A stretch of 64,000 nucleotides of DNA from Clostridia bacterium (GTDB lineage: Bacteria > Bacillota > Clostridia > Christensenellales > CAG-138), in contig DATMYE010000026.1 in NCBI GenBank assembly GCA_035561095.1, positions 7,917 through 71,916 of the forward strand, written 5' to 3'. This document shows positions 1-64,000 of the stretch, one piece after another. The first letter of the stretch is position 1, and each line of letters begins with the position of its first letter. The translations under genes and the position numbers were made by a program. The notes beneath the pieces were generated by a model, which had not been told where the DNA came from, made no database searches, and worked only from the letters and a program-made list of their open reading frames with translations.

Positions 1-144
1 AGGCCACTAGACGAACTGAGCGCGGCTGCAAGGGATATGATACCGAAATATCGCTCCGGTGTCAATAGAATATCTCAATAAAAAATCGGGTTCTGATACT
101 TTTTTTGCGATCGTTCCGAACGGGTGAGAAGCATGATGAATTCG

Positions 145-176
145 GCAAAAAAGGCGACTGAACTTGCAGCCGCCTT
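145..176 (-). terminator. Intrinsic terminator after the acyltransferase gene
   Basis: Minus-strand hairpin AGGCGGCTG-caagtt-CAGTCGCCT (9 bp, one G.U) followed by TTTTTTG, a few nt past the stop at 183. Confidence 0.7.
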
Positions 177-182
177 GGTGCG

Positions 183-1448
183 TTAATCGTGTTTCTTGGT
201 TCGTATATGGCGCTGATAGAGTTCCTCGGTCGCGAGCGCGATCTTGACGACGGAGAACGCACCACCATGCGGATAGCAATACCAGGAATCTTCCAGCGTG
301 TTAAGATCGACGCAGTCGCCGTATTTGCCCAGATAGTTCAGCTCGATGTGGCTGGAATAGAGCGATGGCACCGGCTTTTCCATCTCGAAATCGCCGTACG
401 CACCCGTACCGCGCACAAGGAACCCGTTCATGTTGTGCGTGAGTGTTCCATCGCCGATGTGGATATAGCCCTTTGCGTTGGGCAGGGACATCACGCGTAC
501 GGGAGCTGTGAAGGAATAGGTGCCTGCTTCCACCTCGCATCGCACATTGGCGCGCTCCCACTCATACCAGTCGGGGATATGCGAAAATTCGGTCTCGCCG
601 CTTGTCGCGCAGAGACTGCCAAGTTCGTCCATCTCCCAACGCTTGCCGCAGGAAGTGCAAAAGAGCTCCGTTCCGGCGGAATCCATCCTGTATTCCGCAC
701 GGCAGTTCGGGCACTGGAAGAGCACTTTATGCAGGCCTTCCGCGCGTTTGGGATCGGATACGCGAATGCCCCGCGCGCGCTGCCAAGAAAAATCATCATA
801 AGTGAAAGCTTCATTGATTTTTCGGTTAACCTCTTCTGCAGAGGCTGCTGCCAATGCATCCTTTGTAAAGAGACAGGTGAGCTCCGATTCAACCGGCTTC
901 ACGCCGCGGTCGCCAAGTCCCCAGACCGGCGAGTTCACGTGATGACCGTGCATGATGAGTGACACAACAGGAACCTTGAGAAGCTTGCAGAGCTTTCCGA
1001 GCGATTCCGGCAGCACCGCGTTGGTGCCGCAGAGGGAATAGCGCGCCTCGGGATAGAGCACGGCGATGTCGCCGTTTTTTACCACGCGGCCAAGCTGACG
1101 CACGAGGATCGCATCGTTGGTAAACTTGCGTTTGCAGATGCAGCCGACGGTGCGCAGGAGCCATTCGCGGCTTGCAAAGCCTTTTTTTGTGGGAGAAGTA
1201 AAACCGTCAATGGCGACGACATAGTTCGCGCGATGCGGGAAGATCGCGGCGGTGGTCACCTTGAAGTCGAGGAATGCGTTGTGGTTGCAGAGCAGGATGT
1301 ACGGCGGTTTGATGCCTTCCATTCCGATCTTCTGAATCTTTGCGCGGTGCTTCCAGACATCCGGATAACTGATCGCCCAGGCGATGGGACGCAGCTTTTG
1401 CTTTTTCGGATAAGCCAGCATGTCGAAGCGTTCAAACGAATCCTGCAC
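183..1448 (-). CDS. PlsC-like lysophospholipid acyltransferase with C-terminal CxxC...CxxC extension
   Basis: 421-aa ORF with GTG start and AAGGAG 5 nt upstream. Acyltransferase HX4D motif (NHNAFLD). CPNC...CTSC zinc-ribbon-like pair in the C-terminal half. Confidence 0.8.
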   Translation of the reverse strand: MQDSFERFDMLAYPKKQKLRPIAWAISYPDVWKHRAKIQKIGMEGIKPPYILLCNHNAFLDFKVTTAAIFPHRANYVVAIDGFTSPTKKGFASREWLLRTVGCICKRKFTNDAILVRQLGRVVKNGDIAVLYPEARYSLCGTNAVLPESLGKLCKLLKVPVVSLIMHGHHVNSPVWGLGDRGVKPVESELTCLFTKDALAAASAEEVNRKINEAFTYDDFSWQRARGIRVSDPKRAEGLHKVLFQCPNCRAEYRMDSAGTELFCTSCGKRWEMDELGSLCATSGETEFSHIPDWYEWERANVRCEVEAGTYSFTAPVRVMSLPNAKGYIHIGDGTLTHNMNGFLVRGTGAYGDFEMEKPVPSLYSSHIELNYLGKYGDCVDLNTLEDSWYCYPHGGAFSVVKIALATEELYQRHIRTKKHD

Positions 1449-1501
1449 ACGTTCTCCTTCTCGCGGGTTGACCGCGGGAAAATTTGATTGCGACTGATCT
1501 G

Positions 1502-1531
1502 ATTATAGGCGGACAGGATTTCGGCTGTCAA
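1502..1531 (-). promoter_or_regulatory. Sigma-A type promoter for the acyltransferase gene
   Basis: Minus strand TTGACA-18 nt-TATAAT, about 55 nt upstream of the GTG start. Confidence 0.6.
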
Positions 1532-1575
1532 ATAAAAAGAACGCACCGCCGGGCTTGTACAACAGCGGTGCGGTT
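1532..1575 (-). terminator. Intrinsic terminator after the hydrolase gene
   Basis: Minus-strand stem CGCACCGC...GCGGTGCG followed by TTCTTTTTATTT, directly after the stop at 1579. Confidence 0.7.
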
Positions 1576-1578
1576 ATC

Positions 1579-2115
1579 TCATTCTTTCGCCTGTAGCATA
1601 CGGATCGCTTCTTCCAGATCGACGACGCGGGCAAGCGGTTCAATCCAGATCATCCGCTCATAGTAGTACACGAGCTTCTCGCCGGAGAGGAAGGGGTTTG
1701 CATACGTGGTGGTCGCGCCGGACGGTACGAGCACCTCGTATCCGTGCTCAAATGCCGTCTTGACGCTGGTGTCGATGCAATACTCCGTCTGCATGCCGCA
1801 GATGACGAGGCGCGTGACACCCTGAATGGTCAGATACTCGTTTAAACCGGTTTTGAGGAATGCGCTGCCGAAGCGCTTGTCGAAGATGCGCTCTTCCGCA
1901 CGGGGCTTGAGCGAGCGCTCCAGCTGCCAGCCGGGTTTGCCGCAGGCAAGTACGTCTCCTTCGCCGCCGTCATGGCGGACATAGACGACTTCGGTTCCGC
2001 CATCGTGCGCGGCGTCGATCAAAAGCTTGAGGTTGACGAGAAATGTATCTTTGTTGGCGGGGTTGTCGTCGATCAGCACCTGCTGCACATCGATGACGAG
2101 AAGCACGGTTTTCAT
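1579..2115 (-). CDS. Isochorismatase-family cysteine hydrolase
   Basis: The N-terminus MKTVLLVIDVQ and overall length are typical of the family. Start trimmed to the ATG at 2115, which has GGAGGG 6 nt upstream (the ORF track starts at 2133). Confidence 0.85.
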   Translation of the reverse strand: MKTVLLVIDVQQVLIDDNPANKDTFLVNLKLLIDAAHDGGTEVVYVRHDGGEGDVLACGKPGWQLERSLKPRAEERIFDKRFGSAFLKTGLNEYLTIQGVTRLVICGMQTEYCIDTSVKTAFEHGYEVLVPSGATTTYANPFLSGEKLVYYYERMIWIEPLARVVDLEEAIRMLQAKE

Positions 2116-2148
2116 GCGGTACCCTCCGGTCAAATATAGAAACTGAGA

Positions 2149-2835
2149 TTATTCTACCAGATCGTCGCGGTATTCTTCCGAAACATGCCTCGAGTCGCAG
2201 AACGGCTTGTTGCCGGACATGCCGCAGCGGCAAAGCACGACGCGGTTGCGGATTTCATACACTGTTCCGTCAGCGGATTCGATCGGGATGCCGCCCTTGA
2301 CGAAGATGCCCGCACTCACGCGCTCTTCCGGGTCCTGCAGAATTTCGATTGCGGGCAGATAGTCCGGCTCGTGTTCGGTTCCGTCTTTTTCCACCGCTGT
2401 AAGCCGCCCCGCGGGACATTCGTTTGCGGCGATAATCGCCTCTGCGTGGTGAAATTCGCTCTCGGAATCCTCGGCGAGCTCCCATGCGTCACCGCTGTCA
2501 CGGTGGCAAAACCGCGCAAAGGCGCAACGGCCATCGTCCAGCAGATCGATCCCGTCGCCTGAGATGCGCGCCGCGCGCTGATGATAATCGGTTTTACACG
2601 CGGTTTCGGTTCCGTCGAAATGAGATGTGACGTGTGATCCATCGCAAAACGGCGGTGTTCTCGTCCGACCGCAGCGGCAGAGGGAATAGGTCGCCTGCTG
2701 CGGAAGCGGATCGCCATCCTCATAAACATAGCCACCGCCTTTGGGGACGATGACCTTCTCCGAGAGCGGTACGCAGCCGGAAACGACGTACGGGCCGTCC
2801 TTTAGGATGCGGATGCGGGGCTCTTTTTTCTGCAT
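2149..2835 (-). CDS. CDGSH iron-sulfur domain protein (two CDGSH-type motifs)
   Basis: Motifs CRCGRTRTPPFCDGSH and CRCGMSGNKPFCDSRH. The ATG at 2835 is preferred over the TTG at 2847. Confidence 0.85.
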   Translation of the reverse strand: MQKKEPRIRILKDGPYVVSGCVPLSEKVIVPKGGGYVYEDGDPLPQQATYSLCRCGRTRTPPFCDGSHVTSHFDGTETACKTDYHQRAARISGDGIDLLDDGRCAFARFCHRDSGDAWELAEDSESEFHHAEAIIAANECPAGRLTAVEKDGTEHEPDYLPAIEILQDPEERVSAGIFVKGGIPIESADGTVYEIRNRVVLCRCGMSGNKPFCDSRHVSEEYRDDLVE

Positions 2836-2933
2836 GTCAAATCTCAAATCCAGTTCTATAGAATCTTATGTGGACTACTCTATAGTATGCGCGTTTTGCG
2901 TTTTTGTAAAGTTTTGAATCTTCAGGCACATAA

Positions 2934-2968
2934 TAAAAAATCCGCCCCGGCGCTTGTCCGGAGCGGAT
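2934..2968 (-). terminator. Intrinsic terminator after the FMN reductase gene
   Basis: Minus-strand stem ATCCGCTCCGG...CCGGGGCGGAT followed by a T6 run. Confidence 0.7.
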
Positions 2969-2982
2969 GAATCGGTTTCTGA

Positions 2983-3537
2983 TCAGGATTCGATAAACTT
3001 CAGGAATGCGTCCGCTTGCTTCTGCAGATATGGCAGGCTGGTTGTAAGCTTCAAAACACCGTTCTCATCCGCCTGGTCCTGCGCGTTAGGAACCCGCAGA
3101 CGCGGAATGTTCATCACGCGGGCGTTGAGCATACTCAGCAGCATCACCAGAAGATCCTGCGCAACAACCGTACCGCCGAGGCCATTTGAGGCCCCGCTGA
3201 TGGCGATCGGCTTTTGCGAGAGCACCTGCCGCTCCTCCTTGCTGACGGGCCTTGAGAGCCAGTCCACAAGGTTTTTGAGGAGGCCGGGGTAGGAGTGGTT
3301 GTATTCGGGCGTGAAGATCCATATGCCGTCCGCGGCCTTGATCTGCTCCCGTACACGGCGCACTGCCTCCGGAGCCGGATACTCGATATCCGCGTTAAAA
3401 AGCGGGATATCGGAAATGTCGATGATGTCGAAGATCGCGCGGTCGCCGACGACTTCTTTTGCGGCGAGGGCGAGCTGACGGTTATAAGAGTTCTTGCGTA
3501 ATGAGCCGACAATTGCGGCAATTCGTTTCTGTTCCAT
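2983..3537 (-). CDS. NADPH-dependent FMN reductase family protein
   Basis: MEQKRIAAIVGSLRKNSYNRQLA is a typical FMN_red N-terminus. Start trimmed from 3615 to the ATG at 3537. Confidence 0.85.
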   Translation of the reverse strand: MEQKRIAAIVGSLRKNSYNRQLALAAKEVVGDRAIFDIIDISDIPLFNADIEYPAPEAVRRVREQIKAADGIWIFTPEYNHSYPGLLKNLVDWLSRPVSKEERQVLSQKPIAISGASNGLGGTVVAQDLLVMLLSMLNARVMNIPRLRVPNAQDQADENGVLKLTTSLPYLQKQADAFLKFIES

Positions 3538-3559
3538 GCTTGCTCCAGTTTTCGTTTCG

Positions 3560-4405
3560 TTACAGATTCGGGTTATGCTTGATGAACGTGCCGCGGCGCA
3601 GTTCGTCGAACGCAAGGTCGAGCTCGTCCCGCGTGTTCATGACGATCGGTCCGCCCCATGCGATTGGTTCATGCAGCGCTTTGCCGGAGAACAGCAGAAA
3701 ACGCAGATCGCGATCCGGCGTGGCTTCGATGGTTATGCTGTCGCCCGCGCCGAAGAGGATCGCCGTTTTCTCGCTGATGAGATGCGCGCTGACCACGGCA
3801 TCGCCCGTGATTAAAAACGCGAACACCGTCTCGTCCGGCTTGGTGGGCAACGTGATGCTACCGCTTTTTTCGAGCGAAACATCGAGGATGCCAGCTTGAA
3901 TGTGCCGCGGAGCGACGCCTGTGACGCCGCCAAAGCTGCCGGAGAGCACACGTACCGTGCCCCGCTCGACTTCCACGACGGGGATCATATCCGGCGTGAT
4001 GCCGAGATACGCGGGCTCCGTCATCTTATATGCCTTCGGCAGGTTCAGCCAGAGCTGCAGGCCGAGCATGCGCTCGGATGCCATCGGCATCTCCTGATGC
4101 AGAATCCCGCTGCCTGCCGTCATCCACTGGCTCTCGCCGGATTCGATCGTGCCCTTGTTGCCGAGGCTGTCCATGTGCTCGATCTTGCCGCGGATGAGAT
4201 AGGTAATCGTCTCGATGCCGCGGTGTGGGTGCCAGGGGAAGCCAGCCGTATAGTCGGCAGGATCCGTGGAATCAAACGAATCCAGCATCAGGAACGGATC
4301 AAAGTCATACACATCGCGGTTGCTCAGCACTCGCACGAGGGAGACGCCCGCGCCGTCAACAGCGCGCTGCCCGCGCACCGTTTTCACGATTTCTCGCTGT
4401 TTCAT
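3560..4405 (-). CDS. Pirin family protein
   Basis: 281 aa with the pirin N-terminal cupin signature (FPWHPHRGIETITY). Confidence 0.9.
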   Translation of the reverse strand: MKQREIVKTVRGQRAVDGAGVSLVRVLSNRDVYDFDPFLMLDSFDSTDPADYTAGFPWHPHRGIETITYLIRGKIEHMDSLGNKGTIESGESQWMTAGSGILHQEMPMASERMLGLQLWLNLPKAYKMTEPAYLGITPDMIPVVEVERGTVRVLSGSFGGVTGVAPRHIQAGILDVSLEKSGSITLPTKPDETVFAFLITGDAVVSAHLISEKTAILFGAGDSITIEATPDRDLRFLLFSGKALHEPIAWGGPIVMNTRDELDLAFDELRRGTFIKHNPNL

Positions 4406-4447
4406 GAATTACATCACTCCTTTTGAAAGATGATAGCGATAGAAGCG

Positions 4448-5233
4448 CTAGATGGTTTCTTTAGATGAAAACAAATAGCTGGCCATGCACATCGATCCCA
4501 GCGTGCATTCTGTATTGATAGACGATATTGCATCGTCTGCATCGCTCGCGCCCAGAATATAAAGCAGCGGGGCAAAATGATCCATCGACGGAACGGAAAG
4601 CTCTGCGGACTGTCCCTGCCGCTCAAAGTGAATCACCGCGTCGTGGTCCTTGTCCAGCACGGCTTTCTGAATATAACGGTCAAACTCCAGCGCCCAGGGC
4701 TGCCCGCTGTTCATTCGCCAGTCAACACGGGCGAGATTATGCACCACGTTGCCGCTGCCAAAGATCAGCACGCCTTCGTCGCGCAGCGGGATGAGTTTCT
4801 GGCCGATGGCATAGTGCTCCTCCGGCGTCAGCATTGCGTTGATGCTGAGCTGCACGATCGGGATATCCGCTTTCGGGAAGACGCGGTGCAGGACAGACCA
4901 GGTTCCGTGATCGATGCCCCAGTTGTTGTCGATGCTTACAGAGTCGCCGATCAGCGCGCGTGTTCTGTGCGCAAGTTCCGGCGAACCGGGAGCAGGGTAT
5001 TTCAGGTGATACAGCTCTTCTGGAAAACCATACATATCGTAGATCATTGTTGGCGTCGGCGAATCGTTGACTTTTGTGCCGCGCGTAAACCAGTGCGCGG
5101 AGACGGAGAGAATCGCTTTGGGTTTCTCCAAAGTGGTTCCAAGTGCGCTCCAGGCACGGGAATATTCGTTGTCTTCGATTGCATTCATGGGTGAGCCGTG
5201 TCCGACAAACAGTACAGGCATTCTTTGATTCAT
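4448..5233 (-). CDS. Class III extradiol dioxygenase (4,5-DOPA dioxygenase/YgiD-like)
   Basis: MPVLFVGHGSPMNA and an overall LigB-like pattern. SD AGGTGA lies 6 nt upstream of the ATG. Confidence 0.85.
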   Translation of the reverse strand: MNQRMPVLFVGHGSPMNAIEDNEYSRAWSALGTTLEKPKAILSVSAHWFTRGTKVNDSPTPTMIYDMYGFPEELYHLKYPAPGSPELAHRTRALIGDSVSIDNNWGIDHGTWSVLHRVFPKADIPIVQLSINAMLTPEEHYAIGQKLIPLRDEGVLIFGSGNVVHNLARVDWRMNSGQPWALEFDRYIQKAVLDKDHDAVIHFERQGQSAELSVPSMDHFAPLLYILGASDADDAISSINTECTLGSMCMASYLFSSKETI

Positions 5234-5303
5234 TTATTTTCACCTCTCATTGTGGTTGGGTATTTTGCGTGGCATAGAGGCGCACATACCAATTGATAGT
5301 TTC

Positions 5304-5332
5304 ATACTATCCCTAACATTCCGTCTTGTAAA
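5304..5332 (-). promoter_or_regulatory. Candidate promoter of the dioxygenase-to-hydrolase gene string
   Basis: Minus strand TTTACA-17 nt-TAGTAT. Confidence 0.45.
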
Positions 5333-5368
5333 GTATCTTTGGCACACAACAATGTTTCCATAAACTAC

Positions 5369-5397
5369 TTGACAGATCAAAAGAAGCATGATATAAA
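5369..5397 (+). promoter_or_regulatory. Promoter of the TetR gene
   Basis: TTGACA-17 nt-TATAAA with an extended TG (TGaTATAAA). Confidence 0.65.
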
Positions 5398-5407
5398 ATG
5401 AACGATC

Positions 5408-5433
5408 AATCAATGAATGAATGTTCAATGATT
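5408..5433. promoter_or_regulatory. Candidate TetR operator (inverted repeat)
   Basis: AATCAATGAA-tgaatg-TTCAATGATT, 10-nt arms with one mismatch, located just downstream of the -10 box. Confidence 0.5.
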
Positions 5434-5448
5434 TTGCGAGGTGACGAT

Positions 5449-6024
5449 ATGAAGATTCGAGACGAGCAAAAAGAAAAGCGCAAACAGGAGATTCTCTATG
5501 CCGGATTGAGCCTGTTCATCCATAAGGGATATTCCGGCACGACGATCAAGGACATTGCAGGCGCGGTCGGGATGAGCGCGGGACTGATGTTTCACTACTT
5601 CGCTTCGAAGGAAGAGCTTTATTTGGCGCTGGTGTCACAGGGTGTAGAGGGACCCATGAACAGCCTGGATCCCATGGGGCTGGAACCGCTTGCGTATTTT
5701 GATGCGACCGCGGAGCGAATCCTGAGCTATATCAAAGCGGAGCCGTTTGTCGCGAAGATGTTTGTGCTGATGAATCAGGCATATTACAGCGAGGATGTGC
5801 CCGCAAGTGTCAAGGAGCTGCTGAAGGGGTTTGACGTCTATTCTCCGACCGCGGCGCTGATTCGGCAGGGGCAGGCCAACGGCACAATCCGCAGCGGAGA
5901 CCCGCTTGCGCTTGCGATTGCGTTCTGGAGTGCGATACAGGGCGTTGCGGATTCGATCGCGATGTATCCGGACATGCCGTGTCCACAGGGAGAGTGGATC
6001 ACGGACATCCTCCGGGCAAAATAA
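5449..6024 (+). CDS. TetR/AcrR family transcriptional regulator
   Basis: N-terminal HTH region (ILYAGLSLFIHKGYSGTTIKDIAGAVGMSAGLMFHYF). The ATG at 5449 has GAGGTGA upstream. Confidence 0.85.
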   Translation: MKIRDEQKEKRKQEILYAGLSLFIHKGYSGTTIKDIAGAVGMSAGLMFHYFASKEELYLALVSQGVEGPMNSLDPMGLEPLAYFDATAERILSYIKAEPFVAKMFVLMNQAYYSEDVPASVKELLKGFDVYSPTAALIRQGQANGTIRSGDPLALAIAFWSAIQGVADSIAMYPDMPCPQGEWITDILRAK

Positions 6025-6045
6025 AAATTTCAATAGAGAAAGAAA

Positions 6046-7542
6046 ATGGGGGGACTTATGAAACAGGTAATCATCATCGGCGCGGGCTTGGCTGGGCTTT
6101 CTGCGGGCATCTACGCGCGGCAGAGCGGCTTTGAGACAACGATCTACGAAAGCCATACGATTCCGGGCGGCGCCTCGACCAGCTGGCGCAGAAAGGGATA
6201 CTACTTTGAGGGCGGACTGCATTGGCTGACCGGCTCGTCTCCGAAATCGCAGCTCTACAAGCTCTGGCGCGAGGTGGGCGCGCTGGACGACACGGTGGAG
6301 GTGCATAACCGCGACCCGTTCTTCAGCTACGAACTGGACGGCGTGCGCGCATGCCTGTACCGCGACCTTGAGAAGCTGCGCGCGCACCTGATCGCGCTCT
6401 CGCCGGAGGATCGGAAAGAGATCAACAAGCTCTGCGCGGACGTAAAGAAGTTCACGAAGATGGAGATGCCGGTGCTGGATCTGCCGAATCTCAAGGCGAA
6501 GAACCCGGCAAAGTTTCCGCTCTCGATGCTGTTCGCGATGATTCCCGCGATGCCGCGCATGAAGTATTACCAGAACATGTCGACGCAGGAATACAGCGAG
6601 AAGTTCAAAAGTCCGCTGATCCGCAAACTGATCTGTAACATGATCGGCGATTCGTTCAACGCGGCAGGCGTGCTCTTCACGATTGCGACGCTGTCCTCCG
6701 GAGACGGCGGCTATCCCGTCGGCGGATCGATTGCGATGGCGCAGCGCATGGCGAAGAAATTTCTTTCGCTTGGCGGCAAGATCGAGCATCAAAAGAAGGT
6801 CGAGCAGGTCGTCGTCGAAAACGGCGTTGCAACAGGCGTTGTGATCGGCGGCGAGACGATCTCCGCGGACGCGGTCATCGTCACAAAGGACACGCTCAGC
6901 TCGATCGACGACCTGTTTACGGAGCCTATTCGCGAGCCCTGGGCGGAGCAAATGCGAAAGCAAGCAGCTCCCGTGCTGAATGTGTTCATGGGCATCGGCG
7001 TGCAGGCGGATCTTTCCGACCTGCCCGCGAACTGCACGTTCCCGGCGACGAGCCCGATTCACGTCGGCGACCTCAGCTACGACAGCATCGGCTACAACAA
7101 CTACGCGGGCTTTGCGGGCTACGCGCCGGAAGGCTGCACCGCGCTGACCACGGCGCTGATCGGGGACAGCTATGCGTTCTGGAATCGCTGCAAGGCGGAC
7201 GGCACCTATGAAGTCGAAAAGCAGAAGCTCGCCGAGAGCATCATCCGCGAATTTGAGCAGAAGTATCCGCAGATTGCGGGTAAAATAGTCGTTTGGGACA
7301 TCGCGACGCCGCTGACGTATGAGCGGTATCTCGGCTCCTACAAGGGCAGCTGGATGACGATTTCGCGCAAAGGCGAGTCGAACATGCGCTATTCCTGCAA
7401 GCCGGAGAGCATCGCAAACCTCTACTTCGCGGGTCAGCGCCTCACGACGCCCGGCGGCTGTCCGGTCGCGCTCACCACGGGACGCACGGCGGTGCAGCAT
7501 CTCTGCATCGACACCGACACGGTGTTTCAGGGAAATTCGTAA
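6046..7542 (+). CDS. FAD-dependent oxidoreductase (phytoene desaturase/CrtI-like family)
   Basis: Rossmann motif IIIGAGLAGLSAG followed by YESHTIPGG. An alternative start is at 6058. Confidence 0.8.
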   Translation: MGGLMKQVIIIGAGLAGLSAGIYARQSGFETTIYESHTIPGGASTSWRRKGYYFEGGLHWLTGSSPKSQLYKLWREVGALDDTVEVHNRDPFFSYELDGVRACLYRDLEKLRAHLIALSPEDRKEINKLCADVKKFTKMEMPVLDLPNLKAKNPAKFPLSMLFAMIPAMPRMKYYQNMSTQEYSEKFKSPLIRKLICNMIGDSFNAAGVLFTIATLSSGDGGYPVGGSIAMAQRMAKKFLSLGGKIEHQKKVEQVVVENGVATGVVIGGETISADAVIVTKDTLSSIDDLFTEPIREPWAEQMRKQAAPVLNVFMGIGVQADLSDLPANCTFPATSPIHVGDLSYDSIGYNNYAGFAGYAPEGCTALTTALIGDSYAFWNRCKADGTYEVEKQKLAESIIREFEQKYPQIAGKIVVWDIATPLTYERYLGSYKGSWMTISRKGESNMRYSCKPESIANLYFAGQRLTTPGGCPVALTTGRTAVQHLCIDTDTVFQGNS

Positions 7543-7561
7543 CCGAATCAGCAGAGAAACA

Positions 7562-7588
7562 AAAAGAGCGGGGAACACCCGCTCTTTT
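7562..7588. terminator. Bidirectional intrinsic terminator between convergent genes
   Basis: AAAAGAGCGGG-gaaca-CCCGCTCTTTT, with A and T runs on both sides. Confidence 0.7.
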
Positions 7589-7589
7589 G

Positions 7590-8429
7590 TTAGTTCGCGT
7601 CGAGGTTGATGGAAGGAGAAACGTAGTAGCGGAATCCGTTTGCCTCACAGTAATCTTTGATCGCTTCGATGATATGATTGTCGGATTTTGCGTACTCCGT
7701 CAGGAACACATCCAAACCCGCCTCCTTACATCGCGCAAGATACGCCTGATAGTATTCCGTATTCTCGCGATCCTGCCGGATCAGTGCGCCGGTCGTGAAG
7801 TTGATGTTCGTGAACACGCACTCCTGATTCACGCCGGTGATCACCCGGTTCGGCGCGTCTGCGTCCAGCACCGCGCGGGAGACGAACACATCTCCGCCGT
7901 TGATGATCACGGGCTTGTCATATGGCGCGAGGGTTTGTAAAATCGCGTTTAAGCCCTCGTAAATGGCACTCGAAGGGTAGAGATAGGAAACGTCCGCATT
8001 GTCCAGAAAGAACCCGTCTACGCCTTTCTCTGAGAGCGATTTCGCCTCGCCTGCGACGAACGTCTGCCACTCCGACCGCGAGACATCGACCCAGTATTCG
8101 TCCGGCCAGTTGTCATAAGGGGAGAGGATGCAGCCCTTGACAGAATCGTATCCTTCGCGGAAGGTTTCAATCGACCCAATGTTGAGATAGGTGTAGACTT
8201 CGGTTCCGCTCTGTTGCACGGCAGCGATTTCGTCCCGCGTGAAATACTGCGCGTCGATGACGACGATCTTGTAGGTCGTGAGGATAGAGGCATCCTCAGG
8301 ATTGAGGCCGAGGAAGACGCCATAGTCGGTTTGTTCCGGCTGCTGTGCGGTGCAAGCAACGCAAATCAAAGCCAGCGTCGTCGCAACCAGCGAGAGCAAA
8401 GTCTTCTTTTGTATTAGAAAAATCCTCAC
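7590..8429 (-). CDS. Lipoprotein, glycoside hydrolase family 114-like (endo-alpha-1,4-polygalactosaminidase-like)
   Basis: Signal peptide with a lipobox-like LICVAC. The YTYLNIGS...WPDEYWVDV...KGVDGFFLDNAD pattern matches GH114 from my recollection of the family. GTG start 4 nt after the cupin stop. Confidence 0.7.
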   Translation of the reverse strand: MRIFLIQKKTLLSLVATTLALICVACTAQQPEQTDYGVFLGLNPEDASILTTYKIVVIDAQYFTRDEIAAVQQSGTEVYTYLNIGSIETFREGYDSVKGCILSPYDNWPDEYWVDVSRSEWQTFVAGEAKSLSEKGVDGFFLDNADVSYLYPSSAIYEGLNAILQTLAPYDKPVIINGGDVFVSRAVLDADAPNRVITGVNQECVFTNINFTTGALIRQDRENTEYYQAYLARCKEAGLDVFLTEYAKSDNHIIEAIKDYCEANGFRYYVSPSINLDAN

Positions 8430-8433
8430 GCGT

Positions 8434-8889
8434 TTAATACTTGGTCTGATCCTTCAGATAATAAACCTGCTTCATGTTCTCGCCGAAGATGCCGACCTTT
8501 TGCGTGTCGGGATAGAAGCAGACCTCGGGATTGTGCATCGTATCAAAATCGAGATACAGCAGCGGCTCGGTTTCGGAAAGATTCGTGAGCTGGTGCGCGC
8601 CCGTTTCTCCGGTCGGGAAGAAGATGGAGTCGCCGGCTGCGACTTCCTGCTCGCCTTCCGGCGTGCGGAGAAGACCGCGGCCATTGAGGATGAAGAAGCA
8701 TTCTTCGTTGATCGTGTGGTAGTGGTAGGGGAAGCCCGCTTTCTTCGGCGGCAGCTTGATCAGCGCGGCAACGCAGCCCTTCGCTTCCGCGCGGGAAACG
8801 AGGTCGATCTTTTCGTAATCATGGACTTCATGATCCGGTCTGCGTGTCCAGACGGCGTCCGGAGAGTTGGTGTGGCGGATGATGGACAT
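8434..8889 (-). CDS. Cupin domain protein
   Basis: Both cupin motifs are present: YHYHTINEECFFILNG and GDSIFFPTGETGAHQLTN. Confidence 0.8.
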   Translation of the reverse strand: MSIIRHTNSPDAVWTRRPDHEVHDYEKIDLVSRAEAKGCVAALIKLPPKKAGFPYHYHTINEECFFILNGRGLLRTPEGEQEVAAGDSIFFPTGETGAHQLTNLSETEPLLYLDFDTMHNPEVCFYPDTQKVGIFGENMKQVYYLKDQTKY

Positions 8890-8955
8890 GGTGGCGCCTC
8901 CTAGTGTGACTATAGGTTTGCTTACATTGTATAATAATTGATTCTTCCCCAGAAT

Positions 8956-9693
8956 TTAACTAATGTTTCCATTTACATTTAGTCCGTTTGAAGGTTGCTT
9001 ATTAAGCGCCTTTTCTAGTCTATCAAATGTTAAGTAAATAGATTCGAATTCTTCTTCGGTGTATACGGTCGTAGAATGAGAAATTTCATTTCTAAAATTG
9101 AAAATCGTTTCATAATCTTCTTTGAGATTCTCATCAATAGACGACAGATAGTCGCGCTTCCAATAGTAGGCATAATTATCTTCTTTAGGAGGCAACCGGC
9201 TTCTAAATAGTTGATCGAAATCTTTCCATCTAAGTAAAAAATTGGCAACATAAGTAGTGTAGCTAACTGCACGTTTGGGTTTATACTTCTCATTAAAAAG
9301 TACTTCGAATAGAGTTATAGCAGTTTCACAGTAAGATTCGACTTGAGATGCGTCTATCGTTATGCAATTACCGTTGTGATACAATTGGTTTCTTATTCTA
9401 TGATACCATTCAATATCCTCAAAAAAGACAATATCACTTAGCTCGTTGTTATATTTCTCAAGTAGATCAAGTAGACTTGAAAAGGAATTCTCAGCTTCTC
9501 CGATTTCTCTCTTTGAAGGAACATTTCGCTTTATTATTCTTCTTGGAAGCGATAAATATGTCAGGATAGATAGTTCCACCGCATTGTCAATAGAAATAAA
9601 TGCGATTCGCTTGTCGAAATCGGATTTAGTAATGATATGCTCCCAGGCATGGTCTAGCAACTCCTTCGGGCCGATAATCCAACCTTTTTTCAT
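8956..9693 (-). CDS. Hypothetical protein with two RNxxxH motifs (tandem HEPN-like), low-GC
   Basis: 245-aa ORF with AGGTGG 7 nt upstream of the ATG. RNQLYH is at residues 101-106 (nt 9376-9393) and RNEISH at residues 201-206 (nt 9076-9093), each preceded by helical-looking sequence. About 32-35% GC in sampled lines versus about 62% in the flank. The function call is inference. Confidence 0.6.
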   Translation of the reverse strand: MKKGWIIGPKELLDHAWEHIITKSDFDKRIAFISIDNAVELSILTYLSLPRRIIKRNVPSKREIGEAENSFSSLLDLLEKYNNELSDIVFFEDIEWYHRIRNQLYHNGNCITIDASQVESYCETAITLFEVLFNEKYKPKRAVSYTTYVANFLLRWKDFDQLFRSRLPPKEDNYAYYWKRDYLSSIDENLKEDYETIFNFRNEISHSTTVYTEEEFESIYLTFDRLEKALNKQPSNGLNVNGNIS

Positions 9694-9750
9694 ACTGAAA
9701 CCACCTGTTTGTTTTCTTCATAATAGATTACGATGATCAATAAAGCGAGC

Positions 9751-9780
9751 AAAAAGCTCTCCATTTCTGAAGAGCTTTTC
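9751..9780 (-). terminator. Terminator of the tRNA operon (hairpin usable on both strands)
   Basis: AAAAGCTCT-ccatttctga-AGAGCTTTT immediately after the tRNA-Leu 3' end. Confidence 0.7.
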
Positions 9781-9867
9781 TGGTGCAGGAAACAGGACTT
9801 GAACCTGCATGAGTGTGACCTCACACGGACCTGAACCGTGCGCGTCTGCCAATTCCGCCATTCCTGC
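9781..9867 (-). tRNA. tRNA-Leu (anticodon CAG), class II long variable arm, CCA encoded
   Basis: Manual fold: acceptor GCAGGAA/TTCCTGC, anticodon loop TTCAGGT, T-loop GGTTCAAGTCC. Confidence 0.9.
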
Positions 9868-9881
9868 AATGGTGAGATGAT

Positions 9882-9966
9882 TGGTGGATGGGGATGGATT
9901 CGAACCATCGAAGTCTACGACAACGGATTTACAGTCCGCTCCCTTTGGCCGCTCGGGAACCCATCC
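9882..9966 (-). tRNA. tRNA-Tyr (anticodon GTA), long variable arm, CCA encoded
   Basis: Manual fold: acceptor GGATGGG/CCCATCC, anticodon loop CTGTAAA. Confidence 0.9.
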
Positions 9967-10014
9967 ACGTAAAAGTGTGTGTGGAATCGGCTATTCACTT
10001 TTCAAGGAAAACAG

Positions 10015-10090
10015 TGGAGCTGGTGATGGGACTCGAACCCGCAACCTGCTGATTACAAATCAGCTGCTCTGCCAATTGAGCTACACCAGC
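10015..10090 (-). tRNA. tRNA-Thr (anticodon TGT), CCA encoded
   Basis: Manual fold: acceptor GCTGGTG/CACCAGC, anticodon loop TTTGTAA. There is one C.A mismatch in the T stem. Confidence 0.85.
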
Positions 10091-10099
10091 CAGCAAATC

Positions 10100-10175
10100 T
10101 GGTGCCTCAGAGTGGACTTGAACCACCGACACAGGGATTTTCAGTCCCTTGCTCTACCAGCTGAGCTACCGAGGC
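10100..10175 (-). tRNA. tRNA-Phe (anticodon GAA), CCA encoded
   Basis: Manual fold: anticodon stem-loop AGGGA-CTGAAAA-TCCCT and GGTTCAAGTCC T-arm. Confidence 0.9.
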
Positions 10176-10183
10176 AAAAATAA

Positions 10184-10260
10184 TGGCGACCCGGAGGGGG
10201 CTCGAACCCCTGACCTCCAGCGTGACAGGCTGGCGTACTAACCAACTGTACTACCGGGCC
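10184..10260 (-). tRNA. tRNA-Asp (anticodon GTC), CCA encoded
   Basis: Manual fold: anticodon stem-loop CCAGC-CTGTCAC-GCTGG. Confidence 0.9.
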
Positions 10261-10298
10261 ATAATATAAACATTGCCATCTGGCATCTCAAGCGAAAG

Positions 10299-10375
<77 letters not shown>

Positions 10376-10391
10376 AAGTACCTGAAAAAAA

Positions 10392-10466
10392 TGGTGACCC
10401 CGAGGAGAATCGAACTCCTGTTACCGCCGTGAAAGGGCGGTGTCTTGACCGCTTGACCACGGGGCC
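10392..10466 (-). tRNA. tRNA-Glu (anticodon TTC), CCA encoded
   Basis: Anticodon stem-loop CCGCC-CTTTCAC-GGCGG. Confidence 0.9.
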
Positions 10467-10471
10467 ACTTC

Positions 10472-10548
10472 TGGTCGGGGTGAAAGGATTTGAACCTTCG
10501 GCCCCATGCTCCCAAAGCACGTGCGCTACCGGACTGCGCTACACCCCG
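10472..10548 (-). tRNA. tRNA-Pro (anticodon TGG), CCA encoded
   Basis: Acceptor CGGGGTG/CACCCCG, anticodon loop TTTGGGA. Confidence 0.9.
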
Positions 10549-10580
10549 AAGATGCGCACACCGCTTTTCGCGACTTTCAT

Positions 10581-10609
10581 AATATACAACAAGCTCATAA
10601 AATTGTCAA
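10581..10609 (-). promoter_or_regulatory. Promoter of the 8-tRNA operon
   Basis: Minus strand TTGACA-17 nt-TATATT, about 30 nt upstream of the tRNA-Pro 5' end. Confidence 0.75.
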
Positions 10610-10630
10610 CACGGAAAACACAAAATTCTT

Positions 10631-10659
10631 TCATTCGATTTGAGAAATCATGCTATAAT
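10631..10659 (+). promoter_or_regulatory. Candidate miaB promoter (extended -10)
   Basis: TGcTATAAT at 10651-10659 with a weak -35. The implied TSS lies downstream of the first in-frame ATGs, which supports the 10688 start. Confidence 0.5.
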
Positions 10660-10687
10660 GGAGCGAGCTGAAATGGAGTGTACTAAC

Positions 10688-12046
10688 ATGGAACAAAAAT
10701 CGCCTTTTCGCAGCCAGCCTGAAGAGGGCCGCCGCGTATATTATATCGAAACATTTGGCTGCCAAATGAACGTGCGGGACAGCGAAACAGCAGCAGGATT
10801 GCTGCAAACACTGGGTTTTTCGCGTGGAACGGACAAGGAGACGGCAGACCTGATCCTTTTTAACACGTGCTGTGTGCGCGATCACGCGGAGAAGCGCGTC
10901 TTCGGGAACATAGGCGCGCTCAAGGAGCTCAAGGATGAGAATCCGAACCTGATCATCGGCGTGTTCGGCTGCATGATGCAGCAGCAGGAGGTCGCCGAAA
11001 AACTGTATAAACGCTTTCCGTTTGTGGATATTGTGTTCGGAACGAACCTGCTTTCGCGCCTGCCCGTTTTCGTTGAGAGCGCGGAATCCGGCTCCCGGAC
11101 GCTTGCGGTAGACGAGCAGAACATCCAGATCGAGGATGATTTGCCGAGCATCCGCACGGGCAAGATCAACGCGTTTGTCAATATCAACTACGGCTGCGAC
11201 AACTTCTGCACCTATTGCATCGTGCCATATGTGCGCGGGCGCGAACGTTCCCGCGAGATGGCGGCGGTCGCGGAGGAGGTAACAGCGCTCGTTGCAGAAG
11301 GCTACAGCGAGATCACATTGCTCGGACAAAACGTCAATTCCTACGGAAAGGACCTGCCGGATGCGTCGTTTGCGAAGCTACTCGCGCTGGTCTCGAAGGT
11401 AGAAGGTCTCAAGCGCATCCGCTTCATGACCTCGCACCCGAAGGATCTCACCGACGAGATGATTGCGGCAATGGCGGCGCACCCGAACGTTTGCCACCAT
11501 GTACATCTGCCGATGCAGAGCGGCTCCAACGAGATTCTCAAACAGATGAACCGCAAATACACGCGGGAACGCTATCTGGAGATCGTCGAAAAGCTTCACA
11601 CCGCGATGCCGGATGTGGAGATCACGACCGATATTATCGTCGGGTTTCCGGGCGAAACGGAGGATGATTTCCTCCAGACGCTCGATCTCGTGGAGCGGGT
11701 GGGGTATGCCTCCGCATTCACCTTCAAGTATTCGCCGCGCAAGGGTACGCGAGCTGCAACTATGGAGGAGCAGGTGCCGGACGTCGTCAAACGCGAGCGC
11801 CTGCATCGTCTCAACGAGCTTCAGGAACGAAAGTCCCGCGAGAACAACGAAAAGTACATCGGCGTGACTGGCATCGTGCACGTGGAAGATTGCGATCAGA
11901 AGAGCGAGCCGGTTTGCTACGGCAAGTTCTCAAACTTCAAGATGGTGTACTTCGCAGGAACACCCGACTTGATCGGAAGCTATGTTCCGGTGACGATCAC
12001 CAATGTGCGCAAAAACTCGCTGTTCGGTAAACTCGCCGGGCAGTAA
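10688..12046 (+). CDS. miaB: tRNA-2-methylthio-N6-dimethylallyladenosine synthase
   Basis: UPF0004 N-terminus (YIETFGCQMN) and radical-SAM CDNFCTYC. The start is uncertain (ORF opens at 10640); GGAG lies 9 nt before the ATG at 10688. Confidence 0.9.
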   Translation: MEQKSPFRSQPEEGRRVYYIETFGCQMNVRDSETAAGLLQTLGFSRGTDKETADLILFNTCCVRDHAEKRVFGNIGALKELKDENPNLIIGVFGCMMQQQEVAEKLYKRFPFVDIVFGTNLLSRLPVFVESAESGSRTLAVDEQNIQIEDDLPSIRTGKINAFVNINYGCDNFCTYCIVPYVRGRERSREMAAVAEEVTALVAEGYSEITLLGQNVNSYGKDLPDASFAKLLALVSKVEGLKRIRFMTSHPKDLTDEMIAAMAAHPNVCHHVHLPMQSGSNEILKQMNRKYTRERYLEIVEKLHTAMPDVEITTDIIVGFPGETEDDFLQTLDLVERVGYASAFTFKYSPRKGTRAATMEEQVPDVVKRERLHRLNELQERKSRENNEKYIGVTGIVHVEDCDQKSEPVCYGKFSNFKMVYFAGTPDLIGSYVPVTITNVRKNSLFGKLAGQ

Positions 12047-12092
12047 CGCAGATATCACAACAACAAATACCGGAAACCGGAGGAGATAAAAC

Positions 12093-12482
12093 ATGATTGA
12101 ACTGGCAAGAGAACTGGGATTGGCGCTGGCCAACTCGTGCGAATTCATACAAATGAAGCAGGCGCAGAGCGACTTTGAGCAAAACGAAGCCATCGCACAG
12201 CTCATGCAGGAGCTCAACGAAAAGCGCGACCGGCTGATCAGCATACTTTCGGATGACGAGGGAGATGATCTGGAAGCGGTTTCGCTGACCAACGACATCG
12301 ACCGCCTCGAAGCGCAGCTGCGCGAAAGCCCGCTCTATGAAGAACTCATTGCGGCGCAGACCGCGTTTTCCGCGGTACTCACCGCGGTCAACGACGAGAT
12401 CAACGCCTGCATCGGCGCCGAGACGAGCGCGAACCAGGGTTGCAGCGGAGACTGCGGCGGCTGCGGCGGCTGCAAACACTAA
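12093..12482 (+). CDS. YlbF/YmcA-family regulator with C-terminal Cys cluster
   Basis: 129-aa helical protein with a Com_YlbF-like pattern (FIQMKQAQSDFEQNEAIAQLMQELNEKR). It ends in CSGDCGGCGGCKH. Confidence 0.7.
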   Translation: MIELARELGLALANSCEFIQMKQAQSDFEQNEAIAQLMQELNEKRDRLISILSDDEGDDLEAVSLTNDIDRLEAQLRESPLYEELIAAQTAFSAVLTAVNDEINACIGAETSANQGCSGDCGGCGGCKH

Positions 12483-12528
12483 GACCTACTAACAGGTATT
12501 TTGCCTGACCCGAACGACGGAGGAACGA

Positions 12529-15135
12529 ATGCCAGCTTCGATGACGCCGATGATGCGGCAGTATCTGGAACTCAAGGAGAAATACAGCGACTGTCTGCTG
12601 TTTTTCCGTCTCGGCGATTTCTATGAGATGTTTTTTGAGGACGCGAAGACCGCAGCAAAAGAACTCGATCTCGTCCTGACCGGGCGCGACTGCGGACTCA
12701 CCGAGCGCGCGCCGATGTGCGGCGTGCCGTATCATGCGGTCGATAACTACATCTCCAAGCTCATCGAAAAAGGTTACAAGGTCGCTATCTGCGAGCAGAT
12801 CGAAGACCCCGCTCTTGCGAAAGGTCTCGTCGAGCGCGACGTCATCCGCATCATCACGCCCGGCACGGTCATCGAAGACCGGATGCTGGAGGAAGGGCAG
12901 AACAGCTACATTGCTTCCATCTCAATGGGGGACAGCGTGATCGGCCTTGCGTATGCCGATGTTTCGACTGGCGAGTTCTATTTATTGCAGTTGAGCGGAA
13001 AACAACCAGCGGTTGCGCTACTCGATGAGCTGGAACGAATCCGCCCGCGCGAGATCATCGCAGAGCCCTCGCTGTTTTTACAGCAGCTGCTCTCGCGGCA
13101 GATTTCGTCGGCCTACTATCTGGAACAATACGGCGCAAACGCGTTCTTGCCCGAGAATGCGCGAGATATTTTGAAGCGGCATTTCAATGTCAGTTCACTT
13201 GCGGGCTTCGGCGCAGAGGAAGCGCCTTATGCCGTCTCGGCAGCGGGTGCGCTGATGCGCTACCTCGACGAGACGCAAAAAAACGCGCTCTCGCATATCC
13301 GCGGCATGCGCCTTTTAAACCGCAGCAGCTATATGGTGCTGGACGCGACCACGCGGAGAAACCTCGAACTCACGCAGCCGCTGCGCTTTGGCGGCAACAA
13401 AAAGAACACGCTCATCCACCTGCTTGACCACGCAAAAACAGGCATGGGCGGAAGAATGCTCCGCGATTGGGTGGATCGTCCGCTGCAATCGATTCAGGAA
13501 ATCGAGCGCAGGCTGGACGCAGTTGCGACTCTGAAGGACAACATGACCCAGCGCAAGCAGCTGCAGGAGCTGCTGCATGGGATGTATGATATCGAGCGGC
13601 TTTGCAGCAAGATCGTTTACGGCTCGGTCAACGCGAGGGATTGCATCGCTTTGAGGCAAACCATCGAGCGCGTACCGATCATCAAAGCAGCCACACGTGA
13701 TAGCGATAGCACCGCGCTTTCCGAAATCTCGCATTACTTAGATGAGATGGAGGATGTGCTGCAGCTGCTGCTCTCCTCGATTACGGACGAGCCTCCCGCG
13801 ACGCTGAAGGATGGCGGTTTCATCCGCAACGGCTACAACGCCGAGGTGGACGAGCTAAGGAGCATCGCGGAAAATTCGCAGTCCTGGCTTGAGAGCTTTG
13901 AGCAGACACAGCGCGAGATCACGAAGATCAAATCCCTGCGCGTGAGCTACAATCGTGTGTTCGGGTACTATATCGAGGTCACGAAGTCGTACCTCGCGCA
14001 GGTTCCGTATGAGTATGAGCGCAAGCAGACGCTTGCCAATGCCGAGCGGTTTGTGACGCCGGAGCTCAAGGAGATGGAACAGAAGATTCTCGGCGCAAAG
14101 GATCGTCTGGTTGTTCTGGAGAATGAGCTTTTTGCAGGCATTCGCGAGGTGCTCGTGAATTGCACAGGACGGTTGCAGGCAAATGGCTCTTTGATCGCCG
14201 AACTCGACTGTTATGTTTCTCTGGCGGAGGTCGCGAGCAACAACGGCTATTGCAGGCCGAAGTGGAACCAACAGGGTAGAATCAAGATCATCAACGGTCG
14301 TCATCCCGTGATCGAGCGCGCGATGAAGGAGCCGTTTGTGCCCAACGACGTGCTTTTAAATCGCACGGACGACCGGCTTTTGATCATCACGGGCCCGAAT
14401 ATGGCGGGCAAGAGCACCTATATGCGCCAGACTGCGCTAATTGCGCTCATGGCACACATCGGCTCGTTTGTGCCCGCGATGGAAGCGGATCTCTCCGTGG
14501 TCGACCGCATCTTTACGCGCATCGGCGCAAGCGACGATCTCTCATCCGGTCAGAGCACGTTTATGGTCGAGATGAGCGAAGTTGCGAATATCCTTCACAA
14601 CGCGAGCGAGAATAGCCTCCTCATCCTCGATGAAATCGGCAGAGGCACGAGCACGTTTGATGGACTCAGCATCGCCTGGTCGGTGCTGGAGTACATCGCG
14701 GACGCGAAAAAGTGCGGCGCAAAGGCACTGTTTGCGACCCATTATCACGAACTGACCGAGCTCGAGGGCGAGCTTTCGGGCGTGAAAAACTTCCGCGTCA
14801 CCGTCCGTGAGATCGGCGAGGATATCGTATTTTTACGCAAGATCGTCCGCGGCGGCGCGGACCAGAGCTTCGGCATTCAGGTGGCGCGGCTCGCAGGCTT
14901 GCCGGACATGGTGCTCGCTCGTGCAAAGGAAATTCTGGAAAAGCTGGAGTCCGCGGATATCGCCGCCAAGCGCGAACCCGCAAAGATCGAAACCAGCGTA
15001 CAGCCTTCTCTGCTCGACGAGAGCGGGGAAGAGAGTGCACTGCGCATCCTCCGCGAAATGGACGTCAACCACCTCACGCCTCTGGAGGCGCTCAACCAAC
15101 TTTATGCGCTGCACGCGATGCTGAAACACTTATAA
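12529..15135 (+). CDS. mutS: DNA mismatch repair protein MutS
   Basis: 868 aa, MTPMMRQYLELK N-terminus, Walker A GPNMAGKST. Confidence 0.97.
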   Translation: MPASMTPMMRQYLELKEKYSDCLLFFRLGDFYEMFFEDAKTAAKELDLVLTGRDCGLTERAPMCGVPYHAVDNYISKLIEKGYKVAICEQIEDPALAKGLVERDVIRIITPGTVIEDRMLEEGQNSYIASISMGDSVIGLAYADVSTGEFYLLQLSGKQPAVALLDELERIRPREIIAEPSLFLQQLLSRQISSAYYLEQYGANAFLPENARDILKRHFNVSSLAGFGAEEAPYAVSAAGALMRYLDETQKNALSHIRGMRLLNRSSYMVLDATTRRNLELTQPLRFGGNKKNTLIHLLDHAKTGMGGRMLRDWVDRPLQSIQEIERRLDAVATLKDNMTQRKQLQELLHGMYDIERLCSKIVYGSVNARDCIALRQTIERVPIIKAATRDSDSTALSEISHYLDEMEDVLQLLLSSITDEPPATLKDGGFIRNGYNAEVDELRSIAENSQSWLESFEQTQREITKIKSLRVSYNRVFGYYIEVTKSYLAQVPYEYERKQTLANAERFVTPELKEMEQKILGAKDRLVVLENELFAGIREVLVNCTGRLQANGSLIAELDCYVSLAEVASNNGYCRPKWNQQGRIKIINGRHPVIERAMKEPFVPNDVLLNRTDDRLLIITGPNMAGKSTYMRQTALIALMAHIGSFVPAMEADLSVVDRIFTRIGASDDLSSGQSTFMVEMSEVANILHNASENSLLILDEIGRGTSTFDGLSIAWSVLEYIADAKKCGAKALFATHYHELTELEGELSGVKNFRVTVREIGEDIVFLRKIVRGGADQSFGIQVARLAGLPDMVLARAKEILEKLESADIAAKREPAKIETSVQPSLLDESGEESALRILREMDVNHLTPLEALNQLYALHAMLKHL

Positions 15136-15157
15136 CGAAAACGACAACGGAGAATCT

Positions 15158-16963
15158 ATGCCAAAGGTACACGTTTTACCACCCAGAATCGCAAACCAGA
15201 TAGCCGCGGGCGAAGTCGTCGAGCGGCCGAGTTCGGTTGTCAAAGAACTGGTGGAAAACGCGATCGACGCGGGAGCCTCCGCCGTCACCGTCGAGATTGA
15301 AAACGGGGGCCTAGACAGCATCCGCATCATCGACAACGGCAGCGGCATCGCGGACGACGACTGCGAGACCGCATTCTTGCGCCACGCGACCAGCAAGATT
15401 TCTACCGCGAATGACCTGTTTGCGATTCGCTCGCTCGGTTTCCGTGGAGAGGCGCTGGCGTCAATCGCTGCCGTTTCGCGCGTGACGCTGCAAACGCAAA
15501 CGGAGGACGACGACCTCGGCACACTGATCCGCTATGAAGGCGGGGATTTGATTGAGCATCGCCGCACGGCTGGTACGCGCGGAACGACGATAGAAGTACG
15601 AAACCTGTTTTACAATGTCCCCGCGCGGCTGAAGTTCATCAAAAGCGCGCGCGCTGAGAGCGCAGCAATCGGTGACTATATCGCGCGGTTGATTCTCTCC
15701 GTACCTCAGATCGCGGTTCACTATGTCAGCGGAGGCAAGACCGTCTATCGCTCGACAGGCAACGGGAGCGCGAAAGACGCGCTGATCTCCGTCTACGGCA
15801 TCAGCACCGAACGGCAGATCTGTGCCGTTTCGTTTGACGATGGATACCTCAAGATCACAGGATTTGTGGGCGTGCCGGACCTCGCGCGCGCCAACCGATC
15901 GGGGCAAACGTTCCTGCTCAACGGGCGCATCATTCGCTCCAACGCGCTTTCTAATGCGCTGTCCCGTTCGTTTGATACGCGCGTGTTGATCGGCCGTTTC
16001 CCGTTTGCAGTGCTGTATCTGAGCATTGCCTATGCAGAAGTGGACGTCAACGTCCATCCGGCAAAGCTGGAGGTGCGCTTCACCGACGAGCAGCGCGTTT
16101 CGCGCAGCATCGTCGTCGCTTGCTCGGAAGCGTTGATTCGCAGCTATATCCCGACGATTGAGATCAAACGCGAGGAGCCTGAGGAAATTACGGCCCCTGT
16201 TTTCACGATTCCGGAGGAGGCGCGGACGGTCGATTTGCGCGCGCCGATTCCGCAGCCGAGTGGCAGCCTTCGCGAGGAATCGTATTCGTCTGTTCCGCGC
16301 GTGCCGACCTATCGTTTTCCCGCAAGGGAACCGGAGGAAAGTCGCCCGCGTCCGCAGCCGATCTTTCTGACAAAACCTGCTGGACCGTTGAGCGAACCCT
16401 TTCACATCATCGGCAGCGCGTTTGATACCTACTGGTATGTGCAGCAGGGCGAGTTCGTCTTCTGCATCGATCAACACGCGGCACACGAGCGCTTGCTCTA
16501 CGACGCGCTGATGGCGAGAACAGCTGCGATTGTGTCCCAATCGCTGTTTCTGCCGGAGGATATGCGGCTGCTGCCGTCCGAATCGGACGTGTTTTTGTCG
16601 AACAAAGCAGAGCTAGAGCGGCTCGGTTTCGTCTTTTCGGACGCGACGGAGACGAGCGTCACCCTGCTTGCCGTGCCGCAGATCAACGGAACCGCACTCA
16701 AAACCGCGTTCCTGCACGATGTGCTGGAGTATCTATCCGCCTCGGAAGATGCGCGCCCGAACGACTGGTTCCGGGATGCGATTGCGCAATCCGCCTGCAA
16801 ACACGCGGTCAAGGCAGGAGAACGCCTCTCGCACGAGGAGATTCGGCAGCTATTGGAACGGTTGCGGGAGCAGGATACGCTCTTGACCTGTCCGCATGGT
16901 CGTCCGGTCGCCGTTCGCTTCACCAAGACGGACATCGAGAAGATGTTCAAGCGCGTGCTATAA
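15158..16963 (+). CDS. mutL: DNA mismatch repair protein MutL
   Basis: GHKL ATPase N-terminus IAAGEVVERPSSVVKELVENAIDAG. C-terminal endonuclease region with DQHAAHERLLY. Confidence 0.95.
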   Translation: MPKVHVLPPRIANQIAAGEVVERPSSVVKELVENAIDAGASAVTVEIENGGLDSIRIIDNGSGIADDDCETAFLRHATSKISTANDLFAIRSLGFRGEALASIAAVSRVTLQTQTEDDDLGTLIRYEGGDLIEHRRTAGTRGTTIEVRNLFYNVPARLKFIKSARAESAAIGDYIARLILSVPQIAVHYVSGGKTVYRSTGNGSAKDALISVYGISTERQICAVSFDDGYLKITGFVGVPDLARANRSGQTFLLNGRIIRSNALSNALSRSFDTRVLIGRFPFAVLYLSIAYAEVDVNVHPAKLEVRFTDEQRVSRSIVVACSEALIRSYIPTIEIKREEPEEITAPVFTIPEEARTVDLRAPIPQPSGSLREESYSSVPRVPTYRFPAREPEESRPRPQPIFLTKPAGPLSEPFHIIGSAFDTYWYVQQGEFVFCIDQHAAHERLLYDALMARTAAIVSQSLFLPEDMRLLPSESDVFLSNKAELERLGFVFSDATETSVTLLAVPQINGTALKTAFLHDVLEYLSASEDARPNDWFRDAIAQSACKHAVKAGERLSHEEIRQLLERLREQDTLLTCPHGRPVAVRFTKTDIEKMFKRVL

Positions 16964-16967
16964 TCCT

Positions 16968-17942
16968 ATGGAAGAACAGTCACGCCGGCAAAGGATCGTC
17001 TGCATCGTCGGACCCACCGCCTGCCATAAGACAGAGCTTTCGATCGAGCTTGCAAAGAGGATCAGCGGAGAGATCGTCTCCGCGGATTCTGTGCAGGTCT
17101 ATTTTGGTATGGACATTGGCTCCGCAAAACCGACCGTCGAAGAACGGCAGGGGATACCGCACCACTTGATCGACTGTCTGCCGATCAATACGCCGGAGTT
17201 TTCAGCATCGTTGTTCCGTCAGCTAGCGGCAAGCGCGATTAATGATATCCTCTTGCGCGGGAAGATTCCAATCGTGGTCGGTGGCAGCGGTCTCTACGTC
17301 AACGCGTTGACCTATCCGCTTGGCTTCGCGGTGCCGAAGGACGATACTGCACGAGAGAATGCCATTTGCGAGTATGATCACAACGCTAAGATGGCGTACG
17401 CCCGGCTCAAGAGCGTCGATCCAATCACAGCTGCTCGTTTGCACCCGAATGACAAAAAGCGCATCGTGCGCGCGCTGGAAGTCTTCGATTGTTCCGGTCA
17501 GCCGCTCTCCGGCTACGGCGCAGATTTCCAGAACAGCGAGGGAAGAGAAGCACCGTTCGAGCCGATAATCATAGGGCTTACGATGGACCGCGAACAGCTG
17601 TATGCGCGGATCAATCTGCGGGTCGATTTGATGATGGAGCACGGTTTGCTCGCGGAAGCTCGAGCGATCTATGATGTGAATTATGACCGCACACTGCCCG
17701 CGATGAAGTCCATCGGCTATCAGCAGCTGTTTGCCTATTTTGAAGGGAATTGCACGTTGGAAGAAGCTGTCGAGAAAATCAAACAGGACACGCGACATTT
17801 TGCCAAGCGGCAATTGACCTGGTTTAAGCGGGATGAGAGGATCGTTTGGCACGACGTGACGAGCTGGGACGATCAAAAGAACGATTTGATCGAGCAGCTT
17901 GCGCGTGACGCGCAGGTTTGGATGAAAGGGAAGACACCATGA
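16968..17942 (+). CDS. miaA: tRNA dimethylallyltransferase
   Basis: IVGPTACHKTELS P-loop region. Start trimmed to the ATG at 16968, just after the mutL stop. Confidence 0.93.
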   Translation: MEEQSRRQRIVCIVGPTACHKTELSIELAKRISGEIVSADSVQVYFGMDIGSAKPTVEERQGIPHHLIDCLPINTPEFSASLFRQLAASAINDILLRGKIPIVVGGSGLYVNALTYPLGFAVPKDDTARENAICEYDHNAKMAYARLKSVDPITAARLHPNDKKRIVRALEVFDCSGQPLSGYGADFQNSEGREAPFEPIIIGLTMDREQLYARINLRVDLMMEHGLLAEARAIYDVNYDRTLPAMKSIGYQQLFAYFEGNCTLEEAVEKIKQDTRHFAKRQLTWFKRDERIVWHDVTSWDDQKNDLIEQLARDAQVWMKGKTP

Positions 17943-19189
17943 TCGAGATGAGCGATCGCGCAAGAGAGTTGGTCTGGAGCGCGGAACGAACGTTGCAGGA
18001 GATGTTTCGCCGCGTGGACGCGGTGGAGATGGTCAATCAGCAGCGAGTGCTGGAGGCGTTCTGGGAAGAGCGCGTCAGCGCGCGGCATTTTGCGCCGACC
18101 ACTGGCTACGGCTATGACGACATCGGCAGAGATACGCTGGATCGCGTGTTTGCGCATGCGCTGATGGCGGAGAAAGCGCTCGTGCGCCCGCAGTTTGTCA
18201 ACGGCACGCATGCAATCTTCACGGCTCTTGCGGGTTTGGTCGAACCGGGTGATGGAATTCTCTCTATCACGGGCGAGCCGTATGATACGCTGCTGGAAGC
18301 CATCGGCGTCCGCGGCGATGCGCCGAATAGCCTCAAACGGCTGGGCGTTTCGTTTTCCTCGATTGAACTTGCGAAGAAAGGGAAAATCGATCTGGATGCC
18401 ATTCGTGCCTGCCAAGGCGCGAACGTGAAGATCGTCTACGCGCAGCGTTCACGCGGATACGCCTGGCGCGAAGCGATTACCATGGTGCAATTCAAGGAAG
18501 CGTTCGACGTTGTGCGCGAAAAGTTCCCCAATGCGATCATCCTCGTCGACAACTGCTACGGCGAATTCGTCGAGACAACGGAGCCTCTTGCGCAGGGCGC
18601 GGATGTAATTGCGGGATCGTTGATCAAGAATCCCGGCGGCGGACTTGCACCGACCGGCGGCTATATCGCAGGCAGGGAAGCGTGGATCGACCGCATTTCC
18701 CAGCGCATGACCGTTCCGGGCATGGGCGCAGAGGTCGGTTCCTATGCCGGAGATTACCGGTTGTTTTACCAGGGTTTGTTTCTCGCGCCGCATGTGACTG
18801 CGCAGTGCGTCAAAGGCGCGATGCTGTTTGCCAAAGCGTTTGAGCAGCTCAATCTGCTGACGATGCCGGTCTATGACGCGACGCGCTCGGATATCATTCA
18901 GGCGGTGCAGTTTCCGGATGCGGAGTCGCTCGTCGCCTTCTGCCGGAGCATACAAAAAGCGGCCCCGGTGGACAGTTTCGTGTCGCCGGAGCCGTGGGAT
19001 ATGCCGGGATATGAGGATCAGGTCGTGATGGCGGCCGGCGCATTCGTGCAGGGCGCAACCACCGAGCTCAGTGCGGACGGACCTATTCGCGCGCCGTATA
19101 CGGCGTATCTGCAGGGGTCTTTGACCTATGCGCATGCGCGCATCGCCTGTATGATGGCTTGCGACGAGCTGATTCGACAGGGATTCTGA
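17939..19189 (+). CDS. PLP-dependent methionine gamma-lyase-family protein (YnbB/aluminium-resistance type)
   Basis: Family pattern HFAPTTGYGYDDIGRDTLD...GSLIKNPGGGLAPTGGY. The ATG overlaps the miaA stop (ATGA). Confidence 0.8.
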   Translation: MIEMSDRARELVWSAERTLQEMFRRVDAVEMVNQQRVLEAFWEERVSARHFAPTTGYGYDDIGRDTLDRVFAHALMAEKALVRPQFVNGTHAIFTALAGLVEPGDGILSITGEPYDTLLEAIGVRGDAPNSLKRLGVSFSSIELAKKGKIDLDAIRACQGANVKIVYAQRSRGYAWREAITMVQFKEAFDVVREKFPNAIILVDNCYGEFVETTEPLAQGADVIAGSLIKNPGGGLAPTGGYIAGREAWIDRISQRMTVPGMGAEVGSYAGDYRLFYQGLFLAPHVTAQCVKGAMLFAKAFEQLNLLTMPVYDATRSDIIQAVQFPDAESLVAFCRSIQKAAPVDSFVSPEPWDMPGYEDQVVMAAGAFVQGATTELSADGPIRAPYTAYLQGSLTYAHARIACMMACDELIRQGF

Positions 19190-19192
19190 TGG

Positions 19193-19819
19193 TTAGATCG
19201 TGCGCAGAAGGCCGATGACTTTGCCCGAGATTTCGACCTCGTCATATGGCACGTAGATCGGCTCAAACAGATCGTTCTCCGGCTGGAGCCGGACGCGATC
19301 CTTCTCGCGGAAGAAGCGTTTGACCGTCGCGCTTTCACCGTGTACGCGGGCAACGACGATATCGCCGTTGGTGCAGTTGCAATTGTGGTTGACCACGAGG
19401 ATATCCCCATCGCGAATGCCGGCGTCCCGCATACTTTCGCCGTCAACGCGGAGCATGTAAACTTCCTCAGGCTCCTTGCCGTGCATCAGCACATCAGGCA
19501 GCGGAAATGCGTCTTCGATATTTTCCGCGGCGAGCATGGGAAGACCAGCCGCAACGCGGCCGACGAGCGGAACCGCATACTGCTTTTCTTCGCGCTCCGG
19601 TAAGAGGTCTGTGTTGATGAACACGGCGCGCTGCTTGGAAGAATCGCGCGTGATCAGGCCGCGTTTTTCTAAATTCCGCAGGTGCGTGTGCACCGTTGCC
19701 GTCGATTTAAGGCCAACCGCGGCGCAGATTTCCCGCACCGAAGGCGGATAGGCATGCTCCTCGGTGAATGAGATCATATAATCGAGAATCACCTGCTGGG
19801 GATCGGCTAGTTTCTTCAT
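19193..19819 (-). CDS. lexA: SOS repressor LexA
   Basis: Winged-helix N-terminus (PPSVREICAAVGLKSTATVHTHLRNLEKRGLI) and an S24 peptidase domain with GESM and VKRF. Confidence 0.95.
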   Translation of the reverse strand: MKKLADPQQVILDYMISFTEEHAYPPSVREICAAVGLKSTATVHTHLRNLEKRGLITRDSSKQRAVFINTDLLPEREEKQYAVPLVGRVAAGLPMLAAENIEDAFPLPDVLMHGKEPEEVYMLRVDGESMRDAGIRDGDILVVNHNCNCTNGDIVVARVHGESATVKRFFREKDRVRLQPENDLFEPIYVPYDEVEISGKVIGLLRTI

Positions 19820-19853
19820 GGTCAGTCAACAACCTCCGTTCGCGTGTCATGGC

Positions 19854-19882
19854 TTGACTTTGAATTGATTTTATCATATACT
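19854..19882 (+). promoter_or_regulatory. Promoter of the Cys-rich ORF divergent from lexA
   Basis: TTGACT-17 nt-TATACT. Confidence 0.65.
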
Positions 19883-19897
19883 GCAAAATATTGCAAA
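19868..19897 (-). promoter_or_regulatory. Candidate lexA promoter
   Basis: Minus strand TTTGCA-18 nt-TAAAAT. The -35 is embedded in the SOS box. Confidence 0.5.
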
Positions 19898-19907
19898 CAT
19901 ATGTTCG
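19894..19907. promoter_or_regulatory. LexA (Cheo/SOS) box
   Basis: CAAACATATGTTCG differs by one mismatch from the Firmicute palindrome CGAACATATGTTCG. Confidence 0.75.
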
Positions 19908-19925
19908 GAAGACTGGTGAATTTTT

Positions 19926-20255
19926 TTGAAACGTTGTGTTTTACAAGCTGATAAGGTTTGCAACGACTGTGGAACGTGCGACGACCGCTGCGAACTCGAT
20001 CCAAATAAGATTTGCGACAATTGCTTTCGTTGCCTCGACGAGGGGATAGAGGCATTTGCGCAGATTCCGATCTCCGGCGTGTTCCTCGATGATGACTTTG
20101 TGCCTGAGCAGGAAGCAGAGCCAGAGGAGGACGATCCGGATGACGGGTTTGTGCCGGATCTTTACGACGACTGGAAGGACGAGGACATCGTTCACGCGCA
20201 AACGCTGCCTATGACTTATGGCGCTCGCGTTCGCCGCGCACACCAAAGGCACTAA
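19926..20255 (+). CDS. Cys-rich (CX2CX2CX3C + CX2CX2C) small protein with acidic tail; putative SOS-regulated
   Basis: 109 codons from a TTG start, with GGTGA 6 nt upstream. Eight Cys lie in the first 36 aa, followed by an acidic stretch EQEAEPEEDDPDDGFVPDLYDDWKDED. There is no in-frame ATG near the 5' end. Confidence 0.55.
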   Translation: MKRCVLQADKVCNDCGTCDDRCELDPNKICDNCFRCLDEGIEAFAQIPISGVFLDDDFVPEQEAEPEEDDPDDGFVPDLYDDWKDEDIVHAQTLPMTYGARVRRAHQRH

Positions 20256-21298
20256 TCCTCGCGCAGTTTGATCTTTTTTGCCGCGATGCGTTTGTGCTCC
20301 TCGCTGGATGCGGCGTAATGCTTCCGCGTCGTGTTGACGTCCTTGTGGCCGAGCACATCCGCCACAAGATAGATGTCCTCTGTCTCGTGATAGAGCATGG
20401 TGCCGTAGGTGCTTCTGAGTTTATGCGGCGTGATCTTCTTGAGCGGCGTCGCAAGCTGCGCATACTTTTTGACCAGCAGCTCAACCGAGCGCACATTGAT
20501 TCGACGCAGCTGCATCGAGAGAAACAGCGCGCGTTCATGCCCCAGAAGGGGAGAGAGCTTCTCGCGAACCGCGTAGTAATCCGAGAGTGCGGTATGCACC
20601 TCGTCTCCAAAGTTGAGAATATCCTCGTTGCCGCCTTTGCGCGTGACGACGAACGCATTGTTGTCGAAGTCGATGTCGTTTAGATCGATGCCGACCAGCT
20701 CGCTGATGCGGATGCCTGTACCGAGAAAGAGCGTCAGGATTGCGACATCGCGAATCTTGGTCGTTTCGTGGTAGGCTTTCTGCCGGTCGGTGAGGCCTTC
20801 GCCGTTTTCCGCAAGGTCGAGTAAATCCGCGACTTCATTTGGCTCCAACCGGATGATCGCTTTTTCGTTGAGCTTCGGGATATCGACAAGCGCCGCCACG
20901 TTGGTCGGCAGATACTCCTGTTTGTGCAGGAACTTGAAGAACGAACGAAGCGACGAGAGCTTTCTCGCTTTTGCGCGCTCTTGATTGACCCATTCACGGT
21001 CGCCTTTCTGATAAAACGAGACCTCCGACAAATACAGCTCAATATGGTAAGCCTGAATCTTCTCAAAATCACCCGCGGTGAGGGAGGGGATGGCTTTTCC
21101 TATAAAGAGGTCCTCCTGCTGCGCGGCAAACTGGAAGAACCCGCGCAGGTCTACCGCGTAGGCGTAGCGCGTCAGAACGGAAGTCTGGCTGTCGACCGCG
21201 CGAAAAAATGTTCCGCAGAGCACGGGAAGCTCGGTGAGCAGCGCGCGGATTTTAAGCGTATAATCTTTATTGAGCGCTGCATGGTAGGAGTTTGCCAT
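20252..21298 (-). CDS. Tyrosine recombinase, Xer family (XerS-like length and architecture)
   Basis: 348 aa. Catalytic-region motifs GIRISE, HKLRSTYG, LGHKDVNTTRKHY. SD GAGG lies 9 nt upstream. Confidence 0.9.
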   Translation of the reverse strand: MANSYHAALNKDYTLKIRALLTELPVLCGTFFRAVDSQTSVLTRYAYAVDLRGFFQFAAQQEDLFIGKAIPSLTAGDFEKIQAYHIELYLSEVSFYQKGDREWVNQERAKARKLSSLRSFFKFLHKQEYLPTNVAALVDIPKLNEKAIIRLEPNEVADLLDLAENGEGLTDRQKAYHETTKIRDVAILTLFLGTGIRISELVGIDLNDIDFDNNAFVVTRKGGNEDILNFGDEVHTALSDYYAVREKLSPLLGHERALFLSMQLRRINVRSVELLVKKYAQLATPLKKITPHKLRSTYGTMLYHETEDIYLVADVLGHKDVNTTRKHYAASSEEHKRIAAKKIKLRED

Positions 21299-21346
21299 CG
21301 AAATTCGCCTCGATTTCGTCTAAAATCGCTGCCAATATCATATCAC

Positions 21347-21380
21347 AACTATTCGTTAAAGACAAGTTTAACGAATAGTT
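21347..21380. repeat. Perfect inverted repeat 14-6-14 upstream of the recombinase gene
   Basis: AACTATTCGTTAAA-gacaag-TTTAACGAATAGTT. It overlaps the best xer promoter on the minus strand (TTGTCT-17-TATGAT) and lies 21 nt after the rnhA stop. Confidence 0.9.
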
Positions 21381-21400
21381 AGTGGTCAAAATACATAGAA

Positions 21401-21859
21401 TCATGTATTTTGCGCAGCTGCAAGCGCTTGCTTGATGGCAAGACGCGCCAGCTCGTCACAGCGGTTATTGAATGGATTGTCCGAATGACCTTTGACTTTG
21501 ACGAACTCAAATGTGTGTATGTGCAGCGCGTCTAGTAACTCGCGCCACAAATCCTGATTTTCCACGTCGCGCTTGGAAGCCGTTTTCCAGCCGTTGGCCT
21601 TCCAGTTGTTCAGCCAGTTTTGATGAAATGCGTTACAGACGTACGCACTGTCGGTATGAATCTTGATCACGCATGAAACCTTCAGCGCGCGCACGGCTTC
21701 GATGACCGCGCGTAGCTCCATGCGGTTATTCGTCGTCTCCGGCTCAAAGCCGGACAACTCCTTCTTTTGCTCCTGATACATTAGAATCGCGCCCCATCCG
21801 CCCGGACCGGGATTGCCGGAGCATGCGCCGTCGGTATAGATCGTTACCTGTTTCTTCAT
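21401..21859 (-). CDS. rnhA: Ribonuclease HI
   Basis: YTDGACSGNPGPGGWG and TNNRMEL motifs. Confidence 0.93.
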   Translation of the reverse strand: MKKQVTIYTDGACSGNPGPGGWGAILMYQEQKKELSGFEPETTNNRMELRAVIEAVRALKVSCVIKIHTDSAYVCNAFHQNWLNNWKANGWKTASKRDVENQDLWRELLDALHIHTFEFVKVKGHSDNPFNNRCDELARLAIKQALAAAQNT

Positions 21860-21889
21860 CCCTACTCTTTTCGAATAATATATAATATA

Positions 21890-22702
21890 TTATTTACTCA
21901 TCTTCTCGGATTTCTCCCGGCAGGCGTCTACGGCCGCGATCACCGCGCCGCGGAGGCCTTTTTGCTCGAGCACTGCCACGGCTTCAATCGTCGTGCCGCC
22001 GGGCGAACACACGCGGTCTTTCAGTTCGCCGGGATGCACGCCTGTTTCGGACACCATCATTGCAGCGCCTTTCACCGTCTGCGCGGCAAGCTTGAGCGCG
22101 ATCGGCCGCGGTAAGCCTGCTTTCACGCCGCCGTCTGCCAGCGCTTCGATAAAGAGATAGACATATGCAGGCCCGCTGCCGCTGACCGCGGTGACCGCGT
22201 CCATGAGCTTGGGTTCCACGCTGATCACGTCGCCGACCGAGCCAAAAAGCGTCTCCGCAAATGCACGTTCTTCTGCCGTCAGCGTGTCGCCGGATTCAAA
22301 CACGATCATACCTTCGCCGATCATCGCCGGCGTATTCGGCATCACGCGCAGCACGCGCGCGGTGGCGGGAAGCGCGTTTTTGAGGCGCTCCCCTCCCCAC
22401 CCCGCCGCGATGGAAGCAACAGCCTTGTTTGCGAAGCGGTCAAATTGTTCCTCAAACAGATGCGCACATACGTTTGGTTTGACGGCGACGAGCAGCAGAT
22501 CGCTTTCGTCGATCAAGGAGCCGAGCGAGGAAGCGACCGACACGCCGAGGTCGCGCTCCAAAGTGCGGCACTTCTCGGTATCGGGATCAAACACGGCGGT
22601 CTGTTCGCCGGAAGCGTATCCACTGGTCAGGTATCCGCGAAGGATTGCCTCCCCCATGTTCCCCGCTCCGATGACGCCGAGACGAATTGTATTTGCACGC
22701 AT
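21890..22702 (-). CDS. proC: Pyrroline-5-carboxylate reductase
   Basis: GVIGAGNMGEAI NADP-binding site and a C-terminal SPGGTT motif. Confidence 0.93.
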   Translation of the reverse strand: MRANTIRLGVIGAGNMGEAILRGYLTSGYASGEQTAVFDPDTEKCRTLERDLGVSVASSLGSLIDESDLLLVAVKPNVCAHLFEEQFDRFANKAVASIAAGWGGERLKNALPATARVLRVMPNTPAMIGEGMIVFESGDTLTAEERAFAETLFGSVGDVISVEPKLMDAVTAVSGSGPAYVYLFIEALADGGVKAGLPRPIALKLAAQTVKGAAMMVSETGVHPGELKDRVCSPGGTTIEAVAVLEQKGLRGAVIAAVDACREKSEKMSK

Positions 22703-22780
22703 ATCGCATCTCTCCTTTTCGTTTGATTGATTATACCAAATCCCGTTGCTGTTTGCGCAGTTTTCTTGCGCAATCTTGCA

Positions 22781-25414
22781 TCAGGCGAGCGAGTCCATGC
22801 GCTCGCGGAGCTTCGCCAGCATCTCTTCCGCGGCGACGAGCTTGCCCTTTTCCTCGTCCACAACGCTCTGCGGCGCTTTGGCGAGAAAGCCTTCGTTTGT
22901 CAGCTTGGCGTTCGCACGCGAGATGTCTCCGCTGACGCGCTCGATCTCTTTCTGGATGCGTGCGCGCTCCTTCTCCGGATCGATCAAGGAGGACAGCGGA
23001 ATCACAGCCTCGATGCCATCGCAGACGATATGCACGTCGCTCTTGGGGATTTCGCCCGTCTCGGTGGAGACACTTGCGCCCTCCACGCCCGCGAGCTTCG
23101 CGAGATACCCGGTCATGCCGGCAAACGCCGTGGCGTCGGCCTTGTCCACGACCAGACGCGCACCGATTCTCTGCGCCGGCGGCACCTTCATCTCCGCGCG
23201 GAGGTTGCGGATCGAGCGGACGAGCTCCATCATGCGCTCCATGCGTTCGCAATCCGCGCTGTAGGCATTGAAGCGTTCGTCGACCTGCGGCCAGCTCGAA
23301 AGCATGATCGTGGGCTCGTCGGAGAGCTTAAGGAAGATCTCCTCGGTGATGAACGGCATAAACGGATGCAGCAGCTTCAGGCTCGTTTTGAGCACGTGGA
23401 TCAGCACGCCGCTGACGGCGGCCTTCGCCTGTGCGTCTTCGCCGTAGAGGCGGGATTTCGCGATCTCGATGTACCAGTCGCAGTATTCCGACCAGATGAA
23501 ATCGTAGATCTTCTGCGCGGACATACTAAGTTCATACCCGTCGAGGTTCTTCGTCACGTCGGAGATGATCTCGTTGAGGCGGCTGAGAATCCACTTGTCT
23601 GCGATCTCCAGCTGATCCTCCGGCGGGAGTTCGTTCGCGTCTTCATCCGCGCCCATGAGCACGAAGCGCGATGCATTGTACACCTTGTTGCAGAAGTTGC
23701 GCGCGGCTTCCACCTTTTCCCAATAGAAACGCATGTCGTTGCCCGCGCTTGTACCGGAGAGCAGTGAAAAACGCAGTGAGTCCGCACCGTGCTTTTCGAT
23801 TACGTCGAGCGGATCGACGCCGTTGCCAAGGGACTTGCTCATCTTTCTACCCTGACTGTCGCGCATGATGCCGTGGATATAGACCGTCTCAAACGGGCGC
23901 TCATGCATGACTTCATAGCCGAACACGATCATACGCGCGACCCAGAAGAAGATGATGTCGTAGCCTGTCACGAGCGTATTGGTGGGATAGAAATACTTCA
24001 GTTCCTCCGTCTGCTCGGGATATCCGAGCGTCGAGAACGGCCACATGCCGGAGCTGAACCACGTATCGAGCACGTCCTCATCCTGCCGCACAGGCGCGCC
24101 GCAGTCCGGGCATTTGTCCGGCGCTTCTTCCGAAACCACCATTTTGTCGCAAGCGTCGCAATAATACGCGGGAATCCGGTGACCCCACCAGAGCTGGCGG
24201 GAGATGCACCAATCGCGGATATTCTCCATCCAATTGAAGTACGTTTTTTCAAACCGTTCCGGCACGAACTTCACTTCGCCGCTTTTCACCGCTTCGATGG
24301 CGGGCGCTGCCAGCGGCTTCATGTCCACAAACCACTGCTTGGACACGATGGGTTCCACCGTGTTGTGGCAGCGATAGCAGGTGCCGACGTTGTGCGCGTA
24401 CGGCTCGATTTTGACGAGATGGCCGCTCTCCTCGAGCTCTTTTACGATTGCCTTGCGGCACTCGAAGCGCTCGAGTCCCACGAACTTGCCGCCGTTTTCG
24501 TTGATATAGCCCGCGTCGGTATAGACGCGCAGCACGGGCAGACCCTGACGCATGGCCACTTCAAAGTCGTTCGGGTCGTGCGCGGGCGTGATTTTCACGG
24601 CGCCCGTGCCGAACTCCATCTCGCAGTATTCGTCGCCCACGATGGGGATTTCGCGTCCCACGGCAGGAATGATCACTGTCTTGCCGATCAGGTGCTTGTA
24701 TCTCGGGTCTTCGGGGTTCACGGCCACGCCGGTGTCGCCCAGCATGGTCTCAGGGCGCGTGGTTGCCACCGTGATGGAGTAGCTTTTGTCCGGCGCGTCA
24801 TAGCGCACATGCCAGAGATGGCTGTGCTGCTCTTCATATTCCACCTCGGCGTCGGAGAGCGCGGTCTTGCAGTCCGGGCACCAGTTGATGATGCGGTCGC
24901 CGCGGTAGATCAGGCCCTTGTTGTAGAGGCTCACAAATACCTTGGTCACAGCCTTGCTGCACCCTTCGTCCATGGTGAAGCGCTCGCGCTCCCAGTCACA
25001 GGACGAGCCAAGGAAGCGAAGCTGCTTGACGATGGTCGAGCCGTACTCCGCGCGCCATTCCCAGGCGCGCTTCAAGAAGCCCTCGCGTCCGAGGTCTTTT
25101 TTCGTTAAGCCTTCCTTCGCCATCTGCTCCACGATCTTGACTTCGGTCGCAATCGAAGCATGGTCAGTGCCCGGCATCCAGAGCGTCTCAAAACCGCTCA
25201 TGCGCTTATAGCGAATCAGCACATCCTGCAGCGTCTCGTCGATGGCGTGACCCATGTGCAGCTTGCCTGTGATGTTGGGAGGCGGAATGACGATTGTATA
25301 CGGCGGCTTGCCGGTGTTCGGGCGCGCGTGGAAATAGCCGCGCTCTTCCCAGGTTTTGTAGAGCTTGCCTTCCACGTGTGCGTGGTCGTAGGTTTTGTCC
25401 ATTTCGGGGCGCAT
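22781..25414 (-). CDS. valS: Valine--tRNA ligase
   Basis: 877 aa, HIGH-type LHMGHA, KMSKS, C-terminal coiled coil. Confidence 0.97.
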   Translation of the reverse strand: MRPEMDKTYDHAHVEGKLYKTWEERGYFHARPNTGKPPYTIVIPPPNITGKLHMGHAIDETLQDVLIRYKRMSGFETLWMPGTDHASIATEVKIVEQMAKEGLTKKDLGREGFLKRAWEWRAEYGSTIVKQLRFLGSSCDWERERFTMDEGCSKAVTKVFVSLYNKGLIYRGDRIINWCPDCKTALSDAEVEYEEQHSHLWHVRYDAPDKSYSITVATTRPETMLGDTGVAVNPEDPRYKHLIGKTVIIPAVGREIPIVGDEYCEMEFGTGAVKITPAHDPNDFEVAMRQGLPVLRVYTDAGYINENGGKFVGLERFECRKAIVKELEESGHLVKIEPYAHNVGTCYRCHNTVEPIVSKQWFVDMKPLAAPAIEAVKSGEVKFVPERFEKTYFNWMENIRDWCISRQLWWGHRIPAYYCDACDKMVVSEEAPDKCPDCGAPVRQDEDVLDTWFSSGMWPFSTLGYPEQTEELKYFYPTNTLVTGYDIIFFWVARMIVFGYEVMHERPFETVYIHGIMRDSQGRKMSKSLGNGVDPLDVIEKHGADSLRFSLLSGTSAGNDMRFYWEKVEAARNFCNKVYNASRFVLMGADEDANELPPEDQLEIADKWILSRLNEIISDVTKNLDGYELSMSAQKIYDFIWSEYCDWYIEIAKSRLYGEDAQAKAAVSGVLIHVLKTSLKLLHPFMPFITEEIFLKLSDEPTIMLSSWPQVDERFNAYSADCERMERMMELVRSIRNLRAEMKVPPAQRIGARLVVDKADATAFAGMTGYLAKLAGVEGASVSTETGEIPKSDVHIVCDGIEAVIPLSSLIDPEKERARIQKEIERVSGDISRANAKLTNEGFLAKAPQSVVDEEKGKLVAAEEMLAKLRERMDSLA

Positions 25415-25726
25415 AAGTCGTACTCTCCCTATCCTTTTTCAAATCGAATCCGTAAAACAAATAAAAACGCCCGCTTCGCCAAAGGACGAAGCGGACGCTC
25501 GCGGTACCACCTTTGTTGAATACCGTGCCAACGGGCAGAGTATTCCTCTTGGTTTTCCGTAACGTGGACAAGACGGGAAACGCTACAGCAGCTGCCTCGC
25601 GTCTCCGGCTCCGATGCGACCTTCCGCGTTTTGATTCGCAAACCGCCTCACAGCATTTTGGCGGTCTCTCTGGTGCGACAAACTCGCGTACTCCTCATCT
25701 TCATAGCCGATACATTTGAATCGATT
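25415..25726 (-). promoter_or_regulatory. T-box riboswitch leader of valS
   Basis: Minus strand contains a K-turn-like AUGA..AGUA, an AGAGAG bulge and a candidate specifier GAAG-GUC-G (Val codon at 25618-25620). The T-box sequence AAAGGTGGTACCGCG is at 25500-25514. A 12-bp terminator stem GCGTCCGCTTCG/CGAAGCGGGCGT plus a T5 run lies at 25458-25499. Confidence 0.85.
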
Positions 25727-25732
25727 GACGTC

Positions 25733-25761
25733 AGTCTAGCGGAAATCGTGCGTTTTGTCAA
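25733..25761 (-). promoter_or_regulatory. Promoter of the valS leader
   Basis: Minus strand TTGACA-17 nt-TAGACT. Confidence 0.6.
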
Positions 25762-25764
25762 GCC

Positions 25765-27636
25765 TTACGCGGCATCCTGCAGCAATCCGTCCGACCAGAC
25801 GTTGATCTGTTCCTTGACGAGGTCAAAGTTGCCGGGCCCAAGGTCGAGATACGTCTTGAGGAACGACGCCATGTCAAACTTGTCGCCGAGTTCATCCTTC
25901 GTGTCGCGGTACAGCTGCGCAAGCTGGCTGTAGCCTACTGCATAGTCAAAGAAGTAATACGGCTGATCCACAACGGTTTTGTAGAAGATCGGCGCAATGT
26001 ACTCTCCGTCAAACCCGTAACCGGAAACCGCGTTGGCAACCGCTTCTTCCGTATAGCCGTAGTAGTTTACGAGGATACTGATGATCGCGGGAAGGATCGA
26101 ATTCATGATTTGACCGTAGTCAAAATAGAACCGCACAAGCTCCTTATCATACTGATCCTGATTCTCGACTGCGAGGAACTCCGCAAACTGCGCCCAGCCC
26201 TCGGCATAGCCGCTGAAGTTTGCCGCGCGCTGCATCAGCCCCAGATTGTCCTTGCTGCGCTGGTAGATATACTGATACATGTGTCCCGGATACCCTTCGT
26301 GCGCCAGCGTGAGTAGCAGCGTCGGGTCTTCCGTTGCGGTGTTGATGTAGATCGTGTTGTCCTTCCAGTCGTCCATCGCGGGAATGACATACGCCGCGGG
26401 TGCGAACTGATCCTGAAGTTCTTCCGGCACGTCCGTCAGTGTCAGGTTGTGTTCAGGCAGAACGGGCAGCAACGGCTGAATCAGCGTCTGCAGATAGTCC
26501 AAATCCTTTTGCATGTCTCCGCTGGTGAGGTTGATCTCCGCGTCATAGATGTCCGGGCGGTCGTTCGAAATCTTGACAAAATCGTACAGCAGATAGTTCA
26601 GCTCGGACTTGAGCATCTCCAGCGTCTCTTCCACAGTCAGAGAATTACAGCCGCCGGCCTGCATGGAATACTCATAATATTCCTTCTGGATTTCGGTGTG
26701 CTGCGAGGCTTCCTCATAGGTGCGGCAGGATTTCCGAAGATCGGAAAGCCCGTCGTAGAGCGTCTGGAACGAGTTGAGATACTCGTTCTTGAGGAGGCTC
26801 GCGTTGCGGTCCTTATACGTCTGCGCCTGCTCCGGCGTGAGGCTGGTCAGCTTGTCGATGCCTTCTTCAAACGTCACGTAGAGGAACGTCGTGTCCTTTG
26901 CGTCGATGATCAGCTGGATATCCTCCAGAATCGCGTCCAGCGCGGGTTCGGTCATGAACATGCCGAGTTCGGCGCGCTTCTGCTCGTACGCGAGCACCTG
27001 ACCCATATAGCGCGGCATATCCGCAAGCAGCGTCAGATAATCCTCTACGTCCTGGACGTTCTTGAGTTCAAACAACGCAAACGAGAGCGGCATGTTGGAG
27101 TGCAGCCCGCTGTACTCGGTCAGCGGCTCATAGAAATACTCAAAATGCGTTTCTTCGGCGTCGTCCGTCAGAATTTGCTGCAGCACGTCATAGGAGAACT
27201 GCGTATCGGGCTTGAGCTCCTCGCGGTTGATGGCGTTGAGCTGATCCAGATAGACGGTTGCCTCCTGCGTCACGCGGACACTATCCTCTTCCGTGAACTC
27301 GCCGAGCGTCATCTTGACGCTTGCCGGGTCGATCTGATACACGGTGGGATCGTCCACAAACATATGGTACGAATAGCCGTCCTGCGTCACATACCAGCGG
27401 AAGACCTCCAGGTCCAGCGCGTGGAACGCAGCCTCCGTCGTGTCGCTGACAGTAAACGTCGGCGACGGTAGAGGCGTTTCGATGCTCTGCGGTGCAGTTC
27501 CGTTTTCTTGCGACTCAATTGTGATAGGCCCCGTCGTGCTGTCCGGCAGTTTGCAGCCGGCAAACACGCTCATCATCATTACGAGCGCCATCAGCAGCGC
27601 AATCACTTTACTCAGTCGCTTGAAAGATTGATTCAT
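25765..27636 (-). CDS. DUF885-family lipoprotein
   Basis: Signal peptide ending in FAGC and a HEGYPGHMYQ motif. Start trimmed to the ATG at 27636, which has AAAGGAG 6 nt upstream. Confidence 0.8.
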   Translation of the reverse strand: MNQSFKRLSKVIALLMALVMMMSVFAGCKLPDSTTGPITIESQENGTAPQSIETPLPSPTFTVSDTTEAAFHALDLEVFRWYVTQDGYSYHMFVDDPTVYQIDPASVKMTLGEFTEEDSVRVTQEATVYLDQLNAINREELKPDTQFSYDVLQQILTDDAEETHFEYFYEPLTEYSGLHSNMPLSFALFELKNVQDVEDYLTLLADMPRYMGQVLAYEQKRAELGMFMTEPALDAILEDIQLIIDAKDTTFLYVTFEEGIDKLTSLTPEQAQTYKDRNASLLKNEYLNSFQTLYDGLSDLRKSCRTYEEASQHTEIQKEYYEYSMQAGGCNSLTVEETLEMLKSELNYLLYDFVKISNDRPDIYDAEINLTSGDMQKDLDYLQTLIQPLLPVLPEHNLTLTDVPEELQDQFAPAAYVIPAMDDWKDNTIYINTATEDPTLLLTLAHEGYPGHMYQYIYQRSKDNLGLMQRAANFSGYAEGWAQFAEFLAVENQDQYDKELVRFYFDYGQIMNSILPAIISILVNYYGYTEEAVANAVSGYGFDGEYIAPIFYKTVVDQPYYFFDYAVGYSQLAQLYRDTKDELGDKFDMASFLKTYLDLGPGNFDLVKEQINVWSDGLLQDAA

Positions 27637-27672
27637 ATGGTTCTCCTTTAACGGTTCATTCACAACGGGAAA

Positions 27673-28620
27673 TCAGTGTTGTATGGATTTCAGCAGCCGG
27701 AGTACGGAGTCTTCCGCCTGTGTCTCCCCTGCTTTCTTGAGCGCCTGCATGAAATAATCCGGCAGTGGCGCATAGAACACCATATCTTCGTTTGTGCCCG
27801 GATGCCGGAATGTCAGCCGATAGCCGTGCAGCGCCTGCCCTTGCAGCCCGAACGGGCGTTTGTCGCGTCCGTAGACATCGTCTCCCGTGACGGGATGCTG
27901 CTGGCTCGCCAAATGCACGCGAATCTGGTGCGTGCGACCCGTTTCCAGCTCGATCTGGAGCAGCGTATATTGTCCGTACCGCGCGGCGACCTGCCAATGT
28001 GTGACGGCTTCTCTGCCGCCCTGCACGATGGCCATGCGCTTGCGGTCGACAGGATGCCGCGCAAGCGGAGCTGTGACGGTTCCGCTATCCTGCCGGATGT
28101 TGCCGTCGACCAGAGCCGCGTAGCTTCTGTGGGCTGTATGGTCTCGAAACTGATCGCTCAACGCGCGGTGTGTTTTGTCGTTTTTTGCGACCACGAGCAA
28201 GCCGGAGGTCATGCGGTCGATGCGGTGCACGATGCCTGGACGAAGCTCTCCGCCGATGCCCGAAAGGTCGTGGATATGGAAGAGCAGCGCGTTCACCAGT
28301 GTCCCGCTCTCGTGTCCGGGCGCGGGATGCACCACCATGCCCTGCGGCTTGTTGATCACGAGCAGATCGGAATCTTCAAACAGAATGTCGAGCGGGATAT
28401 CCTCCGCGACGACATCCGTCACCACGGGTTCCGGATATGTGACATCGACCAGATCGCCCGCTGCGACAGTTGCGTTGGGCTTGACCTGGTTGCCATTGAG
28501 CAGAATCGCGCCGTCGCGGATCATCCGCTGCGCCTGCGTGCGGGAAAGCTCCGTTTCTCCTGCGACAAACGAATCCAGCCTGCCGAGTGCTTCGCAGAGA
28601 ATGCTCTCCTGCTCAGGCAT
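27673..28620 (-). CDS. rluD: RluA/RluD-family 23S rRNA pseudouridine synthase
   Basis: S4 domain plus HRIDRMTSGLLVVAK. Start trimmed from 28743 to the ATG at 28620, overlapping the lspA end. Confidence 0.9.
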   Translation of the reverse strand: MPEQESILCEALGRLDSFVAGETELSRTQAQRMIRDGAILLNGNQVKPNATVAAGDLVDVTYPEPVVTDVVAEDIPLDILFEDSDLLVINKPQGMVVHPAPGHESGTLVNALLFHIHDLSGIGGELRPGIVHRIDRMTSGLLVVAKNDKTHRALSDQFRDHTAHRSYAALVDGNIRQDSGTVTAPLARHPVDRKRMAIVQGGREAVTHWQVAARYGQYTLLQIELETGRTHQIRVHLASQQHPVTGDDVYGRDKRPFGLQGQALHGYRLTFRHPGTNEDMVFYAPLPDYFMQALKKAGETQAEDSVLRLLKSIQH

Positions 28621-29158
28621 CGGTCTTTTCGGAAGAAGCGGATTCTTCCGCAGGTTTAGCCGCAGTCTTCTCTTTCTTAAACGAAACACGTTCAAACATC
28701 GACTTCTCTTTGAGGAACAGCGCGTCGATGACGAGCATAACACAGCCGATGCTCAGCGCGCTATCCGCAACGTTGAACACGGGAAAGTTGAACAGAGGTG
28801 TAATATCCACAAAGTCACGCACATAGGTCAAAAGCAGCCGGTCGACAAAGTTGCCGACCGCGCCGGAAAACAGAAGCGCGAGTGTGATGCGCGAAAACAC
28901 GCTCAGGTTCTTGCGGAACCGGATCATGACGATGATCAAGAGACCTGCCACGATCAGCGTCAGCGGGATAAACAGCCACCGAAAACCATCCAGCATGCCC
29001 CAGGCGGCGCCGGTGTTATGCACATTGGTCAGCTGGACAAGTCCGTCGATAACAGGCGCGCTTGTGCCGACAGGAGAAAGGTAGAGCTGCACCAGATACT
29101 TCGAGATCTGATCCGCAGCCAGCAGAATGACAATGATGATGAGTTCGAGCAAGTTCAT
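28613..29158 (-). CDS. lspA: Lipoprotein signal peptidase II
   Basis: Four TM segments, with NTGAAWG and FNVADSALSIG motifs. Confidence 0.92.
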   Translation of the reverse strand: MNLLELIIIVILLAADQISKYLVQLYLSPVGTSAPVIDGLVQLTNVHNTGAAWGMLDGFRWLFIPLTLIVAGLLIIVMIRFRKNLSVFSRITLALLFSGAVGNFVDRLLLTYVRDFVDITPLFNFPVFNVADSALSIGCVMLVIDALFLKEKSMFERVSFKKEKTAAKPAEESASSEKTDA

Positions 29159-29193
29159 ATCCTCCGATGATTTGATCTAGTATAGCACGCGAT

Positions 29194-29871
29194 TTAACCG
29201 CCGACAACCGTTGCGGTCTGTGTATTGTCTGTAAAAAGATCGGGATAGAGCGTGGTGTAGTTTTGATACGCGGCGACGACCTTCTCATAATACCGCGCCG
29301 TATCCTCGTATGGGATGACGGTGAGCTGGCCGTTTTGCGAGAAACGCGCGTCGCTGAGCCAATCCTCCACGGTGCCGTGACCCGCGTTATAGGCGGAGAT
29401 GATCTCGATCAGCCGCCCGTCAAACCGTTCGCTTAGAAAATTCAGATACCAGCAGCCGTATTCAATATTCGTTGCGGGGTCTTCCAGCATGTCCAGCGAG
29501 TATGCAAGCTCCGGGTCGATCTTGTGGCCAATCCACTCCCCCGTCTCCGGCATGATCTGCATAAGCCCGATCGCGCCGACATCGCTCTTTGCGGCAGGAT
29601 CATTGCTGCTCTCGCAGCGCATGATCGACTGTACGAGATAGGGATCCAGCTGGTACCGGTCTGCATATTGCTTGATCAGGTCGGTGTATGCGACGGGATA
29701 GTTCCGCAATGCGCGCTGATAGGTGATATCTTCATAGATCAGATATCCGCCGAATCCGGCAGCACCCAGCAACAGGATTGCACCGAGTGCGATGACAGCG
29801 ATCTGCATTGCGTTGAGTTTTTTGCGTTTTTTCTTGCGTCGTTCCTGCTGCTGTTCCGTTGGCTGATTCAA
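29194..29871 (-). CDS. Membrane-anchored lytic transglycosylase (SLT domain)
   Basis: N-terminal TM segment and the catalytic region MRCESSNDPAAKSDVGAIGLMQIMP. Confidence 0.85.
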   Translation of the reverse strand: MNQPTEQQQERRKKKRKKLNAMQIAVIALGAILLLGAAGFGGYLIYEDITYQRALRNYPVAYTDLIKQYADRYQLDPYLVQSIMRCESSNDPAAKSDVGAIGLMQIMPETGEWIGHKIDPELAYSLDMLEDPATNIEYGCWYLNFLSERFDGRLIEIISAYNAGHGTVEDWLSDARFSQNGQLTVIPYEDTARYYEKVVAAYQNYTTLYPDLFTDNTQTATVVGG

Positions 29872-30500
29872 GCGTGCGTTCCTCCGGCTGAAAGTTGATC
29901 AAACATCAAGTCTACCTGATGCAGTAGCTCCGGTTCCGTGCCGTTGTTCTCTAAAATCAAATCCGCGAGTTGGAGCTTTTCCTCCTCCGGCATCTGGGCG
30001 CTCATGCGGGAAATGACCTGTTCGCGCGAGAGATTGTCCCGCTCCATAACGCGGCGAATGCGGCTCTCCTCATCACTCGTGACGACGATGTTATGATCCA
30101 TCCGCTCATGCATGCCGCTCTCAAACAGCAGTGGCACCTCGAAAACAGCAATGCCTGAAGGCTCGTTCGATAAATCTTGTTCCGCGCGCGAAAACAGCTC
30201 CTGAATCACATAAGGATGGATGATATCGTTGAGGATGGTTCGTTTTGCATGATCGTTGAACACAATCTCGCCGAGCTTTCGCCGGTTGATACTTAGATCC
30301 TCGTTCAAAACATCCTGCCCGAATGCGGAAACGACGCGATCATAACAGACCGCGCCGGGATCGAGCGCACGGCGGGAAATCTCGTCCGCGTGATAGACAC
30401 GCGCGCCGAGAGCAGCAAACCGCGCGGCTGCGGTCGTCTTGCCGGAGCCGATGCCGCCCGTGAGGCCGACTTTCAGATAGTTCTTCCGCGCTGCCGTCAT
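29868..30500 (-). CDS. coaE: Dephospho-CoA kinase
   Basis: VGLTGGIGSGKTT P-loop. The ATG overlaps the polA stop. Confidence 0.92.
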   Translation of the reverse strand: MTAARKNYLKVGLTGGIGSGKTTAAARFAALGARVYHADEISRRALDPGAVCYDRVVSAFGQDVLNEDLSINRRKLGEIVFNDHAKRTILNDIIHPYVIQELFSRAEQDLSNEPSGIAVFEVPLLFESGMHERMDHNIVVTSDEESRIRRVMERDNLSREQVISRMSAQMPEEEKLQLADLILENNGTEPELLHQVDLMFDQLSAGGTHA

Positions 30501-33064
30501 TTTGTCTCGTACCAGCTGTGTCCGACTTTGACATCCGCGTCCAGAGGCACGGAGAGCTGAACCACCTGTTCCATGCAGTCGTGCACAAGCGCCTCTACCT
30601 CGTCCGCTTCCGATTTCGGTGTGTCGAAGATCAGCTCGTCGTGCACCTGCAATATCAGCTTGGTCTGGAGCTTGCGTTCGTGCAGAGCCGCGTTAACCTT
30701 TACCATCGCGAGCTTGATGATATCCGCAGCAGTGCCCTGAATCGGCATGTTCATCGAGACGCGTTCGCCAAAGGAGCGCGTGTTGTAGTTGGAGCTTTTG
30801 AGTTCCGGCAGCGAGCGGCGGCGCTCGAACATTGTGATCGCGTAGCCAAGGCGTTTCGCGTCCTCGACGCTGCGATCCAGATATGCTTTGACGCCGGGAT
30901 AGCGGTCGAAGTATAGCTTGATGTATTCGCCCGCGCGCTTGACGGGGATATCGAGGTTGCGCGCAAGGCCGAAGTCGCTGATGCCGTAGACGATGCCGAA
31001 GTTGACGGCTTTTGCCGCGCTGCGCTGTTCGTTGGTGACCTCCGCAAACGGCACGCGGAAGACCTCGCTCGCGGTCGTGCGGTGGATGTCCTTGCCGCTG
31101 TTGAACGCTGCGATCATGCCTTCGTCCCCGCTGATGTGCGCGAGCAGCCTTAGCTCGATCTGCGAGTAGTCCGCGTCAACGAGCACGTTTCCCTCGGATG
31201 CGACAAACGCCTTGCGGATTTCCCTGCCCTGCTGCGTGCGCACGGGGATATTCTGCATGTTGGGCTCCGTGCTGGAGATGCGGCCTGTTGCCGTGACGCA
31301 CTGGTTAAACTGCGTCCGCACACGGTCGTTTCCGTCGTTGACGACGTTGAGAAGCCCGTCCACAAACGTGCTCTTGAGTTTCGTGATGAAACGGTACTCC
31401 TGAATCAACGGGATCGCCGGATGCTTGTCCAACAGCGCATCGAGCGTCTCCGCGTCGGTCGAAAAACCGCTCTTGTTCTTCTTTCCGGTCGGAAGCCCCA
31501 GCTTTTCAAACAGCACTTCGCCGAGCTGTTTTGGCGAGAGGATGTTGAAGGTTTCTCCGGTCGATTCGTAGATGCGTTTGGCGAGCGATTCGCTCTGCTC
31601 GTTGAACTGCGTTTGCAGCTGCTTGAGGATGTCGCGATCGACCCGGAAACCCGTGTGCTCCATCTCAAACAGCACGCTTGCAAGCGGCAGCTCCATCTCG
31701 GTATAGAGCTTCGTCATGTTCGCATCGTCCAGCTCGCGCAGCATGCTTTCCTTCAGCGAAAACAGCATTGCGCAATTCGGTTTCTGGTTCGGGCAAACAC
31801 GCTCACAGAGCATCGCAAGGCTCGTCGCAGGGCGTGTCGCATCCAGTAGATAGTCCGCGATCATCGCGTCGAGCACAGGTGCATTGATCGAAATTGAGAA
31901 CTTCTCCAGCAGGTGCCGCAGGCGCTTGGTGTCAAACGCGAGTACGTTGCAGCCGCGATCTTCAAAGATCGGCTTGAATGCGCCGTAGAGCGAGGTTTCG
32001 TCGATTGGCGTGGAGAACAAGTCTGCCCCCTGCACGACCTCGTAATAGGTTTCGGGCATAAACGCAAACTGAACGGTCTCCCCTGCTTCGATTGCGAACT
32101 GCTTCACGGGAGAGGCTTTTTTGATTGCGTCAAGCACGGCTTCAATCGAATCCAACTCGACGTGCTGCGACGCGGGGATGTCCGTCTGCGCCGTGGCTTC
32201 CTGCGCGCTCTCGCCGCCGATGCGCGCGGCAAGCCCGCGCATCTCAAGCTCCAGCAGCTTCGTGCGCGCGCCGCCCATCGCCTCCGGGCGGAACGTGCAA
32301 TCAGCAATCTTGAGCGGAATCGGCGCATCCGTACAGATCGTCCCGATTTCATAGCTCATGCGTGCGCTGTCCGCGCCCGCCGCGATCTTTTCGCCGAGTT
32401 TGCCTTTGACGTCGCCGGCATGCGCCAGCACGTTCTCCAACGTGCCGTACTCCTCAAGCAGTTTCATGGCAGTCTTCTCGCCGACGCCGGCGATGCCGGG
32501 GATGTTGTCGGAATTGTCGCCCATGAGACCCTTGAGGTCGCGCATGCGGTCGGGCTCTAGGCCGTATTGTTCCTTGAGCACATCGCGGTCAAACTCGATT
32601 GTCTCGCTGATGCCCTTCTTGGTCATGAGCACGTGCGTGCGGTCGCTGATGAGCTGCAGCGCGTCGCGGTCGCCCGTGACGAGCAGCGCATCGATTCCTT
32701 CCGCCTCGCATTTGCGCGCAAACGTGCCGAGGATATCGTCCGCCTCATAGCGCGGCGTTTCACAAACGGCGATACCCATCTCGCAGAGGAGTTCCTTGAG
32801 CACGGGAAACTGCGCTCTGAGGTCGTCTTCCGTCTCGCGTCTGCCCGCTTTGTATTCTTCAAACGACTCGTGCCGGAAGGTCGGCCCGTGCATATCAAAT
32901 GCAACCACGAGATAGTCCGGGTTACGTTCAATGAGCTTCAGGAGCATGCTCAAAAAGCCATGTAGCGCGCCGGTCGGTACACCCGCGCGCGTGGTCATGG
33001 GCGGCAGCGCGTGGTAAGCGCGATGCATGAGGCTATTACCGTCGATTGCGATCAGCTGTTTCAA
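30497..33064 (-). CDS. polA: DNA polymerase I
   Basis: 855 aa with a 5'-nuclease N-terminus and polymerase motifs DYSQIELR, RSAAKAVNFGIVYG and QVHDE. TTG start with AAGGAGG 6 nt upstream. Confidence 0.97.
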   Translation of the reverse strand: MKQLIAIDGNSLMHRAYHALPPMTTRAGVPTGALHGFLSMLLKLIERNPDYLVVAFDMHGPTFRHESFEEYKAGRRETEDDLRAQFPVLKELLCEMGIAVCETPRYEADDILGTFARKCEAEGIDALLVTGDRDALQLISDRTHVLMTKKGISETIEFDRDVLKEQYGLEPDRMRDLKGLMGDNSDNIPGIAGVGEKTAMKLLEEYGTLENVLAHAGDVKGKLGEKIAAGADSARMSYEIGTICTDAPIPLKIADCTFRPEAMGGARTKLLELEMRGLAARIGGESAQEATAQTDIPASQHVELDSIEAVLDAIKKASPVKQFAIEAGETVQFAFMPETYYEVVQGADLFSTPIDETSLYGAFKPIFEDRGCNVLAFDTKRLRHLLEKFSISINAPVLDAMIADYLLDATRPATSLAMLCERVCPNQKPNCAMLFSLKESMLRELDDANMTKLYTEMELPLASVLFEMEHTGFRVDRDILKQLQTQFNEQSESLAKRIYESTGETFNILSPKQLGEVLFEKLGLPTGKKNKSGFSTDAETLDALLDKHPAIPLIQEYRFITKLKSTFVDGLLNVVNDGNDRVRTQFNQCVTATGRISSTEPNMQNIPVRTQQGREIRKAFVASEGNVLVDADYSQIELRLLAHISGDEGMIAAFNSGKDIHRTTASEVFRVPFAEVTNEQRSAAKAVNFGIVYGISDFGLARNLDIPVKRAGEYIKLYFDRYPGVKAYLDRSVEDAKRLGYAITMFERRRSLPELKSSNYNTRSFGERVSMNMPIQGTAADIIKLAMVKVNAALHERKLQTKLILQVHDELIFDTPKSEADEVEALVHDCMEQVVQLSVPLDADVKVGHSWYETK

Positions 33065-33130
33065 GCGATGCCTCCTTGCGTTGTCGTTTGTTGTGCGAGA
33101 GTCGGCCGAACCGATTATCCGGCAAACAAT

Positions 33131-34447
33131 TTATCGAATGACGCCGTAGACCATCGGCGGGACATGATCGGGTTTTGCGCCGATATGAACCGCTTCATAC
33201 ATGGTCGAAATCGCGTCTTCGAGGTTCTTTTCGTCGTTGACGTAGAGTGTGCAGAAGGCTTCGCCTTTTTCGATCTTGTCGCCGACGCGCTTCTGCATGA
33301 CGAGTCCGACCGCGGGGTCGATGATGTCTTCCTTGGTCGCGCGTCCTGCGCCCAGCACCTGCGCCGCTCTGCCGATGAGCTCCGCCTGCATGCCGACGAT
33401 ATATCCGCTTTCATTGGCGGTCACCGGAATGAGTCGTTTGACTTTGCAAAGGGTGTCCATGCCTTCGAGTGTCAGATAGCTTTCATCGCCGCCGAGCTCA
33501 TGGATCATGGCGCGGAGCTTGGCAAGGCCGGAGCCGTCCGCAATCGCCCGCTCAAGCATAGCGCGCGCTTCTTCTTCGGTCTTCGCGAGTTTGGAGAGCA
33601 GCAGCATGTGCGTGCTGAGCAGCAGGCAGACTTCCAGCAGCGGATCGCCCGCAGGCAGCTGCCCGCTGAGCAGCTGAACCGCCTCGCGGAACTCCAGCGC
33701 GTTACCGACCGAAAGGCCGAGCGGCTGGTTCATGTCGGTGACGACGGCGACGATCTCACGCTTGAGGTGCTTGCCCATCTTGACCATAAGCTCCGCAAGC
33801 TTCTTGGAATCCTCCACGGTTTTCATGAACGCACCGCTTCCGGTCTTGACGTCCAGCACGATTGCATCCGAGCCCGCGGCAAGCTTCTTACTCATGATGC
33901 TCGCGGCAATCAGCGGCACGCTCTGAACGGTGCCGGTGACATCGCGCAGTGCATACATCTTTTTGTCGGCGGGCACGAGGTTGCCCGTCTGCCCAATGAC
34001 GCAGACGCCGATCTTGCGCACGATCTCCTTAAACCGTTCGATAGACTGCCCGGGGTTCACGCCGGGAACAGATTCCAGCTTGTCGATGGTGCCGCCGGAG
34101 AACGCGAGCCCGCGGCCGGACATCTTTGCAACCGTTCCGCCGCATGCCGCAACAAGCGGCGCAACCACCAGTGTGGTCGTATCACCGACGCCGCCGGAGG
34201 AATGCTTGTCGACCTTGATACCGGGCAGGTCGCTCAGGTCGACCGTATCGCCGGAATGCATCATGCTCAACGTCAGGTCGGCGGCTTCCCGTTCGTTCAT
34301 ATCGTTGAGCACGATGGCCATCATCAGCGCGGACATCTGATAATCCGGGATTTCGCCGCTGACAAATCCGTCTACGACGAACTTGATCTCATCGTGTGTC
34401 AGTTCCTCATTGTTCACCTTTTTTTCGATGCAATCTACCATGCGCAT
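33131..34447 (-). CDS. pdp: Pyrimidine-nucleoside (thymidine) phosphorylase
   Basis: HSSGGVGD and SGRGLAFSGGTIDKLES motifs. Confidence 0.93.
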   Translation of the reverse strand: MRMVDCIEKKVNNEELTHDEIKFVVDGFVSGEIPDYQMSALMMAIVLNDMNEREAADLTLSMMHSGDTVDLSDLPGIKVDKHSSGGVGDTTTLVVAPLVAACGGTVAKMSGRGLAFSGGTIDKLESVPGVNPGQSIERFKEIVRKIGVCVIGQTGNLVPADKKMYALRDVTGTVQSVPLIAASIMSKKLAAGSDAIVLDVKTGSGAFMKTVEDSKKLAELMVKMGKHLKREIVAVVTDMNQPLGLSVGNALEFREAVQLLSGQLPAGDPLLEVCLLLSTHMLLLSKLAKTEEEARAMLERAIADGSGLAKLRAMIHELGGDESYLTLEGMDTLCKVKRLIPVTANESGYIVGMQAELIGRAAQVLGAGRATKEDIIDPAVGLVMQKRVGDKIEKGEAFCTLYVNDEKNLEDAISTMYEAVHIGAKPDHVPPMVYGVIR

Positions 34448-34491
34448 AGTGTAAATCCTCCTTCAAAATTTGGATGAAAATGTTCTGGTCA

Positions 34492-35730
34492 TTAAACGTC
34501 GCTGATGACGGTCTCTTCGCGAAGCACCGGCGCAAACAGCGGCGCGGGCGAAATCGGCGTGTTTTTGATGATCAAAAACAACGCGTCCGCGGCTTCGTCA
34601 AACGATTTGGTGTCGATTGGCACCAGCGGCGCTTCGTCGATCTTCGCGAAGAAGCGTCCGTCCTCCGTGAACGCAAGCACCGCGACATGCTTTCTTTGCA
34701 CGCGGCAGTGGAACAACAGCGCATCGGTCGTCGAGTCGTTCATGGAACCCGCGTCGTCGAGTAGTTGCGTCAGTGCGATAAGCCAGTCCGCTTTTGCAAG
34801 CCTGCGGTCAAACTCACACTGTTCCAGTACGGTTTCGATGCCGTTGCGATATTCCACGCGGATGTTGTTGCGCTGCGTCGCGGGTATACGCTTGCCGAGC
34901 ACCGTCGCATAGCGTCCCTCCGGCACATCATCCGGAAGCACCCCGTTGCCGGCTGCAACGATGTACTCCGTAAAGCCCTTGTTCTGGGGCAGCGTCAGCG
35001 CCTGCGTGAGCTCGTCTTTCGTCAGATTTTCAGACTCAATGACGATCGTGCGGTTGGGCAGAATGCCGAAGTGTAGATCGTGTGTGATTCCCGCGGCGTT
35101 CAGAATCGGCGCTTTGCGGTATCTACCCTTGTTGGAGCAGATCAGCGCGTCCAGGGTTCCTGCCCCACCGTCGGCGATGAGCTGCGTGCTCAGCACCGCT
35201 TTGGGCAGCACGCGGGACGCGGAGCGCAACATGTGCCGCGCGGCATCCGCGGAGGTGAATTTTCCATACCAGGCGTCGGGCGCAATCAGGATGCGCGTGC
35301 ATTGGCCGGGTTTTTCGCATGTTTCGGGCAATGCGCCGGCAATCTGCATCGAACCGTAGCGGACATCGCCCCCGGCAACCGTGCCGTCCTCCTGCACCTG
35401 ACCCAGATACTCTACCTCGCTGCATTTTTCCACGCGATTGTTCTGGATGAACGGGCGGTAGATGGTCAGGAAGGAAAGCAACGAGGGTTTGTGCAGAAGC
35501 TGCTCAAACAATGCTTTTCCGACCTTGAGCGGAAGGTTTGAGAACATGCAGATGTAAGCGGACTCGCTGGTTGCGTCGCCGACATCGTCCCATGCGCCAA
35601 ACAGCGTGGAGCCGACGACGTGTGTGATCGGCACCTCGGAAAACACAATGTTCCAGCAATCGTCGGGCGTGAGGCTTGCGTCGCTCGTCATCGCGAAACG
35701 AAGGCCAAGAGAGAATTTGGAGTATTCCAT
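34492..35730 (-). CDS. Hypothetical protein; C-terminal part is glycerate-kinase-like but degenerate
   Basis: Strong SD (GAGGAGG). Residues ~146-412 show ILIAPDAWYGKFTSADAA and IADGGAGTLDALI (compare IAPDSFKGS and DGGEGT of glycerate kinases). The GEG of the TGEGxxD box is replaced (ADWLIALTQLLD). About 145 aa at the N-terminus are unassigned. Confidence 0.6.
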   Translation of the reverse strand: MEYSKFSLGLRFAMTSDASLTPDDCWNIVFSEVPITHVVGSTLFGAWDDVGDATSESAYICMFSNLPLKVGKALFEQLLHKPSLLSFLTIYRPFIQNNRVEKCSEVEYLGQVQEDGTVAGGDVRYGSMQIAGALPETCEKPGQCTRILIAPDAWYGKFTSADAARHMLRSASRVLPKAVLSTQLIADGGAGTLDALICSNKGRYRKAPILNAAGITHDLHFGILPNRTIVIESENLTKDELTQALTLPQNKGFTEYIVAAGNGVLPDDVPEGRYATVLGKRIPATQRNNIRVEYRNGIETVLEQCEFDRRLAKADWLIALTQLLDDAGSMNDSTTDALLFHCRVQRKHVAVLAFTEDGRFFAKIDEAPLVPIDTKSFDEAADALFLIIKNTPISPAPLFAPVLREETVISDV

Positions 35731-35767
35731 CTGTATTGATCCTCCTCAAGCGGGCTTCCGCTTGGAG

Positions 35768-37687
35768 TTATTCATCATCGTCTGTCGTGAGCGCGCTGAC
35801 CTCGAACTCCGCCTGCTCCCAGTCGCTGTAGCAGGTTTCAACCAACTGCCGCTGCGCATCCAGTTCCGCATAGACGGTTTTCGCCGCCTCAAAATCGCTC
35901 GCAATCTGCGGATCGAACGCCTTCCCCTGCAGCGCTTTGAGCTTCGCTTCTTCGGTGTGGACGCGTTCCTCCGCCTTGCGCAGCGCGGATTTTGCTTTGA
36001 CGAGTGCGCTTTTGCGCTCTTTGGCGAGTTGATAGTCGTTCTTGCTGACAGGTGCTTCCTTTTCCTTCGGCGCGGTGCTTTCCGCGAGAAATTCCTTATA
36101 CGCGTCCCAGTCGCCTTCAAACTCGCGCATGCCGTCCTCGTCCATGATGATGATCCGGTCGGCGATACGGTTTGCAAGATAGCGGTCGTGGGTGACGATC
36201 AGCATCGTTCCGCCGTAGTCGCTGAGTGCACCTTCGAGCGCTTCGCAGGACGGGATGTCGAGGTGGTTGGTCGGCTCGTCGAGAAAGAGCACGTTGCTGC
36301 CGTTGAGCATGAGCTTGAGCAGCTGGATGCGCGCGTATTCCCCGCCGGAGAGATCGCTCATGTGTTTGAATACATCGTCCCCGCGGAATAGAAACGAACC
36401 CAGCATGTTTCTCAGCTGCTTGGTGTCAAAGCGCGGGAACATGCCGTTGAGCGCTTCCAGCACTGTGCGCGGATCGTTCGGGCGAATCGATCCCTGCTCG
36501 TAGTAGCCGACGTGCACGTTGGAGCCGAGTTTATAGCTGCCGGAATCCGGCTCAATCTTGTTGGTGAGTATCTTGAGCAGTGTAGTTTTGCCGCAGCCGT
36601 TTGCGCCCAATAGACACACTTTCTCGTCGCGCCGGATCATCAAATCGAGGCTGCGGAAGATCTCCCGCTCGCCGAAGCGCTTGCTCAAATCCTTGCAGAC
36701 GACGACTTCGTTTGCGGTCAGTGCGTCTGCCCTGAGGTGAAAGTGAATCCCCTCCGGCGCGTCCTCCGGCTTGACAAGCGTGCTCTTGATGCGCTCGATC
36801 TGCTTCTCCTTCGAGGCGATGGTAACGTAGTTGCGCGCCTGGTTCCATCTGCGCTGCTGCTCGATGATGCCTTCAATGCGCTTGATCTCGCGCAGGGTGT
36901 TTTGGTATTTCCGCATGGCGAACTCGCGCTCATCCATCTTCTTTTCCATGGACTGGGTGTAGTTGCCGGAAAATTGGTTCATCGAGCCGTTTTCCAGCTC
37001 GAAGATGCGGTTGCAGACACGATCCAGAAAATAGCGGTCGTGGGAAATCAGCACAAACGCACCGCGAAACGCCGAAAGATAGGACTCCAGCCACTCCAGA
37101 GACGCAATGTCAAGGTGGTTTGTCGGCTCGTCGAGCAGAAGAAGATCGGCATCCGACAGCAGAATCTTCGCAAGCGACGCTTTGCGCATTTGTCCGCCGC
37201 TCATCACGGAGATCGGCTGCTCAAGCTGCGCTTCTGAAAAGCCGAGGCCAAGCAAGGTTGAACGCGTGCGCGCGCGGTAGGTCAATCCCCCGTCGGCGGT
37301 GTATCGATCCTGCAAATCCGCCTGTCTGCGGATGAGCGATTCGCTTGCGCCCTGTTGCTCAATCTTCTCGGCGATCTCGTGCAGCTCGCGCTCCGCGCGC
37401 ATCCATTTGCCGCTGGCTTCGAGCACGGCTTCGTAGAGTGTTTGACCGTTGCCCCAGTTCGGGCTTTGATCCAGCATCGCAACCGATGCGTTTTTTGTAA
37501 CGGAAAGCTGGCCGCGTCCGTCATGCGGCTCCAGCCCTGCAATCATGCGCATCAGTGTGCTCTTGCCGCAGCCATTGACCCCGACGAGGCCGACGTGATC
37601 CTGCTCAAACACATCAAACGCGATATCTGAAAATAAGGTTCTCTCTCCGAAGCTCTTCTCAAGCTCCTGCGCGTGAATCAGCGACAT
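35768..37687 (-). CDS. ABC-F family ATPase (translation factor type, no TM domain)
   Basis: Two ABC cassettes (GVNGCGKST/LSGGQ and GANGCGKTT/LSGGE) and a C-terminal coiled coil. Start trimmed to the ATG at 37687, with GGAG 9 nt upstream. Confidence 0.9.
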   Translation of the reverse strand: MSLIHAQELEKSFGERTLFSDIAFDVFEQDHVGLVGVNGCGKSTLMRMIAGLEPHDGRGQLSVTKNASVAMLDQSPNWGNGQTLYEAVLEASGKWMRAERELHEIAEKIEQQGASESLIRRQADLQDRYTADGGLTYRARTRSTLLGLGFSEAQLEQPISVMSGGQMRKASLAKILLSDADLLLLDEPTNHLDIASLEWLESYLSAFRGAFVLISHDRYFLDRVCNRIFELENGSMNQFSGNYTQSMEKKMDEREFAMRKYQNTLREIKRIEGIIEQQRRWNQARNYVTIASKEKQIERIKSTLVKPEDAPEGIHFHLRADALTANEVVVCKDLSKRFGEREIFRSLDLMIRRDEKVCLLGANGCGKTTLLKILTNKIEPDSGSYKLGSNVHVGYYEQGSIRPNDPRTVLEALNGMFPRFDTKQLRNMLGSFLFRGDDVFKHMSDLSGGEYARIQLLKLMLNGSNVLFLDEPTNHLDIPSCEALEGALSDYGGTMLIVTHDRYLANRIADRIIIMDEDGMREFEGDWDAYKEFLAESTAPKEKEAPVSKNDYQLAKERKSALVKAKSALRKAEERVHTEEAKLKALQGKAFDPQIASDFEAAKTVYAELDAQRQLVETCYSDWEQAEFEVSALTTDDDE

Positions 37688-37716
37688 CGTGTTGTTCTCC
37701 AATAGTAAGACAGTTT

Positions 37717-37745
37717 ATTTTACCATAGCGAACACGTATTTGCAA
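37717..37745 (-). promoter_or_regulatory. Candidate ABC-F promoter
   Basis: Minus strand TTGCAA-17 nt-TAAAAT with an extended TG. Confidence 0.55.
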
Positions 37746-37995
37746 AAGCAGACGGCGGTGTTTTATGCAAACAAACCGTGTCAAATTTCATTGTTTTCTC
37801 GAGTAATTCCACATGAATTTTCCTGTAAACGGTACATAACAAACAGATTGTATCCGTCGTGTACAAAATCTTGTTACATTTTGGCATCCATGTTTTGAAA
37901 ATGTTCAAACCAAAGTGCGACAGAATCGCTATAATAAGAGTATTGACAGGCATATTCTCCATGCGATTTTCTAAGCAACGAGTGAGGTATCATAT

Positions 37996-39294
37996 TTGAA
38001 TACGCCCCGCCTACCTTCCGGAAAACCGAATAAGCACGTCTTCCCGCCTTCCGCGCGCACATGGATTTTGACCATTGCGGGCGGTTGCGTGATTGCGTTT
38101 ATCATTCTGCCGCTGGCGATCAACTATTTCACCGGCGCCAACGCGGTTGCGCAGGAAGCGGACCGCATCGTCCGCGAAGCGACGCCGACGCCGATTCCTT
38201 TCAGCGCCGATGTGCTCGCGCCGACCTCCTGCGCGGTCGATACCCCGCAGCCGGAACCGGAAGCAACCGCGGGCGTGATGGTATCGCAGTTCACACTGCT
38301 GCAGGAGAACGACGATTACCCGACCGTTTCCCAGCTGCAAAACAGGTTGATGGAGCTCGGCTACCTCGATTCCGACGAACCGACAACGGTCTATAACGCT
38401 GCGACCACGGTTGCCGTTTCGCTCTTCCAGCGCACGATCAGCGCACCCATGGACGGCGTCGCGACCGGAGAGCTTCAGGAGCATCTCTTCAGCGCGGAAG
38501 CCAAGCCGTATGAGATCAAGCTTGGCGACAGCGGCACGGACGTGGAGAGCATGCAGTCCCGCCTCAATGAGCTGGGCTATTACACCGATAAGATCAACGG
38601 CTATTTCGGCGTTGCAACTGAGGAGGCGCTACGGGCGTTTCAGGTGAAGAATAAGATCACGGATGACAGCGTGTTCAACGTGGAAGACCGCGACCTGCTC
38701 TATTCGCCGCAAGCGCGCCCGAAGATCGACCCGACACCGACGCCTTCACCGAAACCCACACCGAAGCCGACCAAGAAACCGACCACGACCAAGAAACCCA
38801 CGACGACCTCCTCCGGCGGCACGACCACGAACTCCGGCAGCAGCAGCACCGCGGCACCCGTTGTGACGGAAGCACCGGTCACCGAAGAAGTTAGCTACAA
38901 TGCATCCTATAGCCCCGACGGGCTGATCTCGGTTGCGAGCGCAATGCTCGGCAAACCCTACTCCTGGTCGGAGGAAAGCCCGTCCAGAGGCTTCGATTGC
39001 TCGGGGCTAGTCTACTTCTCTCTGCGCACCTGCGGCGTCAGCACGAGCCGCTACAGCGCGGCGGGGTTCTCCTCCGTGAGCGGCTGGACGGAGATCACCT
39101 CCATCGGCGATCTGCAGAAAGGCGATCTAGTGTTCTTTAAGAACGATACGTCAGACCGTGTGAGCCACACCGGCATCTACGCAGGCGGCGGAAAATTCAT
39201 CCACGCTTCGTCCAGCGCCGGCAAGGTCATCACGAGTTCGATCTCCACCGCGTACTGGACGCGCAATTTTGTCAACGGCAGGCGCGTGTTCTGA
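37996..39294 (+). CDS. Cell-wall hydrolase: TM anchor, two PG_binding_1 repeats, Pro/Thr linker, NlpC/P60 domain
   Basis: Motifs LQNRLMELGYLD and MQSRLNELGYYT, a PTPTPSPKPTPKPTKKPTTTKKPTTT linker, and catalytic FDCSGLVYF...HTGIY...IHAS. TTG start, less certain. Confidence 0.85.
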   Translation: MNTPRLPSGKPNKHVFPPSARTWILTIAGGCVIAFIILPLAINYFTGANAVAQEADRIVREATPTPIPFSADVLAPTSCAVDTPQPEPEATAGVMVSQFTLLQENDDYPTVSQLQNRLMELGYLDSDEPTTVYNAATTVAVSLFQRTISAPMDGVATGELQEHLFSAEAKPYEIKLGDSGTDVESMQSRLNELGYYTDKINGYFGVATEEALRAFQVKNKITDDSVFNVEDRDLLYSPQARPKIDPTPTPSPKPTPKPTKKPTTTKKPTTTSSGGTTTNSGSSSTAAPVVTEAPVTEEVSYNASYSPDGLISVASAMLGKPYSWSEESPSRGFDCSGLVYFSLRTCGVSTSRYSAAGFSSVSGWTEITSIGDLQKGDLVFFKNDTSDRVSHTGIYAGGGKFIHASSSAGKVITSSISTAYWTRNFVNGRRVF

Positions 39295-39295
39295 T

Positions 39296-40180
39296 ATGGA
39301 AGCTTGTATGCTGTGTCCCCGTATGTGCGGGGCGGATCGAACCAAACAGCGCGGCGTTTGCGGCGCGGATGATCAGGTGCGCGTGGCAAAGCTCATGCTG
39401 CACCAGTGGGAGGAGCCGTTTATCAGCGGATCGCGCGGCTCCGGCACCGTGTTTTTCTCCGGCTGCAACCTCGGCTGCGTCTATTGCCAGAATCACGAAA
39501 TCCGGGACGGCGGCATCGGTGACATCTTTGACGCAAACTCGCTTGCGGAAGCATACCTGACGCTTCAGCAGGAAGGCGCACACAACATCAATCTTGTAAC
39601 CGCGGCGCCTTATGTTCCTCAAGTTGCTAAGAGTCTCCGCCTTGCGAGATCCCGTGGGCTGCATGTCCCAGTCGTTTACAATTCCAGCGGCTATGAGTGC
39701 GTCGAGGCGATTCAATCTCTGGAAGGCCTGGTTGACATCTATCTGCCGGATTTCAAGTACGTTTCTCCCCTGCTCGCGGGGAAATTCTCCAACGCACCGG
39801 ATTACGCGGAGGTTGCTTCCGCTGCAATTCAGGAGATGTATCGTCAGGCCGGTGATCTGATTTTGGATGATGAAGGTATCGCAACGAGGGGACTCGTCAT
39901 CCGTCATCTCATCCTGCCGGGCTGCGCAGATGATTCCAGAAAGGTGCTGGACAGGATCGTCTCCTTCCTTCCGCTCTCCACGCACATCTCGCTGATGAGC
40001 CAGTATACGCCACAGGAGCATACAACCGAGTTCCCGTTAAACCGCAGAATCACGCAAAGAGAGTATGACCGCGTGATCTCGTATGCACTGTCGCTGGGGT
40101 TACACAACATCTTGTTACAGGAGCGTGACTCGGCAAAATCCGTTTACACGCCACAGTTCACAGAACCGATAAAAATTTGA
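39296..40180 (+). CDS. Radical SAM protein (PflX-like activating-enzyme family)
   Basis: CNLGCVYCQN (CX3CX2C) and an N-terminal CPRMCGADR..GVCG cluster. The ATG lies 1 nt after the upstream stop. Confidence 0.85.
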   Translation: MEACMLCPRMCGADRTKQRGVCGADDQVRVAKLMLHQWEEPFISGSRGSGTVFFSGCNLGCVYCQNHEIRDGGIGDIFDANSLAEAYLTLQQEGAHNINLVTAAPYVPQVAKSLRLARSRGLHVPVVYNSSGYECVEAIQSLEGLVDIYLPDFKYVSPLLAGKFSNAPDYAEVASAAIQEMYRQAGDLILDDEGIATRGLVIRHLILPGCADDSRKVLDRIVSFLPLSTHISLMSQYTPQEHTTEFPLNRRITQREYDRVISYALSLGLHNILLQERDSAKSVYTPQFTEPIKI

Positions 40181-40202
40181 CACAATTAACGCATAGATTT
40201 GC

Positions 40203-40231
40203 TTGCAATTGCATAATTCGGGTGATATACT
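40203..40231 (+). promoter_or_regulatory. Orphan sigma-A promoter with no downstream ORF
   Basis: TTGCAA-17 nt-TATACT with an extended TG (TGaTATACT). The 10-bp palindrome TGCAATTGCA overlaps the -35. Confidence 0.6.
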
Positions 40232-40386
40232 CGAACCATAAAAGTTCATAAGTTTCCGTCCGTTATGTGTGTTTTTTCATTACCGATTTCCTCCTTAAAA
40301 CCGCGTAACCGAACTACATCGTAACATCATAATTACTTTCTGGTGGATAGGGCACCATCGGAAAGGCTTAGCGGACGGAAAGTACA

Positions 40387-40564
40387 AAGGAGCTAGGAAA
40401 CTAGCTCCTTGTCTATTTTATTTAGCAGTTCGAAACTGCCTCAACATTTCGGTTTTTATCCGGAGCCAAGAAATTGGCTCCTTGTCTATTTTATCCAGCA
40501 GTTCGAAGCTGCCTCCACATTTCGGTTTTCATCTGAAGCTAGGAAACTAGCTCCTTGTCTATTT
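40387..40564 (+). repeat. Tandem repeat, 73-nt period, 2.4 copies, each starting with a GAAA-tetraloop hairpin
   Basis: Copies start at 40388, 40461 and 40534, and copies A and B differ at about 10 of 73 positions. Hairpin GGAGCTAG-gaaa-CTAGCTCC in copies A and C versus GGAGCCAA-gaaa-TTGGCTCC in copy B gives two compensatory pairs. Confidence 0.85.
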
Positions 40565-40583
40565 AATAGAATCTAAACAGAAA

Positions 40584-40614
40584 AGAGCAGGAACTATCTC
40601 CTGCTCTTTTTATT
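40584..40614. terminator. Bidirectional intrinsic terminator (candidate RNA on +, glcK on -)
   Basis: AGAGCAGGA-actatc-TCCTGCTCT followed by TTTTTATT on the + strand and TTTTCTGTTT on the - strand. Confidence 0.7.
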
Positions 40615-40645
40615 GGGTTTGGGCGACGCCCAAACAAATTATCCC

Positions 40646-41593
40646 TTATCTTTGCAAATACAGCATCGCGGCGCCGACGATACCTGCGTCGTTTTTCATC
40701 TCCGCGGTCACGATTTTCGCGTGGTTCTTGAAGAACGCATACTTCTTCGCGTACTCGCGGATCGGAGCAAGCAGAAATTCGCCGTCGTTGCTGACACCAC
40801 CGCCAAAGGCGATGATCTCCGGATCGAACAGCGCAATCGCCGTGCAGGCTGTAGCGCCAAGATAATCCGTAAACCGGTTATAGACTTCGCACGCAACCGG
40901 ATCGCCTTCCCGCGCGCAGTCCATGACGAGTTTTGCGTTGATCTTGGTCAGATCCCCCTGCGCGCGCTGATACATCGCGCTCTCGTGATGCTGACCCGCG
41001 GCTTTTCTGCCTTCGCGAACGAGCGCTGTCGCGGAGCAGTACGACTCGATGCAGCCGCGCTGACCGCAGGTGCAGGGTTCGCCGCCAAAGAGCAGCACCG
41101 CGTGCCCGAACTCAAACCCGTTCTTCTTACCGCCGACGAAAATCTTTCCGTCGAGTACAAGCCCGCCGCCGATGCCGGTGCCAATCGTGATCAAAAGGCC
41201 GGAAGAGCAGCCGCGGAATGCGCCGCTGTAATACTCAGCGAGTGCCGCCGCGTTTGCATCGTTTTCGACATAGACCGTAACGCCGGGGAACCCGTCGCCG
41301 ACGAGCTTGCAGAGCGGGAAATCGTGATAATCGAGGTTGTGCGCATCGATGACCACACCGCGGTCATAGTCGATGCTACCGGGCACGGCAAGGCCAATTC
41401 CCGCAATCTCCTCCGTTCGGAGATGATTCTCTTCGATCAGGTCGCGGATGAGCGACTGAATCGTCGCAATCGAATCCTTCGCCTCTCCCGTATGCGGAAA
41501 CGGAAGAGCTTTTTTACTCACAAGCGTATAGTCGTCCTTCACGACGCCAGCCGCGATCTTGCTTCCGCCGATATCTACACCAATACTGTACAT
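40646..41593 (-). CDS. glcK: ROK-family glucokinase
   Basis: GVDIGGSKI N-terminus and the zinc motif CTCGQRGCIESY. Confidence 0.88.
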   Translation of the reverse strand: MYSIGVDIGGSKIAAGVVKDDYTLVSKKALPFPHTGEAKDSIATIQSLIRDLIEENHLRTEEIAGIGLAVPGSIDYDRGVVIDAHNLDYHDFPLCKLVGDGFPGVTVYVENDANAAALAEYYSGAFRGCSSGLLITIGTGIGGGLVLDGKIFVGGKKNGFEFGHAVLLFGGEPCTCGQRGCIESYCSATALVREGRKAAGQHHESAMYQRAQGDLTKINAKLVMDCAREGDPVACEVYNRFTDYLGATACTAIALFDPEIIAFGGGVSNDGEFLLAPIREYAKKYAFFKNHAKIVTAEMKNDAGIVGAAMLYLQR

Positions 41594-41671
41594 GCTGACT
41601 CCTCCTGAACCGAACGGTTTAAATTCAAATGTACTCTTCGAACACCGGCTTCGCCGGAAAAGAAGCGACGA

Positions 41672-42469
41672 TTAACAAAGCACGTGATCCTCAATAAATA
41701 CCGCGACGCCGTCCTCGCCGCATGGCGGTACGATCAAATCCGCAATCGAAAGCACCTCAGGCGCGGCATCTGCAACGCTCACACCCAAGCCTGCCCACTG
41801 AAGCATCTCGAGATCGAGAAAGTTATCTCCGACCGCTGCGATTTGATCCTGACGGATGTTTAGCATCGAACCAAGCTCGGAAAGCGCGGTGGCTTTTGTG
41901 ATCTCCAGACGGTTGATCTCAATAAATCCGGGACTGGAGCGGGAAACCTGCGCGATGCCTGCAAATCGTTCGCGATACATCGCAAAGAGCTCGTTTTCTC
42001 CGCCTACAGGCGCAAACGCAAGAATTTTCGGAACATTGTGATACGTGTGTTTGCCGATCTCCGGATCAACGACAAATGTAAATTTATGACGGTTTGTATA
42101 TCCGTTCGCGGCTTCGCTTTCGGAGCTGCTGATGACCGTTTCGTCGAGATAAATCTGTGCGGGCACCTGCATCTGTCTGGAAAACTCCAGCACCTCGTGG
42201 ATGACTTCCGGCGGAATCTCGTGCAACACAAGCGCGCGCTCCGTGTCGATATCTGCAATCATTGCGCCGCCATAATTGATCGAAGGCCCGTGCAGCTCCA
42301 GAAATCTCCATACAGGGCGGGTGGCGATGCGTCCCCTCCCCGTTGCGAGTACCACGTGGATACCCGCGTCGATGGCGCGCCGGACGGCGAGACGGTTGCG
42401 TTCGCTGATGATGCCCGCGTGGTTGGTCAGCGTACCGTCTATGTCCAGCGCGATGAGTTTGATATCCAT
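41672..42469 (-). CDS. Cof-type HAD-IIB phosphatase
   Basis: LIALDIDGTL and GDNFLDLEM motifs. Start trimmed to the ATG at 42469, with GGGAGA upstream. Confidence 0.88.
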   Translation of the reverse strand: MDIKLIALDIDGTLTNHAGIISERNRLAVRRAIDAGIHVVLATGRGRIATRPVWRFLELHGPSINYGGAMIADIDTERALVLHEIPPEVIHEVLEFSRQMQVPAQIYLDETVISSSESEAANGYTNRHKFTFVVDPEIGKHTYHNVPKILAFAPVGGENELFAMYRERFAGIAQVSRSSPGFIEINRLEITKATALSELGSMLNIRQDQIAAVGDNFLDLEMLQWAGLGVSVADAAPEVLSIADLIVPPCGEDGVAVFIEDHVLC

Positions 42470-42515
42470 GATTTCTCCCGACTCGTGTTCTGCGCCGTTT
42501 GCGGCTGCAGTTGTG

Positions 42516-43757
42516 TTACCGGATCTGTCCCGATCCACGGATCGTGTATTTCACCGTGGTCAGTTCGTCGAGCCCCATCGGCCCGCGCGCGTGGATCTTC
42601 TGTGTGCTGATACCGATCTCCGCGCCAAAGCCAAACTCCTCGCCATCCGTGAATCTCGTCGAGGCGTTGACATAGACCGCGGCGGAGTTAACCTCGTTGA
42701 GGAAGCGTTCCGCGGTGGTGATCAGGCTTGTGACAATCGCATCGCTGTGGTGCGTGCCGTAGGTTTCGATGTGCGCAACCGCTTCGTCGAACGAATCGAC
42801 CACTTTGACCGAAAGGATCAGATCGTTGTATTCTGTCGACCAATCCTCTTCTGTGGCGTCGATTGTGCCCGGCATCAGCGCCTTTGCGCGCGTGTCGCAG
42901 CGCAGCTCTACCCCGCGTGCGGTCAATCGCTTTGCGATTTGCGGCAGGCAGTCTTTCGCGACGCTTTGATGCACAAGCAGCGTCTCCGCCGCGTTGCAGA
43001 CGGAAGGACGCGAGCACTTCGCGTTCTCAATGATGTCGGCTGCCATGGTTAGGTCTGCCGTTTCATCGATATAGACGTGGCAAACGCCGGACCCTGTTTC
43101 GATGACCGGGATCGTCGCTTGCTGTACGACGCTCCGGATCAAGCCGGCGCCGCCGCGCGGAATTAGAACGTCGATGAGGCCGTTGAGCTTCATCATTTCG
43201 GCTGCCGTCGCACGGTCGGTATCGCGCAGGAGCTGAATCGCGCCGTCGGGGATTCCGCTCTTCACCGCGGCAGCGTTCAGTGCGTCGGTGATGGCGCTGT
43301 TGCTCAAGAGCGCTTCGCTTCCGCCGCGTAGCACACAGGCGTTGCCGCTCTTGATACAGAGCGCAATCGCGTCGGCCGTGACGTTCGGGCGCGCTTCATA
43401 GATGATGCCGATGACGCCGAGTGGTACGCGACGCTTCTCGATGCGCATGCCGTTTGGATGCACGGTCACGGAGTCGCTCTTGCCGATCGGATCATGCAGG
43501 AGGGCGACTTTTTTCATGCCGTTTGCCATGCCTTCGATGCGCTTTTGATCGAGTGTCAGGCGGTCGATGAACGACTCTTTGACATTGCATTCTTTCGCGT
43601 TCTTGACATCCTCTGCGTTTGCAGCAAGAATCACAGGCGCGGCTGTCAGCAGTGCGTCTGCCATTGCAAGCAATGCGTCGTTTCTTGTTTGTGCGGATGT
43701 GATGGAAAGCTTGCCGGAGGCAGCTTTTGCGCTTAGTGCCAGTTCACGAACATTCAT
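42516..43757 (-). CDS. proA: Glutamate-5-semialdehyde dehydrogenase
   Basis: ALDH fold with the catalytic Cys context SVCNAAETLLVH. Start trimmed to the ATG at 43757. Confidence 0.95.
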   Translation of the reverse strand: MNVRELALSAKAASGKLSITSAQTRNDALLAMADALLTAAPVILAANAEDVKNAKECNVKESFIDRLTLDQKRIEGMANGMKKVALLHDPIGKSDSVTVHPNGMRIEKRRVPLGVIGIIYEARPNVTADAIALCIKSGNACVLRGGSEALLSNSAITDALNAAAVKSGIPDGAIQLLRDTDRATAAEMMKLNGLIDVLIPRGGAGLIRSVVQQATIPVIETGSGVCHVYIDETADLTMAADIIENAKCSRPSVCNAAETLLVHQSVAKDCLPQIAKRLTARGVELRCDTRAKALMPGTIDATEEDWSTEYNDLILSVKVVDSFDEAVAHIETYGTHHSDAIVTSLITTAERFLNEVNSAAVYVNASTRFTDGEEFGFGAEIGISTQKIHARGPMGLDELTTVKYTIRGSGQIR

Positions 43758-43785
43758 GGGATATCCCCCTCCAAACTTTCCACAC

Positions 43786-43814
43786 ATTATATCGTATATA
43801 GTTACGAATCACAA
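43786..43814 (-). promoter_or_regulatory. Candidate proA promoter
   Basis: Minus strand TTGTGA-17 nt-TATAAT. Confidence 0.55.
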
Positions 43815-43816
43815 GT

Positions 43817-43831
43817 TGTAAACAGTTTACA
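43817..43831. promoter_or_regulatory. Palindrome TGTAAAC-a-GTTTACA, candidate operator
   Basis: Perfect 7-bp arms abutting the proA -35, about 30 nt upstream of the flavodoxin-like gene pair. Confidence 0.4.
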
Positions 43832-43917
43832 TACGACAAAGCACGTCAAGGTGATTTTACTTGACGGTTCAGCCGGTTCGTGATACTCCTATGTTGAACA
43901 CACAATGGAGGGTTATC

Positions 43918-44478
43918 ATGCAAGTATATATGATCTCGGACGGCGAATTTCAAACGCCGCGCTTGAGCGAAATTACGGAGCTGTTACGCGGCTATTTTTC
44001 CGCGCGCGGCTTTACCATCGTGGAAAAGACAATCCAGCGCGACGAGCTTGCGTTTTGTCGCGGTTGCTTCGACTGTTGGGTGAAGACGCCCGGCGAATGC
44101 GTCATGCGGGATGGAATCACAGAGATCAACCGCACCTGCATGACGAGCGACGTGGTTGTCTACCTTTGCCCTGTCGTGTTCGGACAGTTCTCCGCAAACA
44201 TGAAGTACGCGATCGACCGTTGGCTGCCGAACATGCTGCCGTATTTCATCGTGCGCAAGGACGGCTCGACCATGCATTCGCCGAGATACAAGGATTATCC
44301 GGCGCAGATCTTTCTAGGTTACGGTGAGCATCTTTCGGAAACGGAAATGCGACTCTTTACCGACATCAACACAAAGCACAGAAGCAGCGTGACGGTCATG
44401 TTCGACCGCGGCGACGACGGGGCTATCTGCTCCGCCATCGGCGCGAGCCCGCTGCACCGGATCGGAGGTGCGCTATGA
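43918..44478 (+). CDS. Flavodoxin-fold protein with compact Cys motif (iron-sulfur flavoprotein-like)
   Basis: CRGCFDCWVKTPGEC (CX2CX2CX7C). Start trimmed to the ATG at 43918, with GGAGGG 5 nt upstream. Confidence 0.7.
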   Translation: MQVYMISDGEFQTPRLSEITELLRGYFSARGFTIVEKTIQRDELAFCRGCFDCWVKTPGECVMRDGITEINRTCMTSDVVVYLCPVVFGQFSANMKYAIDRWLPNMLPYFIVRKDGSTMHSPRYKDYPAQIFLGYGEHLSETEMRLFTDINTKHRSSVTVMFDRGDDGAICSAIGASPLHRIGGAL

Positions 44479-45158
44479 GCGAAATCACGAAGAAGGTCGT
44501 TCTGGTGAGCGCAAGCCCGAAGGTCGATCAGGATCGGGCTGTTTCCGCGTTTCTTGCACGGCACGGCGAAGCAAAACTTTTATTATCAGATGATCTCGCA
44601 GTTGAGACCGTCAAGGTTCGTCAAACGCTCATGCACCACGAAACGGAGCAGGCGTTTGAAACCCTCCAATACGCGGATGCGATCGTGTTTATCTTCCCGC
44701 TCTACTTCTTCTGCATGCCCGCGATGCTGACTAGGTTTTTGCAGGACTTCGTGATGAAGTATCCTGCTTCTGACAAATCGCGCGGTGTCTACGCGATCAT
44801 CAACTGCGGGTTTCCGGAGTCGGACATCAACGCGGAGGCCATGCGCGTTGTCGAATGCTTCTGCGTGCAAACCAAGCGGGAATTCCTCGGCGGCTTGATG
44901 ATCGGCGGCGGCGGAATGGTGATTGGAGCCGCAGATGCGCCGTTCATGCGCCCGATTTTTGATTTGGTCGATGGCTTGTTTGCGCGTGTATCTCGCGATA
45001 CGCTTTTAGGCCAGCCGGAGCCCGCGCAGATTGCGGAGGCTTCTCCGAAGTTCCCCAGATGGCTCTACTATGTCGGTGGAAACGCGGGCTGGCATTCCAT
45101 GGCGCGGCAGCATCACATCAAGCCTAAAGACATCCGAAGAAAACCGTATCAACGATAA
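44475..45158 (+). CDS. Flavodoxin-like fold NAD(P)H-dependent oxidoreductase family protein
   Basis: KKVVLVSASPK N-terminus and a DAIVFIFPLYFFCMPAMLTRFLQ segment. ATGA overlap with the upstream gene. Confidence 0.7.
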   Translation: MSEITKKVVLVSASPKVDQDRAVSAFLARHGEAKLLLSDDLAVETVKVRQTLMHHETEQAFETLQYADAIVFIFPLYFFCMPAMLTRFLQDFVMKYPASDKSRGVYAIINCGFPESDINAEAMRVVECFCVQTKREFLGGLMIGGGGMVIGAADAPFMRPIFDLVDGLFARVSRDTLLGQPEPAQIAEASPKFPRWLYYVGGNAGWHSMARQHHIKPKDIRRKPYQR

Positions 45159-45163
45159 TCAGA

Positions 45164-45195
45164 AAGACCGCCGGAAAAACCGACGGTCTTTTTAT
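45164..45195. terminator. Bidirectional terminator between convergent genes
   Basis: AAGACCGCCGG-aaaaa-CCGACGGTCTT followed by TTTT. Confidence 0.7.
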
Positions 45196-45215
45196 ACGGG
45201 TTGAAGCGGTTTGGT

Positions 45216-46574
45216 TTAGAGAGACTTCTTCTCTTTTGCGAAGAATGCGCCGAGACCCATGATGACGGCGAACACGACAAGGTACCAGACTACCGCCATT
45301 TTGTGCGACACGATCGCAGCATAGACCATGAACAGGCAGCCTGCCACGCCGAGCACTGGCATCAGAATGCGCTTGAAGAAGCCGAGGTCCTTCTGCTTGA
45401 CGAGGAACGCGATAAACATCGGGATGTACATAGCGTACACGGTGATGATCGGCAGCTCCGAAGAGTCAAACGACAGCTTGCCAAACCACGGCACTTCGAC
45501 GAGGTTTGCGCCAAAGAAATAGGCAAGCCAGAGCACGCACAGGAGCAGACCCAGCACGGACGAGTTGGTCGCCATGTTGGTCTTCGGGCTGACTTCGCAA
45601 TAGACTTCCGGCTGCGGGCCGACTTTGCGGGCGGCCAGCGAGTAGAAGCCGCGCGTGCAGCCCATCATGAGGCCGTTGAGCGTGCCGAGGCAGGAGATGA
45701 TGACGAACACGAACAGCAGCGTGCCGCCCACGCTGGAGAACAGCGTCGAGAACGCAACCTTTGCGCCTTCCTGACCGTTTTCCATCAGAGTTGCGTTCGG
45801 AACCACGCCGGCAAGACCGACATAGTACAGAATATAGACCACGATGACGATCGCGGCACCGGCAACCAGCGCGATGGGCAGGTTCTTTTTCGCATCCTTG
45901 AGCTCAGCGTTGATGCTGGTCGCGATGACCCAGCCTTCATATGCAAACGCGGTTGCGCAGACAGCGGTCAGCAGCGCGCCGCTCTTGGAGGTGACTTCGG
46001 TGACCGCGTTGGAGAAATTCTGCACGGTCATGCCGTTGGCAAGACCCACGATGACGCCGACCACGCCCATCAACACGAGCGGGATGAGCTTGATGACCGT
46101 CGTGGTGACCTGGAACTTACCCGCGATCTTCGGCGAGAGCGCGTTGATGGCGTAGCTCGCGATGAGGAACACCGCGGAGAGCACCATGCACTCGGGTCCT
46201 ACGATCGACCAGCCGAAGAGAACCGCGGTGTAGCGCGCGGAAACCCACGCGAGCACGCTGGTCAGCGTCGGATAATAGATGGTGGCGAAGAACCAGCCCA
46301 TCATATAGCCGTAGGTTTTGCCGACGGTGACTTCCGAATAGTCCACGACGCCGTTGACATACTCGTACTTGGTCGCCATGACGGCGAACACGTAGGAGCA
46401 GATCATCATGATCACGCCGCCGATGATCCACGCGAGAATGCCCAGCGGCAGGTTGCCGCCGGTGACGCCGAGGATCTTTTCCGCTTTAAAGAAAACGCCG
46501 CTTCCAATGACGATACCCACGACCATCGAAATAGCGGTAAACAGGCCATATTTCTTTTTGAGTTGTGTTTCCAT
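45216..46574 (-). CDS. APC-family amino acid permease
   Basis: About 12 predicted hydrophobic helices and N-terminus METQLKKKYGLFTAISMVVGIVIGSGVF. Start trimmed to 46574. Confidence 0.88.
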   Translation of the reverse strand: METQLKKKYGLFTAISMVVGIVIGSGVFFKAEKILGVTGGNLPLGILAWIIGGVIMMICSYVFAVMATKYEYVNGVVDYSEVTVGKTYGYMMGWFFATIYYPTLTSVLAWVSARYTAVLFGWSIVGPECMVLSAVFLIASYAINALSPKIAGKFQVTTTVIKLIPLVLMGVVGVIVGLANGMTVQNFSNAVTEVTSKSGALLTAVCATAFAYEGWVIATSINAELKDAKKNLPIALVAGAAIVIVVYILYYVGLAGVVPNATLMENGQEGAKVAFSTLFSSVGGTLLFVFVIISCLGTLNGLMMGCTRGFYSLAARKVGPQPEVYCEVSPKTNMATNSSVLGLLLCVLWLAYFFGANLVEVPWFGKLSFDSSELPIITVYAMYIPMFIAFLVKQKDLGFFKRILMPVLGVAGCLFMVYAAIVSHKMAVVWYLVVFAVIMGLGAFFAKEKKSL

Positions 46575-46629
46575 TACCCAATCCCCTTTAAAAATGTTGA
46601 TGATTAGTACGCTGTTCAACCCCGTTACA

Positions 46630-46658
46630 TTTATACAGTATGCAGGATGTGTTGTCAA
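46630..46658 (-). promoter_or_regulatory. Permease promoter
   Basis: Minus strand TTGACA-17 nt-TATAAA. Confidence 0.6.
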
Positions 46659-46728
46659 TAAACTTCATCCGATCCCCTAAAACTTCTTTTCGCGACAGTT
46701 TCACATCGATCTGTGGCGGTTCTTTTCG

Positions 46729-46757
46729 TTGACGTGATTGGGTAGTAAAGCTAAAAT
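46729..46757 (+). promoter_or_regulatory. Alpha-galactosidase promoter
   Basis: TTGACG-17 nt-TAAAAT. Confidence 0.6.
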
Positions 46758-46812
46758 TGAACTAGATTCATCCTCCTGTTATTGAGACGCAACTGGTCGG
46801 GAAAGGACGCAT

Positions 46813-49149
46813 ATGATCGCCTATTCAGACAATATGTTTACGCTGGAGACCGAACACACCAGCTATCTGTTTCGCGTGACGCCGTTCGGGCACCTCGAGC
46901 ACATCTATTACGGCAACCGCATTCCGCAGAACGAAATCGAGCCGCTGCTCACCAAACGCATCATTATGCACGGCAGCTCGGTGATGTATTCGACCAAAGA
47001 CGATACCTACTGCCTCGACAATATCCCTCTGGAGTGGACCGGAGTGGGCTGCGGGGACTATCGCCAGACGCCGATCGAAGTCAAGCTCGCGGACGGAACG
47101 TTCCACACGGATTTCGTCTATGAGTCGCACGAGATCGTCGCCGGTTGCATTCCTATGGAGACTCTGCCCAACGCATATGAAGAAGAGAACACGGCGCAAA
47201 CGCTCTGTATAAAGCTGAATGACGCAGTCGCTGGACTGCAGCTGCTGCTCTACTATACCGTCTTCCCTGCCGTCGATGTGATCTCGCGTCGCGCGGTGCT
47301 TTGCAATACCGGCACTGGCGCGGTCTCCGTGCGCCGGATCATGAGCATGCAGCTCGATCTGGACAATGAAGGATTCTCCCTTGTGACCTTCGACGGCGCA
47401 TGGGCAAAGGAGACGCACCGGCACGACCGCAAGCTGCAATACGGACAATATGTCAACTCCTCCGTCACCGGCGCTTCCAGCAATCGGCACAATCCGGGGT
47501 TCCTGCTTTATGCCGACGGCGCAACGCAATCCCACGGGAACGTCTATGGCTTCAACCTTGTCTACAGCGGCAACCACATCGGGATTGCGGAGCGTTCCCC
47601 GTTTGATCTCGTGCGTGTGCAGCTCGGCGTCCATCCGCAGAGCTTTGATTGGACGCTGGCGTCCGGCGAACGGTTCGAAACGCCGGAGGCGGTGATGACG
47701 TTCTCACCGGACGGCTTCAACGGCATGAGCGCGCATTTTCACGACTTCGTGAACGCGCATATCGTCCGCGGAGACTGGAAGGGTAAAGAGCGTCCGGTGC
47801 TCATCAACAACTGGGAAGCCTGTTTTTTTCGGTTTACCCGGAGTAAGCTTCTCCGTCTTGCGCGGCAGGCAAGGCGGCTCGGTGTAGAGCTGTTCGTCCT
47901 CGACGACGGCTGGTTCGGCAAGCGCAACGACGACCATGCGGGCCTTGGCGACTACGACGTGAACACAAAGAAGTTGCCCCGGGGCATGAAATCCTTTGCC
48001 GATGAAATCCGCGCACTAGGTCTGCTGTTCGGTCTCTGGTTTGAGCCGGAGATGGTCAACCCCGACAGCGACCTCTACCGTACGCACCCCGAATACGCGG
48101 TCGCCACGCCCGGGCGAGAGCCGCTGCTCGGCAGAAATCAACTGGTGCTCGATCTATGCAATCCCGCCGTGCGGGACTATATTGTGCATAACGTGTCCGC
48201 GATTCTCGACGACGCGAAGATCGACTATGTCAAATGGGACATGAACCGCCACATCAGCGACGCGTGTTCCCCCGTTCTAGCAAATCAGGGAGAGTTTTAT
48301 CATCGTTACATCATCGGGCTTTACGATGTGCTCGCGCGCATCTTCCGCCCGCGTCCGCAAATTCTGCTAGAGTCCTGCTCCAGCGGCGGAAATCGTTTCG
48401 ACCTCGGCATGCTCTGCTTCTCTCCGCAGGTTTGGTCGAGCGACGACACGGATGCCGTTGAACGACTGAAGATTCAGGAGGGTTTGAGCTATCTCTATCC
48501 CCTCTCCGCGATGGGTGCACACGTCTCCGCCTCGCCCAACCAACAGACGCTGCGGCAAACGCCGATTGCGACGCGGTTCAATGTTGCTAGCTTCGGCTGC
48601 CTCGGCTATGAACTTGATCTCAAGCACCTGACGATGCTCGAACGCAAGGAGGTCCGCGAACAGATCGCCTACTATCTTGCGCATCGCAGAACGCTGCAAT
48701 ACGGCAGATTCTTGCGCCATGACACGCCGAAGACCAACAAAGTCTACTGGCAGACCGTGTCCAAGGATCGGCGATATTCTGTTGCCGGATCGTTTCAAAC
48801 GCTCTCGCAGGCAGCGGAGAGCAACGACGTTCTTCCGCTTACAGGGCTGGATCAAACAAAACAGTACCGCATGCAGACCAAGCCGCAGCGCATCTTCATC
48901 CGCAGGTTCGGCGGACTCGTCAACCACCTGCTACCGTTTACGATCAACCCAAACGGGACGTTGTTCCGCTGGACAGATCGGCTGTATGCCATGCAGGACT
49001 GTGTGGAGACGTATTCTGCAAGCGGGCAAACGCTGATGCAGGGTGTACACCTGAACAACCAGTTTGTGGCGACAGGCTACAATGCAAAGGTTCGTATGCT
49101 CGGTGATTTCGGCTCAAACTTGTATGAAATTGACCCAATTGAAGAGTGA
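46813..49149 (+). CDS. Alpha-galactosidase (GH36)
   Basis: 778 aa with DYVKWDMNR and CSSGGNRFD motifs. Confidence 0.92.
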   Translation: MIAYSDNMFTLETEHTSYLFRVTPFGHLEHIYYGNRIPQNEIEPLLTKRIIMHGSSVMYSTKDDTYCLDNIPLEWTGVGCGDYRQTPIEVKLADGTFHTDFVYESHEIVAGCIPMETLPNAYEEENTAQTLCIKLNDAVAGLQLLLYYTVFPAVDVISRRAVLCNTGTGAVSVRRIMSMQLDLDNEGFSLVTFDGAWAKETHRHDRKLQYGQYVNSSVTGASSNRHNPGFLLYADGATQSHGNVYGFNLVYSGNHIGIAERSPFDLVRVQLGVHPQSFDWTLASGERFETPEAVMTFSPDGFNGMSAHFHDFVNAHIVRGDWKGKERPVLINNWEACFFRFTRSKLLRLARQARRLGVELFVLDDGWFGKRNDDHAGLGDYDVNTKKLPRGMKSFADEIRALGLLFGLWFEPEMVNPDSDLYRTHPEYAVATPGREPLLGRNQLVLDLCNPAVRDYIVHNVSAILDDAKIDYVKWDMNRHISDACSPVLANQGEFYHRYIIGLYDVLARIFRPRPQILLESCSSGGNRFDLGMLCFSPQVWSSDDTDAVERLKIQEGLSYLYPLSAMGAHVSASPNQQTLRQTPIATRFNVASFGCLGYELDLKHLTMLERKEVREQIAYYLAHRRTLQYGRFLRHDTPKTNKVYWQTVSKDRRYSVAGSFQTLSQAAESNDVLPLTGLDQTKQYRMQTKPQRIFIRRFGGLVNHLLPFTINPNGTLFRWTDRLYAMQDCVETYSASGQTLMQGVHLNNQFVATGYNAKVRMLGDFGSNLYEIDPIEE

Positions 49150-49290
49150 AAGTAAACCTATTCGTGCTTGAATTGTACTATAAATACAAGAAACACTTGC
49201 AAAATCACAAAATTTCAGATTAAATAGACAGGACAGCAGCATTGTGACGCACAATCCAATCGCATGCGTCCTGTTTTGCTGCTGTGCGGG

Positions 49291-49319
49291 TTGACGCTCA
49301 CCCCCGCGCCTGCTAGAAT
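49291..49319 (+). promoter_or_regulatory. degV-family gene promoter
   Basis: TTGACG-17 nt-TAGAAT. Confidence 0.6.
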
Positions 49320-49351
49320 AAGAAAACTCTTTTTCAGGAGGAAACTTGTGC

Positions 49352-50242
49352 ATGCCGAATCCAAAGATCATACTCAGCGCGGATACCCCCTGCGACATCG
49401 GAGACGAGCTCAAAGCGCGTTATCAGGTATCTCTCTATCCGCTTCATATCATCCTCGATGGAAAGCAATATACCGACGGACTGGACATCACCTCCGCGCA
49501 GCTCTATGAGGCATGGTGGAATCACAAACTCCTGCCGCGGACGGCTGCGATCAATCCCGAAGAATATGAAAGCTATTTTAGAGGATATCTGGAGCAGGGA
49601 TTTGACGTGATTCACGTTTCCCTCGGCTCCGGGCTTTCCAGTTCACATGCGAACGCGCAGATCGCCGCAAACTCGCTCAAGGACAAGGGAAATGTCTATG
49701 TGATCGACTCCTGCTCGCTCTCGACCGGATTCGGCCTGCTCGTCTGCGAAGCGGGCGAGCGCATCAAGGCCGGACTGGCAGCAAATCAGATTGTCGAGGA
49801 AGTGTCCGCTCTTTCGCAGGATACGCGCGCAAGCTTCATCCTCGATACGCTGGAGTTCATGCGCGCGGGCGGCAGATGCTCCAGCATCACGCAGATCGGC
49901 GCCGCGATGCTGAACCTCAAGCCCACGATCATCGTCAAAAACGATCGTCAGGGCAGCATGGTGGTCGGTAAGAAATATATGGGCAAGCTTGCGCCTTCTC
50001 TGATGAAGTATGTCGACGATCAGCTGAAGGATCGTAACGATCTCGTGCTGGATCGCGTGTTCGTGACGCATTCCGGCATGGACGATCCCGAGATCATCGA
50101 GAAAGTCGTTTCCCGCATCAAAGAGCTACAGCCATTCAAGGAAATCTTCGTCACGCAAGCCAGCTGCACGATCAGCTGCCATTGCGGGTCGAATACACTC
50201 GGCGTCCTCTTCCTCACCAAGCCCGGCTCGGTGGCAAACTAA
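49352..50242 (+). CDS. DegV family fatty-acid-binding protein
   Basis: KIILSADTPCDI N-terminus and length typical of DegV. GGAGG lies 10 nt before the ATG at 49352. Confidence 0.9.
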   Translation: MPNPKIILSADTPCDIGDELKARYQVSLYPLHIILDGKQYTDGLDITSAQLYEAWWNHKLLPRTAAINPEEYESYFRGYLEQGFDVIHVSLGSGLSSSHANAQIAANSLKDKGNVYVIDSCSLSTGFGLLVCEAGERIKAGLAANQIVEEVSALSQDTRASFILDTLEFMRAGGRCSSITQIGAAMLNLKPTIIVKNDRQGSMVVGKKYMGKLAPSLMKYVDDQLKDRNDLVLDRVFVTHSGMDDPEIIEKVVSRIKELQPFKEIFVTQASCTISCHCGSNTLGVLFLTKPGSVAN

Positions 50243-50256
50243 CAAATCAGCATAAC

Positions 50257-50284
50257 AAAAGACGGCTTACGCCGTCTTTTTGTT
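50257..50284. terminator. Bidirectional terminator
   Basis: AAAAGACGGC-ttac-GCCGTCTTTT followed by TGTTT. Confidence 0.75.
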
Positions 50285-50295
50285 TGCTTGGTTTT

Positions 50296-53118
50296 TTATA
50301 AATCGTCCCGTTCCACAATCTCGAGAAACAGTTCCGCGATCTTCGGATCGAACTGTGTGCCCGCGTTCCTGCGGATCTCCTCCATCGCTTCCGCGGGGGG
50401 AAGAGCCTTGCGGTAGATGCGGTCTTCCGTCATCGCGTCGTAGGCGTCCGCAACGGCGAGGATGCGCGAGAGAAGCGGAATCTTCTCGCCAGCAAGATGG
50501 TTGGGGTATCCGCTTCCGTCCCAGCGCTCATGATGCGTCAGAATCAGCTCTGCGATCGGCGCAAAATCGGGCGAGGACATCGCGATGCGATAGCCGATCT
50601 CCGGATGCGTCTTCATGACGACGAACTCTTCCGGCGTCAGCGGGCCGGGTTTGTTGAGAATCTGATCGCTGATGCCGATTTTCCCGATATCGTGCAGATA
50701 CGCAAACAATCTTAGCCGGTCGATATCGTCATGCGACAAACTCAGCTTTGCGCCGACGTTTGCGCAGAGATCGCCGATGCGCTTTGCATGCTCTTCTGTT
50801 TCAAAGCTGCGCGCAAACAGCGTCGCCATAATGGACGAAAGCACGGCGTTGTGATGACTCTTTTGATCGAATAACTTACGCCTCGCCATATTTGCCTCTG
50901 CATTGCGCGTTACACAAGCGAGATCATCCTCCGGCAAATCCTTTGTGTTGCCGCCGATGGAGATGTTGATAATCATCGTCTTGTCCTGCAGCACGGAGTT
51001 ATAGTGGTCAAACGCTTCTTTGAGCGCTTGCATGCGCTCCACGCAACCATGTTTATCGGTGTTTGGCAAAAGCAGTCCGAATTCATCCCCGCCGATTCGC
51101 GCGACAACCTCCTTCGGCAGGATGTTTGCCTTGATGAGCGCAGCTGTGGTTTGAATCATACGATCGCCCACATCATAACCGAACGCGTCGTTGATCAGCT
51201 TCAGGCCGTTGATATCGACAAAAACGACAGAGAGCGGCAGAGAGGATTCTTTGTTCAGTAACCTCTTCATGTTGTCGTAATGCAGCCGATTATGAAGCCC
51301 CGTCAATTGATCGTGGTTGCTTAGATACTGAATCTGCAAAAACTGAAGCTTGGATTTTGTGATATCGACGATGATGCCTTCGAGCGCTACGATCTTCCCG
51401 GTTTCGTCAGGTATGCCCTGGTTGATATCGAGCACCCATTTCCGTTCACCGGATGCCGTCAGAATTTCATACTCAAACTGATTTCCTTCATGTTCCGAGA
51501 GGTGTGTCAGGCTGTCTTCCCAGACGAGTTCGCGATACTCCGGACAGATGATATCGTTGAACGAAAGGACATTGTTGTTGATAAACTCTTCCGGATAATA
51601 CCCCGTGAGTTCAAAGCAGCCGGACGACGCAAAATAGATCGTCCAGCTTCTGTCATAAGCACAGCGGTACGCCATGCCGGGCAGGTTTGAAAGCAGTACG
51701 CTCTTGCTGCGCTCGCTTTCCTGCAAAGCCTTCATGGTCTCTCGAAGGTCGGTGACGTCCACACCGGCAGAGAGGATACCGGAGAGCTCCCCATTCACAT
51801 CCCGCAGCATCGTATTACGCCACTCGATCGTACGTTTCTCGTTGGTTGCGGTTATGATTGCATTTTCGTGCAGATCTGTGGTTGTGACATTGCCCTGATA
51901 AATGTTGCTCAGCAGTTCATATACACCTTGACGCTCTGCCTCCGGAACAAAGCGCTCAATCCAAAGCTCGCCGATGATCTGTTCTTTGGGCAACCCCAAT
52001 ATATCGCATCCGCATTGGTTGATCATCGTGACGCGGCCAACTCGATCAAACGCAACAAAGATCACTGCGGCAATTTCGAAATATGTCTGCGCGCGATCGC
52101 GTTCTTGAATTACGGTTGCTTCGGTTTGCTTGCGCTGGGTGATATCGCGCGAAATGCCGCCGACACCGCGTTTGTTATCCGCCATCTCCACGGGGAAAAT
52201 AATCGTTTCGAAATACTTTCCATCGTTTGTGTCTTCAATATAGAGTGGTTTGCCGCTGATCAATACACTCTTGTCGCGGGATTCCCAGAGCTGCGCGTCC
52301 GGCCCGGGCTTAATCTGGCTGAGCTGCTTGCCGAGGAGTTCCTCCTCCGAAACGCCGTAATAGCGCTGCATGTTGGAGTTGACCGCAATATAATGCAGCG
52401 AACTGTCTTTCATATACACAAGATCATAACTGGAGTTGAGAAATGTTTTGTAGATCGTTTCATTCTCTTTCGCCGCCTGCTGCGCCTTGACGCGTTCTGT
52501 GATATCCTGCAATGTTCCGAATACAAGCGGATAACCGGATGTTTTCTGGATCACGGCTTGAAAACGAACCTGTACGGTCCGCTCCGGCGCATTTGTCTGC
52601 AGCACACGGCACTCAAAAGAAGCGGAAGATCCGCGCATGGAGACATCTCTTGTTATTTGATACACGCGATCACGATCGTCGATATGAATATGGCGCATGA
52701 GCGTTTCATACGCAATGGGCAGCTGCGATTCATCCAGATCCAGAATGCGCAGCGCCTCTTCAGAAAACTGGAACGTTGTCGAATCCGCGTCATAGGAAAA
52801 GTTTCCGATATGCGCAATCCGCTGCGCTTCCTTCAGCGTAGCTTCGTTCTTGATGCGGCTGCTGCTTTCGTTGTAGATTTTACGAAGATTTGTGTAGACG
52901 AGAATGAAGATTAAAATCGCAGTGGCGGTCACAAACCCCATCCCTTTGGAGATGCTGATCATGAAGATCTCCGGGGTTTCGGGCTGCGTACTGGCGAGAA
53001 CGAGTTCTGAACCAATGATCCAGATATATCCGACGATCGCGTAGACAGCCGTGATGAGAAGCGATCTGCCAAGAGCGCTTCCCGACTTCTGGGTTCGCTT
53101 TTCGAAGGATTCTATCAT
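50296..53118 (-). CDS. Membrane-anchored multi-PAS sensor with GGDEF and HD-GYP domains
   Basis: N-terminal TM helices, several PAS-like repeats, RIGGDEFGLL, and HDIGK plus HHERWDGSGYP. Confidence 0.9.
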   Translation of the reverse strand: MIESFEKRTQKSGSALGRSLLITAVYAIVGYIWIIGSELVLASTQPETPEIFMISISKGMGFVTATAILIFILVYTNLRKIYNESSSRIKNEATLKEAQRIAHIGNFSYDADSTTFQFSEEALRILDLDESQLPIAYETLMRHIHIDDRDRVYQITRDVSMRGSSASFECRVLQTNAPERTVQVRFQAVIQKTSGYPLVFGTLQDITERVKAQQAAKENETIYKTFLNSSYDLVYMKDSSLHYIAVNSNMQRYYGVSEEELLGKQLSQIKPGPDAQLWESRDKSVLISGKPLYIEDTNDGKYFETIIFPVEMADNKRGVGGISRDITQRKQTEATVIQERDRAQTYFEIAAVIFVAFDRVGRVTMINQCGCDILGLPKEQIIGELWIERFVPEAERQGVYELLSNIYQGNVTTTDLHENAIITATNEKRTIEWRNTMLRDVNGELSGILSAGVDVTDLRETMKALQESERSKSVLLSNLPGMAYRCAYDRSWTIYFASSGCFELTGYYPEEFINNNVLSFNDIICPEYRELVWEDSLTHLSEHEGNQFEYEILTASGERKWVLDINQGIPDETGKIVALEGIIVDITKSKLQFLQIQYLSNHDQLTGLHNRLHYDNMKRLLNKESSLPLSVVFVDINGLKLINDAFGYDVGDRMIQTTAALIKANILPKEVVARIGGDEFGLLLPNTDKHGCVERMQALKEAFDHYNSVLQDKTMIINISIGGNTKDLPEDDLACVTRNAEANMARRKLFDQKSHHNAVLSSIMATLFARSFETEEHAKRIGDLCANVGAKLSLSHDDIDRLRLFAYLHDIGKIGISDQILNKPGPLTPEEFVVMKTHPEIGYRIAMSSPDFAPIAELILTHHERWDGSGYPNHLAGEKIPLLSRILAVADAYDAMTEDRIYRKALPPAEAMEEIRRNAGTQFDPKIAELFLEIVERDDL

Positions 53119-53267
53119 TCGGACTCCTCCGCAAGAAGATCTAAAATCTGTAAGATAGAATTCTATTCCTATTAGTAGTATTTAATAGTCTTATCATATA
53201 GTTTTGTCACATTTTATGCAATGTCAAATCGCACAAACACAGCGAAAAAATTGAAATCCGGAGTAAT

Positions 53268-53480
53268 TTAGCCGATATAAGTGAAACGAACGTAAGTTTT
53301 TCCGTCCCGTTCCACCGTTTCGTTCCACATCGAGGCAGGGCGCACCCATACCCCGTGTTCTCCATAGAGCGCGCGGTATACAACCATCGGTTCCTGCGTT
53401 TCGGAATGCTTGGCGAGATAAAGCACCTCGTACTCGTTTCCTTTGAAATGGCGATACCGCCCGATTTTGATCTCTTCCAT
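53268..53480 (-). CDS. DUF1653 family small protein
   Basis: GRYRHFKGNEYEVL...VVYRALYG pattern. Confidence 0.8.
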   Translation of the reverse strand: MEEIKIGRYRHFKGNEYEVLYLAKHSETQEPMVVYRALYGEHGVWVRPASMWNETVERDGKTYVRFTYIG

Positions 53481-53498
53481 ATGAATCTCCTCCTGTTA

Positions 53499-53843
53499 CT
53501 ATGCAACGAATACAGCCTGTATAAGAAACATGTACAGTGCTGTTCCACAGCCGATGCTGAGCATGACATTTTTGCGCCAGAGATGGATCAGCACGATAAA
53601 CGCGATCGAGATCAGCTCCGGCAGCCCGTGCGGACTAGCCAGAATCGGGACGCTCTTCAGGCAGTAGACGACAAGCAAACCCATCATCACCGGCGGCAGA
53701 ACCGTGCCAAGATAGGTGACCACCGCGGGCGGGGTCTTGCCTTCCGGAAACAGAAAAAACGGCGTAAATCGCGTCGCCATCGCGCCCAGCGCCACGGCGA
53801 GCACCGTCAGGATGTATTGAAGCGGCGTTAATGCAAGTTGCAT
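53499..53843 (-). CDS. azlD: Branched-chain amino acid transport protein AzlD
   Basis: 114-aa hydrophobic protein that overlaps the azlC end. Confidence 0.8.
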   Translation of the reverse strand: MQLALTPLQYILTVLAVALGAMATRFTPFFLFPEGKTPPAVVTYLGTVLPPVMMGLLVVYCLKSVPILASPHGLPELISIAFIVLIHLWRKNVMLSIGCGTALYMFLIQAVFVA

Positions 53844-54544
53844 AATTGCTTCCTCCCCGCGAGCAGCGAAACAAGAATCAGAAACAGCGCAGGCAGAACC
53901 ATATTATCCGCGCCGAAGACAAAGCGGGAGACGACCGCACACGCGATGCCGATCAGTCCGAGAATCCAATTCCCCTTCTTCTTCATCTGTTCCAGGAACA
54001 GCACGACGAACAGCGCGGTCAGCGCGAAGTCGAGCCCCTTCATATCAAACGGCATCAATCCGCCCAACAGTCCTCCCAGGAGCGTTCCGGTGACCCAGTA
54101 CAGATAGTCAAGCAGCGAGATGCTCAGATAGAAGTATTTCGGCTCCACACCCTCCGGCGGATTGACGGACGAAACGATGGAGAACGTCTCGTCGCAGAGC
54201 GTATAGATCAAGAACGCCTTTACCTTGCCAAAGCCGTTATATTTGCCGAGCATAGAAAGCCCGTAGAACAGGTGCCTTGCGTTCACCAGAAGACTCAGAA
54301 TCAACGCCTCCACAGGCTGAAACACGGTTGTGAGCAGCGTGATCGCGACAAACTGCATGCTGCCGCAGAACGCGACTGCGCTCATCAGCACCGACCACTG
54401 CGGGCCGTAGCCCTTCTCCTGCATCAGCATGCCGTATGCGATGCCCAGCACCAGAAAGCCCGCGAGAACAGGTAACGTATGCGGAAACGCTGCGGACAGC
54501 GCATGCCTGAATTTGTGTCGTCTTGTCAATTCCAAATCCATCAC
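53828..54544 (-). CDS. azlC: AzlC family branched-chain amino acid exporter subunit
   Basis: 238-aa polytopic membrane protein with AzlC-like sequence, adjacent to azlD. Confidence 0.85.
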   Translation of the reverse strand: MMDLELTRRHKFRHALSAAFPHTLPVLAGFLVLGIAYGMLMQEKGYGPQWSVLMSAVAFCGSMQFVAITLLTTVFQPVEALILSLLVNARHLFYGLSMLGKYNGFGKVKAFLIYTLCDETFSIVSSVNPPEGVEPKYFYLSISLLDYLYWVTGTLLGGLLGGLMPFDMKGLDFALTALFVVLFLEQMKKKGNWILGLIGIACAVVSRFVFGADNMVLPALFLILVSLLAGRKQLCNLH

Positions 54545-54574
54545 CTCTTATTATCAAACCAAAGTTACATAGAT

Positions 54575-54607
54575 ACAAAACAGCCGACGGGTGATCGCCG
54601 CCGGTTG
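54575..54607 (-). terminator. Candidate terminator after the DUF815 gene
   Basis: Minus-strand imperfect 10-bp stem CAACCGGCGG/CCGTCGGCTG followed by TTTTGT. Confidence 0.5.
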
Positions 54608-54645
54608 CTTTGTTGATCGTTCTTGTTCGGAGGCTTGATTCCGGC

Positions 54646-55917
54646 TCATTCCTCCAGAATCGAAGCACCCTTTTGCAGCTGCGCTGCTGCCCATTCCACA
54701 AACTGCTTTGCCGCGCGAGGCGATCTTCCCCCTGCGCGAATTGCCCACTGCACCGCGCCGCGATCAAGCTCCTCCGGATGCACACGCAGCTTTTTTTCCT
54801 GCGCGATGGCACGGACGATCGCGAGAAACTGCGCCTGATCCGGCGCAAAAAAGTTCACGGTCTGATCAAATCGGTCGTAGAGCGAGAGCTTCTCCTGCTT
54901 GGTGTCCCCCGCGTGCACATCGTCGAGATCTACGCTGCGCTCCGAGAAGGTTTCCTTCACAAGGTGCCTGCGGTTGCTGGTCGCGTAGATGCGGCAGTTA
55001 TCCGGCCGCACGACCACGCCGCCTTCGAGCACAGACTTGAGTGCGGAAAACGCCGCGTCGTCGGTAGCGAACGAGAGATCGTCGAGGAACAGGATGAAGC
55101 GCAGAGGGACTTCCCGCAGACGCTCCATGATCGACGGAAACTGCGGAATTGCGTCCTTCGTGACCTCCACAATGCGCAGACCCTGATTGCGATACTCGTT
55201 GGCAAGCGCTTTGATTGTGCTGCTCTTGCCCGTTCCCCGGTCGCCATAGAGCAGCATGTTTCCGCCGCCTCTGCCGCCCAAGAAATCCTTTGTGTTCGCC
55301 GCGACGAGCCCGCGCTCATATTCATATGATTTCAGGTTGCTCAGGCGGATCGGATCAGGTCGCGGAATGCCAAGCAGTTGATGATCCCAACGGAACGCGC
55401 CGAACCGCGCGAACACGCCGTAGCCGTTTGCGCGATGGAACGCTTCCAGCGCGGACAGAATCGCCTCCGTGTCACCGGAGAACAGCGCATGCTCCGAGCT
55501 GTAGTCCGGCAGGCGGGAAACCAACTCGGACTCCGCGTCACTTCCGCGTGCGAGGATCGTTTTCTTGAGCTCTAGCGTTGAAACGCTTGCTGCTTCGCGA
55601 AGCGCGTCCAAATCGAAAGCCGCTGCTTTGCGCAGCGCAAGATAACCTTCGCTTCTTCCGCCCTGCGCCGCGGCGCGCGTAAACGCGTTGTCGTCGTAGC
55701 GGATGCGCTGTTCGATATGTCCTGCTAGATCGAACGAACCTGTTTGATTCGACAGCTGCTGCAGGAACGCGCCGTAGCTTTCGCAAAAGGCGGATGCGCT
55801 CCCGCCTTGCGCTGCGTTCAGCACGCGCGCAAAGCGGGAAATCGTTTCATCCTGCAGAACCGCACGATAAACCGTCAGGGTATTCAGTTGTAGGCTTACC
55901 GTTTTCAGATCGTTCAA
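54646..55917 (-). CDS. DUF815-type AAA ATPase
   Basis: Walker A YGDRGTGKSS and Walker B ILFLDDL. Confidence 0.8.
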   Translation of the reverse strand: MNDLKTVSLQLNTLTVYRAVLQDETISRFARVLNAAQGGSASAFCESYGAFLQQLSNQTGSFDLAGHIEQRIRYDDNAFTRAAAQGGRSEGYLALRKAAAFDLDALREAASVSTLELKKTILARGSDAESELVSRLPDYSSEHALFSGDTEAILSALEAFHRANGYGVFARFGAFRWDHQLLGIPRPDPIRLSNLKSYEYERGLVAANTKDFLGGRGGGNMLLYGDRGTGKSSTIKALANEYRNQGLRIVEVTKDAIPQFPSIMERLREVPLRFILFLDDLSFATDDAAFSALKSVLEGGVVVRPDNCRIYATSNRRHLVKETFSERSVDLDDVHAGDTKQEKLSLYDRFDQTVNFFAPDQAQFLAIVRAIAQEKKLRVHPEELDRGAVQWAIRAGGRSPRAAKQFVEWAAAQLQKGASILEE

Positions 55918-55941
55918 GGTTCGCTCCTGATTTCCGTGTTC

Positions 55942-56961
<1,020 letters not shown>

Positions 56962-56999
56962 CTATTACGGCATGTGCCGTGGAACTCTGTATTTTTCGA

Positions 57000-57512
57000 T
57001 CAGTCCTGTTTGACCGCCATAACGTGCGCGTTCTCAATCGCTATGGTGCCCGTTCGCACCGTCTCTCGGATGCCGTAGCGCTCCAGCATCTGCTCCAGCC
57101 TTCTGACCTGATCGGAAGAATCTGCGTATTCGATAATCACCATCTCGTGTGACACGTCGATGACTTTCGCGCCGAAAATCTTCGTGATCTGCAGTAGATC
57201 CGAGCGATTTTCGCTGGTGGCATTGACCTTGAGCAGGATGAGCTCGCGGTTGATAAACTCGCCTTCGGTCAGGATCTTGACCTCGATGACGTCGATGAGC
57301 TTGCAAAGCTGCTTTTCGACTTGATCGAAGATCTCCTCGTCGCCGTCCACCACGATGGTCATGCGGGAAATCGCGGGATCGCTCGTGGTACCGACCGCCA
57401 AACTATGGATATTATACGCCCTGCGCGAGAACAAACCAACGACTTTATACAGGATACCCGCGTGGTTTTTCACGAGCACGGACATCGTGAGCTTCATTGA
57501 TTTCGCTTCCAT
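57000..57512 (-). CDS. ilvN: Acetolactate synthase small (regulatory) subunit
   Basis: ACT domain MSVLVKNHAGILYKVVGLFSRRAYNI. The exact start is uncertain. Confidence 0.9.
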   Translation of the reverse strand: MEAKSMKLTMSVLVKNHAGILYKVVGLFSRRAYNIHSLAVGTTSDPAISRMTIVVDGDEEIFDQVEKQLCKLIDVIEVKILTEGEFINRELILLKVNATSENRSDLLQITKIFGAKVIDVSHEMVIIEYADSSDQVRRLEQMLERYGIRETVRTGTIAIENAHVMAVKQD

Positions 57513-57525
57513 AAGCGCTCCTTCC

Positions 57526-58602
57526 TTACGCCGTCTCGATCAGGCGGCAGACGATTTCTCCCATTTTCTGTGTGCCGATGGCTTCCTTGCCCGCCGCGAT
57601 ATCCGCGGTGCGCCAGCCTTCTTCGAGCGCGAGCTGTACCGCGCGTTCGATGGCGTTTGCGGCCTCCTGCTGGTTGAGCGAGTAGCGAAGCAGCATCGCA
57701 CAGGAGAGGATGGTCGCAAGCGGGTTTGCGCTGCCGGTGCCCGCGATGTCCGGAGCGGAGCCGTGGATCGGCTCATACAGACCCAGCGTGCCATCGCCCA
57801 GCGAGGCGGAGGGCAGCATGCCGATCGAACCCGTGATCATGCTCGCTTCATCCGAGAGGATGTCGCCGAACATGTTGCTGGTCACGACGACGTCAAACCG
57901 AGCGGGGTTGCGAACCAGCTGCATCGCGGCGTTGTCGACGAGCATGTCGTCGTAAGCCACATCGGAGTATTCCTTGGCGAGACGGTGCATGGTTTCGCGC
58001 CAGAGGCGGGAGCTTTCCAGTACGTTTGCCTTATCAACGCTCGTGAGCTTGCTGCCACGTTTTCTTGCGGCCTCAAAGCCGATTCTGCCGATGCGCTCGA
58101 CTTCCATCACGGAATACCGCTCGGTGTCGAAGGCTTCTTCCCAGCGCTCGCCTTTACTTCGTCCGCGTTCGCCGAAGTAGATTCCGCCCGTCAACTCGCG
58201 TACCATCAGGATGTCGAGACCGTTTTTGACGATCTCCGCCTTCAGCGGGCAGGCATCTTTGAGCGGATCAAACAAGACCGCAGGACGGAGGTTTGCATAG
58301 AGCCCCAGCGCCGCGCGAATGCCGAGCAAACCTGCTTCGGGACGAAGATGTCCTGGCAGCGTTTCCCATTTCGGGCCGCCGACCGCGCCAAGCAAGACCG
58401 CGCTGCTGGCTTTGCAGACGCGGACGGTCTCTTCCGGCAACGGTACGCCCGTGGCGTCGATGGCGCAGCCGCCCATCAGCACGTCGTGATAGCTCAGCGC
58501 AAAGCCGAATCGCTTTGCCGCAACGTCCAGCGCCTTGATGGCTTCCCCGACGATCTCGGGGCCGATGCCATCTCCGCGAATCACCGCAATATTGTAGTTC
58601 AT
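57526..58602 (-). CDS. leuB: 3-isopropylmalate dehydrogenase
   Basis: [13 protein letters not shown] and [25 protein letters not shown] motifs. Confidence 0.97.
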
Positions 58603-58614
58603 ACGCCTTCCCCT

Positions 58615-59106
58615 TTACAGCTGTCCGGCTTTGATGGCGTTCATGAGCCCGCCCGCCGAGATGATTCCCTGAATGAACGGCGGGAAGGGTTCGCCCTGAT
58701 AGCTTTCATTCTTCGTCAGGTTCATGATCACGCCTGTATCGAAATCGACGGTGACCTTGTCGCCTGCGGAAATCTTCTCGCTCGCTTCGGGACACTCGAC
58801 AATCGGAAGGCCGATATTGATTGCATTTCTATAGAAGATGCGCGCAAACGTGCTTGCGATGACGCAGGAGATGCCGCTTTCCTTGATCGCGATGGGTGCG
58901 TGCTCGCGAGAGCTGCCGCAGCCGAAGTTTTTTCCGCCGACCATCACGTCTCCGGGCTGCACGCGCTTGGAGAACTCCTTGTCGATATCTTCCATGCAGT
59001 GCGACGCGAGCTCCTTGTGGTCGGTGGTGTTGAGGTATCGCGCGGGGATGATCACGTCGGTATCGATGTTGTCGCCATATTTGATGGCGTTGCCTGTTGC
59101 CTTCAT
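58615..59106 (-). CDS. leuD: 3-isopropylmalate dehydratase small subunit
   Basis: [25 protein letters not shown]. Start trimmed from 59481 to the ATG at 59106, which overlaps the leuC stop. Confidence 0.95.
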
Positions 59107-60377
59107 GCTTTGCCTCCTAACACGGATTCGGGGGTAACGAGTTTGCCTGCGATGGCGGACGCCGCGGCGACCGCGGGAGAAGCCAGATAGACTTCCGAGC
59201 CGATGTGCCCCATGCGGCCGACGAAATTGCGGTTGGTGGTTGCTACCGCGCGTTCGCCTTTGGCGAGGATGCCCATGTGCCCGCCGAGGCAAGGTCCGCA
59301 GGTGGGCGTGCTGACCGCGCAGCCTGCGTCGATAAACGTCTTGACGAGGCCTTCTTCCATCGCCTGCAGCATGATCTTCTGCGTGGCGGGGATCACGATG
59401 CAGCGAACGCCTTCGTGTACCTGACGGCCTTCGAAGATCTTGGCCGCCGCGCGGAGGTCTTCGATTCTGCCGTTGGTGCAACTGCCGATGACCGCCTGAT
59501 CGATGGTGATCTCGCCGACTTCGGAGACGGGTTTCGCGTTCTCCGGCAGATGCGGCAGCGAAACGGTCGGTTCGATGGCGGAGAGGTCGATTTCATACGT
59601 CGCGGTGTATTCCGCGTCCGCGTCCGCTTTGTAGACCGTCCAAGGCGCGCAGTTGTGTTCTTTTGCGAACTGCTCGGTCTTCGCGTCGTATTCAAAGATT
59701 CCATTCTTCGCGCCCGCTTCGATGGCCATGTTCGCCATGCAGAGGCGATCCTCCATCGTGAGGCTGGAAAGTCCCTCTCCTGTAAACTCCATGCTCTGGT
59801 AGAGCGCGCCGTCCACGCCGATCATGCCGATGATCTGGAGGATCACGTCCTTGCCGGACACCCACGTTTTGAGCTTGCCCTTGAGCACAAAGCGCATCGC
59901 GGTCGGCACCTTCAGCCAGCAGAGGCCTGTCGCCATACCCGCCGCCATATCCGTGCTGCCGACACCCGTCGAGAATGCGCCGAGTGCGCCGTAAGTGCAG
60001 GTATGCGAGTCCGCGCCGATGATCAGATCGCCGGGTTTGACGAGACCCATCTCCGGCAGCAGCGCGTGCTCGACCCCGACCTTGCCGACGTCGAAGAAGT
60101 TCACGATCTGGTGCTTCTTGGCAAACTCGCGCACGGTTTTGCACTGCTCCGCCGCTTTGATGTCCTTGTTGGGCGTGAAGTGATCCATGACCAGCGCGAT
60201 CTTTTCGCGGTCAAATACTGAGGTAAGCCCCGCTTTTTCGAACTCGACGATCGCGACCGGCGCCGTGATGTCGTTTCCGAGCACAAGATCGACCTTCGCG
60301 CGGATCAGCTGACCTGCGCTGACCTGATCGAGCCCCGCGTGGCTTGCCAGTATCTTTTGTGTCATTGTCATTCCCAT
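59103..60377 (-). CDS. leuC: 3-isopropylmalate dehydratase large subunit
   Basis: Aconitase-family sequence with Fe-S ligand contexts ([16 protein letters not shown]). Confidence 0.97.
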
Positions 60378-60425
60378 AATCTGTTCTCTGCTCCTCCCGC
60401 GTTGTAAGTGTACAACCGTATTTCT

Positions 60426-61958
60426 CTATTGTTCTTCCCGCGACCGCTCGTAGATGAGGTTGTTGATCGCGTTGATGTAGGCTAAAATGCTTGCCTCGAT
60501 GACATCTGTACTCAGGCCGTAGCCCTTTGCCGTCGAGCCTTCGCTGCTGATCTTGACGCTGACTTCGCCCTGTGCGTCACGACCTTCTGTGACCGCGCCG
60601 ATGGAGTATTCCTCCAGCTTGACGGAACGCCCGACGATCTTATTGATCGCGTTGAACGAGGCGTCCACGGGGCCGAATCCGCTCGCTACCTTCTCCACCC
60701 TCGTGCCGTCCGCGCCGATGAGCGCGATGCTGGAGGTCGGCGTGATCGTGTTTCCGGTGTTGATCACGTATCGTTCCAGCGTGAAGCTTCTGGGTATCTC
60801 CTGCGCGAGGATACTGCGTACCAGCGCTTCGATGTCGCGGTCGGATACGGTCTTCTTCCTGTCCGCGAGATCCTTGAACCGCTTGAAGAGTGTGTTGGAA
60901 AGCTCAAAATCGACGCTGTAGCCGAGTTCCTTCACGCGGTCGTTGAACGCGTGTCTGCCGGATTGTTTGCCGAGCACGATCTTGCTCGTGGTAAGCCCGA
61001 CCGACTCCGGCAACATGCTTTCGTACGGCAGATTGCCGGATAACAACCCCTGCGGCAATGTTCCGCTCTCCTGCGCAAAGGCGTTCTCGCCGACGATGGC
61101 CTTGTTCGGCTGAACCTTGATGCCTGTGATTGTGGAAAGCAGCCGGCTGGTCTTATAGATCTGCGCCGTGTCGATGCCCGTGTCCGCGCCGTAGTAGGCG
61201 GAGCGGGATTTGAGCGCCATCACGATCTCTTCCAGCGCCGCGTTTCCTGCGCGCTCGCCGATGCCGTTGATCGTGCACTGCACTTCGTCCGCTCCCGCGA
61301 GAATCGCAGAGAGCGAGTTTGCGACCGCAAGGCCGAGGTCGTTGTGGCAGTGGCTGGAGAACACGACATGTTCTGCGCCCTTGACCGAGCCGCGCAAAGA
61401 GCGGATCAGGTTTCCGTACTCTTCCGGCAGCGCATAGCCGACGGAATCCGGGATGTTGACGACCGTAGCTCCAGCCGCAATCGCGGCTTCCAGCACGCTT
61501 GCTAGATACACAGGATCACTTCTCGTCGCATCCTCTGCCGAGAATTCGACATCCTCGCAGAGGCGTTTTGCATAGCGCACCATCTCGGCGGCCTGTTCCA
61601 GCACTTCCTGACGGGATTTCTTGAGCCTGCTTTCTAAGATCGCATCCGAGGTCGGCAGCAGCAGATGGATGCGCGGATATTTTGCGTGCCGCAGCGCTTC
61701 CCAGGTGTTGTCGATATCCTTCGTGAGCGCGCGGGACATGCTGGTCACCCGCGCCTTGCGGAGCTCCTTTGCGACCGCGCGGACGCTGTTGAAGTCCGCC
61801 TGAGATGCGGCCGCGGTGCCCGCCTCGATCACATGGACGCCGAGAGATTCAAGCTGGCGCGCCATGTCGATCTTTTCCTTCATATTCATACTGCACCCCG
61901 GGGACTGTTCACCATCCCGCAGGGTCGTATCAAACAGCTGTATCTGCCGCATCAGCAA
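60426..61958 (-). CDS. leuA: 2-isopropylmalate synthase
   Basis: [12 protein letters not shown] and [13 protein letters not shown] motifs, plus a C-terminal LeuA dimerisation domain. Confidence 0.95.
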
Positions 61959-61976
61959 CCTCGCTTCCCGCGCTGA

Positions 61977-63635
61977 CTATTTGACGACCGCGCCTTCTGA
62001 AGCCGAGGAAACCATGCGCTCATAGCGCGCAAGATAGCCCTTCTTGATCTTCGGTTCCGGCGCTTTCCAGCTTTTTCTGCGCTCGTTGAGTTCTTCTTCG
62101 CTCACGCGGACGTTCAGCGTGCCCGCCGGAATATCGATGTCGATCACGTCGCCATCCTGAATCAGCGCGATGTTGCCGCCGCGCGCCGCTTCCGGCGAAA
62201 CGTGCCCGATCGCGGCTCCGCGGGAAGCTCCCGAAAAACGCCCGTCCGTGATCAGCGCGACCGTGCTGTCAAGCCCCATGCCCGCGATGGCGGATGTCGG
62301 CCCGAGCATTTCGCGCATACCCGGCCCGCCTTTGGGGCCTTCGTAGCGGATGACGACCACGTCGCCCGGCTGAATCTGCATGTCGTAGATCGCCTTGATC
62401 GCCTGCTCCTCGGAGTTGAACACCTTTGCTTTTCCAGTGTGCACCATCATGCTATCCAGAACTGCCGCGCGCTTGACGACGGAGCCGTCGGGCGCGATGT
62501 TGCCTTTGAGGATCTGGATGCCGCCCGTTTTCGAGTACGGCTCCTTGCAGGAGCGGATGACGTTGCTGTTGCGAATTCTCGCGTTTTTCACCGCGTCCGC
62601 CATCGGAACGCCGAGAACGGTCATGGTGGAACCATCATAATAGCCGTTCTGAATCAATTCGTTGACAACCGCCGAAACGCCGCCTGCGTGATAGAGGTCT
62701 TCCACATGATGCGGGCCAGAGGGAGCGAGGCGGCAGAGGTTCGGCACCTTTGCGCTGATCTCGTTGATCAGATCGAGGTTCAGCGTCACGCCCGCTTCCC
62801 GCGCGATGGCGGTCAGGTGCAGTACACTGTTGGTCGAGCAGCCGAGCGCCATATCGACCGCGAGCGCGTTGGCAAACGCGGTCTCGGTCAGAATCTGCGA
62901 CGGACGGATGTCCTTTTTCACCAGTTCCATGATCTGCATACCAGCGTGTTTGGCGAGGCGCAAGCGTTCGGCATAGACCGAAGGAATCGTGCCGTTGCCG
63001 GGTAGCGCCATGCCGATGGCTTCGCTCAGGCACGACATGGAGTTTGCCGTGAACATCCCGGAGCAGGAGCCGCAGCCGGGGCACGCGTTGTTTTCGCAGA
63101 AGTCGAGGTCTTCCTGTGTGGCTTTCCCTGCTTTGAACGCGCCGACCGCTTCAAACACACTGTTGAGGTCGAGGCTTTTGCCGCCGCTTTGATAGGAAAG
63201 CATCGGCCCCGCTGTGACGAAGATCGCGGGCAAATCAAGACGCGCCGCCGCCATCAGCATGCCGGGGATGATCTTGTCGCAGCCGGGCAGGAATACCATG
63301 CCGTCGAAACGGTGCGCCTGCGCCATGATTTCGCATTCGTCCGCGATGATCTCGCGGCTTGCGAGTGAATAATGCATGCCCTCGTGTCCCATCGCGATGC
63401 CGTCGCAGACGCCAATGGTGCCGAATTCGATCGGCGTACCGCCCGCCATGCGGATGCCGGCTTTGACCGCTTCGGAAAGCTGGTCGAGGTTGAAGTGCCC
63501 CGGTACGATCTCGTTTCTGGGGTTCGCGATACCGATCAACGGACGATTGAGTTCCTCGTCCGTATAGCCCATGGCTTTAAACAGGGAGCGGTGCGGCGCG
63601 CGCTCCGCGTTTTTGGTGACTTCATCGCTGCGCAT
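61977..63635 (-). CDS. ilvD: Dihydroxy-acid dehydratase
   Basis: 552 aa with CDKIIPGM and [18 protein letters not shown] motifs. Confidence 0.97.
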
Positions 63636-63652
63636 AAACTCGTCTTCCCTTC

Positions 63653-64000
63653 TTACTTTTGTTCGGGCGTTTCGTGCTCGTGCAGCACGAACTCCGTGAT
63701 GGGTTTGCCGGGCGCAACCATCGGCGTGATGGTCTCATCGCAGCCGATGCGGCAGTCGATGACCGCAGTCTCTCCCGCTGCCAGCGCCTGCTCAAACGCT
63801 TCGTCAAACTGCTCCAGTGAGCAGACGGTGTATCCCTTGAGACCGTAGGCTTCCGCGAGCTTCGCGAAGTCCGGCCCGCGGTCGAGGTTGGTCTGCGAAT
63901 AGCGCTTGCCGTAGAACACGGTTTGCCACTGGCGCACCATGCCGAGCACGCCGTTGTTCATCACGAGGATGATCACGGGGATACCGTAATGCTGCATGGT
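63653..64000 (-). CDS. ilvB: Acetolactate synthase large subunit, C-terminal fragment (gene continues past the window end)
   Basis: TPP-binding C-terminal region [20 protein letters not shown]. The ORF is open at the window edge. Confidence 0.9.

Follow-up and report, generated by a model that had tools for sequence, protein, structure and literature searches.

A stand-alone protein with two predicted HEPN-type domains as a candidate phage-defence RNase in a hypervariable gap between a tRNA operon and a cupin gene

We analysed a 64,000-nucleotide stretch of clostridial DNA (hereafter the window) and found, on its minus strand, a gene for a 245-aa protein (8956..9693, stop codon included) that we interpret, with a probability of about 0.6, as a stand-alone protein made of two divergent HEPN-type domains and acting as an RNase in phage defence, or else as a toxin; the two-domain architecture comes from structural models and conserved motifs, and the RNase activity and the defence role are predictions. 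As a two-domain HEPN-type RNase matched by no existing family model, it is predicted to be a good candidate for a new single-gene phage-defence protein, since the gene lies at a site where relatives carry known anti-phage systems. The family has no existing model, and the defence hotspot in which the gene resides, in Christensenellaceae-like gut and environmental Clostridia, is newly noticed here.

The gene was taken from the list of open reading frames, and its product exactly matches P0001, a hypothetical protein encoded in a Clostridia metagenome-assembled genome. Its ATG start codon (9693-9691, minus strand) follows putative expression signals (9701..9725, minus strand) that consist of an AGGTGG ribosome-binding site (9701-9706), 7 nt ahead of the ATG, and a TATTAT −10-like hexamer (9720-9725). 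A consensus promoter scan of the stretch from terminator to ATG detected no sigma-70-like site, and the TATTAT hexamer, which lies at an equal distance from the ATG in the metagenomic relative L004, is a putative promoter recognized by reading the sequence. The original prediction had placed the gene in a low-GC islet with an abrupt boundary, and a GC scan bore this out: the GC content of the gene is 0.351 against a 64-kb mean of 0.56 (sd 0.04), about 5 sd lower, and the 12 lowest-GC 738-nt windows of the entire 64 kb all fall at this gene. In 300-nt windows, GC is 0.33–0.36 within the gene, 0.61 in the cupin gene and 0.52–0.57 in the tRNA operon. Other low-GC spots, at 37.5–38.1 and 40.0–40.8 kb, lie mostly between long open reading frames and were dropped.

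The upstream edge of the islet is a 13-bp terminator-like hairpin (9751..9780, minus strand; −16.6 kcal/mol, z = −2.96), which comes immediately after tRNA-Leu and is the sole feature of the 87-bp upstream spacer. Beyond it lies the left flank, an operon of eight tRNAs (9781..10548, minus strand; annotated with ARAGORN) whose last gene is tRNA-Leu(CAG). On the other side, a 66-bp spacer (8890..8955, minus strand) leads to the right flank, a 151-aa cupin gene (8434..8889, minus strand) from the list of open reading frames, for which the Pfam Cupin_2 assignment was made on the L004 orthologue. Comparison of the 3′ junctions across loci revealed that a terminator-plus-promoter block found ahead of the cupin gene in relatives is absent from the window spacer. 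Between 8700 and 10000 we found no integrase, MNT gene, flanking direct (att-like) repeat or tandem repeat, in agreement with the earlier description of the islet, and a repeat scan of the same interval revealed no repeat array adjoining the gene. An exact-sequence look-up of the window cupin protein for strain-level variants returned no record.

The 245-aa product contains two RNxxxH motifs, RNQLYH at R101–H106 (9376..9393, minus strand) and RNEISH at R201–H206 (9076..9093, minus strand), exactly 100 residues apart as the original prediction had stated; at least two such motifs occurred in 0.015% of 200,000 shuffled sequences of identical composition. The AlphaFold model of the full-length protein (pLDDT 87.1, pTM 0.82) comprises two four-helix units, in each of which the Rx4H closes helix 3 and extends into the loop that leads to helix 4. 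The N-terminal HEPN-like domain (residues 1–137; 9283..9693, minus strand; pLDDT 91.4) is modelled with helices 4–22 and 25–47, a helical insert at 48–90, and helices 91–106 and 115–133, and the C-terminal HEPN-like domain (residues 141–236; 8986..9273, minus strand) with helices 148–166, 175–186, 188–206 and 213–231 in the full-length model. The motifs had been said to follow helix-like stretches, and they indeed sit at the C-terminal ends of predicted helices 91–106 and 188–206.

HEPN domains are defined by a four-helix core with an insert between helices 2 and 3, an Rx4-6H motif that closes helix 3 or opens the helix 3–4 loop, a polar residue next to the motif arginine on its C-terminal side (N, D or H), and, in helix 2, a conserved acidic residue that is usually part of Ex3[KR] (Anantharaman et al. 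2013, PMC3710099). The N-domain model has this topology, the C-domain takes the same four-helix topology in the full-length model, and R101-N-x3-H106 and R201-N-x3-H206 end helices 91–106 and 188–206, respectively. The helix-2 acidic residue of the N-domain is the invariant E40 in helix 25–47, at which the family consensus reads E-L-x-I-K (E-x3-K/R), the window protein itself having L44; in the C-domain the only acidic candidate is D180 within WKRD, conserved among close homologues.

Structural searches pointed to the same superfamily. In the Foldseek search of the N-domain against the PDB, HEPN structures dominated the list (TM 0.56–0.68, E 0.3–3), including 2q00 (TM 0.59/0.68, probability 0.96), the sacsin HEPN domain 3o10 (TM 0.66), and 1ufb and 2hsb (TM 0.56–0.64), together with 1ylm (YutE), 4nqf, 1wol, the Csm6 structure 8jbb and the HEPN toxins 8yuf and 8xdj. 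With the full-length model, target-normalized TM scores above 0.5 were obtained only for HepT and other HEPN entries, the other PDB matches being long helical false positives, and the BFVD viral structures yielded no match in Foldseek.

In sequence searches, the query matched no model in Pfam, NCBIfam or PADLOC at E ≤ 10 and no PDB chain, and PHROGs gave two weak matches of unknown function at residues 187–235 (E 0.03 and 0.11). The full-length family profile returned only spurious PDB matches; the N-domain profile gave nothing significant in the PDB (Csm6 6tug, E 4.5), and the C-domain profile matched best the CRISPR-associated protein 8y7f (E 0.011), aligned on RNxxxHG, with the HEPN toxin 7ae9 and Csm6 6tug as the other best relevant entries. 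Against a database of 5.8 billion proteins, the C-domain profile found nothing at E ≤ 1e-3. When 76 family members were scanned, weak Pfam matches fell on nine HEPN-clan families, all below the curated cut-offs: HEPN_RiboL-PSP (15), Swt1 (12), Apea (8), HepT-like (8), DUF4145 (7), LA2681 (4), MAE_28990 (2), HEPN (2) and HepT-like_2 (2). The closest approach to an established HEPN model was a homologue scoring 25.8 bits against the HEPN_RiboL-PSP cut-off of 28.4. In homologues, the sub-threshold HEPN_RiboL-PSP, Swt1 and Apea matches map to residues ~136–230, and the only Pfam match in the N-domain is LA2681-like HEPN (E 0.004–0.03). Two hhalign runs of the N-half against the C-half showed no similarity, so that an internal duplication is not demonstrable from sequence. 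The HEPN fold proposed in the original prediction is supported by the Foldseek, Pfam and PDB comparisons, although none of these matches is formally significant; topology, motif and the way in which weak matches gather on HEPN families together support membership of the HEPN superfamily well, with no single significant score.

The motifs are conserved to different degrees. RNxxYH is present in all 269 retrieved homologues. A second Rx4H lies 99–101 residues downstream of the first in 105 of 120 close homologues (88%), with asparagine after the arginine in 96 of these 105, and in 85 of 130 distant full-length homologues (65%), where the spacing is more variable; motif 2 is accordingly missing from 12–35% of homologues, from close to distant. 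An alignment of 34 sequences shows no variation at D36, N37, E40, R101, N102 or H106 and a conservation of at least 90% at R201 and H206, which answers the question of motif conservation in favour of the earlier proposal; the invariant residues of the N-domain are E11, D36, E40, R101, N102, Y105 and H106.

A search at E ≤ 1e-3 retrieved 403 homologues from a 90%-clustered database, and at 50% identity there were 840 cluster representatives, all annotated as hypothetical. The family spans hundreds of clusters in Clostridia, Deltaproteobacteria, Dehalococcoidia and Leptospira plasmids (four plasmids of Leptospira interrogans). Many of the distant representatives in the 50% clusters share only residues 1–135/165 and differ in their C-termini, and some members carry an extra C-terminal TIR/SEFIR, DUF4431 or FtsK-gamma domain. 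Two IMG/VR contigs encode homologues, one of them being a serine-recombinase element of Ruminiclostridium herbifermentans, and tblastn against GenBank phage genomes found none; this near-absence from phage collections bears neither for nor against a defence role.

We then clustered the neighbours within 3 kb of 97 loci (74 non-redundant) from genomes, metagenomes and IMG/VR. Among the 74 non-redundant loci, no neighbour family was shared except between near-identical ones, which agrees with the gene having been predicted to stand alone, and the families that recur most often in 132 neighbour proteins from 62 loci include no MNT nucleotidyltransferase. The neighbours are heterogeneous, comprising integrases, serine recombinases, transposases, Shedu, BrxHI, GajA/AriA-like ATPases, SLFN/AlbA_2 and metabolic genes, and homologues elsewhere do not adjoin tRNA operons.

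Comparison with relatives revealed that the place of the gene is itself variable. The metagenomic locus L004 shares its gene order with the window along 7 kb (80.5% nucleotide identity) and holds the 245-aa gene at the same place; the protein identity is 75% for the gene product and 91%, 93% and 85% for the flanking MutS, cupin and MiaB. The gene is under purifying selection (pN/pS against the L004 orthologue, 0.138/0.771), and its synonymous sites (0.771) are more saturated than those of the flanking genes (0.47–0.63). A search of species-representative genomes with the cupin protein identified 13 Christensenellaceae-like relatives, all of which keep MiaB, tRNA-Leu, cupin and two downstream genes. 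Eleven relatives have the entire 87-nt tRNA-Leu, with 100% identity, and L014 has only its last 66 nt, which are identical too; cupin identity is 80–93% across the 13 relatives regardless of cargo. The 245-aa gene is absent from the tRNA-Leu/cupin gap in 13 of 13, where the gap is either empty or filled by other cargo, including defence systems. The gene is accessory, as had been anticipated.

Across the 15 loci compared (the window, L004 and the 13 genome relatives), the gap is empty in two (98 bp in L007 and L013), holds the 245-aa gene in two and known defence systems in four, and in the rest carries a methyltransferase or uncharacterized proteins. The known systems are a fused PARIS AriAB in L016 (E 2e-166), Dodola DolA and DolB in L014 (E 2e-45 and 5e-96), an FRG-domain PDC-S15 protein in L011 (E 3e-47) and a DUF4145/PD-T7-4 protein in L019 (E 4e-15), and L012 has a SAM methyltransferase; several relatives carry cargo proteins without assigned function, at least five in all, among them proteins of 212, 299, 144 and 357 aa. 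As in a defence hotspot, the flanks are conserved and the cargo between them varies, the alternatives being mutually exclusive and including validated defence systems. There are only one or two genes per locus, and the cargo GC is 0.33–0.44 against 0.52–0.60 in the neighbouring cupin gene.

The 3′ end of tRNA-Leu is the precise point at which the variable segment begins, and the operon terminator hairpin differs between loci; the hairpin of the window also precedes different cargo in L004, L011 and L018, and in L008 and L019 a terminator of ~30–40 bp is duplicated, flanking the cargo on both sides. Relatives that are nearer to the window than L004 by MiaB identity carry different cargo, indicating that the cargo is replaced quickly in comparison with the divergence of the lineages. 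The simplest explanation is that homologous recombination in the conserved flanks probably swaps one cassette for another; this would account for the absence of an integrase and att sites. The 245-aa gene is AT-rich and horizontally acquired, its low GC and patchy presence upholding the original prediction on this point; the acquisition is not recent, since L004 has the gene at the same place with 75% protein identity.

Which domains form the active site is the point on which the main alternative differs. It is a real contender, at a little under even odds, that only the N-domain is catalytic and that the protein forms a homodimer or oligomer with the active site between two N-domains, as in HepS, DARNA and HepT, the C-domain serving as a sensor, a regulator or a degenerate copy, so that the protein would not be an intramolecular tandem-HEPN nuclease of the Cas13 type. 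Such an arrangement would suit the invariance of motif 1 and its surroundings across all 269 homologues, the loss of motif 2 in 12–35%, which implies that motif 2 may be dispensable, and the many 50% clusters that have only the N-terminal part in common, and HEPN domains typically dimerize into bipartite sites (PMC13043305; bioRxiv 10.64898/2026.02.22.705581). Against it, motif 2, where present in close homologues, keeps its RNxxxH form and a fixed spacing of 99–101 residues, which argues for selection on catalysis-like residues, and the pTM of 0.82 suggests a fixed packing of the N- and C-domains in the model. Because motif 2 is partly lost in distant homologues, pairing of N-domains between chains retains its place beside pairing within one chain; the difference is confined to the geometry of the active site, and either arrangement would fit the defence reading. 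That the protein is instead a HEPN-like helical scaffold without nuclease activity, acting as a nucleotide- or ligand-binding adaptor or regulator, is improbable: several HEPN families are indeed non-catalytic (PMC3710099) and all HEPN similarity detected here is sub-threshold, but non-catalytic families have typically lost the Rx4-6H (PMC3710099), whereas the present family shows no change at R, N or H and retains the acidic residue of helix 2.

The remaining alternatives concern what the gene is for. HEPN domains are common toxins (PMC3710099) and the gene is mobile, AT-rich and patchily distributed, as would be expected of a selfish toxin or addiction module, or of a toxin with an unrecognized antitoxin, that has no anti-phage role; we nevertheless regard this as unlikely, given that none of the 74 loci shares a conserved neighbour, that the spacers of 87 bp upstream and 66 bp downstream leave no room for a partner open reading frame, that neither an MNT gene nor upstream tandem repeats of the type III RNA-antitoxin kind are present, and that relatives have bona fide defence systems at this very site. 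A housekeeping RNA-processing enzyme tied to the adjacent tRNA operon would explain a gene that immediately follows eight tRNA genes of the same orientation and for which no clear promoter of its own was found; yet a terminator hairpin separates the gene from the operon, homologues elsewhere are not beside tRNA operons, and the 13 relatives that keep tRNA-Leu and the operon flank lack the gene and have unrelated genes instead, a presence/absence pattern that effectively refutes this very improbable explanation. For the defence reading itself, the variable gap in relatives, the TIR-bearing family members and the Shedu, BrxHI and GajA-like neighbours elsewhere count in favour, and the fact that hotspot cargo is not always defence, including a SAM methyltransferase and uncharacterized proteins, counts against.

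On our preferred reading, an RNase in phage defence, the gene would be one cassette of a low-GC, hypervariable hotspot that is bounded by a conserved cupin gene and by the gene that closes a tRNA operon. Each predicted four-helix HEPN-type domain would bear its catalytic RNxxxH where helix 3 ends, and the protein would most likely act as a metal-independent endoribonuclease, with an active site formed either between the two domains of one chain or by the N-domains of two chains. The protein would be held inactive in uninfected cells; a phage-derived cue may switch it on, and the active protein would then cut cellular RNA and so abort the infection. Candidate targets are tRNA anticodon loops, the commonest target of solo HEPN defence proteins. 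More tentatively, and with the odds leaning somewhat against it, the protein may be the founding example of a widespread solo family of ~240 aa with a Cas13-like composite RNase site in one chain, constituting a new single-gene abortive-infection system in a new hotspot beside a tRNA operon.

If confirmed, this minimal, partner-less two-HEPN effector would join the solo HEPN defence proteins HepS, ApeA and DARNA, and would offer a compact system for studying how a HEPN site is silenced and then activated within ~240 residues. The tRNA-Leu/cupin hotspot is useful in itself, with four known systems and at least five uncharacterized proteins in a group poorly explored for phage defence, and, given five uncharacterized cargo proteins there, it could be mined for more systems. 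Single-gene defence candidates are numerous, and the finding is solid and will not surprise a specialist.

The original prediction had called a partner-less HEPN protein unusual, a view now outdated, as HepS, ApeA and DARNA, all of them tRNA-cleaving defence proteins, act solo (PMC13043305; bioRxiv 10.64898/2026.02.22.705581); the remainder of that interpretation holds. HepS of the Gifsy-1 prophage is a solo, tetrameric HEPN protein with R100-N101-H105, an abortive-infection nuclease that responds to a phage tail-tip protein by cutting tRNA at the anticodon (PMC13043305). Like HepS, the window protein is encoded by a small single gene without a partner, on mobile DNA, and has R-N-x3-H at nearly the same position; HepS has one HEPN domain, whereas the window protein has a second HEPN-like domain with its own motif. 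Neither the query nor the family profile matched a relevant PDB chain, the HepS structure being 9OIK, and HepS was not in the top 50 Foldseek matches, from PDB copies that may not include 9OIK. DARNA (PD-T7-3) joins an N-terminal HEPN RNase to a second, C-terminal domain, is activated by ssDNA and cleaves host tRNA, and ApeA is described as a solo HEPN-domain antiviral protein (bioRxiv 10.64898/2026.02.22.705581, 10.64898/2026.01.26.701840). DARNA resembles the window protein in layout, as a single protein with an N-terminal HEPN(-like) domain and a second C-terminal domain, but the latter is a non-catalytic Pds5-like fold in DARNA, whereas the second domain of the window protein has an Rx4H and the whole protein is 245 aa long. 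The known single-gene HEPN defence families in PADLOC gave zero matches at E ≤ 10, and with no sequence or model match the window protein falls outside the HepS, DARNA and ApeA families.

Cas13 also carries two HEPN domains, each with an Rx4H, in one polypeptide, and these can form a composite site; it is much larger than 245 aa and is crRNA-guided, whereas no repeat array lies beside the window gene and motif pairing within one chain is only proposed. The type VII HepT/MntA system has an RNase toxin of HEPN fold, and the toxin structures 8yuf, 8xdj and 6m6w are among the structural neighbours of the window protein; HepT/MntA has an adjacent MNT antitoxin gene, whereas the window gene is flanked by a tRNA operon and a cupin gene, and no adjacent MNT gene was found at 74 other loci. 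Likewise, type III toxin–antitoxin systems with an AbiF-like HEPN toxin have an upstream RNA-antitoxin repeat array, and there is none at the window gene. Among HEPN families, RiboL-PSP-HEPN (PF18735), Swt1-like HEPN (PF18731) and Apea-like HEPN (PF18739) are the best profile matches of the C-domain, centred on the Rx4H helix, but their scores are below the curated cut-offs and the N-domain matches none of the three. Finally, although the site described here is chromosomal, is bounded by a tRNA operon and a cupin gene, lacks an integrase and holds a cargo of one or two genes, it resembles the P2/P4 defence hotspots (PMC9122126) in that conserved flanks enclose mutually exclusive low-GC cargo.

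In Christensenellaceae-like genomes, tRNA-Leu(CAG) and the cupin gene enclose a hypervariable low-GC hotspot (8890–9780 in the window; L004 and L007–L019 in relatives). The window carries the HEPN-like gene here, two of the relatives' loci (L007 and L013) are empty, and further loci contain fused PARIS AriAB (L016), Dodola (L014), PDC-S15/FRG (L011), PD-T7-4/DUF4145 (L019) or a SAM methyltransferase (L012). The cargo of L008 (212 aa), L009 (299 aa, encoded on the opposite strand), L010 (144 aa) and L017 (357 aa) consists of unknown proteins. The Dodola-bearing locus lies on JAEWLZ010000097.1, a contig of 2.8 kb that had been assigned to the bin 'Cyanobacteria bacterium'. This contig has a Christensenellaceae-type arrangement of tRNA-Leu, Dodola and cupin, with the cupin 89% identical, and was probably mis-binned. 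Five milder low-GC stretches (GC 0.39–0.44) were found elsewhere in the window, at 5001–5700, 37501–38100, 40001–40800, 46401–46900 and 52901–53500; those at 37.5–38.1 and 40.0–40.8 kb lie mostly between local long ORFs, and none of the five approaches the GC of 0.33 of the HEPN-like islet.

Analysis of the hotspot edges revealed that the terminator CAAGTCGGTTTTCCGGCTTGTTTTTGTTT flanks the cargo on both sides at L008 (3144–4000) and L019 (3065–4000), forming a direct repeat of approximately 30–40 bp that may represent either a scar of insertion or a component of the cassette, and that a different hairpin takes the place of the tRNA-operon terminator at other loci. In relatives, a terminator-plus-promoter block (TTGCAG-N17-TATAAT) was found 5′ of the cupin gene. 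Because this block is absent from positions 8890–8955 of the window, and the HEPN-like gene is separated from the cupin gene by these 66 bp only, the window cupin gene may be co-transcribed with the HEPN-like cassette or depend on signals within it.

Directly after the cupin gene there is a second variable site (L008 4454–5539, L011 1562–3522 and L012 4454–6411), which encodes a conserved protein of approximately 320 aa that had no match in Pfam or PADLOC and, in L011 and L012, additionally a membrane protein of approximately 230 aa. At L018 (2765–4000), the approximately 320-aa family is positioned before the cupin gene rather than after it.

Homologues of the two-HEPN protein also occur at loci elsewhere. 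At L003 (3989–5884), the gene for an OLD-like AAA_15/AAA_21-TOPRIM ATPase of 631 aa immediately precedes that of the homologue P0004, a pairing that is not kept at other loci. In high-GC genomes, a slot near a family member (L025–L029, approximately 1400–2860) holds either a DUF5677 protein or an SLFN/AlbA_2 protein, which suggests another small variable site. In some homologues, the two-HEPN module is followed by a C-terminal TIR_2/SEFIR domain (P0155 and P0191), an FtsK-gamma winged helix (P0097) or DUF4431 (P0135 and P0161), and the TIR fusion provides an additional hint that the two-HEPN family has an immune role.

Follow-up and report, generated by a model that had tools for sequence, protein, structure and literature searches.

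Organization of the lexA-divergent locus

Within the window (the whole stretch of DNA analysed, 64,000 nucleotides), a lexA gene and a small open reading frame (ORF) for a Cys-rich protein, hereafter the mini-protein, are transcribed divergently from a common control region, as the earlier note had described. The following features were identified in this segment:

19193..19819, minus strand: lexA, 208 aa, with LexA_DNA_bind (PF01726) and Peptidase_S24 (PF00717) domains
19854..19882, plus strand: sigma-70-type promoter of the ORF, TTGACT (19854-19859), 17-nt spacer, TATACT (19877-19882)
19868..19896, minus strand: lexA promoter, -35 TTGCAA (19896-19891), 17-nt spacer, -10 TAAAAT (19873-19868)
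19894..19907, unstranded: predicted LexA operator, CAAACATATGTTCG on the plus strand, with the core GAACATATGTTT at 19895-19906 on the lexA strand
19915..19919, plus strand: ribosome-binding site (RBS) GGTGA, 6 nt before the start codon; GACTGGTGA is kept in relatives
19926..20255, plus strand: gene for the tandem-Cys4 mini-protein, 109 aa, TTG start codon

The lexA product scored 206.5 bits against TIGR00498 (cutoff 110.95), indicating that it is a genuine LexA; its DNA-binding and S24 domains are intact, and the Ala-Gly cleavage site (VAAG), the Ser (GESM) and Lys (VKRF) motifs of the catalytic site are visible in the sequence. For the 109-aa ORF, the coordinates, the TTG start at 19926 and the GGTGA 6 nt 5' of it all proved to be as noted earlier. 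In relatives, the start codon at the same position is ATG or GTG.

The plus-strand promoter TTGACT-17-TATACT, also reported earlier, agrees with the consensus at 10 of 12 positions. A total of five promoter-like sites were found in the 2.3-kb region against 1.5 expected, and both the -35 and the -10 of the ORF promoter are kept in most of 34 orthologous intergenic regions. The lexA promoter overlaps it back to back, and in relatives the minus-strand sequence of its -10 is TATACT or TAAAAT. Transcription is predicted to start at about 19889 on the plus strand and about 19861 on the minus strand.

Conserved LexA operator within two overlapping promoters

The 14-mer CAAACATATGTTCG begins 12 nt after the -10 TATACT, and its location (about +5 to +18 relative to the ORF promoter) and its overlap with the lexA -35 are both as given in the earlier note. 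The single mismatch claimed there holds for the B. subtilis palindrome, but against the clostridial consensus the match is exact (GAACATATGTTT versus GAACnnnnGTTT), the operator on the lexA strand reading GAAC-N4-GTTT and fitting the clostridial GAAC-N4-GTT[CT]. Operators of this consensus, GAACnnnnGTTT, are bound by the LexA of C. difficile (PMC4234289).

The sequence GAACN4GTTY was found three times in the window against 4.3 expected, and is not enriched. Since this frequency is compatible with chance, the significance of the box comes from its conservation amid diverged flanks. Among 34 distinct intergenic regions, ATTGCAAACATATGTTCG is invariant in 33, the remaining one carrying two changes in the spacer, and the neighbouring positions vary. 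Of 73 distinct lexA-ORF spacers, 60 contain an exact GAAC-N4-GTTY, whose orientation never changes. In most of them the distance from the operator to the ORF start is 31-32 nt, and this spacing is usual even in relatives whose LexA shares no more than about 50% identity. The two promoters and the operator form a conserved module within intergenic regions of 75 to 386 nt, in which the length of the lexA 5' UTR varies. Near-matches to the LexA box were also observed elsewhere in the window, at 37729 and 53288.

The operator lies in the promoter region at an occluding position and is conserved upstream of orthologues, as in members of a LexA regulon, and repression of the mini-protein gene by LexA is likely. 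Because the operator is exact, nearly invariant and inside two overlapping divergent promoters, predicted LexA control of both lexA and the mini-protein gene is well supported; the earlier proposal that a single site could gate both genes was strengthened by this conserved arrangement. In undamaged cells, a LexA dimer on the single operator would hold down lexA and the mini-protein gene, the latter driven by a sigma-A-type promoter of its own, and upon DNA damage, RecA-stimulated self-cleavage of LexA would release both genes together. Such shared-operator control, deduced from architecture and conservation, is the best-supported part of the explanation developed below. The operator could also serve purely for lexA autoregulation, the ORF being affected incidentally.

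Conservation of the mini-protein gene

Conservation across relatives had been set beforehand as a test of the ORF. A total of 79 close homologues were found, with 43-99% identity and all of about 108 aa. The overall dN/dS against 12 orthologues was 0.05-0.19, with synonymous divergence ranging from 0.7 to saturation, indicating purifying selection; the values per segment were below 0.35 in 28 of 29 computable estimates, one C-terminal value being 0.66. In an alignment of 59 sequences, the eight Cys residues are invariant together with R21, P26, K28, N32, F34, L37, T93, L94 and R101. The ORF is almost certainly a real conserved gene.

The domain is shared by about 2,000 sequence clusters, a family covered by no Pfam or NCBIfam model. 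Cluster look-ups of the relatives returned only the annotation "hypothetical protein," all from metagenome-assembled genomes, and in the literature searched, no clostridial gene that is both Cys-rich and divergent from lexA was described. Judged from these sequences, the mini-protein defines a large family of small, predicted metal-binding proteins in Clostridia that is so far without annotation.

Tandem Cys4 repeats and the C-terminal tail

The mini-protein is composed of the following segments:

19935..19979, plus strand: Cys4 repeat 1, residues 4-18, CVLQADKVCNDCGTC, with Cys invariant in 59 sequences (repeat logo and hhalign)
19989..20033, plus strand: Cys4 repeat 2, residues 22-36, CELDPNKICDNCFRC
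20091..20189, plus strand: acidic linker, residues 56-88, 17 D/E against 1 K/R, containing a PDLYDDW motif
20190..20252, plus strand: basic C-terminal tail, residues 89-109, TLPMTYGARVRRAHQRH, with the family motif h-G-x-R-[KR]-R-R

The eight N-terminal Cys (residues 4, 12, 15, 18, 22, 30, 33 and 36), which had been counted correctly before, form a tandem repeat, (C-x7-C-x2-C-x2-C) twice. The internal repeat was detected by hhalign with a probability of 97.9%, and the two copies further share the non-Cys positions L, K, [VI] and [DN][DN]. Repeat 2 is the best-conserved part of the family and the sole repeat in several members, and between the repeats the linker is 1 to 4 residues long, depending on the member. 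Since members with repeat 2 only exist, each repeat is expected to make up one self-contained four-Cys site, and two independent Cys4 metal sites are likely in the mini-protein, zinc being somewhat more likely than Fe-S as the metal. His/Cys-rich metal-binding tracts are appended independently in several family members. The unit C-x7-C-x2-C-x2-C would thus represent a compact new metal-binding repeat, defined by the mini-protein.

In the proposed architecture, residues 1-55 would carry the tandem knuckles, each an autonomous metal site. After the knuckles would come a beta-strand that is conserved (IPISGV), then the acidic linker and its Trp motif, and lastly a conserved Arg-rich peptide. The acidic stretch, already pointed out in the earlier note, is under purifying selection (dN/dS 0.10-0.25), and its PDLYDDW motif is related to a recurrent DPxLxxxWExxL module of longer family members. 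In the C-terminal tail, T93, L94 and R101 are invariant, and the tail motif recurs in distant members. This acidic, Trp-containing and Arg-rich layout looks like a partner-binding tail. In a second AlphaFold model, pLDDT was 77-85 at residues 1-20 and 41-60, and the tail was of low confidence.

The protein has a pI of 4.19 and a GRAVY of -0.71, and its maximum 19-residue Kyte-Doolittle mean is 1.04, indicating that there is no membrane segment; composition, hydropathy and conservation altogether agree with its earlier description as a Cys-rich, acidic, soluble protein lacking a hydrophobic segment. Neither the window protein nor its distant relatives had a significant match in Pfam, NCBIfam or PHROGs, the best match in a sequence profile search of the PDB had an E value of 1.6, and the search for structural and sequence similarity between the mini-protein and characterised proteins found none.

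Two candidate motifs in the mini-protein were rejected. Mimicry of the FtsZ C-terminal peptide by the tail (TLPxTYGxRVRR) was dropped, the consensus h-G-x-R-[KR]-R-R lacking the D-[IL]-P-x-F-L core, and inspection for an SSB tail or a clamp-binding motif gave no convincing match.

Gene neighbourhood in relatives with and without lexA

The region including miaA, ynbB, lexA, xer, rnhA and proC is strongly syntenic. Among 116 informative loci, lexA adjoins the mini-protein ORF in 76 (66%), and both lexA and the operator are absent in 26, about one-fifth. In these 26 relatives, the ORF is located 9-54 nt after the ynbB stop codon on the same strand, preceded by an RBS and without promoter or operator, apparently as part of a housekeeping operon. 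There the family therefore works independently of the SOS system, so that a potent inhibitor of division is improbable unless its activity is controlled post-translationally. The ynbB arrangement argues against an obligate division poison and against a strict SOS role.

The mini-protein may instead be a housekeeping metal- or sulfur-handling partner of YnbB, a PLP enzyme, or of the miaA-hfq-ynbB operon, its place under the LexA operator being a by-product of the common lexA control region. The ynbB-linked arrangement favours such a role, the repeatedly gained His/Cys-rich tracts point to metal handling, and YnbB is a member of the Cys/Met PLP family (PF06838), in which some enzymes release sulfide. 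In the clade of the window, however, the promoter and RBS belonging to the ORF itself are conserved and the operator lies at a fixed distance from the start, which indicates selection on separate, LexA-gated expression; furthermore, one lexA-linked member has no adjacent ynbB (L053), and neither an acidic nor a basic tail has a link to sulfur transfer. With this evidence on both sides, we consider a partnership with YnbB unlikely.

Xer-like recombinase and dif-like site

The earlier note had overlooked a recombinase gene and a palindrome beside the ORF, at the position where the GC skew of the window switches sign (20-22 kb):

20252..21298, minus strand: Xer-like tyrosine recombinase, 348 aa, PF00589, convergent with the ORF, the stop codons overlapping by 4 nt
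21347..21380, unstranded: dif-like site, AACTATTCGTTAAA-GACAAG-TTTAACGAATAGTT, 34 bp, with 14-nt inverted arms and a 6-nt centre

The best NCBIfam match of the recombinase was XerS (181.5 against a cutoff of 267), followed by XerC (161.5 against 335) and XerD (148.1 against 330). It is Xer-like, falls beneath all Xer equivalog cutoffs and is unclassified. The dif-like site, which is unique in the window, lies 49 nt upstream of the xer start codon; in relatives it always adjoins the xer start, and in nearly all loci holding the xer upstream region it is either identical or altered by symmetric compensatory changes in the arms. A palindromic site with a short centre, linked to a recombinase at a GC-skew switch, is the arrangement of single-recombinase Xer/dif systems. 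From these sequence features, the palindrome is likely to be a chromosome-dimer resolution site adjoining the mini-protein gene, and the recombinase with its covarying palindrome seems to be a clostridial single-Xer/dif system not described before.

The ORF tracks the downstream recombinase more tightly than lexA, xer adjoining it in 103 of 111 informative loci (93%). This linkage raises the idea that the mini-protein acts on the Xer-like recombinase at the dif-like site as an accessory activator or inhibitor, and that during SOS it tunes either the resolution of chromosome dimers or the integration of elements that exploit Xer. The adjacency outlasts inversion of the xer-dif module, with nine products in which xer is co-directional with the ORF, and in the inverted loci that hold the site (L077, L105, L126, L129 and L134) it is located between the ORF stop and the xer start; the ORF was also recovered in two of three xer-anchored look-ups. 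Chromosome dimers arise from SOS-induced recombination, and small Xer activation factors exist, such as XafT of TLC-phi. Recombinases of COG4974 were flagged as candidate SOS genes in a study of the gut metagenome (PMC3998124). On the other hand, the ORF and xer are mostly convergent and not co-transcribed; because the whole neighbourhood is syntenic, the linkage may be inherited and the adjacency to xer/dif historical rather than functional. In addition, there is a xer/dif locus without the ORF (L140), there are ORFs without adjacent xer (L053, L086-L088 and L135-L136), and presence or absence of the tail is uncorrelated with xer adjacency. An accessory role in Xer recombination thus seems quite doubtful.

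Ferredoxin-like spacing

The earlier note had read the Cys residues as the classic 4Fe-4S spacing CX2CX2CX3C. This reading was not supported, for the spacing arises from two juxtaposed C-x7-C-x2-C-x2-C repeats. On that reading, the mini-protein would be a miniature protein of the ferredoxin type, [4Fe-4S] or 2x[4Fe-4S], that carries electrons or senses redox conditions and acts through cluster chemistry such as oxidant sensing or electron supply to a repair enzyme. Repeat 1 does resemble a ferredoxin motif, C-x2-C-G-x-C, with Gly in 88% of sequences and x3 to the next Cys in the clade of the window; the string C-x2-C-G-x-C-x3-C, the eight Cys and the short length are all shared with clostridial 2x[4Fe-4S] ferredoxins. 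The hosts are anaerobes rich in Fe-S proteins, there are weak sub-threshold matches to Fer4_10, Fer4_6 and DUF1289 (a putative Fe-S family), and an Fe-S cluster in each C-x7-C-x2-C-x2-C unit remains compatible with the sequence.

The Fer4-family HMMs, however, though sensitive to the motif, did not match the window protein and reached at best E 0.3-0.7 with relatives, below cutoffs, and the PDB ferredoxin 1fca gave E 9.3. Unlike in the clostridial ferredoxins, the spacing between the third and fourth Cys is variable in the family (1-4 residues), Pro does not adjoin the fourth Cys, and the two motifs are 8 residues apart instead of about 18-30. Two CxxCxxCxxxCP motifs with fixed x3 spacing were not found, the second motif having no following fourth Cys, and members with a single repeat imply a self-contained four-Cys site per repeat. 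A miniature ferredoxin is accordingly improbable. DUF1289 (PF06945, the putative Fe-S protein YdhL family) was rejected as a family assignment: the window protein scored 11.6 bits and the relatives at most 15.1 bits against a threshold of 27 bits, and its Cys register conflicts with the repeat-2-only members.

Finally, it is hardly credible that the ORF is untranslated and that the region gives only a leader divergent from lexA or a transcript antisense to xer. The start codon is TTG, and a search for a terminator separating the ORF stop from the 3' end of xer found none (fold z-score -0.68), so that transcription probably runs on antisense into xer, but the protein frame is under the strong purifying selection described above, the Cys residues are invariant, the RBS is kept, ATG starts occur in relatives and the domain is common to some 2,000 protein clusters.

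Predicted role of the mini-protein

The best overall explanation, to which we give an about even chance, is that the gene encodes a LexA-gated acidic metalloprotein serving as a damage-induced cell-cycle adaptor or inhibitor. Such a protein would bind another protein or nucleic acid and thereby hold back septation or terminus/dimer resolution, both of them late events of the cell cycle. The gene occupies the lexA-divergent slot that is held by YneA-type division inhibitors in other Firmicutes, and it adjoins the Xer-like recombinase and the dif-like site; the role as a damage-induced adaptor or inhibitor is weakly suggested by this place. Because no similarity to any characterised protein was found, an effector role is suggested by genomic position, and assignment of the mini-protein as a cell-cycle or terminus-directed effector is tentative. 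More specifically, the mini-protein might be a new kind of SOS checkpoint effector, soluble, with a metal site and induced through cleavage of LexA, its acidic, Trp-containing and Arg-rich tail restraining septation or FtsK/Xer-dependent dimer resolution at the neighbouring dif-like site; this version, which would cover the many Clostridia with no YneA-type inhibitor in the slot (Christensenellales, Oscillospiraceae-like and other gut or digester lineages), is conceivable but rather unlikely. The metal site might make such a checkpoint redox- or metal-sensitive.

To our knowledge, the SOS division inhibitors of Gram-positive bacteria are only poorly conserved, membrane-anchored proteins encoded beside lexA, and for large groups of anaerobic Clostridia, Christensenellaceae and other abundant lineages of gut and digesters among them, we know of no inhibitor. 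The locus provides for such Clostridia a concrete candidate that is widespread (about 2,000 clusters) and unannotated, and the lexA/mini-protein regulatory module is well defined, conserved and open to simple assays. The Xer/dif pair at the skew switch should also help in finding the termini of metagenome-assembled genomes. Should the mini-protein be just a housekeeping metal protein, what is left of the finding is a new domain family whose gene happens to use the control region of lexA.

Comparison with known systems

The Xer-like recombinase and its site are comparable to XerS/difSL of streptococci and XerH/difH of Helicobacter and Campylobacter, in which likewise one tyrosine recombinase is linked to a palindromic site. 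The 6-nt centre and the location at a GC-skew switch are common to these systems, and XerS is the best NCBIfam match, but the site described here differs in sequence and length (34 bp with 14-nt arms), and the recombinase is under every equivalog cutoff, that of XerS included (181 against 267).

YneA of B. subtilis and Listeria, SosA of S. aureus and ChiZ (Rv2719c) of M. tuberculosis are SOS-induced division inhibitors encoded divergently from lexA. The slot and the logic are the same as here, a small, divergently transcribed gene whose control region, common to lexA, contains LexA operator(s). In C. thermocellum, the lexA-divergent slot is occupied by a LysM-containing YneA-like gene (PMC8457756). 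Among the features of YneA-type genes, the position divergent from lexA under a LexA box was found for the mini-protein, and the transmembrane anchor or LysM domain was not. As supposed in the earlier note, it is unrelated to YneA, SosA and ChiZ: a cytoplasmic, acidic and Cys-rich protein with no transmembrane segment, no LysM or other extracellular domain, no sequence similarity to them and no Pfam, NCBIfam or PDB match, some members of its family being unlinked to lexA.

SulA of E. coli is a soluble SOS-induced inhibitor of FtsZ. The mini-protein, a candidate checkpoint effector, resembles it in being soluble, cytoplasmic and preceded by a LexA operator, but is about 60 residues shorter, predicted to bind metal and without a match to SulA or any other Pfam model.

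DinI is a modulator of RecA with an acidic helix, and YacG is a Cys4 zinc finger protein that inhibits gyrase and has an acidic tail with Trp. Sequence searches of Pfam, NCBIfam and PDB gave no homology between the mini-protein and either of them, and the tandem C-x7-C-x2-C-x2-C pattern differs. The resemblance is a functional analogy only, in a common design by which a tiny protein carries an acidic tail for a DNA-handling enzyme, and in the case of YacG the analogy extends to a Cys4 metal knuckle and a Trp in the tail, as in the mini-protein.

Promoter–operator module between lexA and the small gene

The small gene divergent from lexA, hereafter the Cys ORF, encodes a tandem four-cysteine protein of a previously undescribed family, and is predicted to be gated by LexA. 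The earlier note had correctly placed lexA, the promoter, the 14-mer, the GGTGA and the TTG-initiated frame.

Features of the lexA–Cys ORF region (window coordinates)
19193-19819, minus: lexA (TIGR00498 206 bits, cutoff 111; LexA_DNA_bind and Peptidase_S24 domains)
19854-19882, plus: Cys ORF promoter TTGACT-17-TATACT (promoter scan, 10 of 12 positions match)
19896 to 19868, minus: lexA promoter TTGCAA-17-TAAAAT (promoter scan)
19894-19907: LexA operator 14-mer CAAACATATGTTCG, immediately 3' of the plus-strand -10 and covering the minus-strand -35
6 nt ahead of the TTG start at 19926, plus: GGTGA
19926-20255, plus: Cys ORF, 109 codons, TTG start

The lexA gene is authentic. Within the spacer of 106 nt, the two promoters lie back to back and overlap, with predicted starts about 28 nt apart and directed oppositely. 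The motif GAACN4GTTY occurs three times in the whole window against 4.3 expected, a count not above chance, and the operator is judged real because of its conservation across relatives. ATTGCAAACATATGTTCG is essentially invariant in 34 distinct orthologous intergenic regions, with variation at adjacent positions and with insertions confined to the lexA 5' UTR. Conservation of the pair with its LexA box, which the earlier note had asked about, was found in that 60 of the 73 distinct lexA–ORF spacers carry a perfect GAAC-N4-GTTY, with one and the same orientation throughout and usually 31-32 nt 5' of the ORF start, even in lineages with a LexA sharing only about 50% identity with that of the window. 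On the lexA strand the operator reads GAACATATGTTT, which agrees at every position with the clostridial consensus GAACnnnnGTTT; C. difficile LexA has been shown to bind operators of this form (PMC4234289). The invariant A of the operator, replacing the G of B. subtilis, also gives the lexA promoter its -35 element, TTGCAA.

A conserved promoter–operator module is thereby established by computation. Because of this architecture and the phylogenetic footprinting, the proposal that one LexA site could control both lexA and the Cys ORF is well supported. LexA on this single site would repress both promoters, and upon DNA damage the two genes would be induced together.

Two LexA-box-like sequences elsewhere in the window, both intergenic, are within chance expectation: GCAAATACGTGTTCG (37729-37743), 27 nt 5' of the start codon of a gene (35768-37702, minus) for a 644-aa product with an N-terminal sequence resembling an ABC-type ATPase, and GAACGTAAGTTT (53288-53299), between the genes at 53118 and 53355.

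Conservation of the Cys ORF

The product has a pI of 4.19 and a GRAVY of -0.71, with 17 acidic residues in positions 56-88 and a basic final stretch of 21 residues. The first database search gave 79 homologues, each about 108 aa long and the most distant 43% identical; none had a name or a Pfam domain. The eight Cys are invariant in an alignment of 59 sequences, likewise R21, P26, K28, N32, F34, L37, T93, L94 and R101, and no hydrophobic segment was found in the product, confirming its description as Cys-rich, acidic and soluble. Relatives have ATG or GTG at the exact position of the TTG start. In pairwise comparisons with 12 orthologues, dN/dS is 0.05-0.19 overall (dS from 0.7 to saturation), and the per-segment values are below 0.35 in 28 of 29 computable estimates, acidic linker and tail included, with one C-terminal value of 0.66. 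The frame is neither unconserved nor neutrally evolving, the outcomes that had been named against it; the Cys ORF is established by computation as a real, conserved gene under selection.

Gene neighbourhood of the family

Computation also establishes that the Cys ORF occupies the lexA-divergent slot. Among 47 species-representative genome loci, lexA is divergent and upstream in 43, and a convergent Xer-like tyrosine recombinase gene (xer) lies downstream in all 47. In a wider sample of 137 loci with 123 distinct products, in which relatives of the window protein are over-represented, the upstream neighbour (116 informative) was divergent lexA in 76, co-directional ynbB in 26 and other in 14, and the downstream neighbour (111 informative) was convergent xer in 94, co-directional xer in nine and other in eight. 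The lexA-divergent position is kept even in distant members (61, 119 and 152 aa). Look-ups starting from the recombinase recovered the Cys ORF and lexA in two of three cases, and neither in the third.

The ynbB-class loci (for example L096, L073, L089, L113, L125, L045 and L047, with the ORF at about 2501 or 3001; ynbB is of the Met_gamma_lyase family) have neither lexA nor the operator at the locus. Here the ynbB stop is followed after 9-54 nt by the Cys ORF start on the same strand, and the Cys ORF is therefore apparently read within the miaA–ynbB operon. The family thus functions without LexA control; an inhibitor of division that is toxic in itself becomes less likely, and relatives without lexA speak against a strictly SOS-bound role. 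The reading ranked second, a YnbB partner that handles metal or sulfur in a housekeeping role and for which LexA control would be incidental, is unlikely.

The dif-like site and the replication terminus

The Cys ORF and xer overlap by 4 nt at their stop codons (window 20252-20255), as in many relatives, and no terminator was predicted between these convergent genes on either strand. Induced transcription may therefore also extend antisense into xer, and the two genes may be subject to convergent transcription or antisense interference.

Features of the xer region (window coordinates)
20252-21298, minus: xer, 348 aa
21347-21380: dif-like site AACTATTCGTTAAA-GACAAG-TTTAACGAATAGTT, 49 nt upstream of the xer start, two perfectly inverted 14-nt arms around a 6-nt centre

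The dif-like site occurs once in the window. Most relatives have it unchanged, and almost all loci that cover the xer upstream region have it at least nearly unchanged; it always adjoins the xer start, and with an inverted xer module it falls between the Cys ORF and xer. In distant relatives both arms change symmetrically, such as TTCGCAAAA...TTTTGCGAA or TTGCGTTAAA...TTTAACGCAA. The GC skew of the window is positive until about 20 kb and mostly negative beyond about 22 kb, and the strand of the genes flanking the locus flips at about 20000-22000 from plus (mutS, mutL, miaA, ynbB) to minus (xer, rnhA, proC, valS). Both switches fit a replication terminus at about 20000-22000, which would place lexA and the Cys ORF there, and the whole looks characteristic of a dif-type site that lies at the terminus and is served by one linked Xer recombinase. 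The window recombinase scored below all cutoffs of the Xer equivalog models, and no description of such a single-recombinase Xer/dif system for Clostridia was found in the literature. COG4974 (CodV/Xer) was among the candidate new SOS COGs of Firmicutes listed in a study of gut metagenomes (PMC3998124); this signal may stem from the present locus, the COG-less small ORF being overlooked. That the Cys ORF protein is an Xer/dif accessory factor is the reading ranked third, and is doubtful.

In the locus of one relative (L035:4382-4841), an insertion of about 430 bp between a partial dif-like copy (AACTATTCGTTAA) and the complete site resembles a small Xer-exploiting element integrated by Xer (IMEX-like). 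Elsewhere in the window (8956-9693 and 9781-10548), a gene of low GC3 (0.33 versus about 0.7 elsewhere) adjoins a cluster of eight tRNAs (Leu, Tyr, Thr, Phe, Asp, Met, Glu, Pro), and may be a foreign insertion by the tRNA array.

The tandem four-cysteine repeat

An exhaustive profile search gave 407 cluster representatives at 50% identity, and a profile built from diverse members gave 2,012 clusters at 90% identity. The members are all small (55-150 aa) and unannotated, and the hosts are almost all uncultured Clostridia MAGs (Christensenellaceae, Oscillospiraceae-like, Feifaniaceae, 'Eubacteriales'). The domain is established by computation as a tandem Cys4 repeat, C4-x7-C12-x2-C15-x2-C18, linker, C22-x7-C30-x2-C33-x2-C36, in which the two units agree also at non-Cys positions (C-h-L-x3-K-[VI]-C-[DN]-[DN]-C-x2-C; hhalign probability 97.9%). 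Because the linker varies from one to four residues across the family and a dozen members (among them at L045 and L047) retain the second unit alone, the CX2CX2CX3C string, which the earlier note took for classic 4Fe-4S spacing, is a by-product of unit juxtaposition in the window's clade. The most plausible reading of each unit is a four-Cys metal site complete in itself, for Zn or an Fe-S cluster. The ferredoxin-motif reading is not supported, on these grounds and for lack of any Fer4 HMM match; repeat 1 carries a ferredoxin-like C-x2-C-G-x-C, and a ferredoxin-like redox protein, ranked fourth, is improbable.

Low-complexity tracts rich in His, Cys and Asp, at N-terminal, internal or C-terminal positions, were gained independently in several members (P0146, P0154, P0197, P0165, P0214, P0225 and the ORF of L096). 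Such tracts, as typically seen in metal-binding or metallochaperone tails, fit a metal-dependent protein. One member of 129 aa, P0224, has an N-terminal FeoB cytosolic helical domain (PF17910, E 6.6e-13), either a fusion or a mis-call, and its repeat 1 is without the first Cys. Recurrent C-terminal modules are a Trp motif of the DPxLxxxWExxL type (PDLYDDW in the window) and a terminal peptide h-G-x-R-[KR]-R-R (TYGARVRR in the window), which together look like a partner-binding tail through which the protein would act.

Possible role

The reading ranked first, held tentatively, is an SOS effector aimed at the terminus or at a late cell-cycle step, including an Xer-specific version; the Cys ORF protein is thus possibly a different kind of SOS effector. 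The same lexA-divergent slot is held in B. subtilis and C. thermocellum by YneA-like LysM proteins (PMC8457756), and the putative terminus arrangement has its likeness in XerS/difSL and XerH/difH, in which a dif-type site is likewise combined with a linked single Xer at the terminus.

Follow-up and report, generated by a model that had tools for sequence, protein, structure and literature searches.

A 73-nt tandem repeat as the probable 3' tail of an unannotated, clade-restricted small RNA gene in Christensenellaceae-like anaerobes

The window analyzed here, a stretch of 64,000 nucleotides, carries between a radical-SAM gene and a convergent ROK-family glucokinase gene a 73-nt tandem repeat (Table 1). 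In our view, this repeat probably forms the 3' end of a small RNA gene that is unannotated and restricted to one clade, a tail built by duplication of a terminator module and borne on read-through isoforms. Judged from comparison of related loci, the structure under strong selection is an upstream core together with the first hairpin of the repeat, which would act as the terminator of that core. The main discovery is the upstream RNA, with the repeats as a variable tail. A sequence-only reading of the same DNA had recognized the repeat, which is real, and had overlooked the core (40253-40381); its description of the third copy and of a Shine-Dalgarno (SD)-type pairing in all copies did not hold.

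Table 1. Features of the small RNA locus and its flanking genes (positions in the window)
Feature	Position	Strand	Details and basis
Radical-SAM gene (PFL-activase-like)	39269-40180	+	Pfam PF04055, PF13353; NCBIfam, weak activase matches only
Predicted sigma-70-type promoter of small RNA	40203-40231	+	Promoter scan, 9/12 matches; TTGCAA 40203-40208, 17-nt spacer, extended -10 TG 40223-40224, -10 hexamer TATACT 40226-40231 (TG-n-TATACT)
Conserved core of small RNA, four-way junction, ~130 nt	40253-40381	+	Comparison and covariance model
Core helix P1	40253-40265/40369-40381	+	
Core helix P2	40276-40283/40305-40313	+	Large loop with anti-SD-like UUCCUCCUUAA at 40288-40298
Core mini hairpin P2a	40315-40323	+	
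Core helix P3	40336-40346/40355-40365	+	Loop AUAGGGCA at 40347-40354
Hairpin 1 (repeat copy A)	40387-40421	+	10-bp stem 40387-40410, AAGGAGCUAG-GAAA-CUAGCUCCUU, then tail GUCUAUUUUAU
Tandem array, period 73, 2.4 copies	40389-40564	+	Tandem Repeats Finder, 85% matches, score 275
Second small hairpin, unit A	40425-40439	+	GCAGUU-CGA-AACUGC; read from sequence
Repeat copy B hairpin, 8 bp, ancestral allele	40462-40494	+	GGAGCCAA-GAAA-UUGGCUCC, then UUGUCUAUUUUAU
Second small hairpin, unit B	40498-40512	+	GCAGUU-CGA-AGCUGC, U.G pair; sequence and tail fold
Repeat copy C hairpin	40535-40567	+	GAAGCUAG-GAAA-CUAGCUCC, 7/8 pairs, one A.C mismatch, then UUGUCUAUUUAAU
Strong bidirectional terminator, 13-bp stem	40580-40611	.	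Terminator scan; inverted repeat I4, 12 nt, 100% complementarity
ROK-family glucokinase gene, convergent	40646-41593	-	Pfam ROK, 1.7e-66; NCBIfam TIGR00744

Three hairpins with an exact 73-nt period had been described from the letters alone, and both Tandem Repeats Finder and a repeat search (copy spacings of exactly 73 and 73 nt) returned them, with GAAA loops at the same positions (40397-40400, 40470-40473, and 40543-40546). Units A and B are 86% identical. Copy A reads GGAGCTAG-GAAA-CTAGCTCC and copy B reads GGAGCCAA-GAAA-TTGGCTCC, with two base pairs differing on both sides, as had been claimed; a recount gave 10 differences between the two units, 4 of which fall in the two compensated pairs. 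The same arms as in copy A had been ascribed to copy C, whose 5' arm is in fact GAAGCTAG (40535-40542), not GGAGCTAG. Copies A and B are each followed by UUGUCUAUUUU, the sequence put forward as conserved behind every hairpin, and the tail of copy C, UUGUCUAUUUAAU, departs from it by one difference. The pairing of AAGGAG with CUCCUU, attributed to each hairpin, is confined to copy A with its 10-bp stem, as the bases just ahead of copies B and C are CC and CU, respectively. The second small hairpin and its change from U-A to U.G in unit B are present in the sequence as described.

Hairpin 1 and copy B fold at -16.4 and -14.5 kcal/mol, respectively (RNAfold), and both are flagged by a terminator scan; copy C reaches -8.1 kcal/mol, with 6 continuous pairs only. 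Copy B is found unchanged in the near-identical strain L116, where copy C carries another single mismatch (GGAGCUUG, U.U), and copy C appears to be decaying. The tail (40382-40579) folds with a z-score of -5.4 against shuffled sequences. When up to 3 mismatches are allowed, the 18-mer TTGGCTCCTTGTCTATTT occurs 3 times in the window versus 0.03 expected, and GGCUCCUU occurs in every repeat copy. A search of the window for the reverse complement of the repeat motif gave 7 matches versus 3.3 expected, which is within chance; those with 0 or 1 mismatch lie only at the three repeat copies, and the four others have 3 mismatches. A 55-amino-acid ORF with a TTG start (40409-40576) was rejected as coding, as it crosses the repeat, whose 73-nt period cannot be divided by 3, and as the copy number varies among relatives.

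The core upstream of the array has a mean column identity of 96% across 15 distinct Christensenellaceae sequences. Within the predicted P2 loop, UUCCUCCUU is invariant in all 28 distinct cores and the anti-SD-like UUCCUCCUUAA is near-invariant, with one U in the divergent orthologue L091. A covariance model of the core (R1) matched 31 true loci, with one match per locus. Paired cells make up 96.2% of the core alignment, versus 88.4% after shuffling and 25 to 50% with partners slid, and covariation is seated in P3, the P1 extension, and P2; the structure is supported by these counts, which are taken from an alignment that was fitted to the model itself and includes one spurious row. The structure was set by hand together with the covariance model; RNAalifold on a plain MAFFT alignment misaligned P3 and recovered the structure in part. 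In relatives, a 1-nt indel (AAAA/AAA) breaks a 19-codon ORF within the core and the only ATG is lost, which argues that the core is noncoding, in line with the noncoding nature proposed for the element from its sequence. ARAGORN found neither a tRNA nor a tmRNA.

The gap between the radical-SAM and ROK kinase genes measures 465 nt and contains the predicted promoter, the core, hairpin 1, and the terminator. A palindrome, TGCAATTGCA (40204-40213), overlaps the predicted -35 element. In most relatives, a TATACT/TATAAT-like hexamer with an upstream TG lies at an unchanged distance from the core, and the weaker -10 hexamers (TACAAT and TAAAGT) are those of the most distant relatives, L011 and L096. 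The terminator at 40580-40611, flanked by an A-rich sequence on one side and a U-rich sequence on the other, would end both the + strand read-through transcripts of the small RNA and the - strand ROK kinase gene; a canonical terminator is also present past the last repeat copy in most relatives. The promoter scan found no + strand promoter-like site inside the array (40387-40579).

The orientation of the promoter and terminator, the G.U pairs (A.C on the other strand), and the stronger fold of the 380-nt region on the + strand (z-score against shuffles of -8.6, versus -6.1 on the - strand) indicate that the + strand is the RNA strand, as the sequence-only reading had deduced. On the - strand, a promoter-like TTGAGG-18-TAAAAT (40444-40415) leads to no plausible ORF.

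The radical-SAM gene is the constant upstream neighbor, being found in 37 of the 38 loci with enough upstream sequence (it was not detected in L096), also at loci picked up by the RNA pattern alone. In these 37 loci its end lies roughly 75 to 165 nt from the core, mostly ~75 to 100 nt. Other neighbors of the array in the window are NlpC/P60, radical SAM, and HAD phosphatase genes (Pfam, NCBIfam). An exact-protein look-up retrieved no identical records for the two flanking proteins of the window; strain L116 (98% protein identity) was obtained by a homologue search.

The core and hairpin 1 are present at 42 related loci (13 from genomes, 27 from metagenomes, and 2 near-strain contigs), and the small RNA was found only in Christensenellaceae-like anaerobes, L005 and L007 being MAGs of uncultured Christensenella. 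Core and first hairpin are 91 to 100% conserved at distances at which synonymous sites are about 40 to 60% identical. Relative to the window, the core is 91 to 98% and the promoter 64 to 93% identical, compared with 35 to 60% at 4-fold degenerate sites, as computed from tblastn segments. The first tail unit is 81 to 95% identical between lineages, at a 4-fold-site identity of 0.38 to 0.60. In L116 the promoter and core are 100% identical to those of the window, and the differences sit in the tail, which is 92% identical; 4-fold sites are 92 to 94% identical. The tail of this pair therefore diverges about as fast as 4-fold sites, and constraint on it is invisible in the short term.

The element matches no Rfam family, in keeping with the sequence-only reading, which could assign it to none. 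Searches against Rfam 15 (the whole window at gathering thresholds, and 40100-40700 at E ≤ 10) gave no relevant family, the matches in 40100-40700 being chance ones of at most 18 bits, and divergent orthologues gave only a chance match to RcsR1 (E = 0.29). Neither the window nor the divergent orthologues matched the RsaE, RNAIII, or FsrA families expected in Rfam, and a literature search found no described regulatory RNA, small RNA, or motif of Christensenellaceae. No similarity pointing to a mobile-element origin was found in plasmids or phages. Within the window the repeat has no copies beyond the three of the array, and across 118 loci the 16-mer was found outside small-RNA tails only in 8 viral contigs without hairpin context, which are taken as chance matches. 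As far as the window and these loci show, the array is not a dispersed intergenic repeat, REP, or MITE, which speaks for the sequence-only reading. A CRISPR array was also rejected, as the would-be spacers are homologous between units (86% in the window and about 95% within L010).

Hairpin 1 begins 5 nt past the closing helix of the core. In the first copy, the stem keeps 10 of 10 pairs at all 30 loci compared, in three sequence versions (CCAA/UUGG, CUAG/CUAG, and a GUAU-loop form), the dominant allele, CCAA-GAAA-UUGG, being present at 26 of them. In the distant orthologues L011, L012, L081, L090, L091, L096, and L107, its position is taken by a canonical GC-rich terminator with a U-tract. We therefore read hairpin 1 as the intrinsic terminator of the small RNA, a role consistent with its stable stem-loop, its U-rich tract, and its position at the 3' end of the predicted unit. 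The U-tract past the hairpins is interrupted, which makes the efficiency of termination uncertain.

As in intrinsic terminators, including the tandem or back-up terminators that close small-RNA genes, a stem-loop and U-rich tract directly follow a structured body, stem pairing is kept through double substitutions, and ordinary terminators occupy the same place in distant orthologues. Terminator sequences are normally not near-invariant across genera, whereas the stem and interrupted U-tract found here, UUGUCUAU, are almost invariant across genera. A further departure is that the module is duplicated with a spacer of about 45 nt, the extra copies mostly keeping the 3' half only.

Comparison with relatives shows the repeat to be a copy-number-variable duplication of the putative terminator plus about 45 nt. 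Relatives carry 1 to 6 copies with a period of 69 to 74 nt, and L106 carries an independent 35-nt duplication. Lineages with one copy are many (L008, L083, L093, L102, L104, and L105), so that the extra copies are dispensable. The same comparison indicates that selection on pairing acts in the first copy only. Among 21 distinct extra copies from 15 loci, a mean of 5.0 of the 10 stem pairs is left, and 13 copies retain 5 or fewer. Positions of the 3' arm are conserved in at least 90% of extra copies and those of the 5' arm in 10 to 60%, and the 3' half, AUUGGCUCCUUGUCUAU, is almost unchanged. The arrays of L010 (6 copies) and L003 (at least 4 copies) fold no better than shuffled sequences (z-scores of +1.3 and -0.4, respectively). 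Selection on RNA structure, as proposed from the sequence alone, is thus borne out for the pairing of hairpin 1 and not for the 73-nt unit; at homologous loci, the repeat decays in its extra copies without pairing being kept.

In the explanation that we favor, transcription would start at about 40238-40241 from the extended -10 promoter. The transcript would consist of the ~130-nt four-helix core, exposing the anti-SD-like UUCCUCCUUAA in its largest loop, followed by hairpin 1 (40387-40410) and UUGUCUAUUUU as the intrinsic terminator of the gene. The 73-nt units, on comparison with relatives, are tandem duplications of the hairpin, its U-rich tail, and the following 45 nt or so, made and reshuffled by unequal recombination or slippage, with hairpin alleles shifting between copies. 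The interrupted U-tract of hairpin 1 would let part of the transcripts read through, and in this genome copies B and C would serve as back-up terminators ahead of the terminator at 40580-40611, with nested 3' ends predicted near 40420, 40493, 40566, and 40615. Longer isoforms would bear extra copies of the CU-rich AUUGGCUCCUUGUCUAU, which is expected to be single stranded in most relatives because no 5' arm is there to pair with. By analogy with the CU-rich seeds of Gram-positive small RNAs, AUUGGCUCCUUGUCUAU may pair with an SD-type purine-rich sequence or bind a protein. The repeats may function as back-up terminators, as CU-rich pairing modules in read-through transcripts, or as both.

Read-through of the first small-RNA terminator at the prrF1-prrF2 locus of Pseudomonas aeruginosa yields a longer functional isoform, PrrH, whose additional sequence has a function of its own (PMC2851614). 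The locus described here shares the tandem arrangement behind one promoter and, by analogy, the proposed read-through; it differs in that Pseudomonas duplicates a whole small-RNA gene with its own promoter, whereas here the terminator module only is duplicated. Sibling tandem small-RNA genes, such as prrF1/F2 or lhrC1-4, were accordingly rejected, with one core per locus and no + strand promoter-like site in the array. The small RNAs LhrC1-5, RNAIII, RsaE/RoxS, and FsrA bind SD regions through redundant CU-rich motifs, which are found in loops and in unpaired stretches, among them the terminator region (PMC4132741). The motifs found here, UUCCUCCUUAA in the P2 loop and GGCUCCUU in each repeat, are likewise complementary to SD-type sequences. 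The locus also resembles such RNAs in being noncoding, with a predicted promoter and terminator of its own and no cis target downstream, and in exposing a C/U-rich SD-complementary motif in the predicted P2 loop. Unlike the short, fast-evolving RNAs of this type, its core forms a large four-way junction and is highly conserved.

It is possible, though on the whole unlikely, that the extra copies arose as by-products and serve no function. The array would then be a minisatellite downstream of a functional small-RNA gene, and only conversion from the selected first copy would keep the 3' half conserved. Slippage and unequal crossing-over occur readily where a T-rich tract follows a hairpin, and the copy number of 1 to 6, the frequent single-copy lineages, the decay of the 5' arms, and the arrays of L010 and L003 that are no more structured than shuffles are all in keeping with such an origin, as are the mismatches gained independently by copy C in two strains and the near-neutral divergence of the tail between the window and L116, with a conversion block visible. 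The conservation of the 3' half could then stem from gene conversion by a selected first copy and not from selection on each copy. Two-copy lineages speak against this explanation. In them, an identity of 81 to 95% is maintained in the spacer, CACAUUUUGG included, and in the second 16-mer, compared with 38 to 60% at 4-fold sites, a level that is hard to reach without selection, and the homology shared for conversion spans only 17 to 20 nt.

An improbable but more far-reaching reading makes the locus a new ribonucleoprotein-type or decoy RNA class, and not a usual base-pairing small RNA, that mimics the 3' end of 16S rRNA (helix 45 and the anti-SD tail), to which we presume hairpin 1 and the P2 loop bear a resemblance. 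The nearly invariant four-way-junction core would expose a 16S-like anti-SD, GAUUUCCUCCUUAA, and hairpin 1 would consist of an SD/anti-SD duplex (AAGGAGCC/GGCUCCUU) closed by a GNRA loop. The single-stranded AUUGGCUCCUUGUCUAU modules would form multivalent sites in a regulated read-through isoform, with copy number tuning the dose, and the RNA could titrate SD-containing mRNAs or a factor recognizing the rRNA 3' end.

The sequence-only reading amounted to taking each 73-nt unit, with its two hairpins, as a structured module of an RNA family not seen before and selected for its structure; as a stand-alone RNA the unit is not supported by the comparison of loci, and we regard this as quite improbable. 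The perfect hairpins of copies A and B with their two compensated pairs, the second hairpin that pairs through a U.G, the z-score of the tail, and the full or partial second hairpins retained in L101, L007, L013, and L106 agree with it. The state of most extra copies (13 of 21 with at most 5 of 10 pairs) and the unstructured arrays of L010 and L003 do not, and the units were never found away from the core. The second small hairpin is kept in L001, L082, L087, and L005 (with G.U pairs) and lost in L003, L010, L094, and L004. The compensated pairs are not independent events within the array; they make up one hairpin allele common to orthologous first copies, which recurs in L002, L098, and L117 (copy 1) and in L116 (copy 3). 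In the tail of L116, one block accounts for 6 of the 14 differences from the window and makes its copy A equal to copy B. Read across the loci, the compensatory change, though real, comes down to a single allele swap (CCAA/UUGG versus CUAG/CUAG) that recombination has carried from copy to copy.

A riboswitch or attenuator, in which the core would sense a ligand or protein and the hairpins would be tandem expression platforms for a gene in cis, is very unlikely. The core is conserved to an aptamer-like degree, its junctions are invariant, and a terminator comes next. However, no + strand ORF was found downstream of the RNA in any locus; the next gene is convergent (a ROK kinase or acetyltransferase-like gene), and the convergent ROK glucokinase gene of the window therefore leaves the RNA no + strand ORF as a cis target. 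A conserved antiterminator was not found either: the CUCCUU of the P2 loop could pair with the AAGGAG arm of hairpin 1 over only 6 bp, and this arm is absent in distant orthologues. A possible variant is a small RNA of the EutX/Rli55 type, that is, a riboswitch-controlled small RNA, in which a ligand would choose between the short and long isoforms.

Action of the repeats as DNA, through a conserved 16- to 17-bp iteron-like protein site about 70 bp apart that would, for example, regulate the convergent genes, is most unlikely. It would fit extra copies that keep sequence rather than hairpin at a regular spacing of 69 to 74 bp. Yet the orientation is always with the small RNA, the site is in the first copy one half of a hairpin that keeps its pairing through double changes, the copy number differs among relatives, the genes linked to the locus include no candidate binding protein, and there are no copies elsewhere in the 64-kb window or the 118 loci.

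Tandem direct RNA repeats behind a promoter and before a terminator recall ToxI, and a short motif repeated in one transcript, in and around hairpins, recalls the CsrB/RsmZ sponges. A type III toxin-antitoxin RNA or CsrA-type sponge is nevertheless barely credible, since no gene of the ToxN/AbiQ family or like CptN follows (the downstream gene being the convergent ROK glucokinase gene), the unit of 73 nt is twice as long as in ToxI and repeats just the 3' module of a larger RNA, attached to a structured core that is unique, the copy number is low and variable for a sponge, and CCAAGAAAUUGG, the hairpin loop region seen most often (26 of 30 first copies), contains no GGA in the loop or next to it.

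In the human gut microbiota, Christensenellaceae form a prominent and heritable group, and the locus offers them a concrete and testable small-RNA gene, whose core shows riboswitch-like conservation while synonymous sites are near saturation. What sets it apart is an invariant anti-SD-like loop and a 3' tail that grows and shrinks by duplication of a terminator module. For sequence scans it also holds a caution, as what looks like compensation between tandem copies can go back to one inherited hairpin allele that recombination has shuffled, and not to selection acting repeatedly inside the array. Should the long isoforms prove real, evolution would have, in the copy number of the CU-rich module, a simple means of adjusting the valency of the RNA.

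Comparison of the window with related loci from genomes and metagenomes (L001 to L117) shows a predicted small-RNA gene with a tandemly duplicated terminator module. The 465-nt gap that contains it is bounded by a radical-SAM gene on the + strand, whose end is at 40180, and by a convergent ROK glucokinase gene on the - strand, whose end is at 40646. Conservation is highest in an upstream core of about 130 nt and not in the repeat, which consists of three GAAA hairpins spaced by 73 nt (copies A, B, and C, copy A being hairpin 1). The sequence-only reading of the 73-nt units as structure-selected RNA had met a real element, although its center falls 130 nt upstream of where it was placed. The 18-nt tandem repeat elsewhere in the window probably encodes a repetitive protein linker.

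Positions of features in the window
Feature	Position	Strand	Basis
Nine tRNA genes, clustered	9784-10548	-	
T-box leader	25479-25713	-	Rfam, 103.9 bits vs gathering score 93
18-nt tandem repeat, 2.2-2.3 copies, inside NlpC/P60 plus peptidoglycan-binding ORF 37996-39294	38760-38808		
Predicted promoter, extended -10, TTGCAA-17-TGaTATACT	40203-40231	+	Promoter-like site
Core	40253-40381	+	
P1, closing helix, 13 bp	40253-40265 with 40369-40381	+	Fold, inverted repeat
P2, UUC-A-UUAC with GUAA-CC-GAA, 21-nt loop holding UUCCUCCUUAA	Within core	+	Set structure
P2a, mini hairpin UAC-nnn-GUA	Within core	+	Set structure
P3, 11 bp, loop AUAGGGCA	Within core	+	Set structure
Tandem repeat, period 73, 2.4 copies, 85% matches, score 275	40389-40564		Tandem-repeat search
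Terminator-like signals	Each repeat hairpin (from 40387, 40462, and 40535)	+	Terminator scan
Second hairpin	40425-40439		
Strong terminator, 13-bp stem	40580-40611	Bidirectional	Terminator scan

The core has a mean column identity of 96% among 15 distinct Christensenellaceae sequences. Identity to the window is 91 to 98% for the core and 64 to 93% for the promoter, against 35 to 60% at the 4-fold degenerate sites of the same pairs. The four-way junction was set from single-sequence folds and divergent members, and a covariance model built on it found one copy per locus and aligned the divergent cores. In this model-fitted alignment, which includes one spurious row (L100, minus strand), paired cells reach 96.2%, versus 88.4% in shuffles and 25 to 50% with slid partners. 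Changes on both sides of a pair fall mostly in P3, at the inner end of P1, and in one P2 pair. The P2 loop sequence UUCCUCCUU is invariant in 28 distinct cores, and the final AA of UUCCUCCUUAA contains a U in L091 alone. Read from the opposite strand, the G.U pairs of P1 and P3 would turn into A.C, which speaks for the + strand as the RNA strand. The 380 nt from the predicted start to the strong terminator have fold z scores of -8.6 (+ strand) and -6.1 (- strand). A small ORF in the core was excluded as coding by a 1-nt indel and loss of its sole ATG in relatives.

A perfect 10-bp palindrome, TGCAATTGCA (40204-40213), shares bases with the -35 hexamer of the predicted promoter and is retained in most Christensenellaceae loci, being missing from L010 and L094. 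It could be an operator for a dimeric regulator, at a chance level of about 60 such palindromes per 64 kb, so that one alone is not rare.

The radical-SAM protein led to 80 loci, and the intergenic region was detectable by nucleotide search in only the 13 closest (L001 to L013, flanking protein identity of 55 to 83%). These are MAGs labelled Christensenellaceae, Christensenella, Firmicutes/Bacillota, Clostridia/Clostridiales/Clostridiaceae, and Candidatus Aphodomorpha. A metagenome scan with an RNA-only pattern (both closing-helix strands plus UUCCUCCUU) gave 27 more loci. The near-strain contigs L116 and L117 (98% and 90% identity, respectively) came from a protein search. The radical-SAM gene ends roughly 75 to 165 nt (mostly ∼75 to 100) 5' of the RNA in 37 of 38 loci with enough upstream sequence, the exception being L096, where none was detected upstream of the core; it also precedes the RNA in L117. 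Nothing comparable was found downstream of radical-SAM homologues outside the group, L014 (about 55% identical) included. Given this constant neighbor and the lack of a counterpart behind the outside homologues, the element is, by this comparison, clade restricted and single locus.

Hairpin 1 starts 5 nt 3' of P1 and has the sequence and position of an intrinsic terminator. The AAGGAGCC hairpin is absent from the distant cores L011, L012, L081, L090, L091, L096, and L107, and because these have ordinary GC-rich terminators with U-tracts at the same position, hairpin 1 is the predicted terminator of the small-RNA gene. Its 10-bp stem is perfect in all 30 loci of the Christensenellaceae branch, in three versions (CCAA/UUGG, n = 26; CUAG/CUAG, n = 3; CCAA-GUAU-UUGG, n = 1). 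The proposed selection on pairing therefore holds for the first copy but not for the extra copies that follow it, which retain a mean of 5.0 of 10 stem pairs (21 distinct copies). The P2 loop GAUUUCCUCCUUAA (40288-40298) and the stretch formed by hairpin 1 and its tail (ACAAAGGAGCC..GAAA..GGCUCCUUGUCU, 40382-40418) may bear a loose resemblance to the 16S rRNA 3' end (ACAAGGUAGCC..GGAA..GGCUGGAUCACCUCCUUUCU); the 64-kb window contains no rRNA gene.

The locus with the GUAU loop in place of GAAA is L100 (440-570), which gave a weak spurious core-model match (E = 0.039). Another stem of the hairpin-1 type (GGAGCCA-AAUUC-UGGCUCC) lies some 100 nt farther downstream, nested in a larger terminator that is directly followed by a putative tRNA gene, seen by eye, on the other strand.

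Within the window the tandem hairpin repeat is real, with spacings of 73 and 73 nt, 86% identity between copies A and B, and an 18-mer around the 3' arm present three times against 0.03 expected. Rereading reproduced the loop positions, the doubly compensated A/B pairs, and the U-A to U.G change in the second hairpin. Copy C, however, had been read as GGAGCUAG and is in fact GAAGCUAG, which introduces an A.C mismatch and limits continuous pairing to 6 bp (-8.1 kcal/mol), and the AAGGAG/CUCCUU extension attributed to each hairpin is present in copy A only. The final terminator (40584-40614) is 65% identical, in register, to the 31-nt hairpin plus tail of the repeat copies; this may reflect ancient duplication of the module followed by divergence, or a chance likeness of two hairpin-plus-T-tract sequences.

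Among relatives, the module was counted as the 3' part of the hairpin, the UUGUCUAU-U tail, and about 45 nt, with a period of 69 to 74 nt. There is one copy in L008, L083, L093, L102, L104, and L105; two in L001, L002, L004, L005, L007, L013, L082, L087, L098, and L101; three in the window, L116, and L094 (at the contig end); four or more in L003; and six in L010. Most loci have a canonical terminator after the repeats. In L106 (426-476), an independent duplication of hairpin 1 and its tail, spacer-free and with a period of 35 nt, shows that the region is duplication prone in more than one way. The full stem survives in two of the 21 distinct extra copies (window/L116 copy B and L101), six have one or two mismatches (copy C of the window and of L116, L007, L013, L106), and the remainder lack a complementary 5' arm. 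In the extra copies, positions of the 5' arm are 10 to 60% conserved and those of AUUGGCUCCUU at least 90%. The arrays of L010 (z = +1.3) and L003 (z = -0.4) fold no better than shuffles, and the second hairpin is lineage specific. For these reasons, hairpin structure in the extra copies does not characterize the repeat family but is confined to the window and a few relatives. The comparison shows the first stem alone as maintained and AUUGGCUCCUUGUCUAU as retained in all copies. The 16-mer, the near-constant CU-rich 3' half of the hairpin, occurs nowhere else in the 64-kb window or in the bacterial loci.

The near-strain contig L116 is identical to the window in promoter and core and 92 to 94% identical at 4-fold sites. 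Its copy A is CCAA/UUGG, with CC as the next two variable bases, as in copy B. Of 14 tail differences between the two, six form one block interconverting copies A and B, a sign that copies undergo conversion or exchange unequally. Copy 1 of L117, L002, and L098, which represent two different core subtypes, likewise carries the CUAG/CUAG allele. The four A/B compensatory differences are therefore a single pre-existing, mobile hairpin allele and do not record repeated selection inside the array. Copy C carries a different single disruptive mutation in the window and in L116 (GGAGCUUG/CUAGCUCC, U.U mismatch), as expected under relaxed selection on its stem.

That the array is the terminator tail of a small RNA is very probable. 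Evidence on the function of the tail is mixed. In favor of function, the first tail unit, made up of the second 16-mer and a spacer that includes a CACAUUUYGG block, is 81 to 95% identical between lineages against 0.38 to 0.60 at 4-fold sites (L001/L082, 0.95 versus 0.52; window/L005, 0.84 versus 0.38 to 0.45). Against it, many lineages have a single copy, and the tail of the window has diverged from that of L116 (92% identity) at the neutral rate. A role of the extra copies in pairing or termination and their origin as by-products are about equally plausible, each falling short of even odds.

The terminator-tail identity, taken whole with the following mechanism, is likely. The interrupted U-tract would allow partial read-through, and copies B and C would act as back-up terminators in this genome, ahead of the strong bidirectional terminator, which would also protect the convergent kinase gene. 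Read-through isoforms would carry extra CU-rich modules, and these, with the invariant UUCCUCCUUAA loop, could act by pairing to purine-rich ribosome-binding sequences or by binding a protein. Such modules would resemble the redundant CU-rich motifs by which LhrC, RNAIII, RsaE, and FsrA bind SD regions (PMC4132741). PrrH, whose longer isoform arises by read-through of a small-RNA terminator (PMC2851614), is a precedent for the proposed long isoform.

The element in the gap has no match to Rfam 15 families, tRNA, or tmRNA, and a literature search returned no description of it either. The locus fails the tests that define Rfam families, type III antitoxin repeats, CsrA sponges, dispersed repeats or MITEs, CRISPR arrays, sibling small-RNA genes, and cis riboswitches. 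It has the outward features of trans-acting Gram-positive small RNAs, and we rate it as a new family of small RNAs whose terminator tail is unusual in its variable copy number.
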